Notes under the pieces: model-generated
Database searches by the model: none
What the model saw: the letters and a program-made list of their open reading frames with translations, nothing else
Told to the model about the DNA's origin: nothing
Origin: a virus
Lineage: Duplodnaviria; Heunggongvirae; Uroviricota; Caudoviricetes
IMG/VR virus record: IMGVR_UViG_2563366830_000017
Coordinates: 1 to 54,176 of that record
Length of the DNA stretch: 54,176 bases
Strand: one strand, 5' to 3'
In this document: piece by piece, positions 1 to 54,176 of the stretch
How positions within the stretch are numbered: the stretch's first letter is position 1
Layout: every line of letters starts with the position of its first letter
Program-made: the position numbers and the translations under genes

Positions 1-1284
1 TTACTTCTTCGCCTCTGCAACCACTTTACTACCCACGCCGCGGTTATTGTATTCCCACATGCGGTTGTAGTTAGTGTCATTCAGATTGCGCTGTATTTCG
101 TCGTTATCATCTACGCTGCCGGTATTACCCGCAAACGGACGATTAGAGATCACCGCATCGGCCCACGGTTTAGCCGTGTTAAAACCTTCGTTGATGGCGC
201 TATCACGGATCACCACCTGACCGTTGGTATTGGCATCAACATCCAGCGAGCGGCCCAGTTGCGCCACACCATCACCGAAAGCATTGAAACGGCTGTTTAC
301 GGCGAGGAAACCGTAGTAAATGTTGGACAGCGTAGCCGGTGCAAACACATACGCTTCTTGCTGAGTACGTGAGTTCACCACGCGGAATTCGGTGTTATCG
401 AACACCACTGCGCCGCGACCAGAAACGATATCCACATCCCCTTCAATGTAGCTGTTGGTCACCAGCGTACGCGGCTGACGATTCGTTTCCAGACGGTTCT
501 GCACACCGCTGTTGGTGACAAAGAAGGTGTTCTGACGACCGAGAATGTTAACGTTGTTAATCTGTACCTGGTCACCATCAGTACGCAGTGCCACCGCCGG
601 ATGGTTACCTGCATCTACGCTATCGCCCAGCGTGTTTTCGATGGTCAGATTTTGCAGTTGCAGGCCATTGTTTTGTGACCAGAAGACCGCAGAGCAGAGA
701 ACACCGATACTGTCGCTGCGTTTGCTCTGGCAGCTATCGTACATATACCACGCTGGTTTACCTGGCATATATTTGCCGCGCGGGTTGACGTCGTGACGCC
801 AGTCGGCAGGGCTCATGCCACCATCAAGGGAAAGCCCAATCTTCACATCAATCGGTTTTTCACCTGTACCGTACAGAGTAATTCCACCCGGAGCGGCAGG
901 GACATATACCGTTCCCTGATACTCACCAGGCATCACGGCAATATACTGGCGCTTGTTGGTACGCTTGATAATTGCCGCATCTACCGCCGCCTGAATCGTG
1001 GTATGCGTTACACCTTGAGTGCCCGCCGGGCCGACAACAAAGTCAGGTTGCGCAGGCAGGGTAATCGGGGAAGGATTCCACGCTGCAGCACCTGGTGTCA
1101 GGGATGCAAAATAGTGTTGAGCATCGAAATTCTGCGCTTCTTTTGCCGACAGAATCGGGCGAGAAGAGGTACCAGGCGCGGTTTGATCAGAAGGACGTTG
1201 ATCGGGCGGGGTTGAGCTACAGGCGGTCAGCGTCACGCCAAAAGCCAATGCCAGCGCCAGACGGGAAACTGAAAATGTGTTCAC
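1..1284 (-). CDS. ybhC: Host gene: pectinesterase-like outer-membrane lipoprotein / acyl-CoA thioesterase YbhC, complete
   Basis: 427-aa ORF with lipoprotein-type signal peptide (MNTFSVSRLALALAFGVTLTAC); recognised as the gene flanking attB-lambda; sits immediately outside the att core. Confidence 0.85.
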   Translation of the reverse strand: MNTFSVSRLALALAFGVTLTACSSTPPDQRPSDQTAPGTSSRPILSAKEAQNFDAQHYFASLTPGAAAWNPSPITLPAQPDFVVGPAGTQGVTHTTIQAAVDAAIIKRTNKRQYIAVMPGEYQGTVYVPAAPGGITLYGTGEKPIDVKIGLSLDGGMSPADWRHDVNPRGKYMPGKPAWYMYDSCQSKRSDSIGVLCSAVFWSQNNGLQLQNLTIENTLGDSVDAGNHPAVALRTDGDQVQINNVNILGRQNTFFVTNSGVQNRLETNRQPRTLVTNSYIEGDVDIVSGRGAVVFDNTEFRVVNSRTQQEAYVFAPATLSNIYYGFLAVNSRFNAFGDGVAQLGRSLDVDANTNGQVVIRDSAINEGFNTAKPWADAVISNRPFAGNTGSVDDNDEIQRNLNDTNYNRMWEYNNRGVGSKVVAEAKK

Positions 1285-1330
1285 AGGTTGCTCCGGGCTA
1301 TGAAATAGAAAAATGAATCCGTTGAAGCCT

Positions 1331-1345
1331 GCTTTTTTATACTAA
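1331..1345. other. attL: Lambda-type attachment core GCTTTTTTATACTAA (attL junction)
   Basis: Exact 15-bp lambda att core read in sequence, between ybhC and int. Confidence 0.85.
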
Positions 1346-1418
1346 GTTGGCATTATAAAAAAGCATTGCTTATCAATTTGTTGCAACGAACAGGTCACTA
1401 TCAGTCAAAATAAAATCA

Positions 1419-2489
1419 TTATTTGATTTCAATTTTGTCCCACTCCCTGCCTCTGTCATCACGATACTGTGATGCCATGGTGTCCGACTTATGCCCGAGA
1501 AGATGTTGAGCAAACTTATCGCTTATCTGCTTCTCATAGAGTCTTGCAGACAAACTGCGCAACTCGTGAAAGGTAGGCGGATCCCCTTCGAAGGAAAGAC
1601 CTGATGCTTTTCGTGCGCGCATAAAATACCTTGATACTGTGCCGGATGAAAGCGGTTCGCGACGAGTAGATGCAATTATGGTTTCTCCGCCAAGAATCTC
1701 TTTGCATTTATCAAGTGTTTCCTTCATTGATATTCCGAGAGCATCAACATGCAATGCTGTTGGGATGGCAATTTTTACGCCTGTTTTGCTTTGCTCGACA
1801 TAAAGATATCCATCTACGATATCAGACCACTTCATTTCGCATAAATCACCAACTCGTTGCCCGGTAACAACAGCCAGTTCCATTGCAAGTCTGAGCCAAC
1901 ATGGTGATGATTCTGCTGCTTGATAAATTTTCAGGTATTCGTCAGCCGTAAGTCTTGATCTCCTTACCTCTGATTTTGCTGCGCGAGTGGCAGCGACAGG
2001 GTTTGTTGTTATATGGCCTTCAGCTATTGCCTCTCGGAATGCATCGCTCAGTGTTGATCTGATTAACTTGGCTGACGCCGCCTTGCCCTCGTCTATGTAT
2101 CCATTGAGCATTGCCGCAATTTCTTTTGTGGTGATGTCTTCAAGTGGAGCATCAGGCAGACCCCTCCTTATTGCTTTAATTTTGCTCATGTAATTTATGA
2201 GTGTCTTCTGCTTGATTCCTCTGCTGGCCAGGATTTTTTCGTAGCGATCAAGCCATGAATGTAACGTAACGGAATTATCACTGTTGATTCTCGCTGTCAG
2301 AGGCTTGTGTTTGTGTCCTGAAAATAACTCAATGTTGGCCTGTATAGCTTCAGTGATTGCGATTCGCCTGTCTCGGCCTAATCCAAACTCTTTACCCGTC
2401 CTTGGGTCCCTGTAGCAGTAATATCCATTGTTTCTTATATAAAGGTTAGGGGGTAAATCCCGGCGCTCATGACTTCGCCTTCTTCCCAT
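1419..2489 (-). CDS. int: Lambda-type tyrosine integrase Int
   Basis: 356-aa ORF; sequence matches my recollection of lambda Int (MGRRRSHERRDLPPNLYIRNNGYYCYRDPRTGKEF...); adjacent to att core. Confidence 0.95.
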   Translation of the reverse strand: MGRRRSHERRDLPPNLYIRNNGYYCYRDPRTGKEFGLGRDRRIAITEAIQANIELFSGHKHKPLTARINSDNSVTLHSWLDRYEKILASRGIKQKTLINYMSKIKAIRRGLPDAPLEDITTKEIAAMLNGYIDEGKAASAKLIRSTLSDAFREAIAEGHITTNPVAATRAAKSEVRRSRLTADEYLKIYQAAESSPCWLRLAMELAVVTGQRVGDLCEMKWSDIVDGYLYVEQSKTGVKIAIPTALHVDALGISMKETLDKCKEILGGETIIASTRREPLSSGTVSRYFMRARKASGLSFEGDPPTFHELRSLSARLYEKQISDKFAQHLLGHKSDTMASQYRDDRGREWDKIEIK

Positions 2490-2685
2490 TTCTGATCCTC
2501 TTCAAAAGGCTACCTGTTACTGGTCGATTTAAGTCAACCTTTACCGCTGATTCGTGGAACAGATATTCTCTTCCATCCTTAACCGGAGGAGGGAATATCC
2601 TGCATTCGCGCACCCATCGACGAACTGTTTCAAGGCTTCTTGGGCGTCGCTGGCGAGCGTTCCACTCCTGAAGTGTCAAGTACAT
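2467..2685 (-). CDS. xis: Excisionase Xis
   Basis: 72-aa ORF MYLTLQEWNARQRRPRSLETVRRWVRECRIFPPP... matching lambda Xis; overlaps int start as in lambda. Confidence 0.93.
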   Translation of the reverse strand: MYLTLQEWNARQRRPRSLETVRRWVRECRIFPPPVKDGREYLFHESAVKVDLNRPVTGSLLKRIRNGKKAKS

Positions 2686-2707
2686 CGCAAAGTCTCCGCA
2701 ATTACAC

Positions 2708-2733
2708 GCAAGAAAAAACCGCCATCAGGCGGC
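2708..2733 (-). terminator. Hairpin plus T-run on minus strand (rho-independent terminator-like)
   Basis: Minus-strand reading GCCGCC-TGAT-GGCGGT followed by TTTTTT; overlaps stop of small ORF 2725..2892. Confidence 0.4.
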
Positions 2734-2892
2734 TTGGTGTTCTTTCAGTTCTTCAATTCGAATATTGGTTACGTCTGCATGTGCTATCTGCGCCCACAGC
2801 ATCCAGTGGTTATAGCAGTCGCTGATGTTCTCGGCTTCGATAACTCTGTTGAATGGTTCTCCATTCCATTCACCTGTAACTCGGAAGTGCAT
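2725..2892 (-). CDS. Small hypothetical protein (55 aa), b-region
   Basis: ATG-initiated ORF MHFRVTGEWNGEPFNRVIEAENISDCYNHW... translated by hand; below ORF-track cutoff. Confidence 0.35.
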   Translation of the reverse strand: MHFRVTGEWNGEPFNRVIEAENISDCYNHWMLWAQIAHADVTNIRIEELKEHQAA

Positions 2893-3240
2893 TTATCATC
2901 GCCATAAAACAAAACTCGCCGTAGCGAGTTCAGATAAAAGAAAACCCGCACTCGGCGGGTTCGCATTCGTTCAAATTGCGTTTACTTCTTGGCGTTCTGT
3001 TCATCCATATCGATATACCATGGGTTGCTTCCCTTGGGCATGTTTAACGACTGCTCGCGATAGTATCTGATGCGCTCCATGAAATACTCGCGTGAGTGCT
3101 CAGGTTGCTCTCATGATACCTGCTCAGTGATAACAGGTATGTTAAGGCGCTCTCTGTACTCCATGCCTGATGCTGCAAGGTCAACGTTTACCTTGTTCTG
3201 TTTTTCTTTCGATTTCTCGGCGATGTTATGCCTGACATTG

Positions 3241-3525
3241 TCAACCCGCCTCCTTCTGAACATAACGGTTATAAATCAGTCCCTGAGGGCCATAAGGAAG
3301 CGGGATGTGCAACTCCTCTGGTTCAGAAACTATCCATTCCCCGGCCATCTCCGCTGGAGAGGTAATGATAAGTTGTTTGCTAATAAAAGGACCACTCCTC
3401 TCAACAACAAGCTTACCATCTTCATTAATAAAAGCTTGGATGTCAGGTGTGCTTCCACACTTGGTGATGCAGCGTTTGAACATTTTGTGTCCCCCCATTT
3501 TATGGACGGGGTAATTATAACACAT
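3241..3525 (-). CDS. Hypothetical b-region protein (start uncertain; internal Met candidates)
   Basis: 94-aa ORF in the position of lambda ea8.5; contains CxxC pair (CITKCG). Confidence 0.45.
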   Translation of the reverse strand: MCYNYPVHKMGGHKMFKRCITKCGSTPDIQAFINEDGKLVVERSGPFISKQLIITSPAEMAGEWIVSEPEELHIPLPYGPQGLIYNRYVQKEAG

Positions 3526-3609
3526 TGAAATATAGTAATATTTGACGTAGATTTCTTTTGATCTATAAGCGATTTTTTAATGCTTTTAAGTTATAAATAC
3601 TTGTTTTCA

Positions 3610-4185
3610 TCACCCATCTTGCTGCGGTGCTACTATTGAAAAGTACTCACACCCTTTAGCCCAAATAGTTTTGATAGTTGTCCAACTGACTGGAACCTTG
3701 ATTTCGATTCTTCCGCTGCCGTCACAAGTTTCGCAATCATCATCACCAAAGCATTCCGGGCAGCTTATAAACGTAGTTTCTGAAAATTCACCGGATAGCA
3801 CACCCTTAGCGCCGTTCTCAGCGGTTAGTTTCTTCGGCACTATAACCCAACCATCCGGAGTTACCGGAGAATTGCCATTTATATCGAAGTTTGGCTCTGC
3901 GTCCTGAACCAGGAGGATGTAACCATTCTTGGCAGTATCAAGTTCTAACGCCTCGGTGACGGTACCGAAATAGCGATTACCTAAATCCGCATCACAAGTG
4001 CTTACATCAATGGAAACCTCCATGCCTTCGATTAATTCTGGCAAGTTGTAAGTTTGGCTTACAGGTTCTGCTCCCAGTGATGCCAGTGCAATTCGTGCCA
4101 GTTCCATTTGTTCGCCACGAGTAAGCCCGTTTTCAAGCGGATTTTTAATGAACAATTCAATACGTTCTTTGGTAATAGTGGTCAT
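3610..4185 (-). CDS. Hypothetical protein with C-terminal Cys-rich motif (CPECFGDDDCETCDGSG)
   Basis: 191-aa ORF, tightly packed in minus-strand operon; zinc-ribbon-like CxxC...CxxC spacing seen in translation. Confidence 0.55.
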   Translation of the reverse strand: MTTITKERIELFIKNPLENGLTRGEQMELARIALASLGAEPVSQTYNLPELIEGMEVSIDVSTCDADLGNRYFGTVTEALELDTAKNGYILLVQDAEPNFDINGNSPVTPDGWVIVPKKLTAENGAKGVLSGEFSETTFISCPECFGDDDCETCDGSGRIEIKVPVSWTTIKTIWAKGCEYFSIVAPQQDG

Positions 4186-4195
4186 TTGTTAGTCC

Positions 4196-4993
4196 TTAAA
4201 CTGCTAGTTGCAATTGCATTTCAAAGCGGTCGCGTTGTTCACAATACGCAAGAGAACCAGGGCTATTGTGTGCCTCAATCCGTTCTACCATTAATGCTGC
4301 GCGTGTCTCTTTACTTGCAGGTGCATAAGCCCCAGACCAGGCTTTATCAATACCGATGTTTCGAGCGACGTTCGTACTATCTGCGCTGGCTAAGGGTAAT
4401 TTTGTGAATATCAGCGGATTTAACATGCGCAATCCATGTAGTTTCGTAACCGGCTGACCATGCCCATCAACAATGTGACGAATCAGGTCTTTCATTCTGG
4501 CTACCGCAAGAGTTGGGCGCTTTACGTCATAGTCGCCACAACTACCGATAGCCACTCGCGGAAACTCATTGCACAAATGAATAAATCGCTCGTCACTTTC
4601 ATTCATGTGCCACACTGGAACGCCAGCTAGTTTTCCGTGAGGCCACTCATTCAGAAGCGCATCATTTTCCTCCTCTCCGCCATCAATAACATCCGGGATA
4701 ATGGCAAAATCGAATCCTGGGTGATTCTTCCAGCGAGCAACAAACTCGTAGTAATCGCTCCAGTCGATTTTGTTTTTGCCAGCTGCTTTCCAGGCGGTGA
4801 ATGCACCGTTGTCCAGCGCGAACGACTGACAGTATTCAGTCGCGAGATTGATCTGGCCTGAATGCGCAAAACTGATAAACGCATGTCGCCCTTTCCATGC
4901 TCTCATTGCGCACGTATCAGGAGTAATAGGCCCACCGTGGTAGTGAATCATCTCACTCTCCTTTGATGCGAATGCCAGTAGCGCGGATTGCAT
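4196..4993 (-). CDS. Hypothetical protein (265 aa), b-region accessory gene
   Basis: Long ORF in operon with neighbours; no family confidently recognised. Confidence 0.55.
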   Translation of the reverse strand: MQSALLAFASKESEMIHYHGGPITPDTCAMRAWKGRHAFISFAHSGQINLATEYCQSFALDNGAFTAWKAAGKNKIDWSDYYEFVARWKNHPGFDFAIIPDVIDGGEEENDALLNEWPHGKLAGVPVWHMNESDERFIHLCNEFPRVAIGSCGDYDVKRPTLAVARMKDLIRHIVDGHGQPVTKLHGLRMLNPLIFTKLPLASADSTNVARNIGIDKAWSGAYAPASKETRAALMVERIEAHNSPGSLAYCEQRDRFEMQLQLAV

Positions 4994-5360
4994 CGATGAC
5001 TTCAGAAACTTTGTATGCCATTACCGTTTGGTAATCATCGTGAAAATCTGTTCGATGAAGCATGCTGCTACGTTCCGGGAGCAGTATTTCCCGCGCTTCC
5101 AGTTCTGCAATGCGCTTTTTTGCTGCTTCCAGTTCATCCAGTAATTCCAGCACGGTAGCCGGATTAGCCTTGGCAACAAAATCCCGGACTGGCTTACAAT
5201 CAATCTCCGCAATGGGTTGATACGATGTGTAGCCATGCTGTCTTGTATAACTACCGTGACGAATAACGAAAAAATCACCATTTATTTTTTTAGCCTGCCA
5301 CTTATCTTCACCGGCTTTCTCTGCCGCTTCACGCAGTGCCTGAGAGTTAATTTCGCTCAC
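4953..5360 (-). CDS. Ea22-like protein (Ead/Ea22 family)
   Basis: N-terminus MSEINSQALREAAE and C-terminus IRIKGE match my recollection of lambda Ea22 termini; coiled-coil-like middle. Confidence 0.6.
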   Translation of the reverse strand: MSEINSQALREAAEKAGEDKWQAKKINGDFFVIRHGSYTRQHGYTSYQPIAEIDCKPVRDFVAKANPATVLELLDELEAAKKRIAELEAREILLPERSSMLHRTDFHDDYQTVMAYKVSEVIDAIRATGIRIKGE

Positions 5361-5578
5361 GTCGAACCTCTCTGTTTACTGATAAGCTCCAGATCTTGCT
5401 GGCAACTGGCACAAGTCCGACAACCCTGAACGGCCAGTCGTCTTCGTTCATCTATCGGATCGCCACACTCACAACAATGAGTGGCAGATATAGCCTGGTG
5501 GTTCAGGCGGCGCATTTTTATTGCTGTGTTGCGCTGTAATTCTTCAATTTCTGATGCTGAATCAATTATGTCTGCCAT
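5357..5578 (-). CDS. TraR/DksA-family C4 zinc-finger protein (lambda orf73-like)
   Basis: 73-aa ORF with CCECGDPIDERRR...CRTCASCQ motif typical of TraR/DksA zinc finger. Confidence 0.75.
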   Translation of the reverse strand: MADIIDSASEIEELQRNTAIKMRRLNHQAISATHCCECGDPIDERRRLAVQGCRTCASCQQDLELISKQRGST

Positions 5579-5676
5579 CTTTCATTAATCCCTGAATTGT
5601 TGGTTAATACGCTTGAGGGTGAATGCGAATAATAAAAAAGGAGCCTGTAGCTCCCTGATGATTTTGCTTTTCATGT

Positions 5677-5892
5677 TCACCGTTCCTTAAAGACGCCGTT
5701 CAACATGCCGATCGCCAGGCTTAAATGAGTCGGTGTGAATCCCATCAGCGTTACCGTTTCGCGGTGCTTCTTTAGTACGCTACGGCAAATGTAATCGACG
5801 TTTTTATCCGGAAACTGCTGTCTGGCTTTTTTGATTTCAGAATTAGCCTGACGGGCAATGCTGCGAAGGGCGTTTTCTTGCTGAGGTGTCAT
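5677..5892 (-). CDS. Hypothetical small protein
   Basis: ORF track 5677..5958; internal Met (MTPQQENALRSIARQ...) chosen as likelier start. Confidence 0.35.
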   Translation of the reverse strand: MTPQQENALRSIARQANSEIKKARQQFPDKNVDYICRSVLKKHRETVTLMGFTPTHLSLAIGMLNGVFKER

Positions 5893-5968
5893 TGAACAAG
5901 CCCCATGTCGGCAAGCATAAGCACACAGAATATGAAGCCCGCTGCCAGAAAAATGCATTCAGTGGTTG

Positions 5969-6160
5969 TCATACCTGGTCTCTCTCATCTGCTTCTGCTT
6001 TCGCCACCATCATTTCCAGCTTTTGTGAAAGGGATGCGGCTAACGTATGAAATTCTTCGTCTGTTTCTACTGATATTGGCACAAACCTGACTCCAATTTG
6101 AGCGAGGCTATGTGCCATCTCGATACTCGTTCTTAACTCAACGGGAGATGCTTTGTGCAT
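5969..6160 (-). CDS. Hypothetical small protein (63 aa)
   Basis: ORF in operon context upstream of exo. Confidence 0.35.
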   Translation of the reverse strand: MHKASPVELRTSIEMAHSLAQIGVRFVPISVETDEEFHTLAASLSQKLEMMVAKAEADERDQV

Positions 6161-6311
6161 ACAGCTCCCCGTTTATTATTTATCTCCTCAGCCAGCCGCT
6201 GTGCTTTCAGGGGATTTCTGATAACAGAAAGGCCGGGAAATACCCAGCCTCGCTTTGTAATGGAGTAGACGAAAGTGATCGCGCCCACCCGGATATTATC
6301 GTGAGGATGCG

Positions 6312-6992
6312 TCATCGCCATTGCTCCCCAAATACAAAACCAATTTCAGCCAGTGCCTCGTCCATTTTTTCGATGAACTCCGGCACCATCTCGTCAAAAC
6401 TCGCCATGTACTTTTCATCCCGCTCAACCACGACATAATGCAGGCCTTCACGCTTCATACGCGGGTCATAGTTGGCAAAGTACCAGGCATCTTTTCGCGT
6501 CACCCACATGCTGTACTGCACCTGGGCCATGTAAGCCGACTTTATGGCCTCGAAACCACCGAGCCGGAACTTCATGAAATCCCGGGAGGTAAACGGGCAT
6601 TTCAGCTCAAGGCCATTGCCGTCACTGCATAAACCATCGGGAGAGCAGGCGGTACGCATACTTTCGTCGCGATAGATGATCGGGGATTCAGTAACATTCA
6701 CGCCGGAAGTGAATTCAAACAGAGTTCTGGCGTCGTTCTCGTACTGTTTTCCCCATGCCAGCGCCTTAGCATTAACTTCCGGAGCCACACCGGTGCAAAC
6801 CTCAGCCAGCAGGGTGTGGAAGTAGGACATTTTCATGTCAGGCCACTTTTTTCCGGAGCGGGGTTTTGCTATCACATTGTGAACTTCTGAAGCGGTGATG
6901 ACGCCGAGCCGTAATTTGTGCCACGCATCATCCCCCTGTTCGACAGCTCTCACGTCGATTCCGGTACGCTGCAGGATAATGTCCGGTGTCAT
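6312..6992 (-). CDS. exo: Lambda exonuclease (Red-alpha)
   Basis: 226-aa [43 protein letters not shown]... matches lambda Exo. Confidence 0.97.
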
Positions 6993-7774
6993 GCAGCCAC
7001 CTTCTGCTCAGTGGCTTTCTGTTTCAGGAATCCAAGAGCTTTCACTGCTTCGGCCTGTGTCAGTTCTGACGATGCGCGAATGTCGCGGCGAAATATCTGG
7101 GAACAGAGCGGCAATAAGTCGTCATCCCATGTTTTATCCAGGGCAATCAGCAGAGTGTTAATCTCCTGCATGGTTTCATCGTTAACCGGAGTGATGTCGC
7201 GTTCCGGCTGACGTTCTGCAGTGTATGCGGTATTTTCGACAATGCGCTCGGCTTCATCCTTGTCATAGATACCCGCAAATCCGAAGGCCAGACGGGCACA
7301 CTGAATCATGGCTTTATGCCGTAACATCCGTTTGGGATGCGACTGCCACGGCCCCGTAATTTCTCTGCCTTCGCGGGTTTTGAATGGTTCGCGGCGGCAT
7401 TCATCCATCCACTCGGTAACGCAGATCGGATGATTACGGTCCTTGCGGTAAATCCGGCATGTACAGGATTCATTGTCCTGCTCAAAGTCCATGCCATCAA
7501 ACTGCTGGTTTTCATTGATGATGCGGGACCAGCCATCAACGCCCACCACCGGAACGATGCCATTCTGCTTATCAGGAAAGGTGTAAATTTCTTTCGTCCA
7601 CGGATTAAGGCCGTACTGGTTGGCAACGATCAGTAATGCGATGAACTGCGCATCGCTGGCATCACCTTTAAATGCCGTCTGGCGAAGAGTGGTGATCAGT
7701 TCCTGTGGGTCGACAGAATCCATGCCGACACGTTCAGCCAGCTTCCCAGCCAGCGTTGCGAGTGCTGTACTCAT
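6989..7774 (-). CDS. bet: Recombination protein Bet (Red-beta)
   Basis: 261-aa [44 protein letters not shown]... matches lambda Bet. Confidence 0.97.
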
Positions 7775-7779
7775 CCGTT

Positions 7780-8076
7780 TTATACCTCTGAATCAATATC
7801 AACCTGGTGGTGAGCAATGGTTTCAACCATGTACCGGATGTGTTCTGCCATGCGCTCCTGAAACTCAACATCGTCATCAAACGCACGGGTAATGGCTTTT
7901 TTGCTGGCCCCGTGGCGTTGCAAATGATCGATGCATAGCGATTCAAACAGGTGCTGGGGCAGGCCTTTTTCCATGTCGTCTGCCAGTTCTGCCTCTTTCT
8001 CTTCACGGGCGATCTGCTGGTAGTGACGCGCCCAGCTCTGAGCCTCAAGACGATCCTGAATGTAATAAGCGTTCAT
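7780..8076 (-). CDS. gam: RecBCD inhibitor Gam (short 98-aa form only)
   Basis: [38 protein letters not shown]... matches lambda Gam; in-frame stop upstream prevents the 138-aa long form. Confidence 0.9.
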
Positions 8077-8151
8077 GGCTGAACTCCTGAAAATGGCTGT
8101 GAAAATATCGCCCGCGAAATGCCAGGCTGATTAGGAAAACAGGAAAGGGGA

Positions 8152-8442
8152 TTAGCGATTCAGGCCGTTACCGCGTCCGTCGAGAAAAACTTCCACGAGC
8201 AAATCACGGGTATAAGTGCGCTCGATGCCGCGATGCAGATAAAGCCGTCCGCGTAAATTAGCTGATGCAGTCCAGGTACCATCTTTGTGTTTGACCAGCA
8301 TTCCTGGCATGACCGCACCTCGATTAACGGTCTGCGTTCCGTAATGTTGATGAACCATAAAAACTCCTGCCCGTAAGCTGGGCTGCTGAACATATAGAGA
8401 CTTCTGCGCGTATTCAGGCGGTGGATGGCCGCCGGTTGTCAT
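8152..8442 (-). CDS. Hypothetical early-left protein (first ORF downstream of putative pL)
   Basis: ORF track 8152..8562 begins at a non-ATG codon; ATG with upstream GAGG at 8442 gives 96 aa. Confidence 0.4.
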
Positions 8443-8629
8443 AACTAAGTCGCCTCGTTGAAGCGACTGAGGTATGAAGTGTTGAGTTGATTTCAGCTGG
8501 TCACACCGACGTTCACGCGTCCGCTTCACCCCTCGCACTCCCCGAAGCCTGCTGAAATTCAAACTGCGGATCTAAGCGGTCATCGCAACGGTGAAACAGG
8601 TGGTTACCGTATCGTTGTGTCGTTGCGAT

Positions 8630-8720
8630 GAATTTATTTAAAACTATAGTTGTTTTATCGTCAACAACAAAAGTTGTTTTATCGGTTGTTTTAAATATAA
8701 CTGGTTGTATTTAGGATGGA
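8630..8720. promoter_or_regulatory. Putative oL/pL operator region: repeated GTTGTTTT motifs
   Basis: 13-bp direct repeat AGTTGTTTTATCG twice plus further TGGTTGT(T/A) copies; same motif family as the cI-cro intergenic region. Confidence 0.45.
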
Positions 8721-8800
8721 TTTATTTTGTGACTTGCATCGCATAGCGATAACTGAAGTGAGGTGTGGTGGTTTTTTGGACGGTATGAGTTATGAGGGGG

Positions 8801-8830
8801 AGGAAAAGAAAACCCGGCGCGGTTGCCGGG
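8801..8830 (-). terminator. Rho-independent terminator downstream of lipoprotein gene
   Basis: Minus-strand CCCGGC-AACC-GCGCCGGG hairpin followed by TTTTCTTTTC. Confidence 0.6.
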
Positions 8831-8838
8831 TATGATTA

Positions 8839-9219
8839 TCAGTCAGCCCAACCTGATTTCGAGTTTATTTGGGTTTCTGACATTGTGTATTTCTTAATCG
8901 TGTCATCGTTAAAAAGAATAGTAAGTTCTTTTTTCGTACCGTTCGTTCCATTATGGAATAATCCATAGAATGGAATAAAAGTGGTGCCATTAACTTTTAC
9001 TTTTGCAAAGGCGTACTTCCAGATCTCGTTTCCACTGTCAGTATATGAAACAGCATCAGGAGAACCAAAGTAAGATTTAACCTCATTCTTGGTTGTTTTA
9101 CCTTCCTGAAGTTTAGACTGGACACTAATTTCAGTTTCATTTTTGAGTTGCTGGTTGCCTGAAGAAGCACACCCAGCCAATACAGATGCCATCATGGCAG
9201 CGATTAGGATTTTTCTCAT
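8839..9219 (-). CDS. Lipoprotein (signal peptide plus lipobox Cys), moron between immunity gene and pL
   Basis: MRKILIAAMMASVLAGCASS lipoprotein signal; AT-rich relative to neighbours; own terminator. Confidence 0.7.
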   Translation of the reverse strand: MRKILIAAMMASVLAGCASSGNQQLKNETEISVQSKLQEGKTTKNEVKSYFGSPDAVSYTDSGNEIWKYAFAKVKVNGTTFIPFYGLFHNGTNGTKKELTILFNDDTIKKYTMSETQINSKSGWAD

Positions 9220-9448
9220 TTTATGTTTCCATTCATTATAATCAGAAACATCTTAACATAATGATTCGAAATAAAAACCGCTACGAGATAGGGGGACATT
9301 TTGCTGACAGTAGCAACAAATCTCAGCTAACAACGAGAATATTTACTGAAATATGCAAACAGATTTGGCGTTCTTATAGAGAATTTAGTGCAATATCTAA
9401 TCCGAGTGGTATAAACCTTAACCTTCGCTCCCTTAAGTCGTAGATAAA

Positions 9449-10138
9449 TTAACCATGCTTCCTGTACGTCTGCGGCATGCTTCCAATGACCTTACCGAAT
9501 ATGAACACCCGGTTCATCTCGTCTTTCTCGATCGGGTCCCACGGCGAGTAGCTCTTGTTATCAGAGATAACCAGCAGCTTATCCTTCATCATTTGAAGAC
9601 GTTTTACATGGGCAGTGTCGTCGTACAGAAACGCATAGATGCCATCACCGTCGAAAGATTTAACAGTGATATCAACGAACAGCAGGTCACCTGGTTCGAT
9701 CGTCCCTGACATGCTGTCACCTCGCACGTTAATGATGCGGATATTTTCCGCCTTCCTGCCATCGAACATGTGACGAGCATCGTCAAACGAGTACTCAACC
9801 GAGCGTAGAACTTCTACAAACTCACGGTTGATTACACCTGGCCCGGCACTGACTTCTATATCAAGAACGTCAATTTTGAAGTATTTGGAATGGCTGACAG
9901 TTGATTGTATTGGTTGCACTGTACTGTCTGACATATTTCCAACGCCAGAAGATAACCATTCTGCGCGCACACCCAAAGCGTTCGCGATCTCCACGATTTT
10001 AGTTGTTTGGTTAGCTTTCCCTGTTTCGATTTTCTGAATAGCAGCTTGGCTAACCCCGACCAAATCCCCAAGCGCCTTTTGTGTAAGGCCTCGCGCTAAT
10101 CTGGCTTCTTTAAGTCTTTCTGAGAGTGTTGTTTTCAT
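9449..10138 (-). CDS. cI: CI-type repressor (HTH-XRE N-domain plus LexA/S24 peptidase-like C-domain)
   Basis: 229-aa ORF; N-terminal LTQKALGDLVGVSQAAIQKIETGK HTH; C-terminal S24-like region; divergent from cro; not lambda immunity. Confidence 0.85.
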   Translation of the reverse strand: MKTTLSERLKEARLARGLTQKALGDLVGVSQAAIQKIETGKANQTTKIVEIANALGVRAEWLSSGVGNMSDSTVQPIQSTVSHSKYFKIDVLDIEVSAGPGVINREFVEVLRSVEYSFDDARHMFDGRKAENIRIINVRGDSMSGTIEPGDLLFVDITVKSFDGDGIYAFLYDDTAHVKRLQMMKDKLLVISDNKSYSPWDPIEKDEMNRVFIFGKVIGSMPQTYRKHG

Positions 10139-10242
10139 AGATCAAATGTACAACCAAGGTTTTATTCCATCAAACGAAAATGGTTGTTAACTAAAAACAA
10201 CCATAGTTTTAATCTTGATTCGGATTAACCACGGAGGTTGTT
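10139..10242. promoter_or_regulatory. oR/pR-pRM operator region
   Basis: Perfect inverted repeat ATGGTTGTT-N7-AACAACCAT plus a third ACAACCA copy in the cI-cro intergenic. Confidence 0.6.
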
Positions 10243-10473
10243 ATGAACCCAGCAATCAAAACAGCGATCAATATCGTTGGTTCACAAAAGAAACTAGGCG
10301 ATGCCTGCGAAGTTTCACAGCAGGCCGTCTATAAGTGGCTTCACAACAAAGCAAAGGTATCCCCTGAACATGTCGGCAGCATTGTTACGGCTACTGGTGG
10401 AGTTGTGAAGGCATACCAGATTCGCCCGGATCTTCCGAAGTTGTTTCCACACACCGAAAAGAACGCAGCTTAA
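10243..10473 (+). CDS. cro: Cro-like HTH regulator
   Basis: 76-aa ORF divergent from cI with HTH (QKKLGDACEVSQQAVYKWL). Confidence 0.75.
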   Translation: MNPAIKTAINIVGSQKKLGDACEVSQQAVYKWLHNKAKVSPEHVGSIVTATGGVVKAYQIRPDLPKLFPHTEKNAA

Positions 10474-10542
10474 ATTTCCATTTCACGCTCTTTAACAATA
10501 AGCAATCAACTTAACAGTCAATTCAAACTAAAGGAGTCAATT

Positions 10543-11082
10543 ATGCAACCACTTACATACCAACAGACTAGCGGATTTATTCCGACTGCGGTGATAAATC
10601 GTTCTCAAACAAAACAAGCTCCAGGCCACGAAAAAATCCGTGATGCCGTCCGCGCCTGGTCGGCTGTAGATAATCAGGATGTCGTTGCCGCACTCATTGT
10701 GAATGAGTATCGGGAGCAGGGCGACGGCACCATCGATTTCCCTGATGATGTCAGCCGTGCACGCCAGAAGCTGTTCCGCTTCCTCGATAACAAATTCGAT
10801 TCTGAAAAATACCGAAATAACGTGCGTGAACTGACCCCGGCAATTCTGGCGGTACTACCGCTGGAATATCGCGGTTACCTGGTTGAGCAGGATAGCTTCA
10901 TGACTCGGTTGGCTGAAATGGAAAAGGAACTCAGTGAGGCAAAACAGGCTGTCATTCTCAACGCACCACGCCACCAGAAACTGAAGGAAATGAGTGAAGG
11001 TATTGTGTCGATGTTTCGTGTGGACCCGGATCTGGCTGGTCCATTAATGGCGATGGTGACCACCATGCTGGGGGCAATATGA
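10543..11082 (+). CDS. Protein in cII position (179 aa), possible CII-analog/YdaT-like regulator
   Basis: Position between cro and O; not lambda CII by sequence; family assignment tentative. Confidence 0.5.
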   Translation: MQPLTYQQTSGFIPTAVINRSQTKQAPGHEKIRDAVRAWSAVDNQDVVAALIVNEYREQGDGTIDFPDDVSRARQKLFRFLDNKFDSEKYRNNVRELTPAILAVLPLEYRGYLVEQDSFMTRLAEMEKELSEAKQAVILNAPRHQKLKEMSEGIVSMFRVDPDLAGPLMAMVTTMLGAI

Positions 11083-11168
11083 CAGGTTCAGAAATGGCGA
11101 AAGTCGGTCTGCGGGAACAGAACCGACTTTCAGGTGCAAATCGTAACACACTCATTGCGGGAGGAATT

Positions 11169-12098
11169 ATGGCAAACACTGCTGAGATATTCAATTTTCC
11201 AGTGCCGGATGCGGCACAAAAGGAGCCGCGCGTGGCAGATCTCGATGATGGTTATACGCGCATTGCAAATGAGTTGCTGGAAGCTGTGATGCTGGCCGGA
11301 TTAACACAGCACCAGCTTCTGGTCTTCCTGGCTGTCATGCGCAAAACATATGGCTTTAATAAAAAACTGGATTGGGTGAGCAACGAGCAACTTTCCGAGT
11401 TGACCGGGATATTGCCGCACAAGTGTTCTGCTGCAAAAAGCGTTCTGGTAAAGCGTGGGATTCTTATTCAGAGCGGGCGGAATATCGGCATTAATAATGT
11501 GGTCAGTGAATGGTCAACATTCCCCGAATCAGGTAAGAAAAATAAAGTTTACCTGAAAGAGGTAAATTTACCTGAATCAGGTAAGAAAAGTTTACCCAAA
11601 TCAGGTAAAGGCGTTTACCCGAATCAGGTAAACACAAAAGACAAACTAACAAAAGACAATATAAAACCTTTTTCGTCCGAGAATTCTGGCGAATCCTCTG
11701 ACCAACCAGAAAACGATCTTCCTGTGGAGAAACCAGATGCTGCAATTCAGAGCGGCAGCAGGTGGGGGACAGCAGAAGACCTGACCGCCGCAGAGTGGAT
11801 GTTTGACATGGTGAAGACCATCGCGCCATCAGCCAGAAAACCGAATTTTGCAGGGTGGGCTAACGATATCCGCCTGATGCGTGAACGTGACGGACGTAAC
11901 CACCGCGACATGTGCGTGCTGTTCCGCTGGGCATGCCAGGACAACTTCTGGTCCGGTAACGTGCTAAGTCCGGCCAAACTCCGCGACAAGTGGACCCAAC
12001 TCGAAATCAACCGTAACAAGCAACAGGCTGGCGTGACAGCCGGAAAATCAAAACTCGACCTGACAAACACTGACTGGATTTATGGGGTGGATTTATGA
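11169..12098 (+). CDS. O: Replication initiator O (lambda O family)
   Basis: ATG with GGAGGA RBS; internal iterons; C-terminal region lambda-O-like; followed by P. Confidence 0.85.
   Translation: MANTAEIFNFPVPDAAQKEPRVADLDDGYTRIANELLEAVMLAGLTQHQLLVFLAVMRKTYGFNKKLDWVSNEQLSELTGILPHKCSAAKSVLVKRGILIQSGRNIGINNVVSEWSTFPESGKKNKVYLKEVNLPESGKKSLPKSGKGVYPNQVNTKDKLTKDNIKPFSSENSGESSDQPENDLPVEKPDAAIQSGSRWGTAEDLTAAEWMFDMVKTIAPSARKPNFAGWANDIRLMRERDGRNHRDMCVLFRWACQDNFWSGNVLSPAKLRDKWTQLEINRNKQQAGVTAGKSKLDLTNTDWIYGVDL
11520..11625. repeat. ori: Origin iterons inside O (four copies of GAATCAGGTAA-containing repeat)
   Basis: Direct repeats TCCCCGAATCAGGTAAGAAAA / TACCTGAATCAGGTAAGAAAAG / ACCCAAATCAGGTAAAGG / ACCCGAATCAGGTAAACAC read in sequence. 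Confidence 0.8.
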
Positions 12099-12796
12099 AA
12101 AACATCGCCGCACAGATGGTTAACTTTGACCGTGAGCAGATGCGCCGGATCGCCAACAACATGCCGGAACAGTACGACGAAAAGCCGCAGGTACAGCAGG
12201 TAGCGCGGATCATCAACGGTGTGTTCAGCCAGTTACTGGCAACTTTCCCGGCGAGCCTGGCTAACCGGGACCAGAACGAACTGAACGAAATCCGCCGCCA
12301 GTGGGTTCTGGCTTTCCGGGAAAACGGGATCACCACAATGGAACAGGTTAACGCAGGAATGCGCGTAGCCCGTCGGCAGAATCGACCATTCCTGCCATCA
12401 CCCGGGCAGTTTGTCGCCTGGTGCCGGGAAGAAGCATCCGTTACCGCCGGACTGCCAAACGCCAGCGAGCTGGTTGATATGGTTTACGAGTATTGCCGGA
12501 AGCGTGGCCTGTATCCGGACGCAGAGTCTTATCCATGGAAATCAAACGCGCACTACTGGTTGGTTACCAACCTGTACCAGAACATGCGGGCCAATGCGCT
12601 GACTGACGCGGAATTACGGCGTAAAGCTGCCGATGAGCTGACCTGTATGACCGCGCGAATTAACCGTGGTGAGGCGATACCTGAACCAGTAAAACAACTT
12701 CCTGTCATGGGCGGTAGGCCTCTAAATCGTGCACAGGCTCTGGCGAAGATCGCAGAAATCAAAGCGAAGTTCGGACTGAAAGGAGCAACTGTATGA
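12095..12796 (+). CDS. P: Replication protein P (DnaB helicase loader)
   Basis: 233-aa ORF MKNIAAQMVNFDREQMRRIANNMPEQYDEKPQVQQVA... matches lambda P. Confidence 0.97.
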   Translation: MKNIAAQMVNFDREQMRRIANNMPEQYDEKPQVQQVARIINGVFSQLLATFPASLANRDQNELNEIRRQWVLAFRENGITTMEQVNAGMRVARRQNRPFLPSPGQFVAWCREEASVTAGLPNASELVDMVYEYCRKRGLYPDAESYPWKSNAHYWLVTNLYQNMRANALTDAELRRKAADELTCMTARINRGEAIPEPVKQLPVMGGRPLNRAQALAKIAEIKAKFGLKGATV

Positions 12797-12966
12797 CGGG
12801 CAAAGAGGCAATTATTCATTATCTGGAGACGCACAAGAGCTTCTGTGCGCCGGACGTTGCTGCGACAACAGGTGTGACATTAACCAGCATAAATCAGGCT
12901 GCGGCAAAAATGGCGCGGGCAGGAATCCTGGTCATTGATGGTAAGGTCTGGCGAACGTTTGTTTAA
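12793..12966 (+). pseudogene. ren: ren, C-terminally truncated (57 aa versus 96 aa in lambda as I recall it)
   Basis: Hand translation MTGKEAIIHYLETHKSFCAPDVAATTGVTLTSINQAAAKMARAGILVIDGKVWRTFV-stop; lambda-like N-terminus then stop. Confidence 0.55.
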
Positions 12967-13112
12967 CGGTTAGCTACTCAGGATGATAGGGCGGGGCAAG
13001 TGAGTATGAAGCGGATTTTCAGGAATGCCATCAGAGTTTGGAAATAAAGTGGGTTTTCTAGTGGCAAGAGACTTGATAATATTTAGTTCTTTAAATCCAA
13101 GGAGATAGGGTT

Positions 13113-13607
13113 ATGAGAAAATTTATTATAGCCTTTGTCATAAGTGCCTCGTTTACTGCAAATGCTGGTGTAGAGAAGTTAGGGTCGTGGATAACAAAGT
13201 CTGAGATAAATAAAATGACTGACCAGACTGACTTTGTGGCTCTTAATTTATCACCAGATTCATATAACAAAGCAGGTACTGATCGTGCAACTTCACTGGT
13301 GTTGCGTTGTAGTGATAACAAAACAGATGCCTATTTATCATTCAATGATTATATGGGTTCGGACAACCCAAGAATTACAGTGCGGTTAGATGGCGGAAAG
13401 CCGGTCAAGAGTGCTTGGGGAGGTGGGGAAGGCGGTGATTCTGCATTTGCTCCACAACCAATACAATTTATAAAGACCTTGGCTAAGCATAAAAAAGCTA
13501 TTTTTGGGTTTGAACCTTATGGATCAACTATGCAAGTAGTTGAGTTTGACTTGTCTGAGATTGATAAGGTTGTGGAAAAAATTTCACAGTCTTGCAATTG
13601 GAAATGA
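13113..13607 (+). CDS. Secreted hypothetical protein (signal peptide), AT-rich moron
   Basis: MRKFIIAFVISASFTANA signal peptide; own downstream terminator; not part of canonical lambda nin region. Confidence 0.65.
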   Translation: MRKFIIAFVISASFTANAGVEKLGSWITKSEINKMTDQTDFVALNLSPDSYNKAGTDRATSLVLRCSDNKTDAYLSFNDYMGSDNPRITVRLDGGKPVKSAWGGGEGGDSAFAPQPIQFIKTLAKHKKAIFGFEPYGSTMQVVEFDLSEIDKVVEKISQSCNWK

Positions 13608-13624
13608 CAAAAAAATTTCATATG

Positions 13625-13651
13625 AACCCAGTTGGCGCTGGGTTTTTTATT
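13625..13651 (+). terminator. Rho-independent terminator
   Basis: AACCCAG-TTGGCG-CTGGGTT hairpin followed by TTTTTTATTT. Confidence 0.7.
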
Positions 13652-14244
13652 TCAGTAGCCAATAATGCATTCAAAATCTCTTACTTGAGAAACGGCCTAT
13701 TTGAGATTTCAGTCGTGGCAGGATGATCAGTTGATTCGAGTATTGACGCATTTGCGTTCGGAGCGATTACAGTAGATTGTAAATAATAATGAGAAACACA
13801 TAGCCACATAGCCACCCCGTGGTATTGAAACCATATAATGTTGGATTTGAAAACAGATCTTTTCCCATGTATTAATAACTACATCCCCGCGAGTGATTCA
13901 AAAAGGAGGGCCCAATTTTGTCCGAGTTTTTGTATTCCCCCGCATGCCGCTGCGGAGCACTACATCTGAGTGTCTGACTAGGGGATAAAATTAGACTGGA
14001 TAGTGAGAAGAAAGTGGCGCGCTAGGCTGTGCCGAGTGCTACCAGTACACCTTGGGGGTGTGCAGCTTTCGCCGAGACTGTAGTGGGTATCGGTTAATGC
14101 ACGAAAAACCGAGAGGTCAGACAACCAATTTGCCGTAGGATTGTTTCCGGTGCGATACCGGTCTACTAACTGAAAGCAATGCGAAAAAGCATAAACTCGG
14201 TCCTTCAGTCGCCCTACACACTATTTACTAAGAAGGGCTGAAGC

Positions 14245-14445
14245 ATGGATACAATTATTACATGGATGGGAGATCGTCTGTTGGGGGGGACACAAAAATC
14301 CGATCTGCAGCAGATGGCGATCACTGGATTAACTTCCGCGATTTGTTCAACAATTTTGTACACTGAAAAATTAAAACATGGTGAGCCTATTAACCCAAAC
14401 GAAGAAGAAAAACTTTATAGGCTTTGGTATGAAGGAAACGCTTGA
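14245..14445 (+). CDS. Hypothetical small ORF (66 aa), coding status doubtful
   Basis: Only ORF of 60 aa or more in a ~1-kb stretch; no recognised features. Confidence 0.25.
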   Translation: MDTIITWMGDRLLGGTQKSDLQQMAITGLTSAICSTILYTEKLKHGEPINPNEEEKLYRLWYEGNA

Positions 14446-14651
14446 AAGAATAAAGCACAATTAAAACCTTTGATTTGCGATAATCAACTTGCCATAATTA
14501 AGTAATCGGAGCCTGAACAACTCCGGTGACTTCTGCGCTAAACGGGGACGTTTATGCGCACATACAATCCAAACTATCTTCTCCTTTCACAGATGCAGAA
14601 ATGCACCTGCAATTCTTTGCATCTAGCGTTTGACCTCTGTGGAGGTGAAGC

Positions 14652-15107
14652 GTGAACCTCCCACAAGATGGCATCAAATTGCATCGCGGTAACTTCACCG
14701 CTATCGGTCAGCAGATCCAGCCTTATCTGGAAGACGGCAAATGCTTTCGCATGGTGCTTAAACCGTGGCGAGAGAGACGCAGTCTTTCCCAGAATGCACT
14801 CAGCCACATGTGGTACAGCGAAATCAGTGAATACCTCATCAGCAGGGGGAAATCGTTCGCTACCGCAGCATGGGTAAAAGATGCTCTCAAACACACATAC
14901 CTCGGTTATGAAACCAAGGACCTGGTTGATGTCGTAACCGGCGAAATCACTACTATCCAGTCGTTACGCCATACCTCCGATCTTGATACCGGAGAGATGT
15001 ATGTCTTCCTGTGTAAGGTTGAAGCCTGGGCGATGAATATTGGCTGCCACCTGACTATTCCGCAGAGCTGCGAGTTCCAGCTGCTGCGCGACAAGCAGGA
15101 GGCGTAA
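14652..15107 (+). CDS. ninB: NinB-like recombination protein (YbcN-like)
   Basis: 151 aa; [12 protein letters not shown] resembles NinB RSLDQN motif; position at start of nin region. Confidence 0.65.
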
Positions 15108-15277
15108 TGGCTACACCGCTTATTCGTGTCATGAACGGACACATCTACAAAGTACCAAATCGTCGTAAGCGTAAACCTGAGCTGAAGCCATCCGAAATAC
15201 CAACACTGCTCGGATATACCGCTAGCCTGGTTGATAAAAAATGGTTGCGACTGGCAGCAAGGAGGAATCATGGCTGA
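15107..15277 (+). CDS. ninE: NinE-like small protein
   Basis: Hand-translated 56-aa [33 protein letters not shown]...; start overlaps ninB stop (TAATG). Confidence 0.55.
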   Translation: MATPLIRVMNGHIYKVPNRRKRKPELKPSEIPTLLGYTASLVDKKWLRLAARRNHG

Positions 15278-15560
15278 TTTGAGAAAAGCAGCGCGTGGTC
15301 GGGAATGCCAGGTAAGAATCCCTGGCGTATGTAATGGCAACCCTGAAACGTCTGTACTGGCACATATCCGGCTGACTGGATTGTGCGGCACCGGTACGAA
15401 ACCGCCAGACCTGATTGCCACCATTGCATGTTCTGCCTGCCACGACGAAATCGACCGCCGCACGCATTTTGTTGACGCTGGATATGCAAAAGAATGCGCG
15501 CTGGAAGGTATGGCGAGAACGCAGGTTATCTGGCTGAAAGAGGGGGTAATTAAGGCGTGA
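15270..15560 (+). CDS. YbcO-like putative nuclease (DUF1364-type Cys-rich protein)
   Basis: [40 protein letters not shown]...[11 protein letters not shown]; matches DLP12 YbcO as I recall. Confidence 0.7.
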
Positions 15561-15919
15561 ATACTTACCACATCACACTACCCTGGCCGCCGAGCAATAA
15601 CCGCTACTACCGCCATAATCGAGGGCGCACGCACATCAGCGCAGAAGGGCAGGCATACCGCGATAACGTCGCCCGAATCATTAAAGGCTCAATGCTGGAT
15701 ATCGGTCTGGCTATGCCTGTGAAAATCCGCATTGAGTGCCACATGCCGGATCGCCGTCGCCGTGACCTGGATAATCTACAAAAAGCCTCTTTTGACGCAC
15801 TCACCAAAGCAGGTTTCTGGCTGGATGATGCTCAGGTCGTTGATTACCGCGTTGTGAAGATGCCTGTTACCAAAGGTGGGAGGCTGGAACTGACCATCAC
15901 CGAAATGGGGAATGAATGA
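15557..15919 (+). CDS. rusA: Holliday junction resolvase RusA
   Basis: 120-aa [39 protein letters not shown]... matches RusA. Confidence 0.92.
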
Positions 15920-16056
15920 TGTTTGAGTTTTATATGGCAGAACTTCTTCGCCACCGCTGGGGGCATCTGCGCTTATATCGTTTCCCCGGTTCTGTTTTGA
16001 CCGATTACCGAATACTGAAGAATTACGCCAAAACCCTGACAGGAGCAGGAGTATGA
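15916..16056 (+). CDS. YlcG-like small protein (46 aa)
   Basis: Hand translation [46 protein letters not shown]; overlaps rusA stop. Confidence 0.5.
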
Positions 16057-16141
16057 AGTCAGAGATAACAATCAACTAATACTGTTTTGTTGATTTTTGC
16101 TTGTAATTGGCGTTCTGGTCTGATTTTTGTGGAGTAAGTTG

Positions 16142-16525
16142 ATGCGTGATATTCAGATGGTTCTTGAGCGTTGGGGAGCGTGGGCGGCTAATAATCATGA
16201 AGATGTGACCTGGTCGTCCATTGCCGCCGGTTTTAAGGGATTAATTACTTCAAAAGTAAAATCTCGCCCGCAATGTTGTGACGATGACGCTATGATCATT
16301 TGCGGGTGCATGGCCCGTCTGAAAAAGAACAACAGCGATTTGCACGATTTATTAGTAGATTATTATGTAGTCGGTATGACATTCATGTCACTGGCAGGTA
16401 AGCATTGCTGCTCTGATGGTTATATCGGGAAAAGGTTACAGAAGGCTGAGGGCATAATTGAAGGGATGTTAATGGCATTAGATATCCAGTTAGAGATGGA
16501 TATCGTTGTTAATAACTCTAATTAA
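16142..16525 (+). CDS. Q: Late antiterminator Q (phage 82/DLP12 QuuD type)
   Basis: [34 protein letters not shown]... with Cys-rich zinc-binding region; GGAG RBS upstream. Confidence 0.9.
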
Positions 16526-16539
16526 TATGCCAATTGTTT

Positions 16540-16576
16540 ACTAAAAATTATTAAAAATGGGGCGTTGAGACGCCCC
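16540..16576 (-). terminator. Hairpin GGGGCGTTGAGACGCCCC with minus-strand T-run (candidate nmpC terminator)
   Basis: Perfect 7-bp stem; T-rich tract follows on minus strand. Confidence 0.4.
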
Positions 16577-16664
16577 CAAAAATAAAGGGTAATATATAAC
16601 AGAAGGTTTATATAGTTAGAAGCAAGGTTGTGCTTCTAAAGGAAGTGGCTTGAGGGAGCCACTT

Positions 16665-16705
16665 ATATGTTGGGGAGGCAACGCCTCCCGCAACATATCT
16701 TTTTC
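16665..16705 (+). terminator. Long hairpin followed by CTTTTT (candidate late-region tR-prime-like terminator)
   Basis: ATATGTTG-GGGAGGC-AACG-CCTCCC-G-CAACATAT stem-loop followed directly by CTTTTTCG. Confidence 0.45.
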
Positions 16706-16714
16706 GTAATCAGA

Positions 16715-17797
16715 TTAGAACTGGTAAACCAGACCTACAGCGACGATGTCGTCGGTATCAATACCAGCTGTTTTGGTAAACTTACTATCGTCAATTAAGT
16801 TGATTTTGTAATCAACAAAAGTGGACATGTTTTTATTAAAGTAGTAAGTAGCACCGACATCGACATACTTGACTAAGTCTCGGTCACCATGAACACCAAG
16901 GTCTTTACCTTTTGACTGAAGGTAAGCAACAGATGGGCGCAGACCGAAGTCAAACTGATATTGTGCTACTGCTTCAAAGTTTTGTGCTTTGTTTGCAATA
17001 TGGTTATTACCAAAAACGGTCATATTCTGAGTTTCAGAATATGTGGTAGCCAGATAGATATTGTTCGCATCATATTTCAGGCCTGCAGCCCATACTTCCG
17101 CATTTTTGCCGGAGGCATTGAATTTGCTCTTACCATAGGCGACCTGACCGTCAGTGCGATCTGATTTAGCATAGGTTGCACCCACGCCGAATCCTTCATA
17201 CTCATAAGTAGTGGAGAAACCGAAACCATCACCATTGGCTTCAGTTACGTCAGTGCGGTCATTTTTACCCTGATACTGAGCAGCAAAGTTCAGGCCATCG
17301 ACCAGACCAAAGAAGTCGTTGTTACGATAAGTTGCAACACCAGTAGTGCGACCAGTCATGAACACATCTGTTTGGGTCCAGGTATCACCACCGAATTCTG
17401 GCAGAACGTCAGTCCACGCACCGATGTCGTATGCTACACCGTAGTTACGGCCGTAATCGATTGAGCCGTAATCACCAAATTTCAGGCCTGCAAATGCAAG
17501 ACGGGTTTTGTCTTTGGAAGAACCTTGAGATTCAGCGCGGTTGCCTTTGAATTCATATTCCCACTGACCGAAACCAGTCAGTTGATCGTTGATTTGGGTT
17601 TCACCTTTGAAGCCAAGACGGGCATAAGTAGTATCACCATCATCTGCATCATTAGAGGAGAAGTAGTGCTTAGCATTAACTTTCCCGTACAGATCCAGCT
17701 TGTTACTGTCTTTATTATAAATTTCAGCTGCCTGAGCAGACATCGCCATCAGTACTGATGCAGCTACAGCAGAAATTGCCACTGTTAATTTTTTCAT
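16715..17797 (-). CDS. nmpC: Outer membrane porin NmpC/Lc-type (OmpC family), prophage moron
   Basis: Signal peptide [23 protein letters not shown], porin-like sequence ending in ...VGLVYQF; start set at MKKL. Confidence 0.9.
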
Positions 17798-18369
17798 CGT
17801 GAGCCCTTTTTTTGAACTATTATTAAAAAATGATGTCACTGCGCGATAAATATTCATCTAATCAATGTGATTATTTCAAGATGTAAGTTTTGGTTTCTCG
17901 TTTGATTTGTGAAGTAGATCTCTATTTTTATCTGAACTTTTTTCTATCGAATCCTATTCATGGCTCTTGGCTGAATAAAAATAAATCTATTAGCCAATTT
18001 ATATTAATGGCTGTTATTTATAAGTGCTCTATAATTTGAAGGTTCAATTTAAATCGGCTAAAAATAACGCTGGAAATTATTTGTTGGTTATTTGTTGAGA
18101 TTTGCTTATGTATTTGTAGTGGTGTTTTCAATACTCGGTAGCATTCTCGCAAATATCATTTAGTGGTTTACGTACGTAAAAAATTGGTTATGCTGTTAAG
18201 AGTGGTTACTTCGTCACACAGCTTAAACCCGCCGTCGAGCGGGTTTTTCCATTTTTTGAGTCTCGATATTAGCTGATAACCCAATACCTGAGTTATTCAC
18301 TGACTCCGAGTCTGTTACGTTTCGTAGTATTCCCTCAATTTACACCCGCTTTGTCTGCGAGGTGGGGTT

Positions 18370-18585
18370 ATGAAATCCATGGATAAGTTAACAACGGGTG
18401 TCGCCTATGGCACCTCAGCAGGTAGTGCCGGGTACTGGTTTTTACAGCTGCTAGATAAAGTCACGCCCTCACAGTGGGCGGCAATTGGAGTGCTGGGTAG
18501 CCTGGTATTTGGCCTGCTGACGTACCTGACAAACCTTTATTTCAAGATTAAAGAAGATAAGCGCAAGGCTGCGAGAGGTGAATAA
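18370..18585 (+). CDS. S: Pinholin (phage 21 S-type holin)
   Basis: 71 aa [31 protein letters not shown]... matches S21 class. Confidence 0.9.
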
Positions 18586-19082
18586 TGCCTCCATCATTAC
18601 GAAAAGCCGTTGCTGCTGCTATTGGTGGCGGAGCAATTGCTATAGCATCAGTGTTAATTACTGGCCCAAGTGGTAACGATGGTCTGGAAGGTGTCAGCTA
18701 CATACCATACAAAGATATTGTTGGTGTATGGACTGTATGTCACGGGCATACAGGAAAAGACATCATGCTCGGTAAAACGTATACCAAAGCAGAATGCAAA
18801 GCACTCTTGAATAAAGACCTTGCCACTGTCGCCAGACAAATTAACCCGTACATCAAAGTCGATATACCGGAAACAACGCGCGGCGCTCTTTACTCATTCG
18901 TTTACAACGTGGGTGCTGGCAATTTCAGAACATCGACGCTTCTTCGCAAAATAAACCAGGGCGATATCAAAGGCGCATGTGATCAGCTACGTCGCTGGAC
19001 ATATGCTGGCGGTAAGCAATGGAAAGGTCTCATGACTCGTCGTGAGATTGAGCGTGAAATCTGTTTGTGGGGTCAGCAATGA
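18585..19082 (+). CDS. R: SAR endolysin (lysozyme)
   Basis: 165 aa with N-terminal SAR hydrophobic segment [18 protein letters not shown] and lysozyme-like body. Confidence 0.9.
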
Positions 19083-19540
19083 ACAGAGTAACCGCGATTA
19101 TCTCCGCTCTGGTTATCTGCATCATCGTCTGCCTGTCATGGGCTGTTAATCATTACCGTGATAACGCCATTACCTACAAAGCCCAGCGCGACAAAAATGC
19201 CAGAGAACTGAAGCTGGCGAACGCGGCAATTACTGACATGCAGATGCGTCAGCGTGATGTTGCTGCGCTCGATGCAAAATACACGAAGGAGTTAGCTGAT
19301 GCGAAAGCTGAAAATGATGCTCTGCGTGATGATGTTGCCGCTGGTCGTCGTCGGTTGCACATCAAAGCAGTCTGTCAGTCAGTGCGTGAAGCCACCACCG
19401 CCTCCGGCGTGGATAATGCAGCCTCCCCCCGACTGGCAGACACCGCTGAACGGGATTATTTCACCCTCAGAGAGAGGCTGATCACTATGCAAAAACAACT
19501 GGAAGGAACCCAGAAGTATATTAATGAGCAGTGCAGATAG
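19079..19540 (+). CDS. Rz: Spanin inner-membrane subunit Rz
   Basis: [25 protein letters not shown] anchor followed by coiled-coil region. Confidence 0.85.
19299..19481 (+). CDS. Rz1: Spanin outer-membrane lipoprotein Rz1 (embedded in Rz, +1 frame)
   Basis: [22 protein letters not shown] lipobox and proline-rich body, nested within Rz. Confidence 0.7.
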
Positions 19541-19571
19541 AGCTGCCCATATCGATGGGCAACTCATGCAA

Positions 19572-19865
19572 TTATTGTGAGCAATACACACGCGCTTCCA
19601 GCGGAGTATAAATGCCTAAAGTAATAAAACCGAGAAATCCATTTACGAATGTTTGCTGGGTTTCTGTTTTAACAACATTTTCTGCGCCGCCACAAATTTT
19701 GGCTGCATCAACAGTTTTCTCCTGTCCAATTCCCGAAACGAAGAAATGATGGGTGATGGTTTCCTTTGGTGTTACTGCTGTCGGTTTGTTTCCAACAGTA
19801 AACGTCTGTTGAGCACATCCTGTAATAAGCATTGCCAGAGCGGCAGAAAACAACATTTTTTTCAT
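19572..19865 (-). CDS. bor: Bor lipoprotein (serum-resistance family)
   Basis: MKKMLFSAALAMLITGCAQQTFTV... matches lambda Bor; start set at MKKM. Confidence 0.9.
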   Translation of the reverse strand: MKKMLFSAALAMLITGCAQQTFTVGNKPTAVTPKETITHHFFVSGIGQEKTVDAAKICGGAENVVKTETQQTFVNGFLGFITLGIYTPLEARVYCSQ

Positions 19866-20226
19866 CTTATTATCCTGCATTGTTAAAAACGGCAGAATCC
19901 TATGTGACAACAATTAAACGATAGTTAAATGGATTGATGAAAATTAAAACTATATAGGTGGATGCTCAGCCTATTGGAGGAGGGGGGGGCACTCAGAATC
20001 CTGTGGAATGAAATAAACCGCTCTATCTGTCCATTACCCTTTTAGCTGCGCTGTATCGTCGCCGTATTCCCGCATTAACCATGACCGTAGCCCGACGGGG
20101 AATTCCTTCTGCGTGAGTGTGCGGGAATAATCAAAAACGATGCACACCGGGTTTTACTGTGCTGACAGACGCAGGGTTACCCTCATAGTCGCTTTTCCGG
20201 TGCGATGGTGGAAGAAACCGGGATGT

Positions 20227-20421
20227 TCATCCATCATCACTTTGGATTGATGTATATGCTCTCTTTTCTGACGTTAGTCTCCGACGGCAGGCTTCAATGA
20301 CCCAGGCTGAGAAATTCCCGGACCCTTTTTGCTCAAGAGCGATGTTAATTTGTTCAATCATTTGGTTAGGAAAGCGGATGTTGCGGGTTGTTGTTCTGCG
20401 GGTTCTGTTCTTTGTTGACAT
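20227..20421 (-). CDS. Small hypothetical protein between bor and cos (64 aa)
   Basis: ORF MSTKNRTRRTTTRNIRFPNQMIEQINIALEQKGSGNF...; conserved position at right end of lambda-like genomes. Confidence 0.45.
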   Translation of the reverse strand: MSTKNRTRRTTTRNIRFPNQMIEQINIALEQKGSGNFSAWVIEACRRRLTSEKRAYTSIQSDDG

Positions 20422-20590
20422 GAGGTTGCCCCGTATTCAGTGTCGCTGATTTGTATTGTCTGAAGTTGTTTTTACGTTAAGTTGATGCAGATCAATTAAT
20501 ACGATACCTGCGTCATAATTGATTATTTGACGTGGTTTGATGGCGTAGATGCACGTTGTGACATGTAGATGATAATTATTATCATTTTGC

Positions 20591-20800
20591 GGGTCCTTTC
20601 CGGCGATCCGACAGGTTACGGGGCGGCGACCTCGCGGGTTTTCGCTATTTATGAAAATTTTCCGGCTTAAGGCGTTTCCGTTCTTCTTCGCCGTAACTTC
20701 ATGTTTTTATTTAAAACACCCCCTAAAAAGAAAGGAAACGACAGGTGCTGAAAACGGGCTTTTTGGCCTCTGTCGTTTCCTTTCTCTGTTTTTGGCCGTG
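20591..20800 (+). other. cos: Prophage cos site (cosQ-cosN-cosB); cohesive-end sequence GGGCGGCGACCT at 20621..20632
   Basis: Sequence matches lambda cos as recalled; immediately upstream of Nu1. Confidence 0.9.
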
Positions 20801-20809
20801 GAATGAACA

Positions 20810-21329
20810 ATGGAAGTCAACAAAAAGCAGCTGGCTGACATTTTCGGTGCGAGTATCCGTACCATTCAGAACTGGCAGGAACAGGGAATGCCCGTTCTGC
20901 GAGGCGGTGGCAAGGGTAATGAGGTGCTTTATGACTCTGCCGCCGTTATAAAATGGTATGCCGAAAGGGATGCTGAAATTGAGAACGAAAAGCTGCGCCG
21001 GGAGGTTGAAGAACTGCGGCAGGCCCGCGAGGCAGATCTCCAGCCAGGGACTATTGAGTACGAACGCCATCGACTTACGCGTGCGCAGGCCGACGCACAG
21101 GAACTGAAGAATGCCAGAGACTCCGCTGAAGTGGTGGAAACCGCATTCTGTACTTTCGTGCTGTCGCGGATCGCAGGTGAAATTGCCAGTATTCTCGACG
21201 GGATCCCCCTGTCGGTGCAGCGGCGTTTTCCGGAACTGGAAAACCGACATGTTGATTTCCTGAAACGGGATATCATCAAAGCCATGAACAAAGCAGCCGC
21301 GCTGGATGAACTGATACCGGGGTTGCTGA

Positions 21330-21355
<26 letters not shown>
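20810..21355 (+). CDS. nu1: Terminase small subunit Nu1
   Basis: 181 aa MEVNKKQLADIFGASIRTIQNWQEQGMPVLRGGGKGNEVLYD... matches lambda Nu1. Confidence 0.97.
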
Positions 21356-25036
<3,681 letters not shown>

Positions 25037-25056
<20 letters not shown>

Positions 25057-26356
25057 TCTCCCGCATATTGCCAGCATGGCCTTTAATGAGCCGCTGATGC
25101 TTGAACCCGCCTATGCGCGGGTTTTCTTTTGTGCGCTTGCAGGCCAGCTTGGGATCAGCCGCCTGACGGATGCGGTGTCCGGTGACAGCCTGACTGCCGG
25201 AGAGGCACCCGCGACGCTGGCGTTATCCGTTAATGATGACGGACCACGACAGGCCCGCAGTTATCAGGTCATGAATGGCATCGCCGTGCTGCCGGTTTCC
25301 GGCACGCTGGTCAGCCGGACGCGGGCGCTGCAGCCGTATTCGGGGATGACCGGTTACAACGGCATTATCGCCCGTCTGCAACAGGCTGCCAGTGACCCGA
25401 TGGTGGACGGCATTCTGCTGGATATGGACACGCCAGGCGGAATGGTGGCGGGGGCATTTGACTGCGCTGACATCATCGCCCGTGTGCGTGACATAAAACC
25501 GGTATGGGCGCTGGCCAACGACATGAACTGCAGTGCAGGTCAGCTGCTTGCCAGTGCCGCCTCCCGGCGTCTGGTCACGCAGACCGCCCGGACAGGCTCC
25601 ATCGGCGTCATGATGGCTCACAGTAATTACGGTGCTGCCCTGGAGAAACAGGGTGTGGAAATCACGCTGATTTACAGCGGCAGCCATAAGGTGGATGGCA
25701 ATCCCTACAGCCATCTTCCGGATGACGTCCGGGAGACACTGCAGTCCCGGATGGACGCAACCCGCCAGATGTTTGCGCAGAAGGTGTCGGCATATACCGG
25801 CCTGTCTGTGCAGGCTGTGCTGGATACCGAGGCTGCAGTGTACAGCGGTCAGGAGGCCATTGATGCCGGACTGGCTGATGAACTTGTTAACAGCACCGAT
25901 GCGATCACCGTCATGCGTGATGCACTGGATGCGCGTAAATCCCGTCTCTCAGGAGGGCGAATGACCAAAGAGACTCAATCAACAACTGTTTCAGCCACTG
26001 CTTCGCAGGCTGACGTTACTGACGTGGTGCCAGCGACGGAGGGCGAAAACGCCAGCGTGGCGCAGCCGGACGTGAACGCGCAGATCACCGCAGCGGTTGC
26101 GGCAGAAAACAGCCGCATTATGGGGATCCTCAACTGTGAGGAGGCTCACGGACGCGAAGAACAGGCGCGCGTTCTGGCAGAAACCCCCGGAATGACCGTG
26201 GAAACGGCCCGCCGCATTCTGGCTGCAGCACCACAGAGTGCACAGGCGCGCAGTGACACTGCGCTGGATCGTCTGATGCAGGGGGCACCGGCACCGCTGG
26301 CTGCAGGTAACCCGGCATCTGATGCCGTTAACGATTTGCTGAACACACCAGTGTAA
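25037..26356 (+). CDS. C: Head protease/minor capsid protein C (GTG start)
   Basis: In-frame with ORF-track 24890..26356; lambda C begins at TAELRNLPHIASMAFNEPLML; GTG at 25037. Confidence 0.88.
25751..26356 (+). CDS. nu3: Scaffolding protein Nu3 (in-frame internal start within C)
   Basis: ATG (MDATRQMFAQ...) 714 nt into C, same offset as lambda Nu3. Confidence 0.75.
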   Translation: MDATRQMFAQKVSAYTGLSVQAVLDTEAAVYSGQEAIDAGLADELVNSTDAITVMRDALDARKSRLSGGRMTKETQSTTVSATASQADVTDVVPATEGENASVAQPDVNAQITAAVAAENSRIMGILNCEEAHGREEQARVLAETPGMTVETARRILAAAPQSAQARSDTALDRLMQGAPAPLAAGNPASDAVNDLLNTPV

Positions 26357-26365
26357 GGGATGTTT

Positions 26366-26698
26366 ATGACGAGCAAAGAAACCTTTACCCATTACCAGCC
26401 GCTGGGCAACAGTGACCCGGCTCATACCGCAACCGCGCCCGGCGGATTGAGTGCGAAAGCGCCAGCAATGACCCCGCTGATGCTGGACACCTCCACCCGT
26501 AAGCTGGTTGCGTGGGATGGCACCACCGACGGTGCTGCCGTTGGCATTCTGGCGGTTGCTGCTGACCAGACCAGCACCACGCTGACGTTCTACAAGTCCG
26601 GCACGTTCCGTTATGAGGATGTGCTCTGGCCGGAGGCTGCCAGCGACGAGACGAAAAAACGGACCGCGTTTGCCGGAACGGCAATCAGCATCGTTTAA
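26366..26698 (+). CDS. D: Head decoration protein D
   Basis: 110 aa [27 protein letters not shown]... matches lambda gpD. Confidence 0.95.
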
Positions 26699-26719
26699 CT
26701 TTACCCTTCATCACTAAAG

Positions 26720-26740
26720 GCCGCCTGTGCGGCTTTTTTT
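26720..26740 (+). terminator. Hairpin plus T-run between D and E (terminator/attenuator-like)
   Basis: GCCGC-CTGT-GCGGC followed by TTTTTTT. Confidence 0.45.
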
Positions 26741-26753
26741 ACGGGATTTTTTT

Positions 26754-27029
26754 ATGTCGATGTACACAACCGCCCAGCTGCTGGCGGCAAATGAGCAGAA
26801 ATTTAAGTTTGATCCGCTGTTTCTGCGTCTCTTTTTCCGTGAGAGCTATCCCTTCACTACGGAGAAAGTCTATCTCTCACAAATTCCTGGACTGGTAAAC
26901 ATGGCGCTGTACGTTTCGCCGATTGTTTCCGGTGAGGTTATCCGTTCCCGTGGCGGCTCCACCTCTGAATTTACGCCGGGATATGTCAAACCCAAGCACT
27001 TAGCATGGCTTTCTGAGGCTTTCGTGTAG
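26754..27029 (+). pseudogene. E: Major capsid protein E, 5-prime fragment (82 lambda-like codons then 10 foreign codons and stop) created by insertion
   Basis: MSMYTTAQLLAANEQKFKFDPLFLRLFFRESYPFTT...GYVKPKH matches lambda E; then LAWLSEAFV-stop. Confidence 0.9.
26989..26998. repeat. Left copy of 10-bp direct repeat AACCCAAGCA at island junction
   Basis: Identical 10-mer at 38323..38332; lambda-like E sequence ends here. Confidence 0.75.
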
Positions 27030-27110
27030 TTGCTGGTTTTTACACTTAATCTTTTGATAATAAAGAATAAGTTTATCTGGCGCTTTCACTGAATTTTCCT
27101 CGTTATCTGT

Positions 27111-27146
27111 GTGTTGCAATCATCTCTGTATTGCAGCTTGTATTGC
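27111..27146 (+). repeat. Candidate integrase arm-type sites: three copies of TGT(A/G)TTGC(A) near left end
   Basis: GTGTTGCA, TGTATTGCA, TGTATTGC read in sequence; two more TGTATTGCA copies at 38227..38247. Confidence 0.45.
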
Positions 27147-27161
27147 TTTTTGGGGCTAAAA

Positions 27162-28397
27162 ATGGCTGGCGAGAACAAACTGAGCGACAAAGCGCTTAAA
27201 GGATATCTGGGGAAACCCAGAGAAAAGCAGATCACCATTGCTGATGGAAAGGGGCTTTCTATTCGTGTGAGTACTAAAGGGGCTGTGAGCTTTGTTTTCT
27301 TCTACAGGTTAGCAGGTGGCCGGGCTGCTCCGGTCTGGCTAACGTTGGGTAAATATCCTGATATGTCACTCAAACAGGCAAGGGAAAAGCGCGACGAGTG
27401 CCGTGGTTGGTTGGCTGACAAACGTGATCCGCGTATCCAGATTAAGATTCAGGCTGAAGAACGCTTAAAGCCGGTCACAGTGGAGGATGCACTAAATTAC
27501 TGGTATGAAAACTACTGTAAGGTGCGTCGTAAAACTCATGCTGTAACGCTTGGCAGATTTCGAAAGCATATCTTTCCCTATATCGGTCATTTGCCCGTAA
27601 ATGACACTCACCTATATGAATGGCTGGACTGTTTTGACCGAATTAAACGTAATGCACCAGTTATGGCGGCGTATGTTTTTTCTGACACTAAATTAGCTCT
27701 TCGTTTTTGTCGGGTACGCCAGTACGCGACGTGTGATGCTTTAAAGGATTTGCGCATGAGTGATGTGGGGCAGATTGCAGGTAAGCGGGATCGGGTTCTG
27801 GATGAAGCCGAACTCGGCCAGCTCTGGAAGGCAATTTTTGTCGAGCCTGATTTAAAACTAATGTCTGAATACACGCGAAAAATGTTTGTGCTTTGTACAG
27901 TATTTGGATGTCGAATGAGTGAAGCCCGATTATCAGAATGGAGCGAATGGGATCTCGAAAGTTGGGTTTGGACTGTGCCAAAAGATCACTCAAAAACTGG
28001 TGTTGAAATCGTCAGACCAGTACCTGAAATTCTACGACAGTGGGTAACGGATGTTCACGAAGAGACAAAACATACTGGTTATGTGCTGGGAAGTCTGCGA
28101 ATTAGAGAAAGCGTAAGCAAGATTGGGGGGAAAATCGGTAAACGTTTGGGCCATGAAAAACAATGGTCACTACACGACCTTAGAAGAACGCTATCTACTC
28201 ATCTAAGTGATCTCGGTGTTGAATTTTATGTAGTAGAACAACTGTTAGGCCATGCGCTACCTGGCGTGGCAGGTGTTTACAACCGGAGTAAGTTTATGGC
28301 TAAAAAACTGGATGCTCTGGAACTCTGGACTACATATCTCAATAGCATCGCAGCTGCTGATTCAAAAGTGACAATCCTCAAACAAAAGGCTGGTTAG
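27162..28397 (+). CDS. Tyrosine integrase, P4-type (island-encoded)
   Basis: 411 aa from ATG; C-terminal HxLRxT...HxxxxxxxxY-like catalytic region (HELR...HDLRRT...LGHA...VY); adjacent to left junction. Confidence 0.85.
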   Translation: MAGENKLSDKALKGYLGKPREKQITIADGKGLSIRVSTKGAVSFVFFYRLAGGRAAPVWLTLGKYPDMSLKQAREKRDECRGWLADKRDPRIQIKIQAEERLKPVTVEDALNYWYENYCKVRRKTHAVTLGRFRKHIFPYIGHLPVNDTHLYEWLDCFDRIKRNAPVMAAYVFSDTKLALRFCRVRQYATCDALKDLRMSDVGQIAGKRDRVLDEAELGQLWKAIFVEPDLKLMSEYTRKMFVLCTVFGCRMSEARLSEWSEWDLESWVWTVPKDHSKTGVEIVRPVPEILRQWVTDVHEETKHTGYVLGSLRIRESVSKIGGKIGKRLGHEKQWSLHDLRRTLSTHLSDLGVEFYVVEQLLGHALPGVAGVYNRSKFMAKKLDALELWTTYLNSIAAADSKVTILKQKAG

Positions 28398-28398
28398 C

Positions 28399-28629
28399 AT
28401 GAAAAAAATGGCAATTGTTGATAAAAAGGGTCTGGAGTACATTCCTAACATTGACCGAATGATCCGTGAGAAAGAATGTCGGGAGCTAACTACTCTTGCG
28501 AACAGCACACGCTGGAAGCTGGAGAAGGAAGGAAAATTTCCTAAGCGGATCAAGATTGGTTCCACTGCTGTTGCATATCGTCTTTCAGAAGTGCAGGCAT
28601 GGATTCGAGGTGAGTGGGAAACAACTTAA
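28399..28629 (+). CDS. AlpA-family HTH regulator/excisionase-like protein
   Basis: 76 aa; placed immediately after integrase as in P4-like and PICI elements. Confidence 0.7.
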   Translation: MKKMAIVDKKGLEYIPNIDRMIREKECRELTTLANSTRWKLEKEGKFPKRIKIGSTAVAYRLSEVQAWIRGEWETT

Positions 28630-28636
28630 CTATTAG

Positions 28637-29467
28637 GTGGGCATTGTGGCTATATTTCATTATACAGATCTTTTTGGTTTGAAAGGTATATTAGACTCTA
28701 ATTCTTTATGGGCTACAAACATATATTTCTTAAATGATAAAGAGGAGTCTAACCATGGATGTGAATGCTTTCGAAATACAATTAAAATAGTTGATGACAA
28801 TATCATTCCAAAAGATAAGAAAACTATTTTGCTCAAGTCTCTTGACATGTATGAGAAAGGGAGGTTACAAAAAGAAAAAGGGATTGATAAACATGTTTAT
28901 AGCATCTCTTTTTGTAAGGAAAACGATAAGTTAAGTCAGTGGAGAGGTTACGGAAATAAACAGGGTGTTTGCATTGAGTTTGATGCGGATGAACTTGTGA
29001 GCTTTTCTCAAAATATTTATTTAAATTGTGTTGCACATGATGTTATATATTCAAATAATAACGATATTACTAAGATGAGTAAGGAGTTGGGAGAGTTTTT
29101 TTCTTGTAATGGTATTAACATTAAAGAAATGAATGATCATTTTGTAACAATGGTCTCTACGTATCAATTTATATCTAAATACATCCCATTTTTTAAACAT
29201 CCTAGTTTTATCGAAGAGAATGAATTTAGATTGGTATTTACTCCGTGGATGCAAATGCCAGATGTGCACTTCAGAATAAATAATAATGGAATCATCCCTT
29301 ATATCATCATTGATAATAAAGATAATAGAAAGTTACCAATTAAAAGCATTACAATTGGCCCGACAAACGATTATGATTTCATTGAGGCTGGTATAAAAAT
29401 GTTCTTGGATTCAAGAGGATTTAGTTCTGTGGAAATTAAATCCTCATCAATTCCATTCAGGGGGTAA
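28637..29467 (+). CDS. DUF2971-like protein (AT-rich cargo gene)
   Basis: N-terminal FHYTDLFGLKGILDSNSLWATNIYFLNDKEE resembles the DUF2971 signature as I recall it; GTG start; low GC. Confidence 0.55.
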   Translation: MGIVAIFHYTDLFGLKGILDSNSLWATNIYFLNDKEESNHGCECFRNTIKIVDDNIIPKDKKTILLKSLDMYEKGRLQKEKGIDKHVYSISFCKENDKLSQWRGYGNKQGVCIEFDADELVSFSQNIYLNCVAHDVIYSNNNDITKMSKELGEFFSCNGINIKEMNDHFVTMVSTYQFISKYIPFFKHPSFIEENEFRLVFTPWMQMPDVHFRINNNGIIPYIIIDNKDNRKLPIKSITIGPTNDYDFIEAGIKMFLDSRGFSSVEIKSSSIPFRG

Positions 29468-29598
29468 GGATTAACACTTTTAATCTGTGATATTATAAAA
29501 ATGGTGGATAAAGGCGACCAGAATTGGTCGCCAATGTGAGTATATAGTTAGCCTTAATCAGAATACGAGGTTATCGCCTGATAGGCAATGTGAACAGT

Positions 29599-29955
29599 TC
29601 AATATTTAGGTGGTTCAACAAGAGCGTTTATCATTGCTCTCAAATTATCGCGAACACTTATCCAAGTCTGTTCTGCTCGTTCTAACTCATCAGTGTACAA
29701 CTTTAATGTTTTATCTATGCCATATGTGGCTATTAAATTTATAGCTTCTTGTAATTTTTCAGGATTATTCCTTCTTGGGGGAGTGAATATACCACGGATT
29801 TTTCCGGTAATTAAAGCTTTACGGTGTCTACATAGAATACCTTTACTTCCTGCTGGACAATTACAAGTCATGATTAGCGAGCCAGAATCGTTTGATACAG
29901 TGACTATGTATACATCCAAACTACTGCTACTTGTTGCGAAGAATTCGTATTTCAT
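29599..29955 (-). CDS. SWIM-type zinc-finger protein (CxCx8CxH), AT-rich cargo gene
   Basis: Motif CNCPAGSKGILCRH seen in translation; convergent with DUF2971-like gene. Confidence 0.5.
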   Translation of the reverse strand: MKYEFFATSSSSLDVYIVTVSNDSGSLIMTCNCPAGSKGILCRHRKALITGKIRGIFTPPRRNNPEKLQEAINLIATYGIDKTLKLYTDELERAEQTWISVRDNLRAMINALVEPPKY

Positions 29956-29982
29956 GTGTTAGCTCCTTGACTTCAATTATTC

Positions 29983-30114
29983 TTATCCTTTTGGTTCAAT
30001 ACCGCGCCGTAGCAGCTCTTTGCGCCCTAATTCTTTAAGCCAGTTGGCTAGGCTTATGCCGTCGCTCTGCGCTTCTTTGTCGAATTGCTCTTTTAGCTCT
30101 GGAGAAATTCGCAT
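29983..30114 (-). CDS. Small basic protein, possible ribbon-helix-helix repressor (43 aa from ATG)
   Basis: MRISPELKEQFDKEAQSDGISLANWLKELGRKELLRRGIEPKG; divergent from downstream plus-strand operon. Confidence 0.4.
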   Translation of the reverse strand: MRISPELKEQFDKEAQSDGISLANWLKELGRKELLRRGIEPKG

Positions 30115-30313
30115 TCTGAATTGTGGAGATTGCCCATCACCCTTAGGACTTTTATCGCGTTTGATCGTTGACAAGTGACCACCTATTGAATTAGCCTTTT
30201 CATTGTTAGGTGGCCACCTTAACACGGGGGCACTTAAAAAAGCAAAGCCCGAAGGTGCTGGGAACACCAACGGGCTTCTAACCACCAACGATAGCAACAG
30301 TATCGAGGTAGCT

Positions 30314-30517
30314 ATGAGAAATCATACCACACACCCGCAAGGGCGGGACCCGCACAACCTGAATAAATACATCTGGCGTTTTATCGCCTTGAGTACGGCA
30401 CAACCGCGCATGATTACCATCGAGGCCATCAGCGAACAGGAAGCCCGCCAGCAATCCCCAACTGGCTGCGTGATGGTATTCGCCGCCCGTATTCGTCAGG
30501 AGGTGTGCCGTGCTTAA
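30314..30517 (+). CDS. Hypothetical small protein, first gene of island early operon
   Basis: ORF track 30203..30517; ATG at 30314 chosen. Confidence 0.4.
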   Translation: MRNHTTHPQGRDPHNLNKYIWRFIALSTAQPRMITIEAISEQEARQQSPTGCVMVFAARIRQEVCRA

Positions 30518-30695
30518 AACCTTCCGTGTATTTGCCCGAGCTGTTAACCCACTGGGCCACACAATTGGTATCACTCAGAACGTGAAGGCTGTTAATGTTC
30601 AGACGGCTATTGCTGCGGTGAGAAGCGAATCATCAGAATATGGCTTATCACAAGTCATTATTTCAGCAGTGTATGAATTAAAAGAGGTGCATTAA
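30510..30695 (+). CDS. Hypothetical small protein
   Basis: 61-aa ORF, overlapping starts/stops in operon. Confidence 0.45.
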   Translation: MLKTFRVFARAVNPLGHTIGITQNVKAVNVQTAIAAVRSESSEYGLSQVIISAVYELKEVH

Positions 30696-30886
30696 TGCAG
30701 GAAATCACATTACACGAAGCCGCTGAACGTGCGCACCAGACAGAAATTATTTGCCGCCTTCTTGAGGTATACCCGAACAAAATTACAGATGCTGATATAT
30801 CCGCGCTGGCGAGCCTACTGGCGCGCCTTTCGGGAAGTGTCGCTAGTTTCCTGATTGAGGAAGAAAGTAAGCTGGTGGGGGATTAA
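30695..30886 (+). CDS. Hypothetical small protein
   Basis: 63-aa ORF, translationally coupled in operon. Confidence 0.45.
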   Translation: MQEITLHEAAERAHQTEIICRLLEVYPNKITDADISALASLLARLSGSVASFLIEEESKLVGD

Positions 30887-31108
30887 ATGAATACAGAACG
30901 GGAAGTCTTTTTTAAATTGTTAGCATGTGCAGAAAGTCCATTAACTTTAAATAATTCAGCAAAAGCAATATTAAATATGTGGCTTGATTGCATAAATGAC
31001 AATGAAGATGCAAATATTGCTTATGGCCTGTTGTCACTTATTGATGAATCAGCAGAAAAACTCAATGACGCAATAAATAGTGCCCTGCTATCAAATAAGT
31101 CGAGTTAA
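30887..31108 (+). CDS. Hypothetical small protein
   Basis: 73-aa ORF in operon. Confidence 0.45.
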   Translation: MNTEREVFFKLLACAESPLTLNNSAKAILNMWLDCINDNEDANIAYGLLSLIDESAEKLNDAINSALLSNKSS

Positions 31109-31125
31109 GTCGAGGAATAAATAAT

Positions 31126-31425
31126 ATGGAAATGAAAAATTCTGGCTTTATTGCCAGCGGCCCCGCTCGGCCTGAATTTATGAACGGCGATATTTACCGC
31201 GATAAATACGGCGGCACGGTAACGATTAAAGGCGTGGCAGAACGGCGCATCACTTACCGCCGTGAGGGGTATAGCTATGACTGCGTGATGCCTGTTTATC
31301 AGTTCCGGCGTGATTTTTCCCTGGTATATGCCGCACCCCGCAGTAAGCCCATCAGCAGGGAAAAAGCGCGGGGAAACATCCAGAAAATGAAAAGCATGAT
31401 TAACGCATTCAGGGGCAAAAAATGA
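31126..31425 (+). CDS. Hypothetical protein (99 aa)
   Basis: ORF immediately upstream of and overlapping primase start. Confidence 0.5.
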   Translation: MEMKNSGFIASGPARPEFMNGDIYRDKYGGTVTIKGVAERRITYRREGYSYDCVMPVYQFRRDFSLVYAAPRSKPISREKARGNIQKMKSMINAFRGKK

Positions 31426-33173
31426 AACTGGCACCGAACTTAAAAAAACAGCCACGCGACAGACTGACAGAGGTAATCATCTTTGCAGGTAGTGATGCGT
31501 GGAGCCATGCGAAAGAGTGGCGGGAATGGGCGGGTAAACATATTGCCGCCGACGATGTGCCGCCTGTCGTGCTGGCTGATGAGCAACTGAAAAATATCAC
31601 CGATTACCGGATCATTGATGAAGATCGTCAGTGTGTGCGTGTTTACCGCGCAGGACATATCACAGAGCACAGCATGACGCAGATTGTTACGTTACTGGCT
31701 GTGGCTGGAGTGAAGACCGTACACGAATACGCGGGGATTACTGACACCAGCCCAGTGGATTTATCCGAGCAGTTGCCGCGACTCAAAGAGGAATGCGAGC
31801 GTGGGGAAAGTCTGGTGCTTAATCTTCCGACGAAGCAAAAGGCGCAACTTTCACAGATGGCAGACAGTGAACGTGCACAACTACTTGCCGATCGCTTTGA
31901 TGGTGTGTGTGTTCATGCAGAAAGTGAAATCGTCCACGTATGGCGCGGCGGGGTATGGTGTCCGGTCAGCACAATGGAGCTGAGCCGCGAAATGGTGGCG
32001 ATCTATTCAGAGCACAGGGCCACGTTCAGCAAACGTGTAATCAATAACGCCGTGGAAGCGTTAAAAGTTATTGCCGACCCCATGGGGGAGCCGTCCGGTG
32101 ATTTGCTACCGTTCACTAATGGTGTGCTTAACCTGAAAACGGGGGAATTTTCTCCGCACTCGCCGGAGCACTGGAGCACCACGCACAATGGCATTGAGTA
32201 CACGCCACCAGTAGCAGGGGAAAACATCCGCGATAATGCGCCAAATTTCCATAAATGGCTTGAACATGCCGCAAGAAAAGACCCGCGCAAGATGATGCGT
32301 ATATGTGCCGCGTTATACATGATTATGGCGAACCGCTACGACTGGCAGATGTTCATTGAGGCCACCGGAGACGGGGGAAGCGGTAAGAGTACATTTACCC
32401 ATATTGCCACCCTGCTTGCTGGCAAACAGAACACCGTAAGCGCGGAGATGACATCACTCGATGATGCAGGAGGGCGCGCGCAGGTTGTCGGGAGTCGTCT
32501 TATCGTCCTTGCCGATCAGCCGAAATATACGGGGGAAGGCACGGGCATCAAGAAAATCACGGGAGGCGATCCCGTTGAAATTAACCCGAAATATGAGAAG
32601 CGATTCACGACGATAATAAGGGCGGTGGTACTGGCAACCAATAACGACCCGATGATCTTTACCGAACGGGCCGGAGGTGTGTCACGCCGTCGGGTGATTT
32701 TCCGGTTCGACAACATTGTAAGGGAGGACGAAAAAGACAAGGAATTACCGGAAAAGATAGCGGCAGAAATCCCCGTAATTATCCGCCGCTTGCTGGCTAA
32801 TTTTGCTGACCCTGAAAAGGCACGGGCTTTATTACTGGAACAGCGTGACGGTGATGAAGCTCTGGCAATAAAGCAGCAAACGGATCCGGTTGTTGAGCTT
32901 TGCGCGGCGCTGGAGTTTCTGGAGGAAGCTCGTGGGCTAATGATGGGCGGTGGTGGTGACACCGTGAAGTACACGACCAGAAACAGCCTTTACCGTGTCT
33001 ATATGGCCTTCATGGCATACACAGGAAAGGGGAAATGTTTGAGCGTGAATGAGTTCGGAAAGGCTATGAGGTCAGCGGCGAAAGTTTACGGATATGAATA
33101 TATTACGCGAAAAGTTAAGGGAGTCACGCAGACCAACGCAACGACTACTGATGATTGCGATGCGTTTTTATAA
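31422..33173 (+). CDS. Primase/replication protein (P4-alpha C-terminal-like, with Walker A GDGGSGKST)
   Basis: 583 aa; P-loop GDGGSGKS seen; followed by iteron array. Confidence 0.8.
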   Translation: MKLAPNLKKQPRDRLTEVIIFAGSDAWSHAKEWREWAGKHIAADDVPPVVLADEQLKNITDYRIIDEDRQCVRVYRAGHITEHSMTQIVTLLAVAGVKTVHEYAGITDTSPVDLSEQLPRLKEECERGESLVLNLPTKQKAQLSQMADSERAQLLADRFDGVCVHAESEIVHVWRGGVWCPVSTMELSREMVAIYSEHRATFSKRVINNAVEALKVIADPMGEPSGDLLPFTNGVLNLKTGEFSPHSPEHWSTTHNGIEYTPPVAGENIRDNAPNFHKWLEHAARKDPRKMMRICAALYMIMANRYDWQMFIEATGDGGSGKSTFTHIATLLAGKQNTVSAEMTSLDDAGGRAQVVGSRLIVLADQPKYTGEGTGIKKITGGDPVEINPKYEKRFTTIIRAVVLATNNDPMIFTERAGGVSRRRVIFRFDNIVREDEKDKELPEKIAAEIPVIIRRLLANFADPEKARALLLEQRDGDEALAIKQQTDPVVELCAALEFLEEARGLMMGGGGDTVKYTTRNSLYRVYMAFMAYTGKGKCLSVNEFGKAMRSAAKVYGYEYITRKVKGVTQTNATTTDDCDAFL

Positions 33174-33179
33174 AAAATG

Positions 33180-33430
33180 GCAATGGTTATCTACCTTGTC
33201 TACCTGACTGAAAGAAAATACTTTTATTTCAATGTATTAATGCAGGTAGATAACTATTTTTCACTGTCTACCTGTTATCTACCTTATCTACCCATTTTTG
33301 TAGACAGGTAAGGAGACGGGTAGAGATGAGGTAGACAGCTATTTGGGGCTGTCTACCTCCCTGAAACCCGCGCCATTACTGGCCTGATAACTAATCAGGT
33401 AGACAAGGTAGACAAGGTGGTGGTGCACAA
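33180..33430. repeat. ori: Island replication-origin iterons (GGTAGACA / TGTCTACC family, both orientations)
   Basis: At least 10 copies of (A)GGTAGAC(A) or its complement within 250 bp directly after primase gene. Confidence 0.75.
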
Positions 33431-33462
33431 AAAACTTTTTAAACGAGGGGGTAAAAATAAAA

Positions 33463-33720
33463 ATGCACACATCAGGAAAACTGAACAAACATATAAAGCC
33501 ACATTACCGCGCCCTTGATATGGCTGAACACTGGCTAAGGGTGGCGATTAAGGCAATAGACCGCAACGCCGGGGAAGGATACGCGAAAGCACATCCCGAA
33601 CTGATAAGCGCATTCATGACAACGGCGGCTGCAAACTTTGCCACGCTGACCGAACGGGAGATTGCTGAAGCGGAGGAAGTGACAACAATCAATATTAAGT
33701 CCGGAGAGCAGGCAGCATGA
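33463..33720 (+). CDS. Hypothetical protein (85 aa)
   Basis: ORF overlapping ssb start. Confidence 0.45.
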   Translation: MHTSGKLNKHIKPHYRALDMAEHWLRVAIKAIDRNAGEGYAKAHPELISAFMTTAAANFATLTEREIAEAEEVTTINIKSGEQAA

Positions 33721-34166
33721 CGGCGCAAATATCAGTTTACGGGCGGTTGGTGGACGACCCGCAGACAAAACAGACCAGCAAGGGCACCCCCATGACGCTG
33801 GCGCGTATGGCGGTATCACTGCCCTGCAGTCAGTCGGATGACGGTCTGGCGACGTTGTGGTTATCTGTCCTGGCGTTTGGCAGACAAGCCGACGCGCTGG
33901 CAAAGCATCACAAAGGCGAACTCCTGAGCGTGGCGGGTAACATGCAGATGAGCCAGTGGACTGGACAGAACGGCGAAACGCGGCAGGGCTGGCAGGTTAT
34001 CGCAGACAGCGTAATCAGTGCGCGATCGGTGCGACCGGGCGGCAAAAAAGGCCAACAGGGGCAGGCTACTGACGCACTGAACAGAGCAAAACAACAGGCA
34101 GATCAGCAAGGAAGCCAGCCACCAGAGGGAGATAATGAGCAATGGGGAGATGATATCCCGTTTTAA
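33717..34166 (+). CDS. ssb: Single-stranded DNA-binding protein
   Basis: OB-fold-like N-region, Gln/Gly-rich linker and acidic C-terminal tail ending DDIPF. Confidence 0.85.
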   Translation: MTAQISVYGRLVDDPQTKQTSKGTPMTLARMAVSLPCSQSDDGLATLWLSVLAFGRQADALAKHHKGELLSVAGNMQMSQWTGQNGETRQGWQVIADSVISARSVRPGGKKGQQGQATDALNRAKQQADQQGSQPPEGDNEQWGDDIPF

Positions 34167-34382
34167 ATATTGCCAATAAAAAAAGCCGGAAAAAATAAAT
34201 TTTCCGGCATGCTACATAAATCCCGACCAAAGGGAGTGAAGATATTAACACTAATTGTCCGCACTGAAGTTGTCACCCCAAAACTTTATACAACATTGCA
34301 CTCGGTTGCATGTGTTCGCATGACAAATATCGGTGATAGCATATATCCACAATTATTTTTAATGAATGCAAAGAGGATGCGT

Positions 34383-35423
34383 ATGGTTGATTTATATTCG
34401 CCTACTCAGCTTGTACAGGTAGTTAATGCTGTAGATGTACAAAAACAACTAAATGCGTTATTTACCAGTTTGTTTTTTACTCGCTCGGTAATGTTTGAAT
34501 CGCGCGATATTATTCTTGATACAATCGACGATCCAAATATCCCAATTGCAGCGTTTTGTTCTCCTATGGTGGGTAGTAAAGTTTCACGTGACGAAGGGTA
34601 CGAATCAAAAACAATTCGTCCAGGCTATATGAAGCCGAAAAGCAGCATTGATCCAAATAAGTTAGCTGTGCGCCCTGCTGGTGTGTCACCTGAGCAATAC
34701 AATGCTTTTGGGGCGCGTAATATTAAAGTTAAACAGGCGATTGTAAATCAGGCTAAAGCTATTCGTGCACGTATTGAATGGCTTGCTGTTCAGGCAATCA
34801 CAACGGGGAAAAATATCATTGAGGGCGATGGTATTGAACGTTATGAGCTGGACTGGAATATAAAACCACAAAATATCATCACTCAGTCTGGCGGTACTGA
34901 GTGGTCAGGTAAGGATAAAGAAACTTTTGATCCAAATGATGATATTGAGAGCTACGCAGAATTTAGTGAGGGCGTCACTAATATCATCATTATGGGTGGT
35001 AATGTATGGAAGAAATACCGTTCATTCAGAGCGATAAAAGAGGCTTTGGATACCCGTCGTGGTTCTAATTCCGAACTGGAAACGGCCCTTAAAGACCTTG
35101 GTGATTCGGTGAGTTTTAAAGGGTATATGGGCGATGTTGCGATTGTTGTTTACAGCGGGCGTTATACCGACGAGGACGGAACAGAAAAACATTTCCTTGA
35201 TCCTGATTTGATGGTGCTTGGCAATACGGCTCTTCAGGGGATTGTCGCCTATGGCGGTATTCAGGATCCGGAGCTAATCCGAATGGGGCTGACTAAAGCC
35301 GAACTTGCACCGAAAAACTATATTGTGCCTGGTGATCCGGCTATTGAATATGTGCAGACACATTCAGCACCACAGCCAATACCGGCCCGCATCAATCGTT
35401 TTGTTACCGTTCGCATTGGCTAA
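34383..35423 (+). CDS. Island-encoded major capsid protein, diverged homolog of lambda E
   Basis: Blocks shared with prophage E: NIITQSGGTEWSGKDKETFDPNDDIESYA, LDTRRGSNSELETALKDLG, YMGDVAIVVYSGRY, MVLGNT; ORF track 34170 start is upstream. Confidence 0.85.
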   Translation: MVDLYSPTQLVQVVNAVDVQKQLNALFTSLFFTRSVMFESRDIILDTIDDPNIPIAAFCSPMVGSKVSRDEGYESKTIRPGYMKPKSSIDPNKLAVRPAGVSPEQYNAFGARNIKVKQAIVNQAKAIRARIEWLAVQAITTGKNIIEGDGIERYELDWNIKPQNIITQSGGTEWSGKDKETFDPNDDIESYAEFSEGVTNIIIMGGNVWKKYRSFRAIKEALDTRRGSNSELETALKDLGDSVSFKGYMGDVAIVVYSGRYTDEDGTEKHFLDPDLMVLGNTALQGIVAYGGIQDPELIRMGLTKAELAPKNYIVPGDPAIEYVQTHSAPQPIPARINRFVTVRIG

Positions 35424-35432
35424 GGGGGAGCA

Positions 35433-35774
35433 ATGGCTACTCATTACACTGAACTCATGGCTGGCACTGAAGCACTGGTGACTACGCTGGGGATATTTTC
35501 AGCTAATAAAGGGGTAATTCCTGCATTTACGCCACTGATGCAGGAAGATGCAACAGGTGCACTGGTGGTATGGGATGGTTCGAGCGTAGGTAAAGCGGTT
35601 TATGTTTCCGCTGTACAAATCGACACCGCGAAAAAAACACAGGCTCAGGTCTATAAGACAGGTGTCTTAAATGTTGATGCTCTGAACTGGCCTGAGTCTG
35701 TTAAAGAACTGTCAGTAAAGATTGCAGCGTTTGTTGGCTCAGGTATTTCTGTTCAGCCGCTGGCTCGTGTGTAA
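35433..35774 (+). CDS. Island-encoded decoration protein, diverged homolog of lambda D
   Basis: THYTEL, FTPLMQEDATGALVVWDGSSVGKAV, YKTGVLNVDALNWPE, AAFVGSGISV align with prophage D motifs. Confidence 0.8.
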   Translation: MATHYTELMAGTEALVTTLGIFSANKGVIPAFTPLMQEDATGALVVWDGSSVGKAVYVSAVQIDTAKKTQAQVYKTGVLNVDALNWPESVKELSVKIAAFVGSGISVQPLARV

Positions 35775-35785
35775 AGGGGGATACA

Positions 35786-36169
35786 ATGCAGAATGATTAC
35801 AATGACCTTAAGCCAATTGCCGAAATGATGTACCCGAATCCAGCTGTAGAGGAATTAAAAGCTATCGCTGACAAAATGTGTTTAAGCGAGCGCCTTGTTG
35901 ATATGAATCAGGTGATGGAAATTACAACCCTGAGTCGTCGTACACTGCTAAACCTTGAGGCTAGTGGAGAGTTCCCGGAGCGTGTGCAGGTTACGGAAGG
36001 GCGTAAGGCCTGGTATTTAAGTGAAGTGATCGACTGGATAAATAATATTCCTCGCGCTTCTGAATATTGCCGCGTACCTGTCCCAAAAAAGCCAGATGCG
36101 GCGCTATGCCTCAAGATTGAGCGTGTACGCCGCAATGCACGGGATGGTCGCTATAAGCTGATTGGTTGA
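35786..36169 (+). CDS. HTH protein (AlpA/MerR-like C-terminal half) immediately upstream of island cos
   Basis: 127 aa; segment MNQVMEITTLSRRTLLNLEASGEFPERVQVTEGRKAWYLSEVIDWI looks like AlpA-type HTH. Confidence 0.55.
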   Translation: MQNDYNDLKPIAEMMYPNPAVEELKAIADKMCLSERLVDMNQVMEITTLSRRTLLNLEASGEFPERVQVTEGRKAWYLSEVIDWINNIPRASEYCRVPVPKKPDAALCLKIERVRRNARDGRYKLIG

Positions 36170-36194
36170 TGAAATTAGGGCCCGCTCTGGCTGG

Positions 36195-36400
36195 CGGGTC
36201 CTTTCCGGTGATCCAGAACGTTACGGGGCGTCAGGCGCGCAGATTCTTGCTATTTATGACAATTTTCTGCGATTTGCCGTTTCCGTTCTTCTTCCTTGTA
36301 ACTTATTGTTTTTACTAGAAATACCCTCTAAAAAGAAAGGAAATGACAGGTGCTGAAAACAGGCTTTTGGGTCTCCGTCATTTCCTTTCTCATTTTTATC
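36195..36400 (+). other. cos: Island cos-like site, same orientation as prophage cos
   Basis: GGGTCCTTTCCGGTGATCC...ACGTTACGGGGCG...CGCG...GCTATTTATGA...AAAAAGAAAGGAAATGACAGGTGCTGAAAAC aligns block-by-block with 20591..20800. Confidence 0.8.
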
Positions 36401-36652
36401 TAAAAGTAAGCATCGAGGCCACCCCAAATGCTTATAGAGGTTATTGTGTCACTATGCGTACTGTTCAGGATTTAAAGTAGCAAGACATCTAGTTGCTTGC
36501 AGTTTTGGCGAATGATGTGAGGTTCTCTATAACAGATAATGTAACAAGTTACTGATATATTCTGTTATGGTTGACTTTAAATTTTGTTGCTCCTTCAATG
36601 AATTATTGAGGGGTAAAAATTAGGCGTGATAAGAATCGATCACGCCTATTGT

Positions 36653-37969
36653 TTATCTTGAAGAAATTTTAGGCAGGCTTTTTAAAAATAAATCTTTATT
36701 TCTACTTGCATCAGTTAAAAGTGTTAGGAATATTTTATCTGTAGGAGTGCATGTGCTCTTGTTTAACAGTAATTCACCAAGTTTCTGTAATCGAGAGAAT
36801 TGCCCATCCTCTTGGATTCTGTGACGAAGTGTACTATCATTTTTAATAACATCAACAAATGCAGAAACCATATTAATATCAAAGTGTTCAAACATTTCCA
36901 ATATTAAAGGTGCAGCCCCATTTGAATAAAAATTCTTCCTTCCATACTGATAGCTGAAACCACGATGGCCAACATAAGTTTTTGTAATGGCTGAAACAAA
37001 TTCAACAATATTATCTTCAGGGACGAAACTCGAGAATGGTAATAATTGGGTTACGATTTTTTCCTCTTCTGACCAATTATCTAAAGACTCGGTGAGTTTA
37101 TTAATGAGAGGCTCAATAATAACTTTTCGGGATGCAGGGCTAATATACATCAGTCCATCTACCAATAGTATGAATTGTTGTGCCTTCTCTATCTTATTGT
37201 TGTTTCCTGAAACTAAATACTTGTCAAATTGTTGGCCGACTTTACGTCGGTCGTCTTTTGAAAGTAATGTCCATAAAATAGGTGCGCAAAATTCAATGTT
37301 GTTTCTGAGTTCACTTGATATATTGGATGAGCAGTATGTGCCAAAAAAACGAGAGGATAATTCACTGATATAAATTGCAGGTAGATCTGAAAAGGCTTGC
37401 TTAACTGCCAGACTATTTTTATTAAATGTTGCCGAATCCATTTCTGAAAGATATGTAGTTATATCTATGATGGCTGGTGGAAACTCTTTAGAAAGAACGT
37501 ATTTATTACAATCATTAATCAGGTTCACTACTTTGATTAAATCAGGGTCGCTACTTTGTGGATGTCCACCAAATAGATTCCTGGTTTCTCTAGCTTGTTG
37601 TAATAGTTTCTGACCTTCTCGATCGATAACTCCTATTTTAAATGCTCCATCTATTAAATCAAAGTCGCTCACATAATCCTGAAAATCTTCATACGTTTTA
37701 ATTTCTTTTTTTTGTTTACACTCTTTGTTGAATAGATCTAGGCTACGATGAATTATCTTTTGACGTAAATCATCAACTACAGCATTCCAGTAAGCAGTGA
37801 TGGCACTTCTATAACCTTTTACAGGAAGAACTCTTATTGCTTCTGAAATATATGGGCAGTCAACTACATCATGCCTCACAGTTGAGAGCGCAGTTTGTAA
37901 CAATGTAACTTCTGTAGAGTCTAGTGGAGTTGGCTGCACTAAATGAGAACTTATCTCTGTACCCTTCAT
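36653..37969 (-). CDS. Hypothetical 438-aa protein, AT-rich cargo gene between island cos and right junction
   Basis: Low GC; contains R-x5-H motif (RNLFGGH); no family confidently assigned. Confidence 0.6.
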   Translation of the reverse strand: MKGTEISSHLVQPTPLDSTEVTLLQTALSTVRHDVVDCPYISEAIRVLPVKGYRSAITAYWNAVVDDLRQKIIHRSLDLFNKECKQKKEIKTYEDFQDYVSDFDLIDGAFKIGVIDREGQKLLQQARETRNLFGGHPQSSDPDLIKVVNLINDCNKYVLSKEFPPAIIDITTYLSEMDSATFNKNSLAVKQAFSDLPAIYISELSSRFFGTYCSSNISSELRNNIEFCAPILWTLLSKDDRRKVGQQFDKYLVSGNNNKIEKAQQFILLVDGLMYISPASRKVIIEPLINKLTESLDNWSEEEKIVTQLLPFSSFVPEDNIVEFVSAITKTYVGHRGFSYQYGRKNFYSNGAAPLILEMFEHFDINMVSAFVDVIKNDSTLRHRIQEDGQFSRLQKLGELLLNKSTCTPTDKIFLTLLTDASRNKDLFLKSLPKISSR

Positions 37970-38322
37970 TTCAGGATTTTCCTATTCTTTTCCATTTTTC
38001 TACTCTATTGAATTTGAAAAAGATATCAAGTTCGTTCTTGCCAGTTTTAAGTGGAAAATTTGATGTTACCTTATTGAGATAAGGCAGTTCTCTATAACCT
38101 ATTGTTATTAATTATTTTTATTTTTTTCCAATTCAGATGTTTAGGGCTAAGAAGTTAAGTGAGAGTTCACAGCAAAACTGCTTCTAGTTCCTCACCGAGG
38201 AGCAAAAGGTTAAGACAGCGTACTTTGTATTGCACAATGTATTGCAGAACCTTCTTTCGAAAGCTACAACAATCAATTTTATATTGAAAATTCAATCATA
38301 TCCTTTCGATATTGACTCATAT

Positions 38323-38332
38323 AACCCAAGCA
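38323..38332. repeat. Right copy of 10-bp direct repeat AACCCAAGCA at island junction
   Basis: Identical to 26989..26998; lambda-like E sequence resumes here. Confidence 0.75.
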
Positions 38333-39113
38333 TGAAGTGAATCCGCAGATGACCCTGCGTCGCCTGCCGGATGAAGATCCGCAGAATCTGGCGGACCCGG
38401 CTTACCGTCGCCGTCGCATCATCATGCAGAACATGCGTGACGAAGAGCTGGCCATTGCCCAGGTGGAAGAGATGCAGGCAGTTTCTGCCGTGCTTAAGGG
38501 CAAATACACCATGACCGGTGAAGCCTTCGATCCGGTTGAGGTGGATATGGGCCGCAGTGCGGCCAACAACATCACGCAGTCCGGCGGCACGGTGTGGAGC
38601 AAGCGTGACAAGTCCACGTATGACCCGACCGACGATATCGAAGTCTACGCGCTGAACGCCAGCGGCGTGGTGAATATCATCGTGTTTGATCCGAAAGGCT
38701 GGGCGCTGTTCCGTTCCTTCAAGGCCGTCAGGGAGAAGCTGGATACCCGTCGCGGCTCTCATTCCGAGCTGGAGACAGCGGTAAAAGACCTGGGCAAAGC
38801 GGTGTCTTATAAGGGAATGTATGGCGATGTGGCCATCGTCGTGTATTCCGGACAGTACGTGGAAAACGGCGTCAAAAAGAACTTCCTGCCGGACAACACG
38901 ATGGTGCTGGGTAACACTCATGCACGCGGTCTGCGCACCTATGGCTGCATTCAGGATGCGGATGCATTGAGTGAGGGTATTAATGCGTCTCCCCGTTATC
39001 CGAAAAACTGGAAGACATCCGGCGATCCGGCGCGTGAGTTCACCATGATTCAGTCAGCACCGCTGATGCTGCTGGCTGACCCTGATGAGTTCGTTTCCGT
39101 ACAACTGGCGTAA
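38323..39113 (+). pseudogene. E: Major capsid protein E, 3-prime fragment (codons ~80-341)
   Basis: PKHEVNPQMTLRRLPDEDPQNLADPAYRRRRIIMQNM...EFVSVQLA matches lambda E C-terminal 260 aa. Confidence 0.9.
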
Positions 39114-39154
39114 TCGTGGCCCTTCGGGGCCATTTTCTCTCTGTGGAGGAGTTC

Positions 39155-39541
39155 ATGACGAAAGATGAACTGATTGCCCGTCTCCGGTCGCTGGGTGAGC
39201 AACTGAACCGCGATGTCAGTTTGACGGGAACGAAAGAAGAACTGGCGCTCCGTGTGGCAGAGCTGGAAGAGGAGCTTGATGACACTACCGATCAGGATAC
39301 CCCTATCAGCCCGGAAAATGCGCTGACCGGACATGAAAATGAGGTTGTATCAGCGCAGCCGGATACCGTGACTGATACGGCTGATCTGGTCACGGTTGTG
39401 GCACTGGTGACGCTGCATACTGATGCACTTCACGCCACGCGGGATGAACCTGTGGCATTTGTGCTGCCGGGAACGGCGTTTCGTGTCTCTGCCGGTGTGG
39501 CAGCTGAAATGACAGAGCGTGGCCTGGCCAGAATGCAATAA
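39155..39541 (+). CDS. FI: Head assembly/DNA-packaging protein FI
   Basis: MTKDELIARLRSLGEQLNRDVSLTGTKEELALRVAELEEEL... matches lambda FI. Confidence 0.9.
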   Translation: MTKDELIARLRSLGEQLNRDVSLTGTKEELALRVAELEEELDDTTDQDTPISPENALTGHENEVVSAQPDTVTDTADLVTVVALVTLHTDALHATRDEPVAFVLPGTAFRVSAGVAAEMTERGLARMQ

Positions 39542-39552
39542 CGGGAGGCGCT

Positions 39553-39906
39553 GTGGCTGATTTCGATAACCTGTTCGATGCTGCCATTGCCCGCGCCGAT
39601 GAAACGATACGCGGGTACATGGGAACGTCAGCCACCATGACATCCGGTGAGCAGTCCGGTGCTGTGATACGTGGTGTTTTTGATGACCCTGAAAATATCA
39701 GCTATGCCGGACAGGGCGTGCGCGTTGAAGGCTCCAGCCCGTCCCTGTTTGTCCGGACTGATGAGGTGCGGCAGCTGCGGCGTGGAGACACGCTGACCAT
39801 CGGTGAGGAAAATTTCTGGGTAGATCGGGTTTCGCCGGATGATGGCGGAAGTTGTCATCTCTGGCTTGGACGGGGCGTACCGCCTGCCGTTAACCGTCGC
39901 CGCTGA
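39553..39906 (+). CDS. FII: Head-tail connector protein FII
   Basis: 117 aa matching lambda FII. Confidence 0.93.
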   Translation: MADFDNLFDAAIARADETIRGYMGTSATMTSGEQSGAVIRGVFDDPENISYAGQGVRVEGSSPSLFVRTDEVRQLRRGDTLTIGEENFWVDRVSPDDGGSCHLWLGRGVPPAVNRRR

Positions 39907-39917
39907 AAGGGGGATGT

Positions 39918-40496
39918 ATGGCCATAAAAGGTCTTGAGCAGGCCGTTGAAAACCTCAGCCGTATCAGCAAAACGGCGGTGCCCGGTGCCGCCGCAATGGC
40001 CATTAACCGCGTTGCTTCATCCGCGATATCGCAGTCTGCGTCACAGGTTGCCCGTGAGACAAAGGTACGCCGGAAACTGGTAAAGGAAAGGGCCAGGCTG
40101 AAAAGGGCCACGGTCAAAAATCCGCAGGCCAGAATCAAAGTTAACCGGGGGGATTTGCCCGTAATCAAGCTGGGTAATGCGCGGGTTGTCCTGTCCCGCC
40201 GCAGGCGTCGTAAAAAGGGGCAGCGTTCATCCCTGAAAGGTGGCGGCAGCGTGCTTGTGGTGGGTAACCGTCGTATTCCCGGCGCGTTTATTCAGCAACT
40301 GAAAAACGGCCGGTGGCATGTTATGCAGCGTGTGGCCGGGAAAAACCGTTACCCCATTGATGTGGTGAAAATCCCGATGGCGGTGCCGCTGACCACGGCG
40401 TTTAAACAGAATATTGAGCGGATACGGCGTGAACGTCTTCCGAAAGAGCTGGGCTATGCGCTGCAGCATCAACTGAGGATGGTAATAAAGCGATGA
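39918..40496 (+). CDS. Z: Tail completion protein Z
   Basis: 192 aa matching lambda Z. Confidence 0.93.
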   Translation: MAIKGLEQAVENLSRISKTAVPGAAAMAINRVASSAISQSASQVARETKVRRKLVKERARLKRATVKNPQARIKVNRGDLPVIKLGNARVVLSRRRRRKKGQRSSLKGGGSVLVVGNRRIPGAFIQQLKNGRWHVMQRVAGKNRYPIDVVKIPMAVPLTTAFKQNIERIRRERLPKELGYALQHQLRMVIKR

Positions 40497-40888
40497 AACA
40501 TACTGAACTCCGTGCAGCCGTACTGGATGCACTGGAGAAGCATGACACCGGGGCGACGTTTTTTGATGGTCGCCCCGCTGTTTTTGATGAGGCGGATTTT
40601 CCGGCAGTTGCCGTTTATCTCACCGGCGCTGAATACACGGGCGAAGAGCAGGACAGCGATACCTGGCAGGCGGAGCTGCATATCGAAGTTTTCCTGCCTG
40701 CTCAGGTGCCGGATTCAGAGCTGGATGCGTGGATGGAGTCCCGGATTTATCCGGTGATGAGCGATATCCCGGCACTGTCAGATTTGATCACCAGTATGGT
40801 GGTCAGTGGCTATGACTACCGGCGCGACGATGATGCGGGCCTGTGGAGTTCAGCCGATATGACTTATGTCATTACCTATGAAATGTGA
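40493..40888 (+). CDS. U: Tail terminator protein U
   Basis: 131 aa matching lambda U. Confidence 0.93.
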
Positions 40889-40895
40889 GGACGCT

Positions 40896-41636
40896 ATGCC
40901 TGTACCAAATCCTACAATGCCGGTGAAAGGTGCCGGGACCACCCTGTGGGTTTATAAGGGGAGCGGTGACCCTTATGCGAATCCGCTTTCAGACGTTGAC
41001 TGGTCGCGTCTGGCAAAAGTTAAAGACCTGACGCCCGGCGAACTGACCGCTGAGTCCTATGACGACAGCTATCTCGATGATGAAGATGCAGACTGGACTG
41101 CGACCGGGCAGGGGCAGAAATCTGCCGGAGATACCAGCTTCACGCTGGCGTGGATGCCCGGAGAGCAGGGGCAGCAGGCGCTGCTGGCGTGGTTTAATGA
41201 AGGCGATACCCGTGCCTATAAAATCCGCTTCCCGAACGGCACGGTCGATGTGTTCCGTGGCTGGGTCAGCAGTATCGGTAAGGCGGTGACGGCGAAGGAA
41301 GTGATCACCCGCACGGTGAAGGTCACCAATGTGGGCCGTCCGTCGATGGCAGAAGATCGCAGCACGGTAACAGCGGCAACCGGCATGACCGTGACGCCTG
41401 CCAGCACCTCGGTGGTGAAAGGGCAGAGCACCACGCTGACCGTGGCCTTCCAGCCGGAGGGCGTAACCGACAAGAGCTTTCGTGCGGTGTCTGCGGATAA
41501 AACAAAAGCCACCGTGTCGGTCAGTGGTATGACCATCACCGTGAACGGCGTTGCTGCAGGCAAGGTCAACATTCCGGTTGTATCCGGTAATGGTGAACTT
41601 GCTGCGGTTGCAGAAATCACCGTCACCGACAGTTAA
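40896..41636 (+). CDS. V: Major tail protein V
   Basis: [31 protein letters not shown]... matches lambda V; ORF-track start 40866 is upstream of real ATG. Confidence 0.93.
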
Positions 41637-41651
41637 TCCGGAGAGTCAGCG

Positions 41652-42074
41652 ATGTTCCTGAAAACCGAATCATTTGAACATAACGGCGTGACCGTCACGC
41701 TTTCTGAACTGTCAGCCCTGCAGCGTATTGAGCATCTTGCCTGGTTGAAAGAGCAGGAAAAAAAGGCTGAATCCAGTGGCAACCTGCAGGTGTCTGTAGA
41801 GGCGCTTATCAGAGGCGGGGCGTTTCTGGTGGCGATGTCTCTGTGGCATAACCATCCACAGAAGACAAAGCTGCCGTCCATGAATGAAGCCATTACGCAG
41901 ATTGAGCAGGAAGTGCTTACCACCTGGCCCACGGAGGCAATTGCTCAGGCTGAAAACGTGGTGTTACGTCTGTCCGGAATGTCTGAGTTTGTGGTGAATA
42001 ATGCCCCTGAACAGGCAGAGGACGCCGGGCCTGCAGAGCCTGTTTCTGCGGGAAAGTGTTCGACGGTGAGCTGA
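41652..42074 (+). CDS. G: Tail assembly chaperone G
   Basis: 140 aa matching lambda G. Confidence 0.93.
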   Translation: MFLKTESFEHNGVTVTLSELSALQRIEHLAWLKEQEKKAESSGNLQVSVEALIRGGAFLVAMSLWHNHPQKTKLPSMNEAITQIEQEVLTTWPTEAIAQAENVVLRLSGMSEFVVNNAPEQAEDAGPAEPVSAGKCSTVS

Positions 42075-42490
42075 GTTTTGCCCTGAAACTGGCGCGTGAG
42101 ATGGGGCGACCCGACTGGCGCGCCATGCTTGCCGGGATGTCATCCACGGAGTATGCCGACTGGCACCGCTTTTACAGTACCCATTATTTTCATGATGTTC
42201 TGCTGGATATGCACTTTTCCGGGCTGACGTACACCGTACTCAGCCTGTTTTTCAGCGATCCGGATATGCATCCGCTGGATTTCAGTCTGCTGAACCGGCG
42301 CGAGGCTGACGAAGAGCCTGAAGATGATGTGCTGATGCAGAAAGCGGCAGGGCTTGCCGGAGGCGTTCGTTTTGGCCCGGACGGGAATGAAGTTATCCCC
42401 GCTTCCCCGGATGTGGCGGGCATGACGGAGGATGACGTAATGCTGATGACAGTATCAGAAGGGATCGCAGGAGGAGTCCGGTATGGCTGA
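42056..42490 (+). CDS. T: Tail assembly chaperone T reading frame (expressed as G-T fusion by -1 frameshift)
   Basis: Overlapping -1 frame ORF; slippery GGGAAAG at ~42049..42055 near end of G. Confidence 0.8.
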   Translation: MFDGELSFALKLAREMGRPDWRAMLAGMSSTEYADWHRFYSTHYFHDVLLDMHFSGLTYTVLSLFFSDPDMHPLDFSLLNRREADEEPEDDVLMQKAAGLAGGVRFGPDGNEVIPASPDVAGMTEDDVMLMTVSEGIAGGVRYG

Positions 42491-45044
42491 ACCGGTAGGC
42501 GATCTGGTCGTTGATTTGAGTCTGGATGCGGCCAGATTTGACGAGCAGATGGCCAGAGTCAGGCGTCATTTTTCCGGTACGGAAAGTGATGCGAAAAAAA
42601 CAGCGGCAGTCGTTGAACAGTCGCTGAGCCGACAGGCGCTGGCTGCACAGAAAGCGGGGATTTCCGTCGGGCAGTATAAAGCCGCCATGCGTATGCTGCC
42701 TGCACAGTTCACCGACGTGGCCACGCAGCTTGCAGGCGGGCAAAGTCCGTGGCTGATCCTGCTGCAACAGGGTGGTCAGGTTAAGGACTCCTTCGGCGGG
42801 ATGATCCCCATGTTCAGGGGGCTTGCCGGTGCGATCACCCTGCCGATGGTGGGGGCCACCTCGCTGGCGGTGGCGACCGGTGCGCTGGCGTATGCCTGGT
42901 ATCAGGGCAACTCAACCCTGTCCGATTTCAACAAAACGCTGGTCCTTTCCGGCAATCAGGCGGGACTGACGGCAGATCGTATGCTGGTCCTGTCCAGAGC
43001 CGGGCAGGCGGCAGGGCTGACGTTTAACCAGACCAGCGAGTCACTCAGCGCACTGGTTAAGGCGGGGGTAAGCGGTGAGGCTCAGATTGCGTCCATCAGC
43101 CAGAGTGTGGCGCGTTTCTCCTCTGCATCCGGCGTGGAGGTGGACAAGGTCGCTGAAGCCTTCGGGACGCTGACCACAGACCCGACGTCGGGGCTGACGG
43201 CGATGGCACGCCAGTTCCATAACGTGACGGCGGAGCAGATTGCGTATGTTGCTCAGTTGCAGCGTTCCGGCGATGAAGCCGGGGCATTGCAGGCGGCGAA
43301 CGAGGCCGCAACGAAAGGGTTTGATGACCAGACCCGCCGCCTGAAAGAGAACATGGGCACGCTGGAGACCTGGGCAGACAGGACAGCGCGGGCATTCAAA
43401 TCCATGTGGGATGCGGTGCTGGATATTGGTCGTCCTGATACCGCGCAGGAGATGCTGATTAAGGCAGAGGCTGCGTTTAAGAAAGCAGACGACATCTGGA
43501 ATCTGCGCAAGGATGATTATTTTGTTAACGATGAAGCGCGGGCGCGTTACTGGGATGATCGTGAAAAGGCCCGTCTTGCGCTTGAAGCCGCCCGAAAGAA
43601 GGCTGAGCAGCAGACTCAACAGGACAAAAATGCGCAGCAGCAGAGCGATACCGAAGCGTCACGGCTGAAATATACCGAAGAGGCGCAGAAGGCTTACGAA
43701 CGGCTGCAGACGCCGCTGGAGAAATATACCGCCCGTCAGGAAGAACTGAACAAGGCACTGAAAGACGGGAAAATCCTGCAGGCGGATTACAACACGCTGA
43801 TGGCGGCGGCGAAAAAGGATTATGAAGCGACGCTGAAAAAGCCGAAACAGTCCGGCGTGAAGGTGTCTGCGGGCGATCGTCAGGAAGACAGTGCTCATGC
43901 TGCCCTGCTGACGCTTCAGGCAGAACTCCGGACGCTGGAGAAGCATGCCGGAGCGAATGAGAAAATCAGCCAGCAGCGCCGGGATTTGTGGAAGGCAGAA
44001 AGTCAGTTCGCGGTACTGGAGGAGGCGGCACAACGTCGCCAGCTGTCCGCACAGGAGAAATCCCTGCTGGCGCATAAAGATGAGACGCTGGAGTACAAAC
44101 GCCAGCTGGCTGCACTTGGCGATAAGGTCACGTATCAGGAGCGCCTGAACGCGCTGGCGCAGCAAGCGGATAAATTCGCACAGCAGCAACGGGCAAAACG
44201 GGCCGCTATTGATGCGAAAAGCCGGGGGCTGACTGACCGGCAGGCAGAACGGGAAGCCACGGAACAGCGCCTGAAGGAACAGTATGGCGATAATCCTCTG
44301 GCGCTGAATAACGTCATGTCAGAGCAGAAAAAGACCTGGGCGGCTGAAGACCTGCTTCGCGGGAGCTGGATGGCAGGCCTCAGGTCCGGCTGGAGCGAGT
44401 GGAAAGAGAGTGCCACGGACAGTATGTTGCAGGTTAAAAGTGCAGCCACGCAGACCTTTGATGGTATTGCGCAGAATATGGCGGCGATGCTGACCGGCAG
44501 TGAGCAGAACTGGCGCAGCTTCACCCGTTCCGTGCTGTCCATGATGACAGAAATTCTGCTTAAGCAGGCAATGGTGGGGATTGTCGGGAGTATCGGCAGC
44601 GCCATTGGCGGTGCTGTTGGTGGCGGCGAATCCGCGTCAGGCGGTACAGCCATTCAGGCAGCTGCGGCGAAATTCCATTTTGCGACCGGAGGATTTACGG
44701 GAACCGGCGGCAAATATGAGCCAGCGGGGATTGTTCATCGTGGTGAATTTGTCTTCACGAAGGAGGCTACCAGCCGGATTGGTGTCGGCAACCTGTACCG
44801 CCTGATGCGGGGCTATGCGGAAGGTGGTTATGTGGGCGGTGCCGGAAGTCCGGCGCAGATGCGGCGGGCTGAAGGCATTAATTTTAATCAGAACAATCAC
44901 GTGGTGATTCAGAACGACGGTACGAATGGTCTGCCAGGTCCACAGATGATGAAGGCAGTGTATGACATGGCCCGCAAGGGTGCCCGTGATGAAATTCAGA
45001 CACAGATGCGTGATGGTGGCCTGTTCTCCGGAGGTGGACGATGA
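42483..45044 (+). CDS. H: Tail tape-measure protein H
   Basis: 853 aa matching lambda H. Confidence 0.95.
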   Translation: MAEPVGDLVVDLSLDAARFDEQMARVRRHFSGTESDAKKTAAVVEQSLSRQALAAQKAGISVGQYKAAMRMLPAQFTDVATQLAGGQSPWLILLQQGGQVKDSFGGMIPMFRGLAGAITLPMVGATSLAVATGALAYAWYQGNSTLSDFNKTLVLSGNQAGLTADRMLVLSRAGQAAGLTFNQTSESLSALVKAGVSGEAQIASISQSVARFSSASGVEVDKVAEAFGTLTTDPTSGLTAMARQFHNVTAEQIAYVAQLQRSGDEAGALQAANEAATKGFDDQTRRLKENMGTLETWADRTARAFKSMWDAVLDIGRPDTAQEMLIKAEAAFKKADDIWNLRKDDYFVNDEARARYWDDREKARLALEAARKKAEQQTQQDKNAQQQSDTEASRLKYTEEAQKAYERLQTPLEKYTARQEELNKALKDGKILQADYNTLMAAAKKDYEATLKKPKQSGVKVSAGDRQEDSAHAALLTLQAELRTLEKHAGANEKISQQRRDLWKAESQFAVLEEAAQRRQLSAQEKSLLAHKDETLEYKRQLAALGDKVTYQERLNALAQQADKFAQQQRAKRAAIDAKSRGLTDRQAEREATEQRLKEQYGDNPLALNNVMSEQKKTWAAEDLLRGSWMAGLRSGWSEWKESATDSMLQVKSAATQTFDGIAQNMAAMLTGSEQNWRSFTRSVLSMMTEILLKQAMVGIVGSIGSAIGGAVGGGESASGGTAIQAAAAKFHFATGGFTGTGGKYEPAGIVHRGEFVFTKEATSRIGVGNLYRLMRGYAEGGYVGGAGSPAQMRRAEGINFNQNNHVVIQNDGTNGLPGPQMMKAVYDMARKGARDEIQTQMRDGGLFSGGGR

Positions 45045-45370
45045 AAACCTTCCGCTGGAAAGTGAAACCCGGTATGGATGTGGCTTCGGCCCCTTCTGTA
45101 AGAAAGGTGCGCTTTGGTGATGGCTATTCCCAGCGAGCGCCTGCCGGGCTGAATGCCAACCTGAAAACGTACAGCGTGACGCTTTCTGTCCCCCGTGAGG
45201 AGGCCACGGTACTGGAGTCGTTTCTGGAAGAGCACGGGGGCTGGAAAGCCTTTCTGTGGACGCCGCCTTATGAGTGGCGGCAGATAAAGGTGACCTGCGC
45301 AAAATGGTCGTCGCGGGTCAGTATGCTGCGTGTTGAGTTCAGCGCAGAGTTTGAACAGGTGGTGAACTGA
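45041..45370 (+). CDS. M: Tail tip protein M
   Basis: 109 aa matching lambda M. Confidence 0.93.
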   Translation: MKTFRWKVKPGMDVASAPSVRKVRFGDGYSQRAPAGLNANLKTYSVTLSVPREEATVLESFLEEHGGWKAFLWTPPYEWRQIKVTCAKWSSRVSMLRVEFSAEFEQVVN

Positions 45371-46068
45371 TGCAGGATATCCGGCAGGAAACACTGAATG
45401 AATGCACCCGTGCGGAGCAGTCGGCCAGCGTGGTGCTCTGGGAAATCGACCTGACAGAGGTCGGTGGAGAACGTTATTTTTTCTGTAATGAGCAGAACGA
45501 AAAAGGTGAGCCGGTCACCTGGCAGGGGCGACAGTATCAGCCGTATCCCATTCAGGGGAGTGGTTTTGAACTGAATGGCAAAGGCACCAGTACGCGCCCC
45601 ACGCTGACGGTTTCTAACCTGTACGGTATGGTCACCGGTATGGTGGAAGATCTGCAGAGTCTGGTCGGCGGAACGGTGGTCCGGCGTAAGGTTTACGCCC
45701 GTTTTCTGGATGCGGTGAACTTCGTCAACGGAAACAGTGACGCCGATCCGGAGCAGGAGGTGATCAGCCGCTGGCGCATCGAGCAGTGCAGCGAACTGAG
45801 CGCGGTGAGTGCCTCCTTTGTACTGTCCACGCCGACGGAAACGGATGGCGCTGTTTTTCCGGGGCGTATCATGCTGGCCAACACCTGCACCTGGACCTAT
45901 CGCGGCGATGAGTGCGGTTATCACGGTCCGGCAGTCGCTGATGAATATGACCAGCCGACGTCCGATATCACGAAGGATAAATGCAGCAAATGCCTGAGCG
46001 GCTGTAAGTTTCGCAATAACGTCGGCAATTTTGGCGGCTTCCTTTCCATTAACAAACTTTCGCAGTAA
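45370..46068 (+). CDS. L: Tail tip protein L
   Basis: 232 aa matching lambda L. Confidence 0.93.
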   Translation: MQDIRQETLNECTRAEQSASVVLWEIDLTEVGGERYFFCNEQNEKGEPVTWQGRQYQPYPIQGSGFELNGKGTSTRPTLTVSNLYGMVTGMVEDLQSLVGGTVVRRKVYARFLDAVNFVNGNSDADPEQEVISRWRIEQCSELSAVSASFVLSTPTETDGAVFPGRIMLANTCTWTYRGDECGYHGPAVADEYDQPTSDITKDKCSKCLSGCKFRNNVGNFGGFLSINKLSQ

Positions 46069-46217
46069 ATACCATGACAGAGACAGAATCAGCGATTCTG
46101 GCGCACGCCCGGCGATGTGCGCCAGCGGAGTCGTGCGGCTTCGTGGTGAGAGCGCCGGAGGGGGAAAGATATTTTCCCTGCGTGAATATTTCCGGTGAGC
46201 CGGAGGATTATTTCCGG

Positions 46218-46817
46218 ATGGCTCCGGAGGACTGGCTGCAGGCAGAGATGCAGGGTGAGATTGTGGCGCTGGTCCACAGCCACCCCGGTGGTCTGCCCTG
46301 GCTGAGTGAGGCTGACCGGCGGCTGCAGGTGCAGAGTGATTTGCCGTGGTGGCTGGTCTGCCGGGGGACGATTCATAAATTCCGCTGTGTGCCGCATCTC
46401 ACCGGGCGGCGCTTTGAGCACGGGGTGACGGACTGTTACACGCTGTTCCGGGATGCTTATCATCTGGCGGGGATTGAGATGCCGGATTTTCATCGCGAGG
46501 ATGACTGGTGGCGTCACGGTCAGAATCTCTATCTGGATAATCTGGAGGCCACAGGGCTGTATCAGGTGCCGTTGTCATCAGCACAACCGGGCGATGTGCT
46601 GCTGTGCTGTTTTGGTTCATCGGTGCCGAATCATGCCGCCATTTACTGTGGTGATGGCGAGCTGTTGCACCATATTCCTGAACAACTGAGCAAACGAGAG
46701 AGGTATACCGACAAATGGCAGCGACGCACACACTCCCTCTGGCGTCACCAGGCATGGCACGCATCTGCCTTTACGGGGATTTACAACGATTTGTCCGCCG
46801 CATCGATCTGCGTGTGA
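46218..46817 (+). CDS. K: Tail tip assembly protein K (JAB/MPN plus NlpC/P60-like)
   Basis: ATG with GGAGGA RBS gives 199 aa as in lambda annotation; reading frame is open upstream to 46074. Confidence 0.85.
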   Translation: MAPEDWLQAEMQGEIVALVHSHPGGLPWLSEADRRLQVQSDLPWWLVCRGTIHKFRCVPHLTGRRFEHGVTDCYTLFRDAYHLAGIEMPDFHREDDWWRHGQNLYLDNLEATGLYQVPLSSAQPGDVLLCCFGSSVPNHAAIYCGDGELLHHIPEQLSKRERYTDKWQRRTHSLWRHQAWHASAFTGIYNDLSAASICV

Positions 46818-47356
46818 AAACGGGGGCCGAAGCCATCCGGGCGCTGGCCATGCAGATCCCGGCGTTTCGTCAGAAGCTGAGCGACGGCTGGTATCAGGTA
46901 CGCATTGCCGGGCGTGATACAGGTGAAACGGAATTATCAGCCCGTCTGAATGAACCGCTGGCAAATGGTGCTGTGATCCATATCGTGCCGCGTCTGGCAG
47001 GAGCCAAAAGTGGCGGTGTGTTTCAGGCTGTGCTGGGGGCGGCTGTTATGGCGGTTGCTATATGGATGCCGGGGGTAGGAATTATGGCGAGTAATCTGCT
47101 GTTTTCTCTCGGTGCCAGTATGACGCTTGGCGGTGTTGCACAGATGCTGGCCCCTAAACCCAAAACCCCCCGCACACAGACAACGGATAACGGCAAACAG
47201 AACACCGATTTTTCTTCACTGGATAATATGGTTGCCCAGGGCAATGTTCTGCCCGTTCTGTACGGTGAAATGCGCGTGGGATCACGTGTGGTATCTCAGG
47301 AGATCAGCACAGCAGATGAAGGTGATGGTGGTCAGGTTGTGGTGATTGGTCGCTGA
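46715..47356 (+). CDS. I: Tail tip assembly protein I
   Basis: Overlaps K 3-prime end by ~100 nt as in lambda; conserved C-terminal MLAPK...TTDNGKQNT...GEMRVGSRVVSQEIS. Confidence 0.88.
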   Translation: MAATHTLPLASPGMARICLYGDLQRFVRRIDLRVKTGAEAIRALAMQIPAFRQKLSDGWYQVRIAGRDTGETELSARLNEPLANGAVIHIVPRLAGAKSGGVFQAVLGAAVMAVAIWMPGVGIMASNLLFSLGASMTLGGVAQMLAPKPKTPRTQTTDNGKQNTDFSSLDNMVAQGNVLPVLYGEMRVGSRVVSQEISTADEGDGGQVVVIGR

Positions 47357-47416
47357 TGAAAAACGTTTTATGTGAAACCGCCTCCGGGCGGTTTTATCGT
47401 TTATGGAGCATGACGA

Positions 47417-50400
47417 ATGGGTAAAGGCAGCAGTAAGGGGCATACCCCGCGCGAAGCGAAGGACAACCTGAAATCCACGCAGCTGCTGAGTGTGATTGAT
47501 GCCATCAGCGAAGGGCCGATTGAAGGTCCGGTGGATGGATTAAAAAGCGTGCTGCTGAACAGTACGCCGGTGCTGGACAGTGAGGGGAATACCAATATAT
47601 CCGGCGTCACGGTGGTGTTCCGGGCAGGTGAGCAGGAGCAGTCACCGCCGGAGGGATTTGAATCCTCCGGCTCCGAGACGGTGCTGGGTACGGAAGTGAA
47701 ATATGACACGCCGATCACCCGCACCATTACGTCGGCAAACATCGACCGTCTGCGCTTTACCTTCGGTGTACAGGCACTGGTGGAAACCACCTCAAAGGGT
47801 GACAGGAATCCGTCGGAAGTCCGTCTGCTGGTTCAGATACAGCGTAATGGTGGCTGGGTGACGGAAAAAGACATCACCATTAAGGGCAAAACCACCTCGC
47901 AGTATCTGGCCTCGGTGGTGGTGGGTAACCTGCCGCCGCGCCCGTTCAATATACGGATGCGCAGGATGACGCCGGACAGCACCACAGACCAGCTGCAGAA
48001 CAAAACGCTCTGGTCGTCATACACCGAAATCATCGATGTGAAACAGTGCTACCCGAACACGGCACTGGTCGGCGTGCAGGTGGATTCGGAGCAGTTCGGC
48101 AGCCAGCAGGTGAGCCGTAATTATCATCTGCGCGGGCGCATTCTGCAGGTGCCGTCGAACTATAACCCGCAGACGCGGCAATACAGCGGTATCTGGGACG
48201 GAACGTTTAAACCGGCATACAGCAACAACATGGCCTGGTGTCTGTGGGATATGCTGACCCATCCGCGCTACGGCATGGGGAAACGTCTTGGTGCAGCGGA
48301 TGTGGATAAATGGGCGCTGTATGTCATCGGCCAGTACTGCGACCAGTCAGTGCCGGACGGCTTTGGCGGCACGGAGCCGCGCATCACCTGTAATGCGTAC
48401 CTGACCACACAGCGCAAGGCGTGGGATGTGCTCAGTGATTTTTGCTCGGCGATGCGCTGTATGCCGGTATGGAACGGGCAGACGCTGACGTTCGTGCAGG
48501 ACCGACCGTCAGATAAGGTGTGGACCTACAACCGCAGTAATGTGGTGATGCCGGATGATGGCGCGCCGTTCCGCTACAGCTTCAGCGCCCTGAAGGACCG
48601 CCATAATGCCGTTGAGGTGAACTGGATTGACCCGAACAACGGCTGGGAGACGGCGACAGAGCTTGTGGAGGACACGCAGGCCATTGCCCGTTACGGTCGT
48701 AACGTCACGAAGATGGATGCTTTTGGCTGTACCAGCCGGGGGCAGGCACACCGCGCCGGGCTGTGGCTGATTAAAACAGAACTGCTGGAAACGCAGACCG
48801 TGGACTTCAGCGTGGGTGCCGAAGGGCTTCGCCATGTACCGGGCGATGTCATTGAAATCTGCGATGATGACTATGCCGGTATCAGCACCGGCGGGCGCGT
48901 GCTGGCGGTAAACAGCCAGACCCGGACGCTGACGCTCGACCGTGAAATCACGCTGCCATCTTCCGGCACCACGCTGATAAGCCTGGTTGACGGGCAGGGG
49001 AGTCCGGTCAGCGTGGAGGTTCAGTCCGTCACCGACGGCGTGAAGGTAAAAGTGAGCCGTGTTCCTGACGGTGTTGCTGAATACAGCGTATGGGGGCTGA
49101 AGCTGCCGACGCTGCGCCAGCGACTGTTCCGCTGCGTGAGTATCCGTGAGAACGACGACGGCACGTATGCCATCACCGCCGTGCAGCATGTGCCGGAAAA
49201 AGAGGCCATCGTGGATAACGGGGCGCACTTTGACGGCGAACAGAGTGGCACGGTGAATGGTGTCACGCCGCCAGCGGTGCAGCACCTGACCGCAGAAGTC
49301 ACTGCAGACAGCGGGGAATATCAGGTGCTGGCGCGATGGGACACACCGAAGGTGGTGAAGGGCGTGAGCTTCCTGCTTCGCCTGACCGTGGCAGCGGATG
49401 ACGGCAGTGAGCGGCTGGTCAGCACGGCCCGGACGACGGAAACCACATACCGCTTCACGCAACTGGCGCTGGGAAACTACAGGCTGACAGTCCGGGCGGC
49501 AAATGCCTGGGGGCAGCAGGGCGATCCGGCATCGGTATCGTTCCGTATTGCCGCACCGGCAGCGCCGTCGCGGATTGAGCTGACGCCGGGCTATTTTCAG
49601 ATAACCGCCACGCCCCATCTTGCCGTTTATGATCCGACGGTACAGTTTGAGTTCTGGTTCTCGGAAAAGCGGATTGCGGATATCAGGCAGGTTGAAACCA
49701 CAGCCCGCTATCTTGGCACGGCGCTGTACTGGATAGCTGCCAGTATCAATATCAAACCGGGCCATGATTATTATTTTTACATCCGCAGTGTGAACACCGT
49801 TGGCAAATCGGCATTTGTGGAGGCTGTTGGCCAGCCGAGTGATGATGCATCCGGCTATCTGGATTTTTTCAAAGGCGAGATAGGGAAAAGCCATCTGGCT
49901 CAGGAGCTGTGGACGCAGATTGATAACGGTCAGCTTGCGCCTGACCTGGCTGAAATCAGGACGTCCATTACGGATGTCAGCAATGAAATCACGCAGACCG
50001 TCAATAAGAAACTGGAAGACCAGAGTGCGGCAATTCAGCAGATACAGAAGGTTCAGGTTGATACAAATAATAACCTGAACAGCATGTGGGCTGTGAAGCT
50101 GCAGCAGATGCAGGACGGACGCCTTTATATCGCGGGTATTGGTGCCGGTATTGAGAACACCCCTGACGGCATGCAGAGTCAGGTGCTGCTGGCGGCGGAC
50201 AGGATTGCGATGGTTAATCCTGCGAATGGCAACACAAAGCCGATGTTTGTTGGTCAGGGCGATCAGATATTTATGAATGAAGTGTTCCTGAAATATCTGA
50301 CGGCTCCCACCATTACCAGCGGCGGTAATCCTCCGGCATTTTCCCTGACACCGGACGGGCGGCTGACGGCGAAAAATGCCGATATCAGCGGTAACGTGAA

Positions 50401-50896
50401 TGCGAACTCCGGGACGCTCAACAACGTCACGATTAACGAGAACTGCCGGGTTCTGGGAAAACTGTCCGCGAACCAGATTGAAGGCGATCTCGTTAAAACA
50501 GTGGGCAAAGCTTTCCCCCGGGACTCCCGTGCACCGGAACGGTGGCCATCAGGGACCATTACCGTCAGGATTTATGACGATCAGCCGTTTGACCGGCAGA
50601 TTGTTATTCCGGCGGTGGCATTCAGCGGCGCTAAACATGAGAGAGAGCATACTGATATTTACTCCTCATGCCGTCTGATAGTGCGGAAAAACGGTGCTGA
50701 AATTTATAACCGTACCGCGCTGGATAATACGCTGATTTACAGTGGCGTTATTGATATGCCTGCCGGTCACGGTCACATGACGCTGGAGTTTTCGGTGTCA
50801 GCATGGCTGGTAAATGACTGGTATCCCACAGCAAGTATCAGCGATTTGCTGGTTGTGGTGATGAAGAAAGCCACCGCAGGCATCAGTATCAGCTGA
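47417..50896 (+). CDS. J: Central tail fibre/host specificity protein J (divergent C-terminal receptor-binding region)
   Basis: 1159 aa; first ~800 aa lambda-J-like, C-terminal third diverges. Confidence 0.93.
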
Positions 50897-50963
50897 ATTT
50901 TATAACCCCAATACGGGCGTCAGAAATGACGCCTTTTTTATTGCAGAAAAGCGAGAGGTAATT

Positions 50964-51563
50964 ATGCGTAAATTATGTGCTGTTATTCTGTCCGCAGTAG
51001 TCTGGCTGGTTGCCGCTGGTACGCCAGCGAGCGCAGCAGAGCATCAGTCCACACTAAGCGCCGGGTATCTTCAGACCCATACTGATATGCCAGGCAGTGA
51101 TGACCTGAAGGGCATTAACGTGAAATACCGTTATGAATTTACGGACACGCTGGGGCTGGTGACGTCATTCAGTTATGCCAATGCCAAAGATGAGCAAAAA
51201 ACGCATTACAGCGATACCCGCTGGCATGAAGATTCAGTGCGTAACCGCTGGTTCAGCATGATGGCGGGGCCGTCTGTACGCGTGAATGAATGGTTCAGTG
51301 CTTATGCGATGGCAGGTGTGGCTTACAGCCGTGTTTCAACGTTCTCCGGGGATTATCTCCGCGTAACTGACAGCAAGGGGAAAACGCACGATGTGCTGAC
51401 TGGAAGTGATGACGGTCGCCACAGCAACACGTCTCTGGCGTGGGGGGCTGGCGTGCAGTTTAACCCGACCGAATCCGTGGCCATTGATATTGCTTATGAA
51501 GGCTCCGGCAGTGGTGACTGGCGCACTGACGGTTTCATCGTGGGTGTCGGTTATAAATTCTGA
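50964..51563 (+). CDS. lom: Outer membrane protein Lom (Ail/Lom family)
   Basis: 199 aa with signal peptide, beta-barrel ending GVGYKF; matches lambda Lom. Confidence 0.9.
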   Translation: MRKLCAVILSAVVWLVAAGTPASAAEHQSTLSAGYLQTHTDMPGSDDLKGINVKYRYEFTDTLGLVTSFSYANAKDEQKTHYSDTRWHEDSVRNRWFSMMAGPSVRVNEWFSAYAMAGVAYSRVSTFSGDYLRVTDSKGKTHDVLTGSDDGRHSNTSLAWGAGVQFNPTESVAIDIAYEGSGSGDWRTDGFIVGVGYKF

Positions 51564-51590
51564 TTAGCCAGGTAACACAGTGTTATGACA

Positions 51591-51617
51591 GCCCGCCGGT
51601 TCAGGCGGGCTTTTTTG
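51591..51617 (+). terminator. Rho-independent terminator after lom
   Basis: GCCCGCC-GGTTCAG-GCGGGC followed by TTTTTTG. Confidence 0.7.
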
Positions 51618-51627
51618 TGGAGTGGAT

Positions 51628-54027
51628 ATGGCAGCAGTAAAAATCTCAGGTGTGCTGAAAGATTGTGCGGGAAAACCAATACAGAACTGCACTATTCAAC
51701 TGAAGGCAAAGCGTAACAGCACCACGGTACTGGTGAACACGGTGGCCTCTGAAAATCCGGATGAAGCCGGGCGTTACAGCATGGATGTTGAGCATGGCCA
51801 GTACAGCGTCATCCTGCTGGTTGAAGGTTTTCCGCCTTCACATGCCGGGACCATTACCGTCTATGAAGGCTCCAGACCAGGTACGCTGAATGATTTTCTC
51901 GGTGCCATGACGGAAGATGATGTCATGCCGGAGGCATTGCGTCGTTTTGAGGAAATGGTGGAAGAAGCGGCACGCAACGCCGAAGCCGCCTCTCAGAGCG
52001 CAGCGGCGGCAAAGAAATCCGAAACTGCAGCGGCATCATCGAAGAACGCGGCGAAAACCTCAGAAACGAATGCAGCTAATAGTGCACAGGCGGCAGCGAC
52101 CTCACAGACTGCATCAGAAAACTCCGCGACAGCAGCCAAAAAATCAGAAACCAACGCGAAAAATAGCGAGACAGCCGCAAAGACGAGCGAAACCAACGCA
52201 AAGTCCAGCCAGACGGCAGCGAAAACCAGCGAAACGAATGCCAAAGCCAGTGAAACTGCGGCAAAAAACAGCCAGGTTGCAGCAGCCCAAAGCGAGAGCG
52301 CGGCAGCCGGTTCTGCGACTTCAGCAGCTGGATCAGCAACTGCTGCGGCTAACAGCCAGAAAGCTGCGAAGACGAGTGAAACTAACGCAAAGTCCAGCCA
52401 GACGGCAGCGAAGACCAGCGAAACGAATGCCAAAGCCAGCGAAACTGCGGCGAAAAACAGCCAGGTTGCAGCAGCCCAAAGCGAGAGCGCGGCAGCTGGT
52501 TCTGCAAGCGCGGCGGCTGCTTCTGCCACTGCATCAGCCAACAGTCAAAAAGCGGCAAAAACCAGTGAAACCAATGCAAAGACAAGCGAGACTGCAGCGG
52601 CGAACTCGGCGAAAGCATCGGCAGCAAGCCAGACAGCAGCTAAAGCAAGTGAAGACGCAGCCAGAGAGTATGCAAGTCAGGCAGCAGAGCCGTATAAATA
52701 TGTCTTACAGCCACTGCCTGATGTGTGGATACCGTTTAACGATTCACTGGATATGATTACGGGCTTTTCGCCGTCATATAAAAAAATTGTTATTGGTGAT
52801 GATGAAATAACGATGCCTGGCGACAAGGTTGTTAAGTTTAAACGCGCATCAACTGCCACATATATCAATAAATCAGGCGTATTTAGTGTTGCTAAAATTG
52901 ATGAGCCACGATTTGAAAAAGAAGGTTTATTGATTGAAGGACAGCGCACTAACTATTTTGTTAAATCCAATACTCCCGCTGAATGGACGAGTACCAGCAA
53001 TATCGATAAAACTAATAATGGTGTTGATGAATTTGGTTTTTCATATGCCAAAATGCGAACAAAAGATAATATGACAGGACAATCATCTGCACTTAGTCTG
53101 CATACATGCAGTGCATCCCGGGGGATTGATGTTAGTGGCGATAATAAGTATTGCACTGTTTCATGCAGGGTTAAAGCTCCTGATGGTCTTCGTTGTCGTT
53201 TGCGTTTTGAAAAATACGATGGGTCGGTTTATACATTTTTAGGAGATGCTTATTTAACTTTCGGAACTCTGATAATAGAAAAAACTGGCGGAGCAGCCAA
53301 TAGAATAGCAGCTACTGCAACTAAAGATCCGGTTACAGGGTGGATTTTCTATGAGGCAACTATAGAAGCTGTTGAAGGTGAAACCTTAATTGGCGCAATG
53401 ATTCAGTATGCGCCGAAAAAAGGTGGTATAACTGAAGCGGGAGATTATATTTACCTTGCAACACCACAATTTGAAAACGGCGGATGTGCTTCATCTTTTG
53501 TTATTACGACAACTGCACCCGCAACCCGCTCCAGTGATATGGTGACGATCCCAACTGAAAATAATATCTATAATAGACCGCTTACGTGTCTTGTCGAGGT
53601 TAATAGAAATTGGGGCGATATTCCTCCTAATGTAGCACCGCGTATTTTTGATTTTTCTGGTGTGCCACCTATTGAGTCAATTACATACGCTTTTAACACA
53701 ACTGAGAAATATTACGGTCAGCTTTATATGCAAACTTATAAAGCGTCGACAAGTACTTACGTTTCTAGTGTGTTTGCTGGTCGAACTGATGTTCGAAAAT
53801 TCATTGGTGGTTTTAATATTTATTCTGATGGTACTAAACGAGTAGTTTCTAACGGTGAGGCTACTAAAACTATGAAAACGGAGTGGACGGGCGTAAAAAC
53901 ACGGACCTTTATTCGAATTGGAGGTCAAGCCACATCGGGAACTCGTCATCTATTCGGCCATTTGAGAAATCTTCGTCTCTGGCATAAAGAATTAACTGAT
54001 GCGCAAATGGGGGAGAGTATTAAATGA
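51628..54027 (+). CDS. stf: Side tail fibre protein Stf (lambda-like N-terminus, repeat-containing shaft, divergent AT-rich C-terminal domain)
   Basis: MAAVKISGVLKDCAGKPIQNCTIQLKAKRNSTTVLVNTV... matches lambda Stf N-terminus; Ala/Ser/Thr-rich repeats. Confidence 0.85.
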   Translation: MAAVKISGVLKDCAGKPIQNCTIQLKAKRNSTTVLVNTVASENPDEAGRYSMDVEHGQYSVILLVEGFPPSHAGTITVYEGSRPGTLNDFLGAMTEDDVMPEALRRFEEMVEEAARNAEAASQSAAAAKKSETAAASSKNAAKTSETNAANSAQAAATSQTASENSATAAKKSETNAKNSETAAKTSETNAKSSQTAAKTSETNAKASETAAKNSQVAAAQSESAAAGSATSAAGSATAAANSQKAAKTSETNAKSSQTAAKTSETNAKASETAAKNSQVAAAQSESAAAGSASAAAASATASANSQKAAKTSETNAKTSETAAANSAKASAASQTAAKASEDAAREYASQAAEPYKYVLQPLPDVWIPFNDSLDMITGFSPSYKKIVIGDDEITMPGDKVVKFKRASTATYINKSGVFSVAKIDEPRFEKEGLLIEGQRTNYFVKSNTPAEWTSTSNIDKTNNGVDEFGFSYAKMRTKDNMTGQSSALSLHTCSASRGIDVSGDNKYCTVSCRVKAPDGLRCRLRFEKYDGSVYTFLGDAYLTFGTLIIEKTGGAANRIAATATKDPVTGWIFYEATIEAVEGETLIGAMIQYAPKKGGITEAGDYIYLATPQFENGGCASSFVITTTAPATRSSDMVTIPTENNIYNRPLTCLVEVNRNWGDIPPNVAPRIFDFSGVPPIESITYAFNTTEKYYGQLYMQTYKASTSTYVSSVFAGRTDVRKFIGGFNIYSDGTKRVVSNGEATKTMKTEWTGVKTRTFIRIGGQATSGTRHLFGHLRNLRLWHKELTDAQMGESIK
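52130..52560 (+). repeat. Tandem duplication within stf (~190-bp unit encoding SETNAKSSQTAAKTSETNAKASETAAKNSQVAAAQSESAAAGSA)
   Basis: Near-identical nucleotide blocks 52190..52330 and 52380..52510; explains spurious overlapping ORFs in other frames. Confidence 0.75.
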
Positions 54028-54176
54028 AAGATTTAACACTCAAATTTGCAGACAGGGTCGACTTTTCGGCCTTTATGGAGAGCATTGGCTATTATGATGA
54101 CGAGTCGATGCAGGATGATATTCTTATTGACGTGATAGGTAATGTGTACAAAGAAACCGGAGAACTGACTGAAGAT
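54024..54176 (+). CDS. Partial ORF (5-prime end only), likely tail fibre assembly/chaperone gene following stf
   Basis: ATG overlapping stf stop (AAATGA); MKDLTLKFADRVDFSAFMESIGYYDDES...; runs off window. Confidence 0.4.
   Translation, partial: MKDLTLKFADRVDFSAFMESIGYYDDESMQDDILIDVIGNVYKETGELTED

Follow-up and report, generated by a model that had tools for sequence, protein, structure and literature searches.

The last gene of a phage satellite lodged in an Escherichia coli prophage encodes a 438-residue protein that we read, with a probability of roughly 60%, as a HEPN ribonuclease acting on its own as a single protein, one of the interchangeable defence genes that a helper-embedded PICI carries in its 3′-end immune hotspot. 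Judging from its modelled structure, the gene is most likely a candidate for a one-gene anti-phage suicide, or abortive-infection, nuclease. This view follows from three elements taken together: a predicted HEPN head, a helical-repeat tail, and a location in a slot into and out of which defence genes are swapped. The satellite that surrounds the gene has already been published, whereas the gene itself is uncharacterised: RefSeq lists it in the identical locus as WP_016247987.1, 'hypothetical protein', and the exact protein, present on 422 contigs, bears that name in every source.

The satellite and its exchangeable slot

The window, by which we mean the whole stretch of 54,176 nucleotides analysed here, is an E. 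coli lambdoid prophage, in which a cosN (GGGCGGCGACCT) at 20621 precedes the genes for terminase, portal, S49 protease, gpD and the tail. An insertion of ~11.3 kb interrupts its major capsid gene E and encodes an integrase, an HTH gene, DUF2971, SWIM, Icd-like and DUF4222 genes, a primase and an SSB with a host-type DDIPF tail at its C-terminus. The insertion further has an AlpA-like HTH gene and capsid and decoration genes of its own, gpE-like and gpD-like respectively. This island is a helper-embedded PICI satellite inside a lambda-like prophage. Indeed, a helper-embedded PICI in prophage gene E, '11capE', has been described (Tommasini, Mageeney & Williams 2023, PMC10111431), and by the searched sections of that paper its integration site, 10-bp att core and gene order are all identical to those of the present island, the core agreeing with the published identity block. 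Those same sections neither analyse cargo or defence genes nor mention the 438-residue protein's gene.

The features that delimit the gene and the end of the island are listed here by position in the window, strand and nature:

26989-26998, attL core AACCCAAGCA, the twin of attR, inside the prophage major capsid gene
36194-36397, plus strand, satellite cos-like region and left border of the cassette, with 80% ungapped identity to the prophage cos at 20589-20792
36398-38302, no strand assigned, variable cargo cassette of 1.9 kb between the cos-like region and attR, with the 438-aa gene as its sole gene
36621-36648, minus strand, intrinsic-terminator-like hairpin (inverted repeat I1), a 10-bp stem and then ATTTTT, beginning 5 nt past the stop
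36653-37969, minus strand, cargo ORF (WP_016247987.1) of 438 aa, ATG to stop, with the stop codon at 36653-36655
38002-38029, minus strand, sigma-70 promoter-like site TTGATA-16-TAGAGT, ~33 nt 5′ of the ATG, a consensus match only
38323-38332, plus strand, attR core AACCCAAGCA, 10 bp

A sequence-only reading of this DNA had singled out the gene as large, low in GC, and placed on the opposite strand between the island cos and the right junction, and all of this holds. Its GC content is 34.8% (GC3 25.7%), compared with 45% in the remainder of the island and 57% in the prophage; it lies on the minus strand between the cos-like region and attR, opposite in orientation to the island operon and the last gene of the island. 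The cosN 12-mer differs between the satellite cos-like region and the prophage cos. With its own promoter-like site and terminator hairpin, the gene looks separately transcribed, the count of promoter-like sites in the region being not above shuffled expectation. The ORF is a genuine gene rather than a fortuitous reading frame, since it has 857 homologues, a dN/dS of 0.08 against a Klebsiella plasmid copy (91% nucleotide identity), and a full-length match to PHROG 27609 (E 2.3e-189, residues 1-438 against profile positions 1-418 of 418). This ratio shows that strong purifying selection acts on the gene.

Homology to sibling islands ends at ~36397 and restarts at ~38303 (blastn against L010, L013 and L014), and the cassette therefore consists of the 438-aa gene and its signals only. 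A 12-nt exact direct repeat, GTTCTCTATAAC, at 36522 and 38087 was considered as the border of the cassette and rejected, as it lies inside it; its left copy falls outside the segment common to the Klebsiella plasmid, and its flanking of the ORF is probably due to chance.

What do sibling islands carry in this position? We compared the 60 best-matching E. coli genomes listed, in all of which both flanks are at least 96% identical, and found the following contents:

438-aa gene, 12 of the 60 listed genomes
DUF2971 + TerS (TerS a pseudogene in the copy inspected), 23 of 60
hypothetical protein (311 aa in the copy inspected), 13 of 60
DUF262 + HEPN, 8 of 60
TIR protein, 3 of 60
restriction endonuclease, 1 of 60

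Other cargo thus occupies the slot in 48 of these genomes; six classes of cargo can be told apart within the 60, and strain 1218KP adds a seventh content. The flanking HTH and SSB proteins (WP_001178671.1 and WP_001710062.1) are identical across the slot variants. Several of the alternatives match recognised defence genes: the DUF262 + HEPN pair is GmrSD_N + HEPN_RiboL-PSP and matches the PADLOC models NsnA (2e-59), PD-T4-2 A (7e-39) and PD-T4-2 B (1e-4), the TIR variant matches Aga_TIR (Aga-type TIR models), and the DUF2971 variant matches PDC-S31. The expectation that this end-located cargo would be variable and its slot defensive is therefore borne out. The 5′ and 3′ ends of PICIs are reported as immune-system hotspots in the searched parts of PMC11364771, and the 438-aa gene sits at such a 3′ end, in the accessory region between cos and attR, whose content differs between islands that are otherwise nearly the same and whose alternatives match defence models. 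On the evidence of these comparisons, the slot is a hotspot of interchangeable defence cargo, in which sibling islands carry genes recognised as defensive. The island has another variable slot, beside the integrase; it contains DUF2971 in the present island and, in strain TUM9757, a PDC-S35 TIR protein.

Predicted fold and putative active site

The same early reading had noticed an R-x5-H motif, ETRNLFGGHP, and held it compatible with a HEPN-type RNase fold as found in abortive-infection proteins. The motif is present, as R130-x5-H136, and as far as computation allows the predicted fold agrees with that reading. An AlphaFold2 model built on 43 homologues (mean pLDDT 85.8, pTM 0.68) is all alpha-helical and predicts a protein of two parts, an N-terminal HEPN fold and a C-terminal ARM/HEAT-like solenoid, whose features map to the window as follows:

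36656-37477, minus strand, C-terminal all-alpha ARM/HEAT-like solenoid, residues ~165-438, the presumed sensor/oligomerisation domain
36908-36970, minus strand, loop G334..P354 GHRGFSYQYGRKNFYSNGAAP, strongly conserved, with many Gly, aromatic and Arg residues
37490-37855, minus strand, predicted HEPN domain, residues ~39-160
37559-37582, minus strand, putative catalytic motif R130-N131-L-F-G-G-H136-P137 (R-N-x4-H, that is Rx5H), in ETRNLFGGHP

In the predicted structure, the N-terminal part forms the four-helix up-down bundle of the HEPN fold. The C-terminal two-thirds matches ARM/HEAT proteins in the fold search (beta-catenin, condensin Cnd3, CAP-G2, exportins), and Foldseek with the whole chain detected the solenoid alone. 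An hhalign comparison of the family with one RiboL-PSP HEPN protein of a sibling island was not significant.

Catalytic HEPN domains carry the consensus Rx4-6H with a polar residue (N, H or D) after the Arg, as reportedly set out by Anantharaman and colleagues in 2013, and R130-N131...H136 fits both parts of it. Across the alignment of the 43 homologues, R130, G135, H136 and P137 never vary, and N131 shows at least 90% conservation. An exhaustive profile search added a distant set of 45 full-length relatives with ~20% identity, in which R-N-x4-5-H-P largely persists: 39 of the 45 retain the R, 37 the N and 40 the H, the motif having been lost in a small subclade. R-N-x4-H is the most conserved feature across the whole superfamily. 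The protein contains a second R-x4-H (R69..H74), whose His is not kept in the distant relatives.

Within the solenoid, the loop G334..P354 stands out for its conservation: G334, G337, S339, R344 and F347 are invariant among the 43 homologues, and Y348, S349, A352 and A353 nearly so. It is modelled at low confidence (pLDDT 57-71), and we infer that it could be a contact for a ligand or nucleic acid. Translating the window at the listed positions reproduces both this loop and the catalytic-type motif.

Relatives and their genomic surroundings

Of 5,426 complete E. coli genomes, 12 contain the identical DNA, each time within the same island and prophage, and the family extends far beyond these. 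The 857 homologues (E at most 1e-3) include, among those listed, proteins of 50-60% identity from Campylobacterota, Xanthomonas, Stenotrophomonas, Cronobacter and metagenomes. Of the 120 homologues listed, 119 have PF27235 (AF_1680), a recent Pfam accession, as their precomputed annotation, the 93%-identical P0001 among them, and it is on this ground that we place the 438-aa protein in PF27235 by proxy; a local Pfam search, with a copy that lacks the PF27235 model, gave no match. Both PF27235 and PHROG 27609 are families with no assigned function, and so provide a name and no mechanism. No significant match to PADLOC, NCBIfam or local Pfam models was obtained for the protein, a PDB sequence search yielded nothing meaningful, and literature searches on PF27235, AF_1680 and PDC-S50 found nothing relevant. 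The earlier remark that the protein bears no structural-phage signature stands as well: its PHROG has no assigned function, and there was neither a tblastn match in the 'phages' GenBank collection nor a fold match in BFVD.

A scan of one genome per species found 40 loci in 185,579 species genomes, spanning Enterobacterales, Xanthomonadales, Methylococcales, Campylobacterota, Fusobacteriales and many Bacteroidota, with others in Planctomycetota, Aminicenantes, Chlorobiales and a Firmicute. So sparse and phylum-hopping a spread has the pattern of horizontally moving accessory genes. A gene constant among islands and essential for their mobility, the case that would have spoken against defensive cargo, is not what emerges, as close homologues lie outside satellites on plasmids and chromosomes.

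The surroundings of individual copies vary widely. A Klebsiella variicola plasmid shares the whole module of promoter region, ORF and terminator (36616-38330) at 88% DNA identity, and there the gene, in its 93%-identical copy, adjoins the annotated anti-phage gene ppl, a P-loop NTPase, DUF4041, Fic and a DNA methylase. The Cronobacter copy (80% identical) lies at the att-proximal end of a capsid-forming PICI-like island beside fis, convergent with the late operon just as in the present island; the Phytobacter copy (84% identical) is likewise beside fis. Further afield, the Campylobacterota copy adjoins a TIR/beta-propeller protein and toxin-antitoxin modules, the Xanthomonas copies lie among IS elements and SymE, and others adjoin IS elements with HigBA-like or ParDE modules. 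Across nine such contexts there is no conserved partner gene, and the 438-aa gene is always solitary; searches for an antitoxin RNA or tandem repeats gave no Rfam match and no repeats. A cruder census of two ORFs on each side of 32 loci (124 ORFs) recovered integrases, IS110, type I/IIG/ISP R-M, IetS-like peptidases and AbiLi as a minority, and many of the neighbouring ORFs are housekeeping genes. Outside Enterobacterales, the defence association of the neighbours may thus be called supportive but moderate. Location in a slot used by recognised defence genes is joined, in this family, by homologues that are solitary, patchy and horizontally spread, some of them in defence islands.

A sister family of 476-aa proteins (e.g. 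WP_103216244.1) is found on conjugative plasmids of Escherichia, Klebsiella and Shigella. It is homologous to the 438-aa type over both domains (hhalign 98.5%, E 3e-15, 374 columns) at ~21% identity, and differs from it in a ~30-residue N-terminal extension and a conserved MRNxxxxSHPN with Rx6H spacing; it has no Pfam annotation and is equally uncharacterised. One member of the set of 45 distant relatives matches PDC-S50 at 1.6e-31. It is tempting to consider that the 438-aa PF27235 proteins, the 476-aa plasmid types and the PDC-S50-like proteins together make up a new superfamily of single-protein immune RNases, in which a HEAT-like solenoid would sense a cue other than that of DARNA (PD-T7-3) and license the HEPN nuclease, with the 438-aa protein as founding member. 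We put this forward tentatively, at somewhat worse than even odds.

Possible mechanisms and known HEPN systems

Among characterised systems, DARNA is the closest analogue by its two-domain architecture. First reported as PD-T7-3 (Vassallo et al. 2022, PMC9519451; accession RCP48690.1) and since renamed (bioRxiv 10.64898/2026.02.22.705581), DARNA comprises a HEPN domain (residues 1-159, with R117x4H122) and a C-terminal Pds5-like helical (HEAT) domain (160-456) (Puteikiene et al. 2026, bioRxiv 10.64898/2026.02.22.705581). It is a dodecamer and a tRNA anticodon-loop nuclease that becomes active when phage SSBs present ssDNA to it, with F368, D372, Q403 and W406 as the residues that bind the ssDNA 'CT' (bioRxiv 10.64898/2026.02.22.705581). 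Compared by description and profile, the 438-aa protein resembles DARNA in joining an N-terminal HEPN and a C-terminal HEAT-type helical domain in one polypeptide of ~450 aa, and differs from it in spacing (Rx5H as opposed to Rx4H). Could it then be a true DARNA orthologue, and so a dodecameric anticodon nuclease with the same trigger? PD-T7-3 is the sole PADLOC family that it matches (E 0.023, query 40-132 against profile 21-117 of 432), in a colinear alignment that covers the HEPN region only and ends at the catalytic Arg, and it is also the PADLOC model matched by the largest number of close homologues, namely 4 of 43 with a best E of 4.3e-4. On the other hand, the protein gave no significant whole-protein match to the PD-T7-3 profile, none of the 45 distant relatives matches this model, and a PADLOC scan of ten distant relatives, including the E. 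coli plasmid homologue, for a link to PD-T7-3 returned no match. The sequence similarity is only marginal, and we consider membership of the DARNA family unlikely.

As an addiction module or other selfish toxin, or as a weapon in competition between elements, the protein would stabilise the carrier element rather than act against phages. No neighbouring antitoxin gene of the type II (HepT/MntA-like) kind is conserved with it in any of the contexts, nor is any other partner, and the searches found neither tandem repeats nor an Rfam RNA that could serve as a type III antitoxin. Moreover, the large and conserved C-terminal domain suits a sensor-regulated enzyme better than a free toxin, which makes this a distinctly improbable role. 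PICIs are known to encode helper-interference functions, and the gene lies immediately beyond cos at the late end of the island, where a PICI-specific factor of the satellite life cycle, concerned with helper interference, packaging redirection or regulation, might be sought. The searched sections of the HE-PICI paper do describe a 'late zone' (PMC10111431). Such a factor would hardly be confined to 12 of the 60 best-matching listed satellite genomes when both flanks are conserved, nor have close homologues on a plasmid and at non-satellite chromosomal sites in many phyla, and neither BFVD nor the 'phages' GenBank collection gave a phage-protein fold or sequence match; we give this explanation very little weight. 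Equally slim are the chances of a HEPN-fold protein without catalysis, which would bind nucleotides or RNA and serve as a regulator or scaffold. Against it stand R-N-x4-H as the most conserved element, the invariance of R, G135, H and P in the subfamily of the 438-aa protein, and the agreement of the motif with the catalytic consensus, including the polar residue after the Arg.

How, then, might a single-protein HEPN defence ribonuclease work in this setting? Taking DARNA as the best mechanistic template, by analogy, we posit that two HEPN domains would dimerise to form a composite, metal-independent RNase site, which the C-terminal solenoid would hold inactive until an infection cue is sensed. 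The activated enzyme could then cut host tRNA or mRNA and so abort infection by competing phages, and this would protect the lysogen, hence the satellite and its lambdoid helper. Because the satellite is embedded in its own helper, the protein would have to tell competitor phages from that helper. Lambda depends on the host SSB, and the satellite's SSB ends in a host-type tail; a sensor of the SSB/ssDNA type might therefore, speculatively, spare the helper.

If the protein is active, it would represent a new HEPN-based, single-gene defence family that current defence-finding databases do not recognise, with members in E. coli satellites, on enterobacterial plasmids and as far afield as Bacteroidota and Campylobacterota. 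It would also be a second, independent case, after DARNA, of a HEPN domain with a helical-repeat sensor, and two such systems would allow the rules that couple sensor to nuclease to be compared. As the survival of the satellite depends on the lambdoid prophage that it interrupts, the island offers a natural test case for satellite-borne abortive infection that spares its own helper and still keeps out competitors. More generally, the cos-to-attR slot of capE-embedded PICIs is a compact and well-delimited hotspot that could be mined for further systems, one example being the 311-aa hypothetical protein in 13 of the listed genomes.

Considered against the wider range of known systems, the 438-aa protein shares a four-helix HEPN fold, predicted here, with HepT, the C-terminal HEPN of AbiA, Csm6/Csx1, PD-T4-2, ApeA and anticodon nucleases of the PrrC/RloC type. 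With HEPN abortive-infection and toxin RNases it also has in common the R-[N]-x4-6-H motif and carriage on mobile elements and in defence hotspots. Unlike those HEPN RNases, it lacks a partner domain of the MNT antitoxin, CARF, ATPase or reverse-transcriptase kind; its partner is an ARM/HEAT-like solenoid fused within the same polypeptide. We would regard it as a well-delimited and testable candidate in an ecologically interesting setting, and as a further addition to the HEPN defence candidates rather than a new principle.

A block common to the satellite and a Klebsiella plasmid

The 438-aa ORF, predicted to encode a HEPN and helical-repeat protein, lies in a single 1.7-kb block which window positions 36616-38330 have in common with the Klebsiella variicola plasmid pBM374-1 (L015) at 88% nucleotide identity, and which spans the upstream region, the ORF and the terminator. 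In pBM374-1 the counterpart sits in a plasmid defence island. On the satellite side, the common block ends inside the attR core region. The ORF is also flanked, ~120 nt from either end, by an exact 12-nt direct repeat, GTTCTCTATAAC (36522-36533 and 38087-38098). We considered this repeat as a cassette border and rejected it, as its positions differ from those of the cassette borders; by our own rough estimate, some 0.2-0.3 such repeats are expected by chance in 2.3 kb of AT-rich sequence, and chance is probably its origin.

Distant relatives of the 438-aa protein

Among the 45 distant full-length relatives that we aligned (~20% identity), one matches the PADLOC candidate system PDC-S50 (E 1.6e-31), so that a part of the superfamily had earlier been marked by computation as defence-associated. 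In one subclade (P0167, P0170, P0197 and P0198) the R-N...H motif is replaced, for example by LISGYL-ASARF, and this subclade may consist of paralogues that have lost catalytic activity. Prevotella sp. oral taxon 376 carries three family copies in one genome, on three scaffolds (L045, L056 and L059), two of them with similar right-hand neighbours.

Two variable slots

The cargo slot at the 3' end of the satellite holds other genes elsewhere, and a second variable slot adjoins the satellite integrase:

28637-29955 (window): integrase-side slot
3126-4061 (L061, E. coli PRO_A-1482-6W-A_ESBL): 3' slot, 311-aa hypothetical protein WP_053902557.1
14392-15896 (L014, E. coli 1218KP): 3' slot, 80-aa, 228-aa and DUF3892 genes

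The 311-aa type occurs in L061 and in 12 further genomes among those listed; WP_053902557.1 has no PADLOC match, and we regard it as a further candidate in this hotspot. PADLOC likewise returned zero matches for all three 1218KP genes (the 80-aa one annotated 'tail assembly protein', the 228-aa one hypothetical, and the DUF3892 protein), a variant possibly related to Tai-type tail-assembly-interference systems. The integrase-side slot, in which GC reaches the minimum of the whole window (33% at 29-30 kb), here contains a DUF2971 protein that matches PDC-S31 weakly, together with a SWIM zinc-finger gene; the sibling island L010 instead carries a TIR protein (5373-6179; PADLOC candidate PDC-S35, 6e-67).

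Insertion site and cos-like region

[quoted passage not shown]
26989-26998: attL core
38323-38332: attR core
34170-35423: the satellite's own gpE-like capsid gene
35433-35774: the satellite's own gpD-like decoration gene
36226-36237: satellite cosN, GGGCGTCAGGCG
20621-20632: helper cosN, GGGCGGCGACCT

The cos-like region of the satellite (36194-36397) aligns ungapped with the cos of the helper prophage (20589-20792) at 80% identity, yet despite these similar surroundings the 12-nt cohesive-end sequence of cosN has diverged between the two. Inserted at the KPKH codons of prophage gene E, the satellite fits the published helper-embedded PICI class '11capE' (PMC10111431).

Follow-up and report, generated by a model that had tools for sequence, protein, structure and literature searches.

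A mosaic lambda-family tail tip protein with a receptor-binding domain that probably recognizes OmpC

Gene J, which encodes the tail tip or central tail fiber protein, lies at positions 47417..50896 on the plus strand of the window, the name used here for the whole 54,176-nt stretch of Caudoviricetes DNA that was analyzed. In the list of open reading frames (ORFs), the gene is intact, and its 1159-amino-acid product contains both peptides quoted in a preliminary description of this DNA, which had singled out positions 49790..50896, that is, amino acids 792 to 1159 of J plus the stop codon. J follows H-M-L-K-I and precedes lom and stf, as seen in the ORFs of the window and in the annotation of the identical region of Escherichia coli MS 196-1, and this is the operon position of a lambda-family tail tip gene. 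Membership in that family is further evidenced by a full-length match to the NCBIfam profile NF049904 (lambda_TipJ), on which residues 1 to 1159 align with profile positions 1 to 1163 at a score of 2389.8 bits, above the cutoff of 1950. Amino acids 792 to 1159 were also compared by phmmer with the chains of solved gpJ structures. E values of 3e-132 to 9wca_J, 7e-112 to 8xcj_Z, and 2e-110 to 8iyk_J indicate, at the level of sequence, that these 368 residues are homologous to the gpJ shaft, beta-prism fiber, and Ig-like receptor-binding domain (RBD).

Several smaller features surround or overlap the gene. A consensus scan detected a terminator-like hairpin with a T-run between J and lom (50915..50944, +; 50915 to 50934 for the hairpin), and a terminator is annotated at the equivalent place in phage 21. 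Farther downstream is stf, the side tail fiber gene (51622..54027, +), an ORF with an NCBIfam spike-fiber domain match that is labeled "prophage tail fiber N-terminal domain-containing protein" in MS 196-1. In lambda-like tails, the stf product is the second factor that determines host range. The ORF list also contains two antisense ORFs within J, one of 461 amino acids at 48509..49894 (-) and one at 50263..50559 (-), as well as an out-of-frame ORF that overlaps J at 50400..50678 (+). We treated all three as by-products of a G+C-rich coding strand.

The J gene is 100% identical at the nucleotide level to that for gpJ (WP_000515396.1) of MS 196-1, and J is 99.5 to 99.8% identical in six further complete genomes. 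The protein is already known, in that RefSeq holds an identical entry named by PGAP and the receptor of its RBD class has been published, having been established in work that retargeted lambda-derived delivery particles (PMC11338833). Because the allele is common as well, J is an ordinary finding in these respects.

The prophage occupies the attachment site of lambda: ybhC lies at window positions 1..1284, and ybhB/bioA lie past the right end in MS 196-1. Collinearity of the window with MS 196-1 was considered and rejected, since the two differ by an 11.3-kb island and by IS3. The island, which is extra relative to MS 196-1, spans positions 26999..38322 and interrupts E, the major capsid gene. 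The 10-bp repeat AACCCAAGCA bounds it on both sides, and removal of the island restores a 341-amino-acid E protein. The element codes for an integrase, a P4-type primase, SSB, and AlpA, in addition to a capsid protein of the E family and a D-like decoration protein of its own. The same element is found at the same site in unrelated genomes, and it matches the published helper-embedded PICI "11capE" (PMC10111431).

Interruption of the capsid gene could be taken to mean that the prophage is defective and that J is decaying within it, without an adsorption function, and a downstream tail fiber gene is likewise truncated by IS3 in MS 196-1. We consider this very improbable. The ORF of 1159 codons is intact, the sequenced phage PhiR55_1, for which a propagation host is on record, has an identical RBD, and J is 99.5 to 100% identical across the seven best-matching genomes, which come from different sources. 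Moreover, what interrupts E is a satellite of a known type, which inserts site-specifically and reversibly.

Relative to lambda J (1132 amino acids; NC_001416), the overall identity of J by BLASTP is 84%, and a MAFFT-based alignment was used to break this figure down by segment. The preliminary description had held that the N-terminal ~800 residues track lambda J closely, and indeed amino acids 1 to 805 are 98.4% identical (792/805). It had also held that the last ~350 residues differ. Divergence from lambda is borne out over amino acids 792 to 1159 (56.2% identity over 340 aligned positions, with 29 gap positions besides), but it does not form one block; rather, two divergent modules flank a conserved stretch of 50 residues. 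Identity to lambda is 54.3% for amino acids 806 to 960, where the window protein has 28 residues more, 92% for amino acids 961 to 1010, and 41.6%, with loop indels, for amino acids 1011 to 1159.

The nucleotide sequence displays the same pattern. In 150-nt sliding windows, identity to lambda is 92 to 100% up to about nucleotide 2400 of the gene, except for 85% in the final one ahead of the junction. It is then 27 to 65% between nucleotides 2400 and 2850, returns to 76 to 87% between about 2800 and 3000, and is 48 to 56% from about 3000 to the end. At the first junction, G+C content falls from 0.60 to 0.63 to 0.51 to 0.54. Because these identity transitions are sharp, and because the fall in G+C content occurs at the same place, J is a mosaic and not a product of gradual decay; its divergence marks a mosaic junction and is neither scattered drift nor chance.

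Three modules and the conserved block can be mapped onto the architecture of lambda gpJ, for which cryo-electron microscopy has described hub domains, two FNIII domains, an alpha-helical shaft (residues 809 to 861), a beta-prism straight fiber, and an Ig-like RBD whose bottom bears four loops (PMC11101478). Module 1 (amino acids 1 to 805; 47417..49831, +) is the lambda-type hub with its FNIII domains, as evidenced by its 98.4% amino acid identity to lambda J, in keeping with the neighboring tail genes, which are lambda-like as well. Module 2 (amino acids 806 to 960; 49832..50296, +) corresponds, by its identities and by the mapping of the lambda shaft, to the alpha-helical shaft and upper straight fiber in a non-lambda allele that is 96.8% identical to that of phage 21 and 94.8% identical to that of VT1-Sakai. 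The conserved block (amino acids 961 to 1010; 50297..50446, +) is the lower fiber just above the RBD and is 88 to 100% identical at the amino acid level to all of the compared J proteins. Module 3 (amino acids 1011 to 1159; 50447..50893, +) is the RBD, whose identities assign it to a "1A2/VT1-Sakai" class of putative OmpC binders. The preliminary description had equated the whole divergent C terminus with the receptor-binding domain. This holds for the last ~150 residues, whereas residues ~806 to 960 belong to the helical shaft and fiber and not to receptor binding.

The 28 residues that J has in excess of lambda J are located in the shaft. An AF2 single-sequence model of amino acids 792 to 1159 reached a mean pLDDT of only 38 and was left out of the fold search; in this poor model, a helix predicted over fragment residues 50 to 105 (block-mean pLDDT, 43 to 75) hints that the shaft might be longer than that of lambda.

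For many lambdoid phages, the similarity detected by megablast ends at nucleotide 3029 or at nucleotides 3100 to 3104 of J. Because these ends fall inside or just after the conserved block, they mark the block as the recombination junction. Phage 2G7b provides evidence of a further kind: its J joins a lambda-type middle module to the same C-terminal module as that found here, which argues that modules 2 and 3 have been exchanged independently. Phage 21 J is 97 to 98% identical to the window protein over amino acids 1 to 960, the long shaft allele included, but its RBD is only 66.9% identical and has loops that resemble those of the A8/phi330 class.

A tblastn search of 50,697 phage records with the RBD revealed that the ends of lambda-family J proteins fall into discrete classes. 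Members of the window's own class are at least 94% identical to it, whereas phage 21 stands at ~63%, the O157/Stx prophage classes at 58 to 60%, lambda at 42.5%, and 434 at ~41%. Over the 149 residues of the aligned domain, identity is 100% to PhiR55_1, 98.0% to 2G7b, and 97.3% to VT1-Sakai, the last without indels, compared with 66.9% to phage 21, 63.4% to phi330/A8, 44.5% to 434, and 41.6% to lambda. Near-identity and matching loop lengths together place the RBD in the 1A2/VT1-Sakai class.

Three other assignments were considered and rejected. A lambda-type, LamB-binding RBD does not fit the 41.6% identity, the loop gaps, and the separate megablast class. A 434-type, OmpC-binding RBD does not fit the 44.5% identity and 12 gap positions. 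Although phage 434 J (h434 host range) is itself a lambda-family J that uses OmpC (PMC12502783), as the window protein probably does, several indels set its RBD apart as a separate class. Finally, an A8/phi330-type RBD does not fit the 63.4% identity, the absence of the long ENFNSNNQQS hairpin, and another loop that is 4 residues longer in the window protein.

Direct receptor data for the 1A2/VT1-Sakai class come from Brödel et al. (Nature 2024), who fused the C termini of natural E. coli gpJ proteins to lambda gpJ. Two of the resulting chimeras, A8 and 1A2, deliver DNA via OmpC into cells from which lamB has been deleted (PMC11338833). The DNA of gpJ 1A2 is given in the supplement in codon-recoded form, which explains why the RBD DNA of the window has no exact-string match in that supplement. 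We worked from a copy of 1A2 that was machine-read from the PDF and contains OCR errors, with eight positions unreadable and five more garbled. In a frameshift-tolerant protein-to-DNA alignment, amino acids 1004 to 1159 of J agree with 1A2 at 139 of 148 readable positions, and, OCR damage apart, the differences are I1052V, R1076K, D1134N, and S1157T. These four residues are exactly the VT1-Sakai haplotype, and we therefore equate 1A2 with the VT1-Sakai RBD, which matches gpJ 1A2 at every informative readable position.

VT1-Sakai (Sp15, the Stx1 prophage of E. coli O157:H7) is thus among the closest known systems. Its RBD is identical to that of the window at 145 of 149 residues, with equal loop lengths, the same conserved junction, and only the four conservative substitutions just listed, and it shares the shaft/fiber allele of the window protein (94.8%). 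In contrast, its N-terminal 800 residues are only ~72% identical, and the VT1-Sakai gene contains a frameshift.

Brödel and colleagues assayed 1A2 in MG1655 lacking lamB and ompC and supplied with plasmid-borne OmpC variants. Delivery exceeded 75% for 20 of the 23 variants and was at most 2% with OmpC G1 (the K-12 allele), G2, and G40 (PMC11338833). On wild-type MG1655, which is LamB+, 1A2 achieved 5% delivery at an MOI of 50, whereas wild-type lambda achieved 98% on this strain (PMC11338833). The authors state that 1A2 recognizes EDL933 OmpC and not LamB (PMC11338833). In that paper, the numbers supplied as Source Data for Extended Data Fig. 2c duplicate those of panel b, and so the EDL933-OmpC result rests on Fig. 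1b, Extended Data Fig. 1 (G17), and Extended Data Fig. 8a. The assays placed the 1A2 RBD on the lambda shaft and fiber, unlike the window J, which has a different shaft allele (PMC11338833).

Evidence from a more distant class is consistent with these results. Phage phi330 no longer plates when ompC has been deleted from the host, and complementation restores its plating (PMC12502783); reference 47 of that paper concerns PP01 and no lambdoid J. The Protein Data Bank holds "A8 gpJ 713" alone (9wca) and with OmpC (9wcb), and the A8 sequence is of the phi330 type. A8/phi330 J and the window protein thus have a fold and probably a receptor in common at 63% RBD identity, but they differ in their loops, and A8 accepts K-12 OmpC, while 1A2 does not.

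Taken together, we propose that J is a recombinant tail tip, made up of lambda-type amino acids 1 to 805, a phage 21/O157 shaft-fiber, and a 1A2 RBD, that uses OmpC instead of LamB, and we assign this reading a probability of roughly 0.85. This exact allele, which is four conservative substitutions away, would be expected to behave like 1A2. The preliminary description had suggested either a receptor other than LamB or a different LamB allele. The first suggestion gains support at the level of sequence, because the near-identical RBD of 1A2, a member of the same class, works without lamB via OmpC and barely works on LamB+ K-12. The second does not, given that 1A2 needs a suitable OmpC and does poorly even on LamB-bearing K-12.

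That the RBD still binds LamB, perhaps an allele other than that of K-12, would nevertheless accord with the fold and overall architecture that J has in common with lambda gpJ (PDB 8XCJ/8XCK/8IYK) and with the standing of LamB as the classical J receptor. Yet alignment with lambda J and with J proteins of known receptor type shows that the divergence is large and includes the RBD, which is only 41.6% identical to that of lambda and has loop indels, on top of a shaft that is 28 residues longer. Since 1A2, whose RBD is nearly the same, delivers into cells without lamB and fails on LamB+ K-12, we regard LamB binding as highly unlikely and a receptor different from that of lambda as the probable one.

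For the OmpC reading, the 1A2 data and the A8-OmpC structure suggest that a trimeric RBD would dock, by its bottom loops, onto trimeric OmpC and not onto LamB, and that only some OmpC alleles would be accepted. Docking would cause the three RBDs to spread, the beta-prism fiber to twist, the helical shaft to flip, and the tail tip to open, whereupon DNA would be ejected. This relay of RBD spreading, fiber twisting, shaft flipping, and tip opening has been described for lambda gpJ on LamB (PMC11101478), and we infer by analogy that J may operate in the same way.

Three loops of the RBD can be aligned with parts of phi330 gpJ for which AlphaFold3 modeling of the interface with OmpC has been reported (PMC12502783). 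The loop DSRAPERW (amino acids 1036 to 1043; 50522..50545, +) is 4 residues longer than its counterpart in phi330/A8, T918-Y921 of phi330, which has been discussed as a potential OmpC-contact loop (PMC12502783). The hairpin tip EREHT (amino acids 1075 to 1079; 50639..50653, +), which includes the R1076K site, is 5 to 6 residues shorter than in phi330/A8, where the phi330 counterpart E953-S962 is predicted to point into the OmpC barrel (PMC12502783). Lastly, the hairpin VNDWYP (amino acids 1132 to 1137; 50810..50827, +), which includes the D1134N/G site, corresponds to A1015-P1020 of phi330, predicted to touch the OmpC barrel's rim (PMC12502783).

Because R1076 and D1134 lie in hairpins predicted to form the OmpC interface, the OmpC alleles accepted by J could differ from those accepted by 1A2, and these two sites could fine-tune the choice. 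A stronger version of this idea is that the four substitutions relative to 1A2 move specificity to another porin (OmpF, PhoE, or an NmpC/Lc-type porin) or to a set of OmpC alleles that differs markedly. In addition to the location of R1076 and D1134 in predicted contact hairpins, this version could draw on the natural occurrence of D, N, and G at position 1134 and on the finding that a few point mutations can give lambda J the use of OmpF (PMC11101478). We consider it unlikely, however, because all four changes are conservative (I/V, R/K, D/N, and S/T) and because their distribution in nature is that expected of variation that is nearly neutral or serves fine-tuning inside one receptor class. 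Among the 80 closest IMG/VR loci, there are 23 distinct RBD sequences, and the only high-frequency polymorphisms are K986R, I1052V, R1076K, D1134N/G, and S1157T. At sites 1052, 1076, 1134, and 1157, 10 of the 16 possible haplotype combinations occur in these loci, including I-R-D-S, as in the window, in 9 of the 80 and V-K-N-T, as in 1A2, in 23.

Host records of related phages lend circumstantial support to the OmpC reading. GenBank lists E. coli C, presumably the propagation strain, as the host of PhiR55_1, which carries the identical RBD. More broadly, the ΦR phages with this RBD class are recorded from E. coli C or ECOR13 and never from K-12, and the K-12-hosted phages among the RBD search matches have 434-type or lambda-type RBDs. 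This pattern fits the failure of 1A2 on K-12 OmpC. As for receptor data elsewhere, the SNIPE paper on the ΦR phages reports ManYZ dependence only, and receptors go unmentioned in the paper announcing the genomes of phages 21 and 434.

Between Q and the lysis genes, the prophage also carries a gene (16715..17797) for a porin of the OmpC family, and this porin shares 90.7% identity with Lc, the porin of phage PA-2. Porin-based receptor replacement, or exclusion, was reportedly proposed long ago for PA-2. Tentatively, the I-R-D-S haplotype might recognize a set of OmpC alleles other than that of 1A2, and the Lc/NmpC-like porin of the prophage and J might together be a receptor-replacement module that shields the lysogen from its own kind; we consider this rather unlikely, although conceivable. 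If it were true, the micro-alleles of the J RBD and the alleles of OmpC would form a natural matching-allele system, common to the phage and its embedded satellite.

For annotation, the value of the OmpC reading is that the prophage should adsorb via OmpC in an allele-dependent manner and not via LamB. If the embedded satellite uses the tails of its helper, then its host range is therefore also set by the J of the window, and, presumably borrowing those tails, it should likewise adsorb via OmpC.

The prevalence of the RBD was assessed by comparing the last 457 nt of J with 5,426 complete E. coli genomes, and 3,398 of these gave a match. In 729 records, the best copy reaches at least 99% identity, and in 1,817 more it is 95 to 99% identical, such that ~2,550 records carry a copy of at least 95% identity. 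Of the 5,426 genomes, 98 contain lambda's own RBD, and many of these 98 belong to laboratory strains, DE3 lysogens among them. The RBD class of the window is, therefore, the common form in E. coli and that of lambda the rare one, which makes textbook lambda, with its LamB-type RBD, the outlier.

The prophage itself carries a gene for an OmpC-family porin (16715..17797, minus strand; NF007841, 521 bits) between the Q antiterminator on one side and the lysis genes on the other. Phages 2G7b, ev017, and ev207 encode porins that are 100% identical to this protein, which shares 90.7% identity with the Lc porin of phage PA-2. Where the J end of a porin-encoding lambdoid phage could be classified, the receptor-binding domain belongs to a non-LamB class, and this co-occurrence hints that the prophage porin may serve in receptor replacement or exclusion.

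Comparison with the prophage of E. coli MS 196-1, whose J gene is identical to that of the window, revealed differences. The lambda-like major capsid gene E is interrupted in the window by an 11.3-kb integrative element (26999..38322), which is bordered by direct repeats at 26989-26998 and 38323-38332, whereas the MS 196-1 prophage, otherwise ~100% identical, lacks it. The element codes for an integrase, a P4-type primase, an SSB, and AlpA, as well as an E-family capsid protein and a D-like decoration protein of its own. Its exact deletion from the sequence restores an E protein of 341 amino acids, and unrelated genomes carry the element at the identical site. The element matches the published helper-embedded PICI "11capE" (PMC10111431).

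Conversely, at the site corresponding to window positions ~15798-15802, MS 196-1 has a 1.3-kb insertion of the IS3 family beside a truncated rusA-like gene. No such insertion is present in the window, which therefore derives from a near relative or another assembly rather than from the MS 196-1 sequence itself. Mapping of coordinates to the MS 196-1 annotation also placed a lipoprotein gene of the iss/bor type ("increased serum survival") at 19572..19865 (minus strand), adjoining the lysis cassette in the window. Genes of this kind are typical lysogenic-conversion genes of lambdoid phages.

The side tail fibre gene (51622..54027, plus strand) encodes long tandem repeats rich in Ala, Ser, Thr, and Lys at about residues 120-350, and these repeats show a strong AT skew. 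Because the G+C content of its C-terminal part is only 0.38-0.40 from ~52750 onward, base composition suggests that the distal domain of the fibre may have been swapped. The tail-fibre gene that follows it downstream in MS 196-1 has been cut short by IS3.

Within J, an antisense open reading frame of 461 amino acids (48509..49894, minus strand) lies wholly in the G+C-rich part and is most likely a codon-bias by-product of the coding strand rather than a gene.

Finally, in the Source Data for Extended Data Fig. 2 of PMC11338833, the numbers for 1A2 and A8, two gpJ chimeras that deliver DNA via OmpC, are the same in panel C (OmpC-EDL933) as in panel B (OmpC-MG1655). The repetition appears to be a copying mistake in that file; the OmpC-EDL933 result is backed by Fig. 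1b, Extended Data Fig. 1 (OmpC variant G17), and Extended Data Fig. 8a of that paper.
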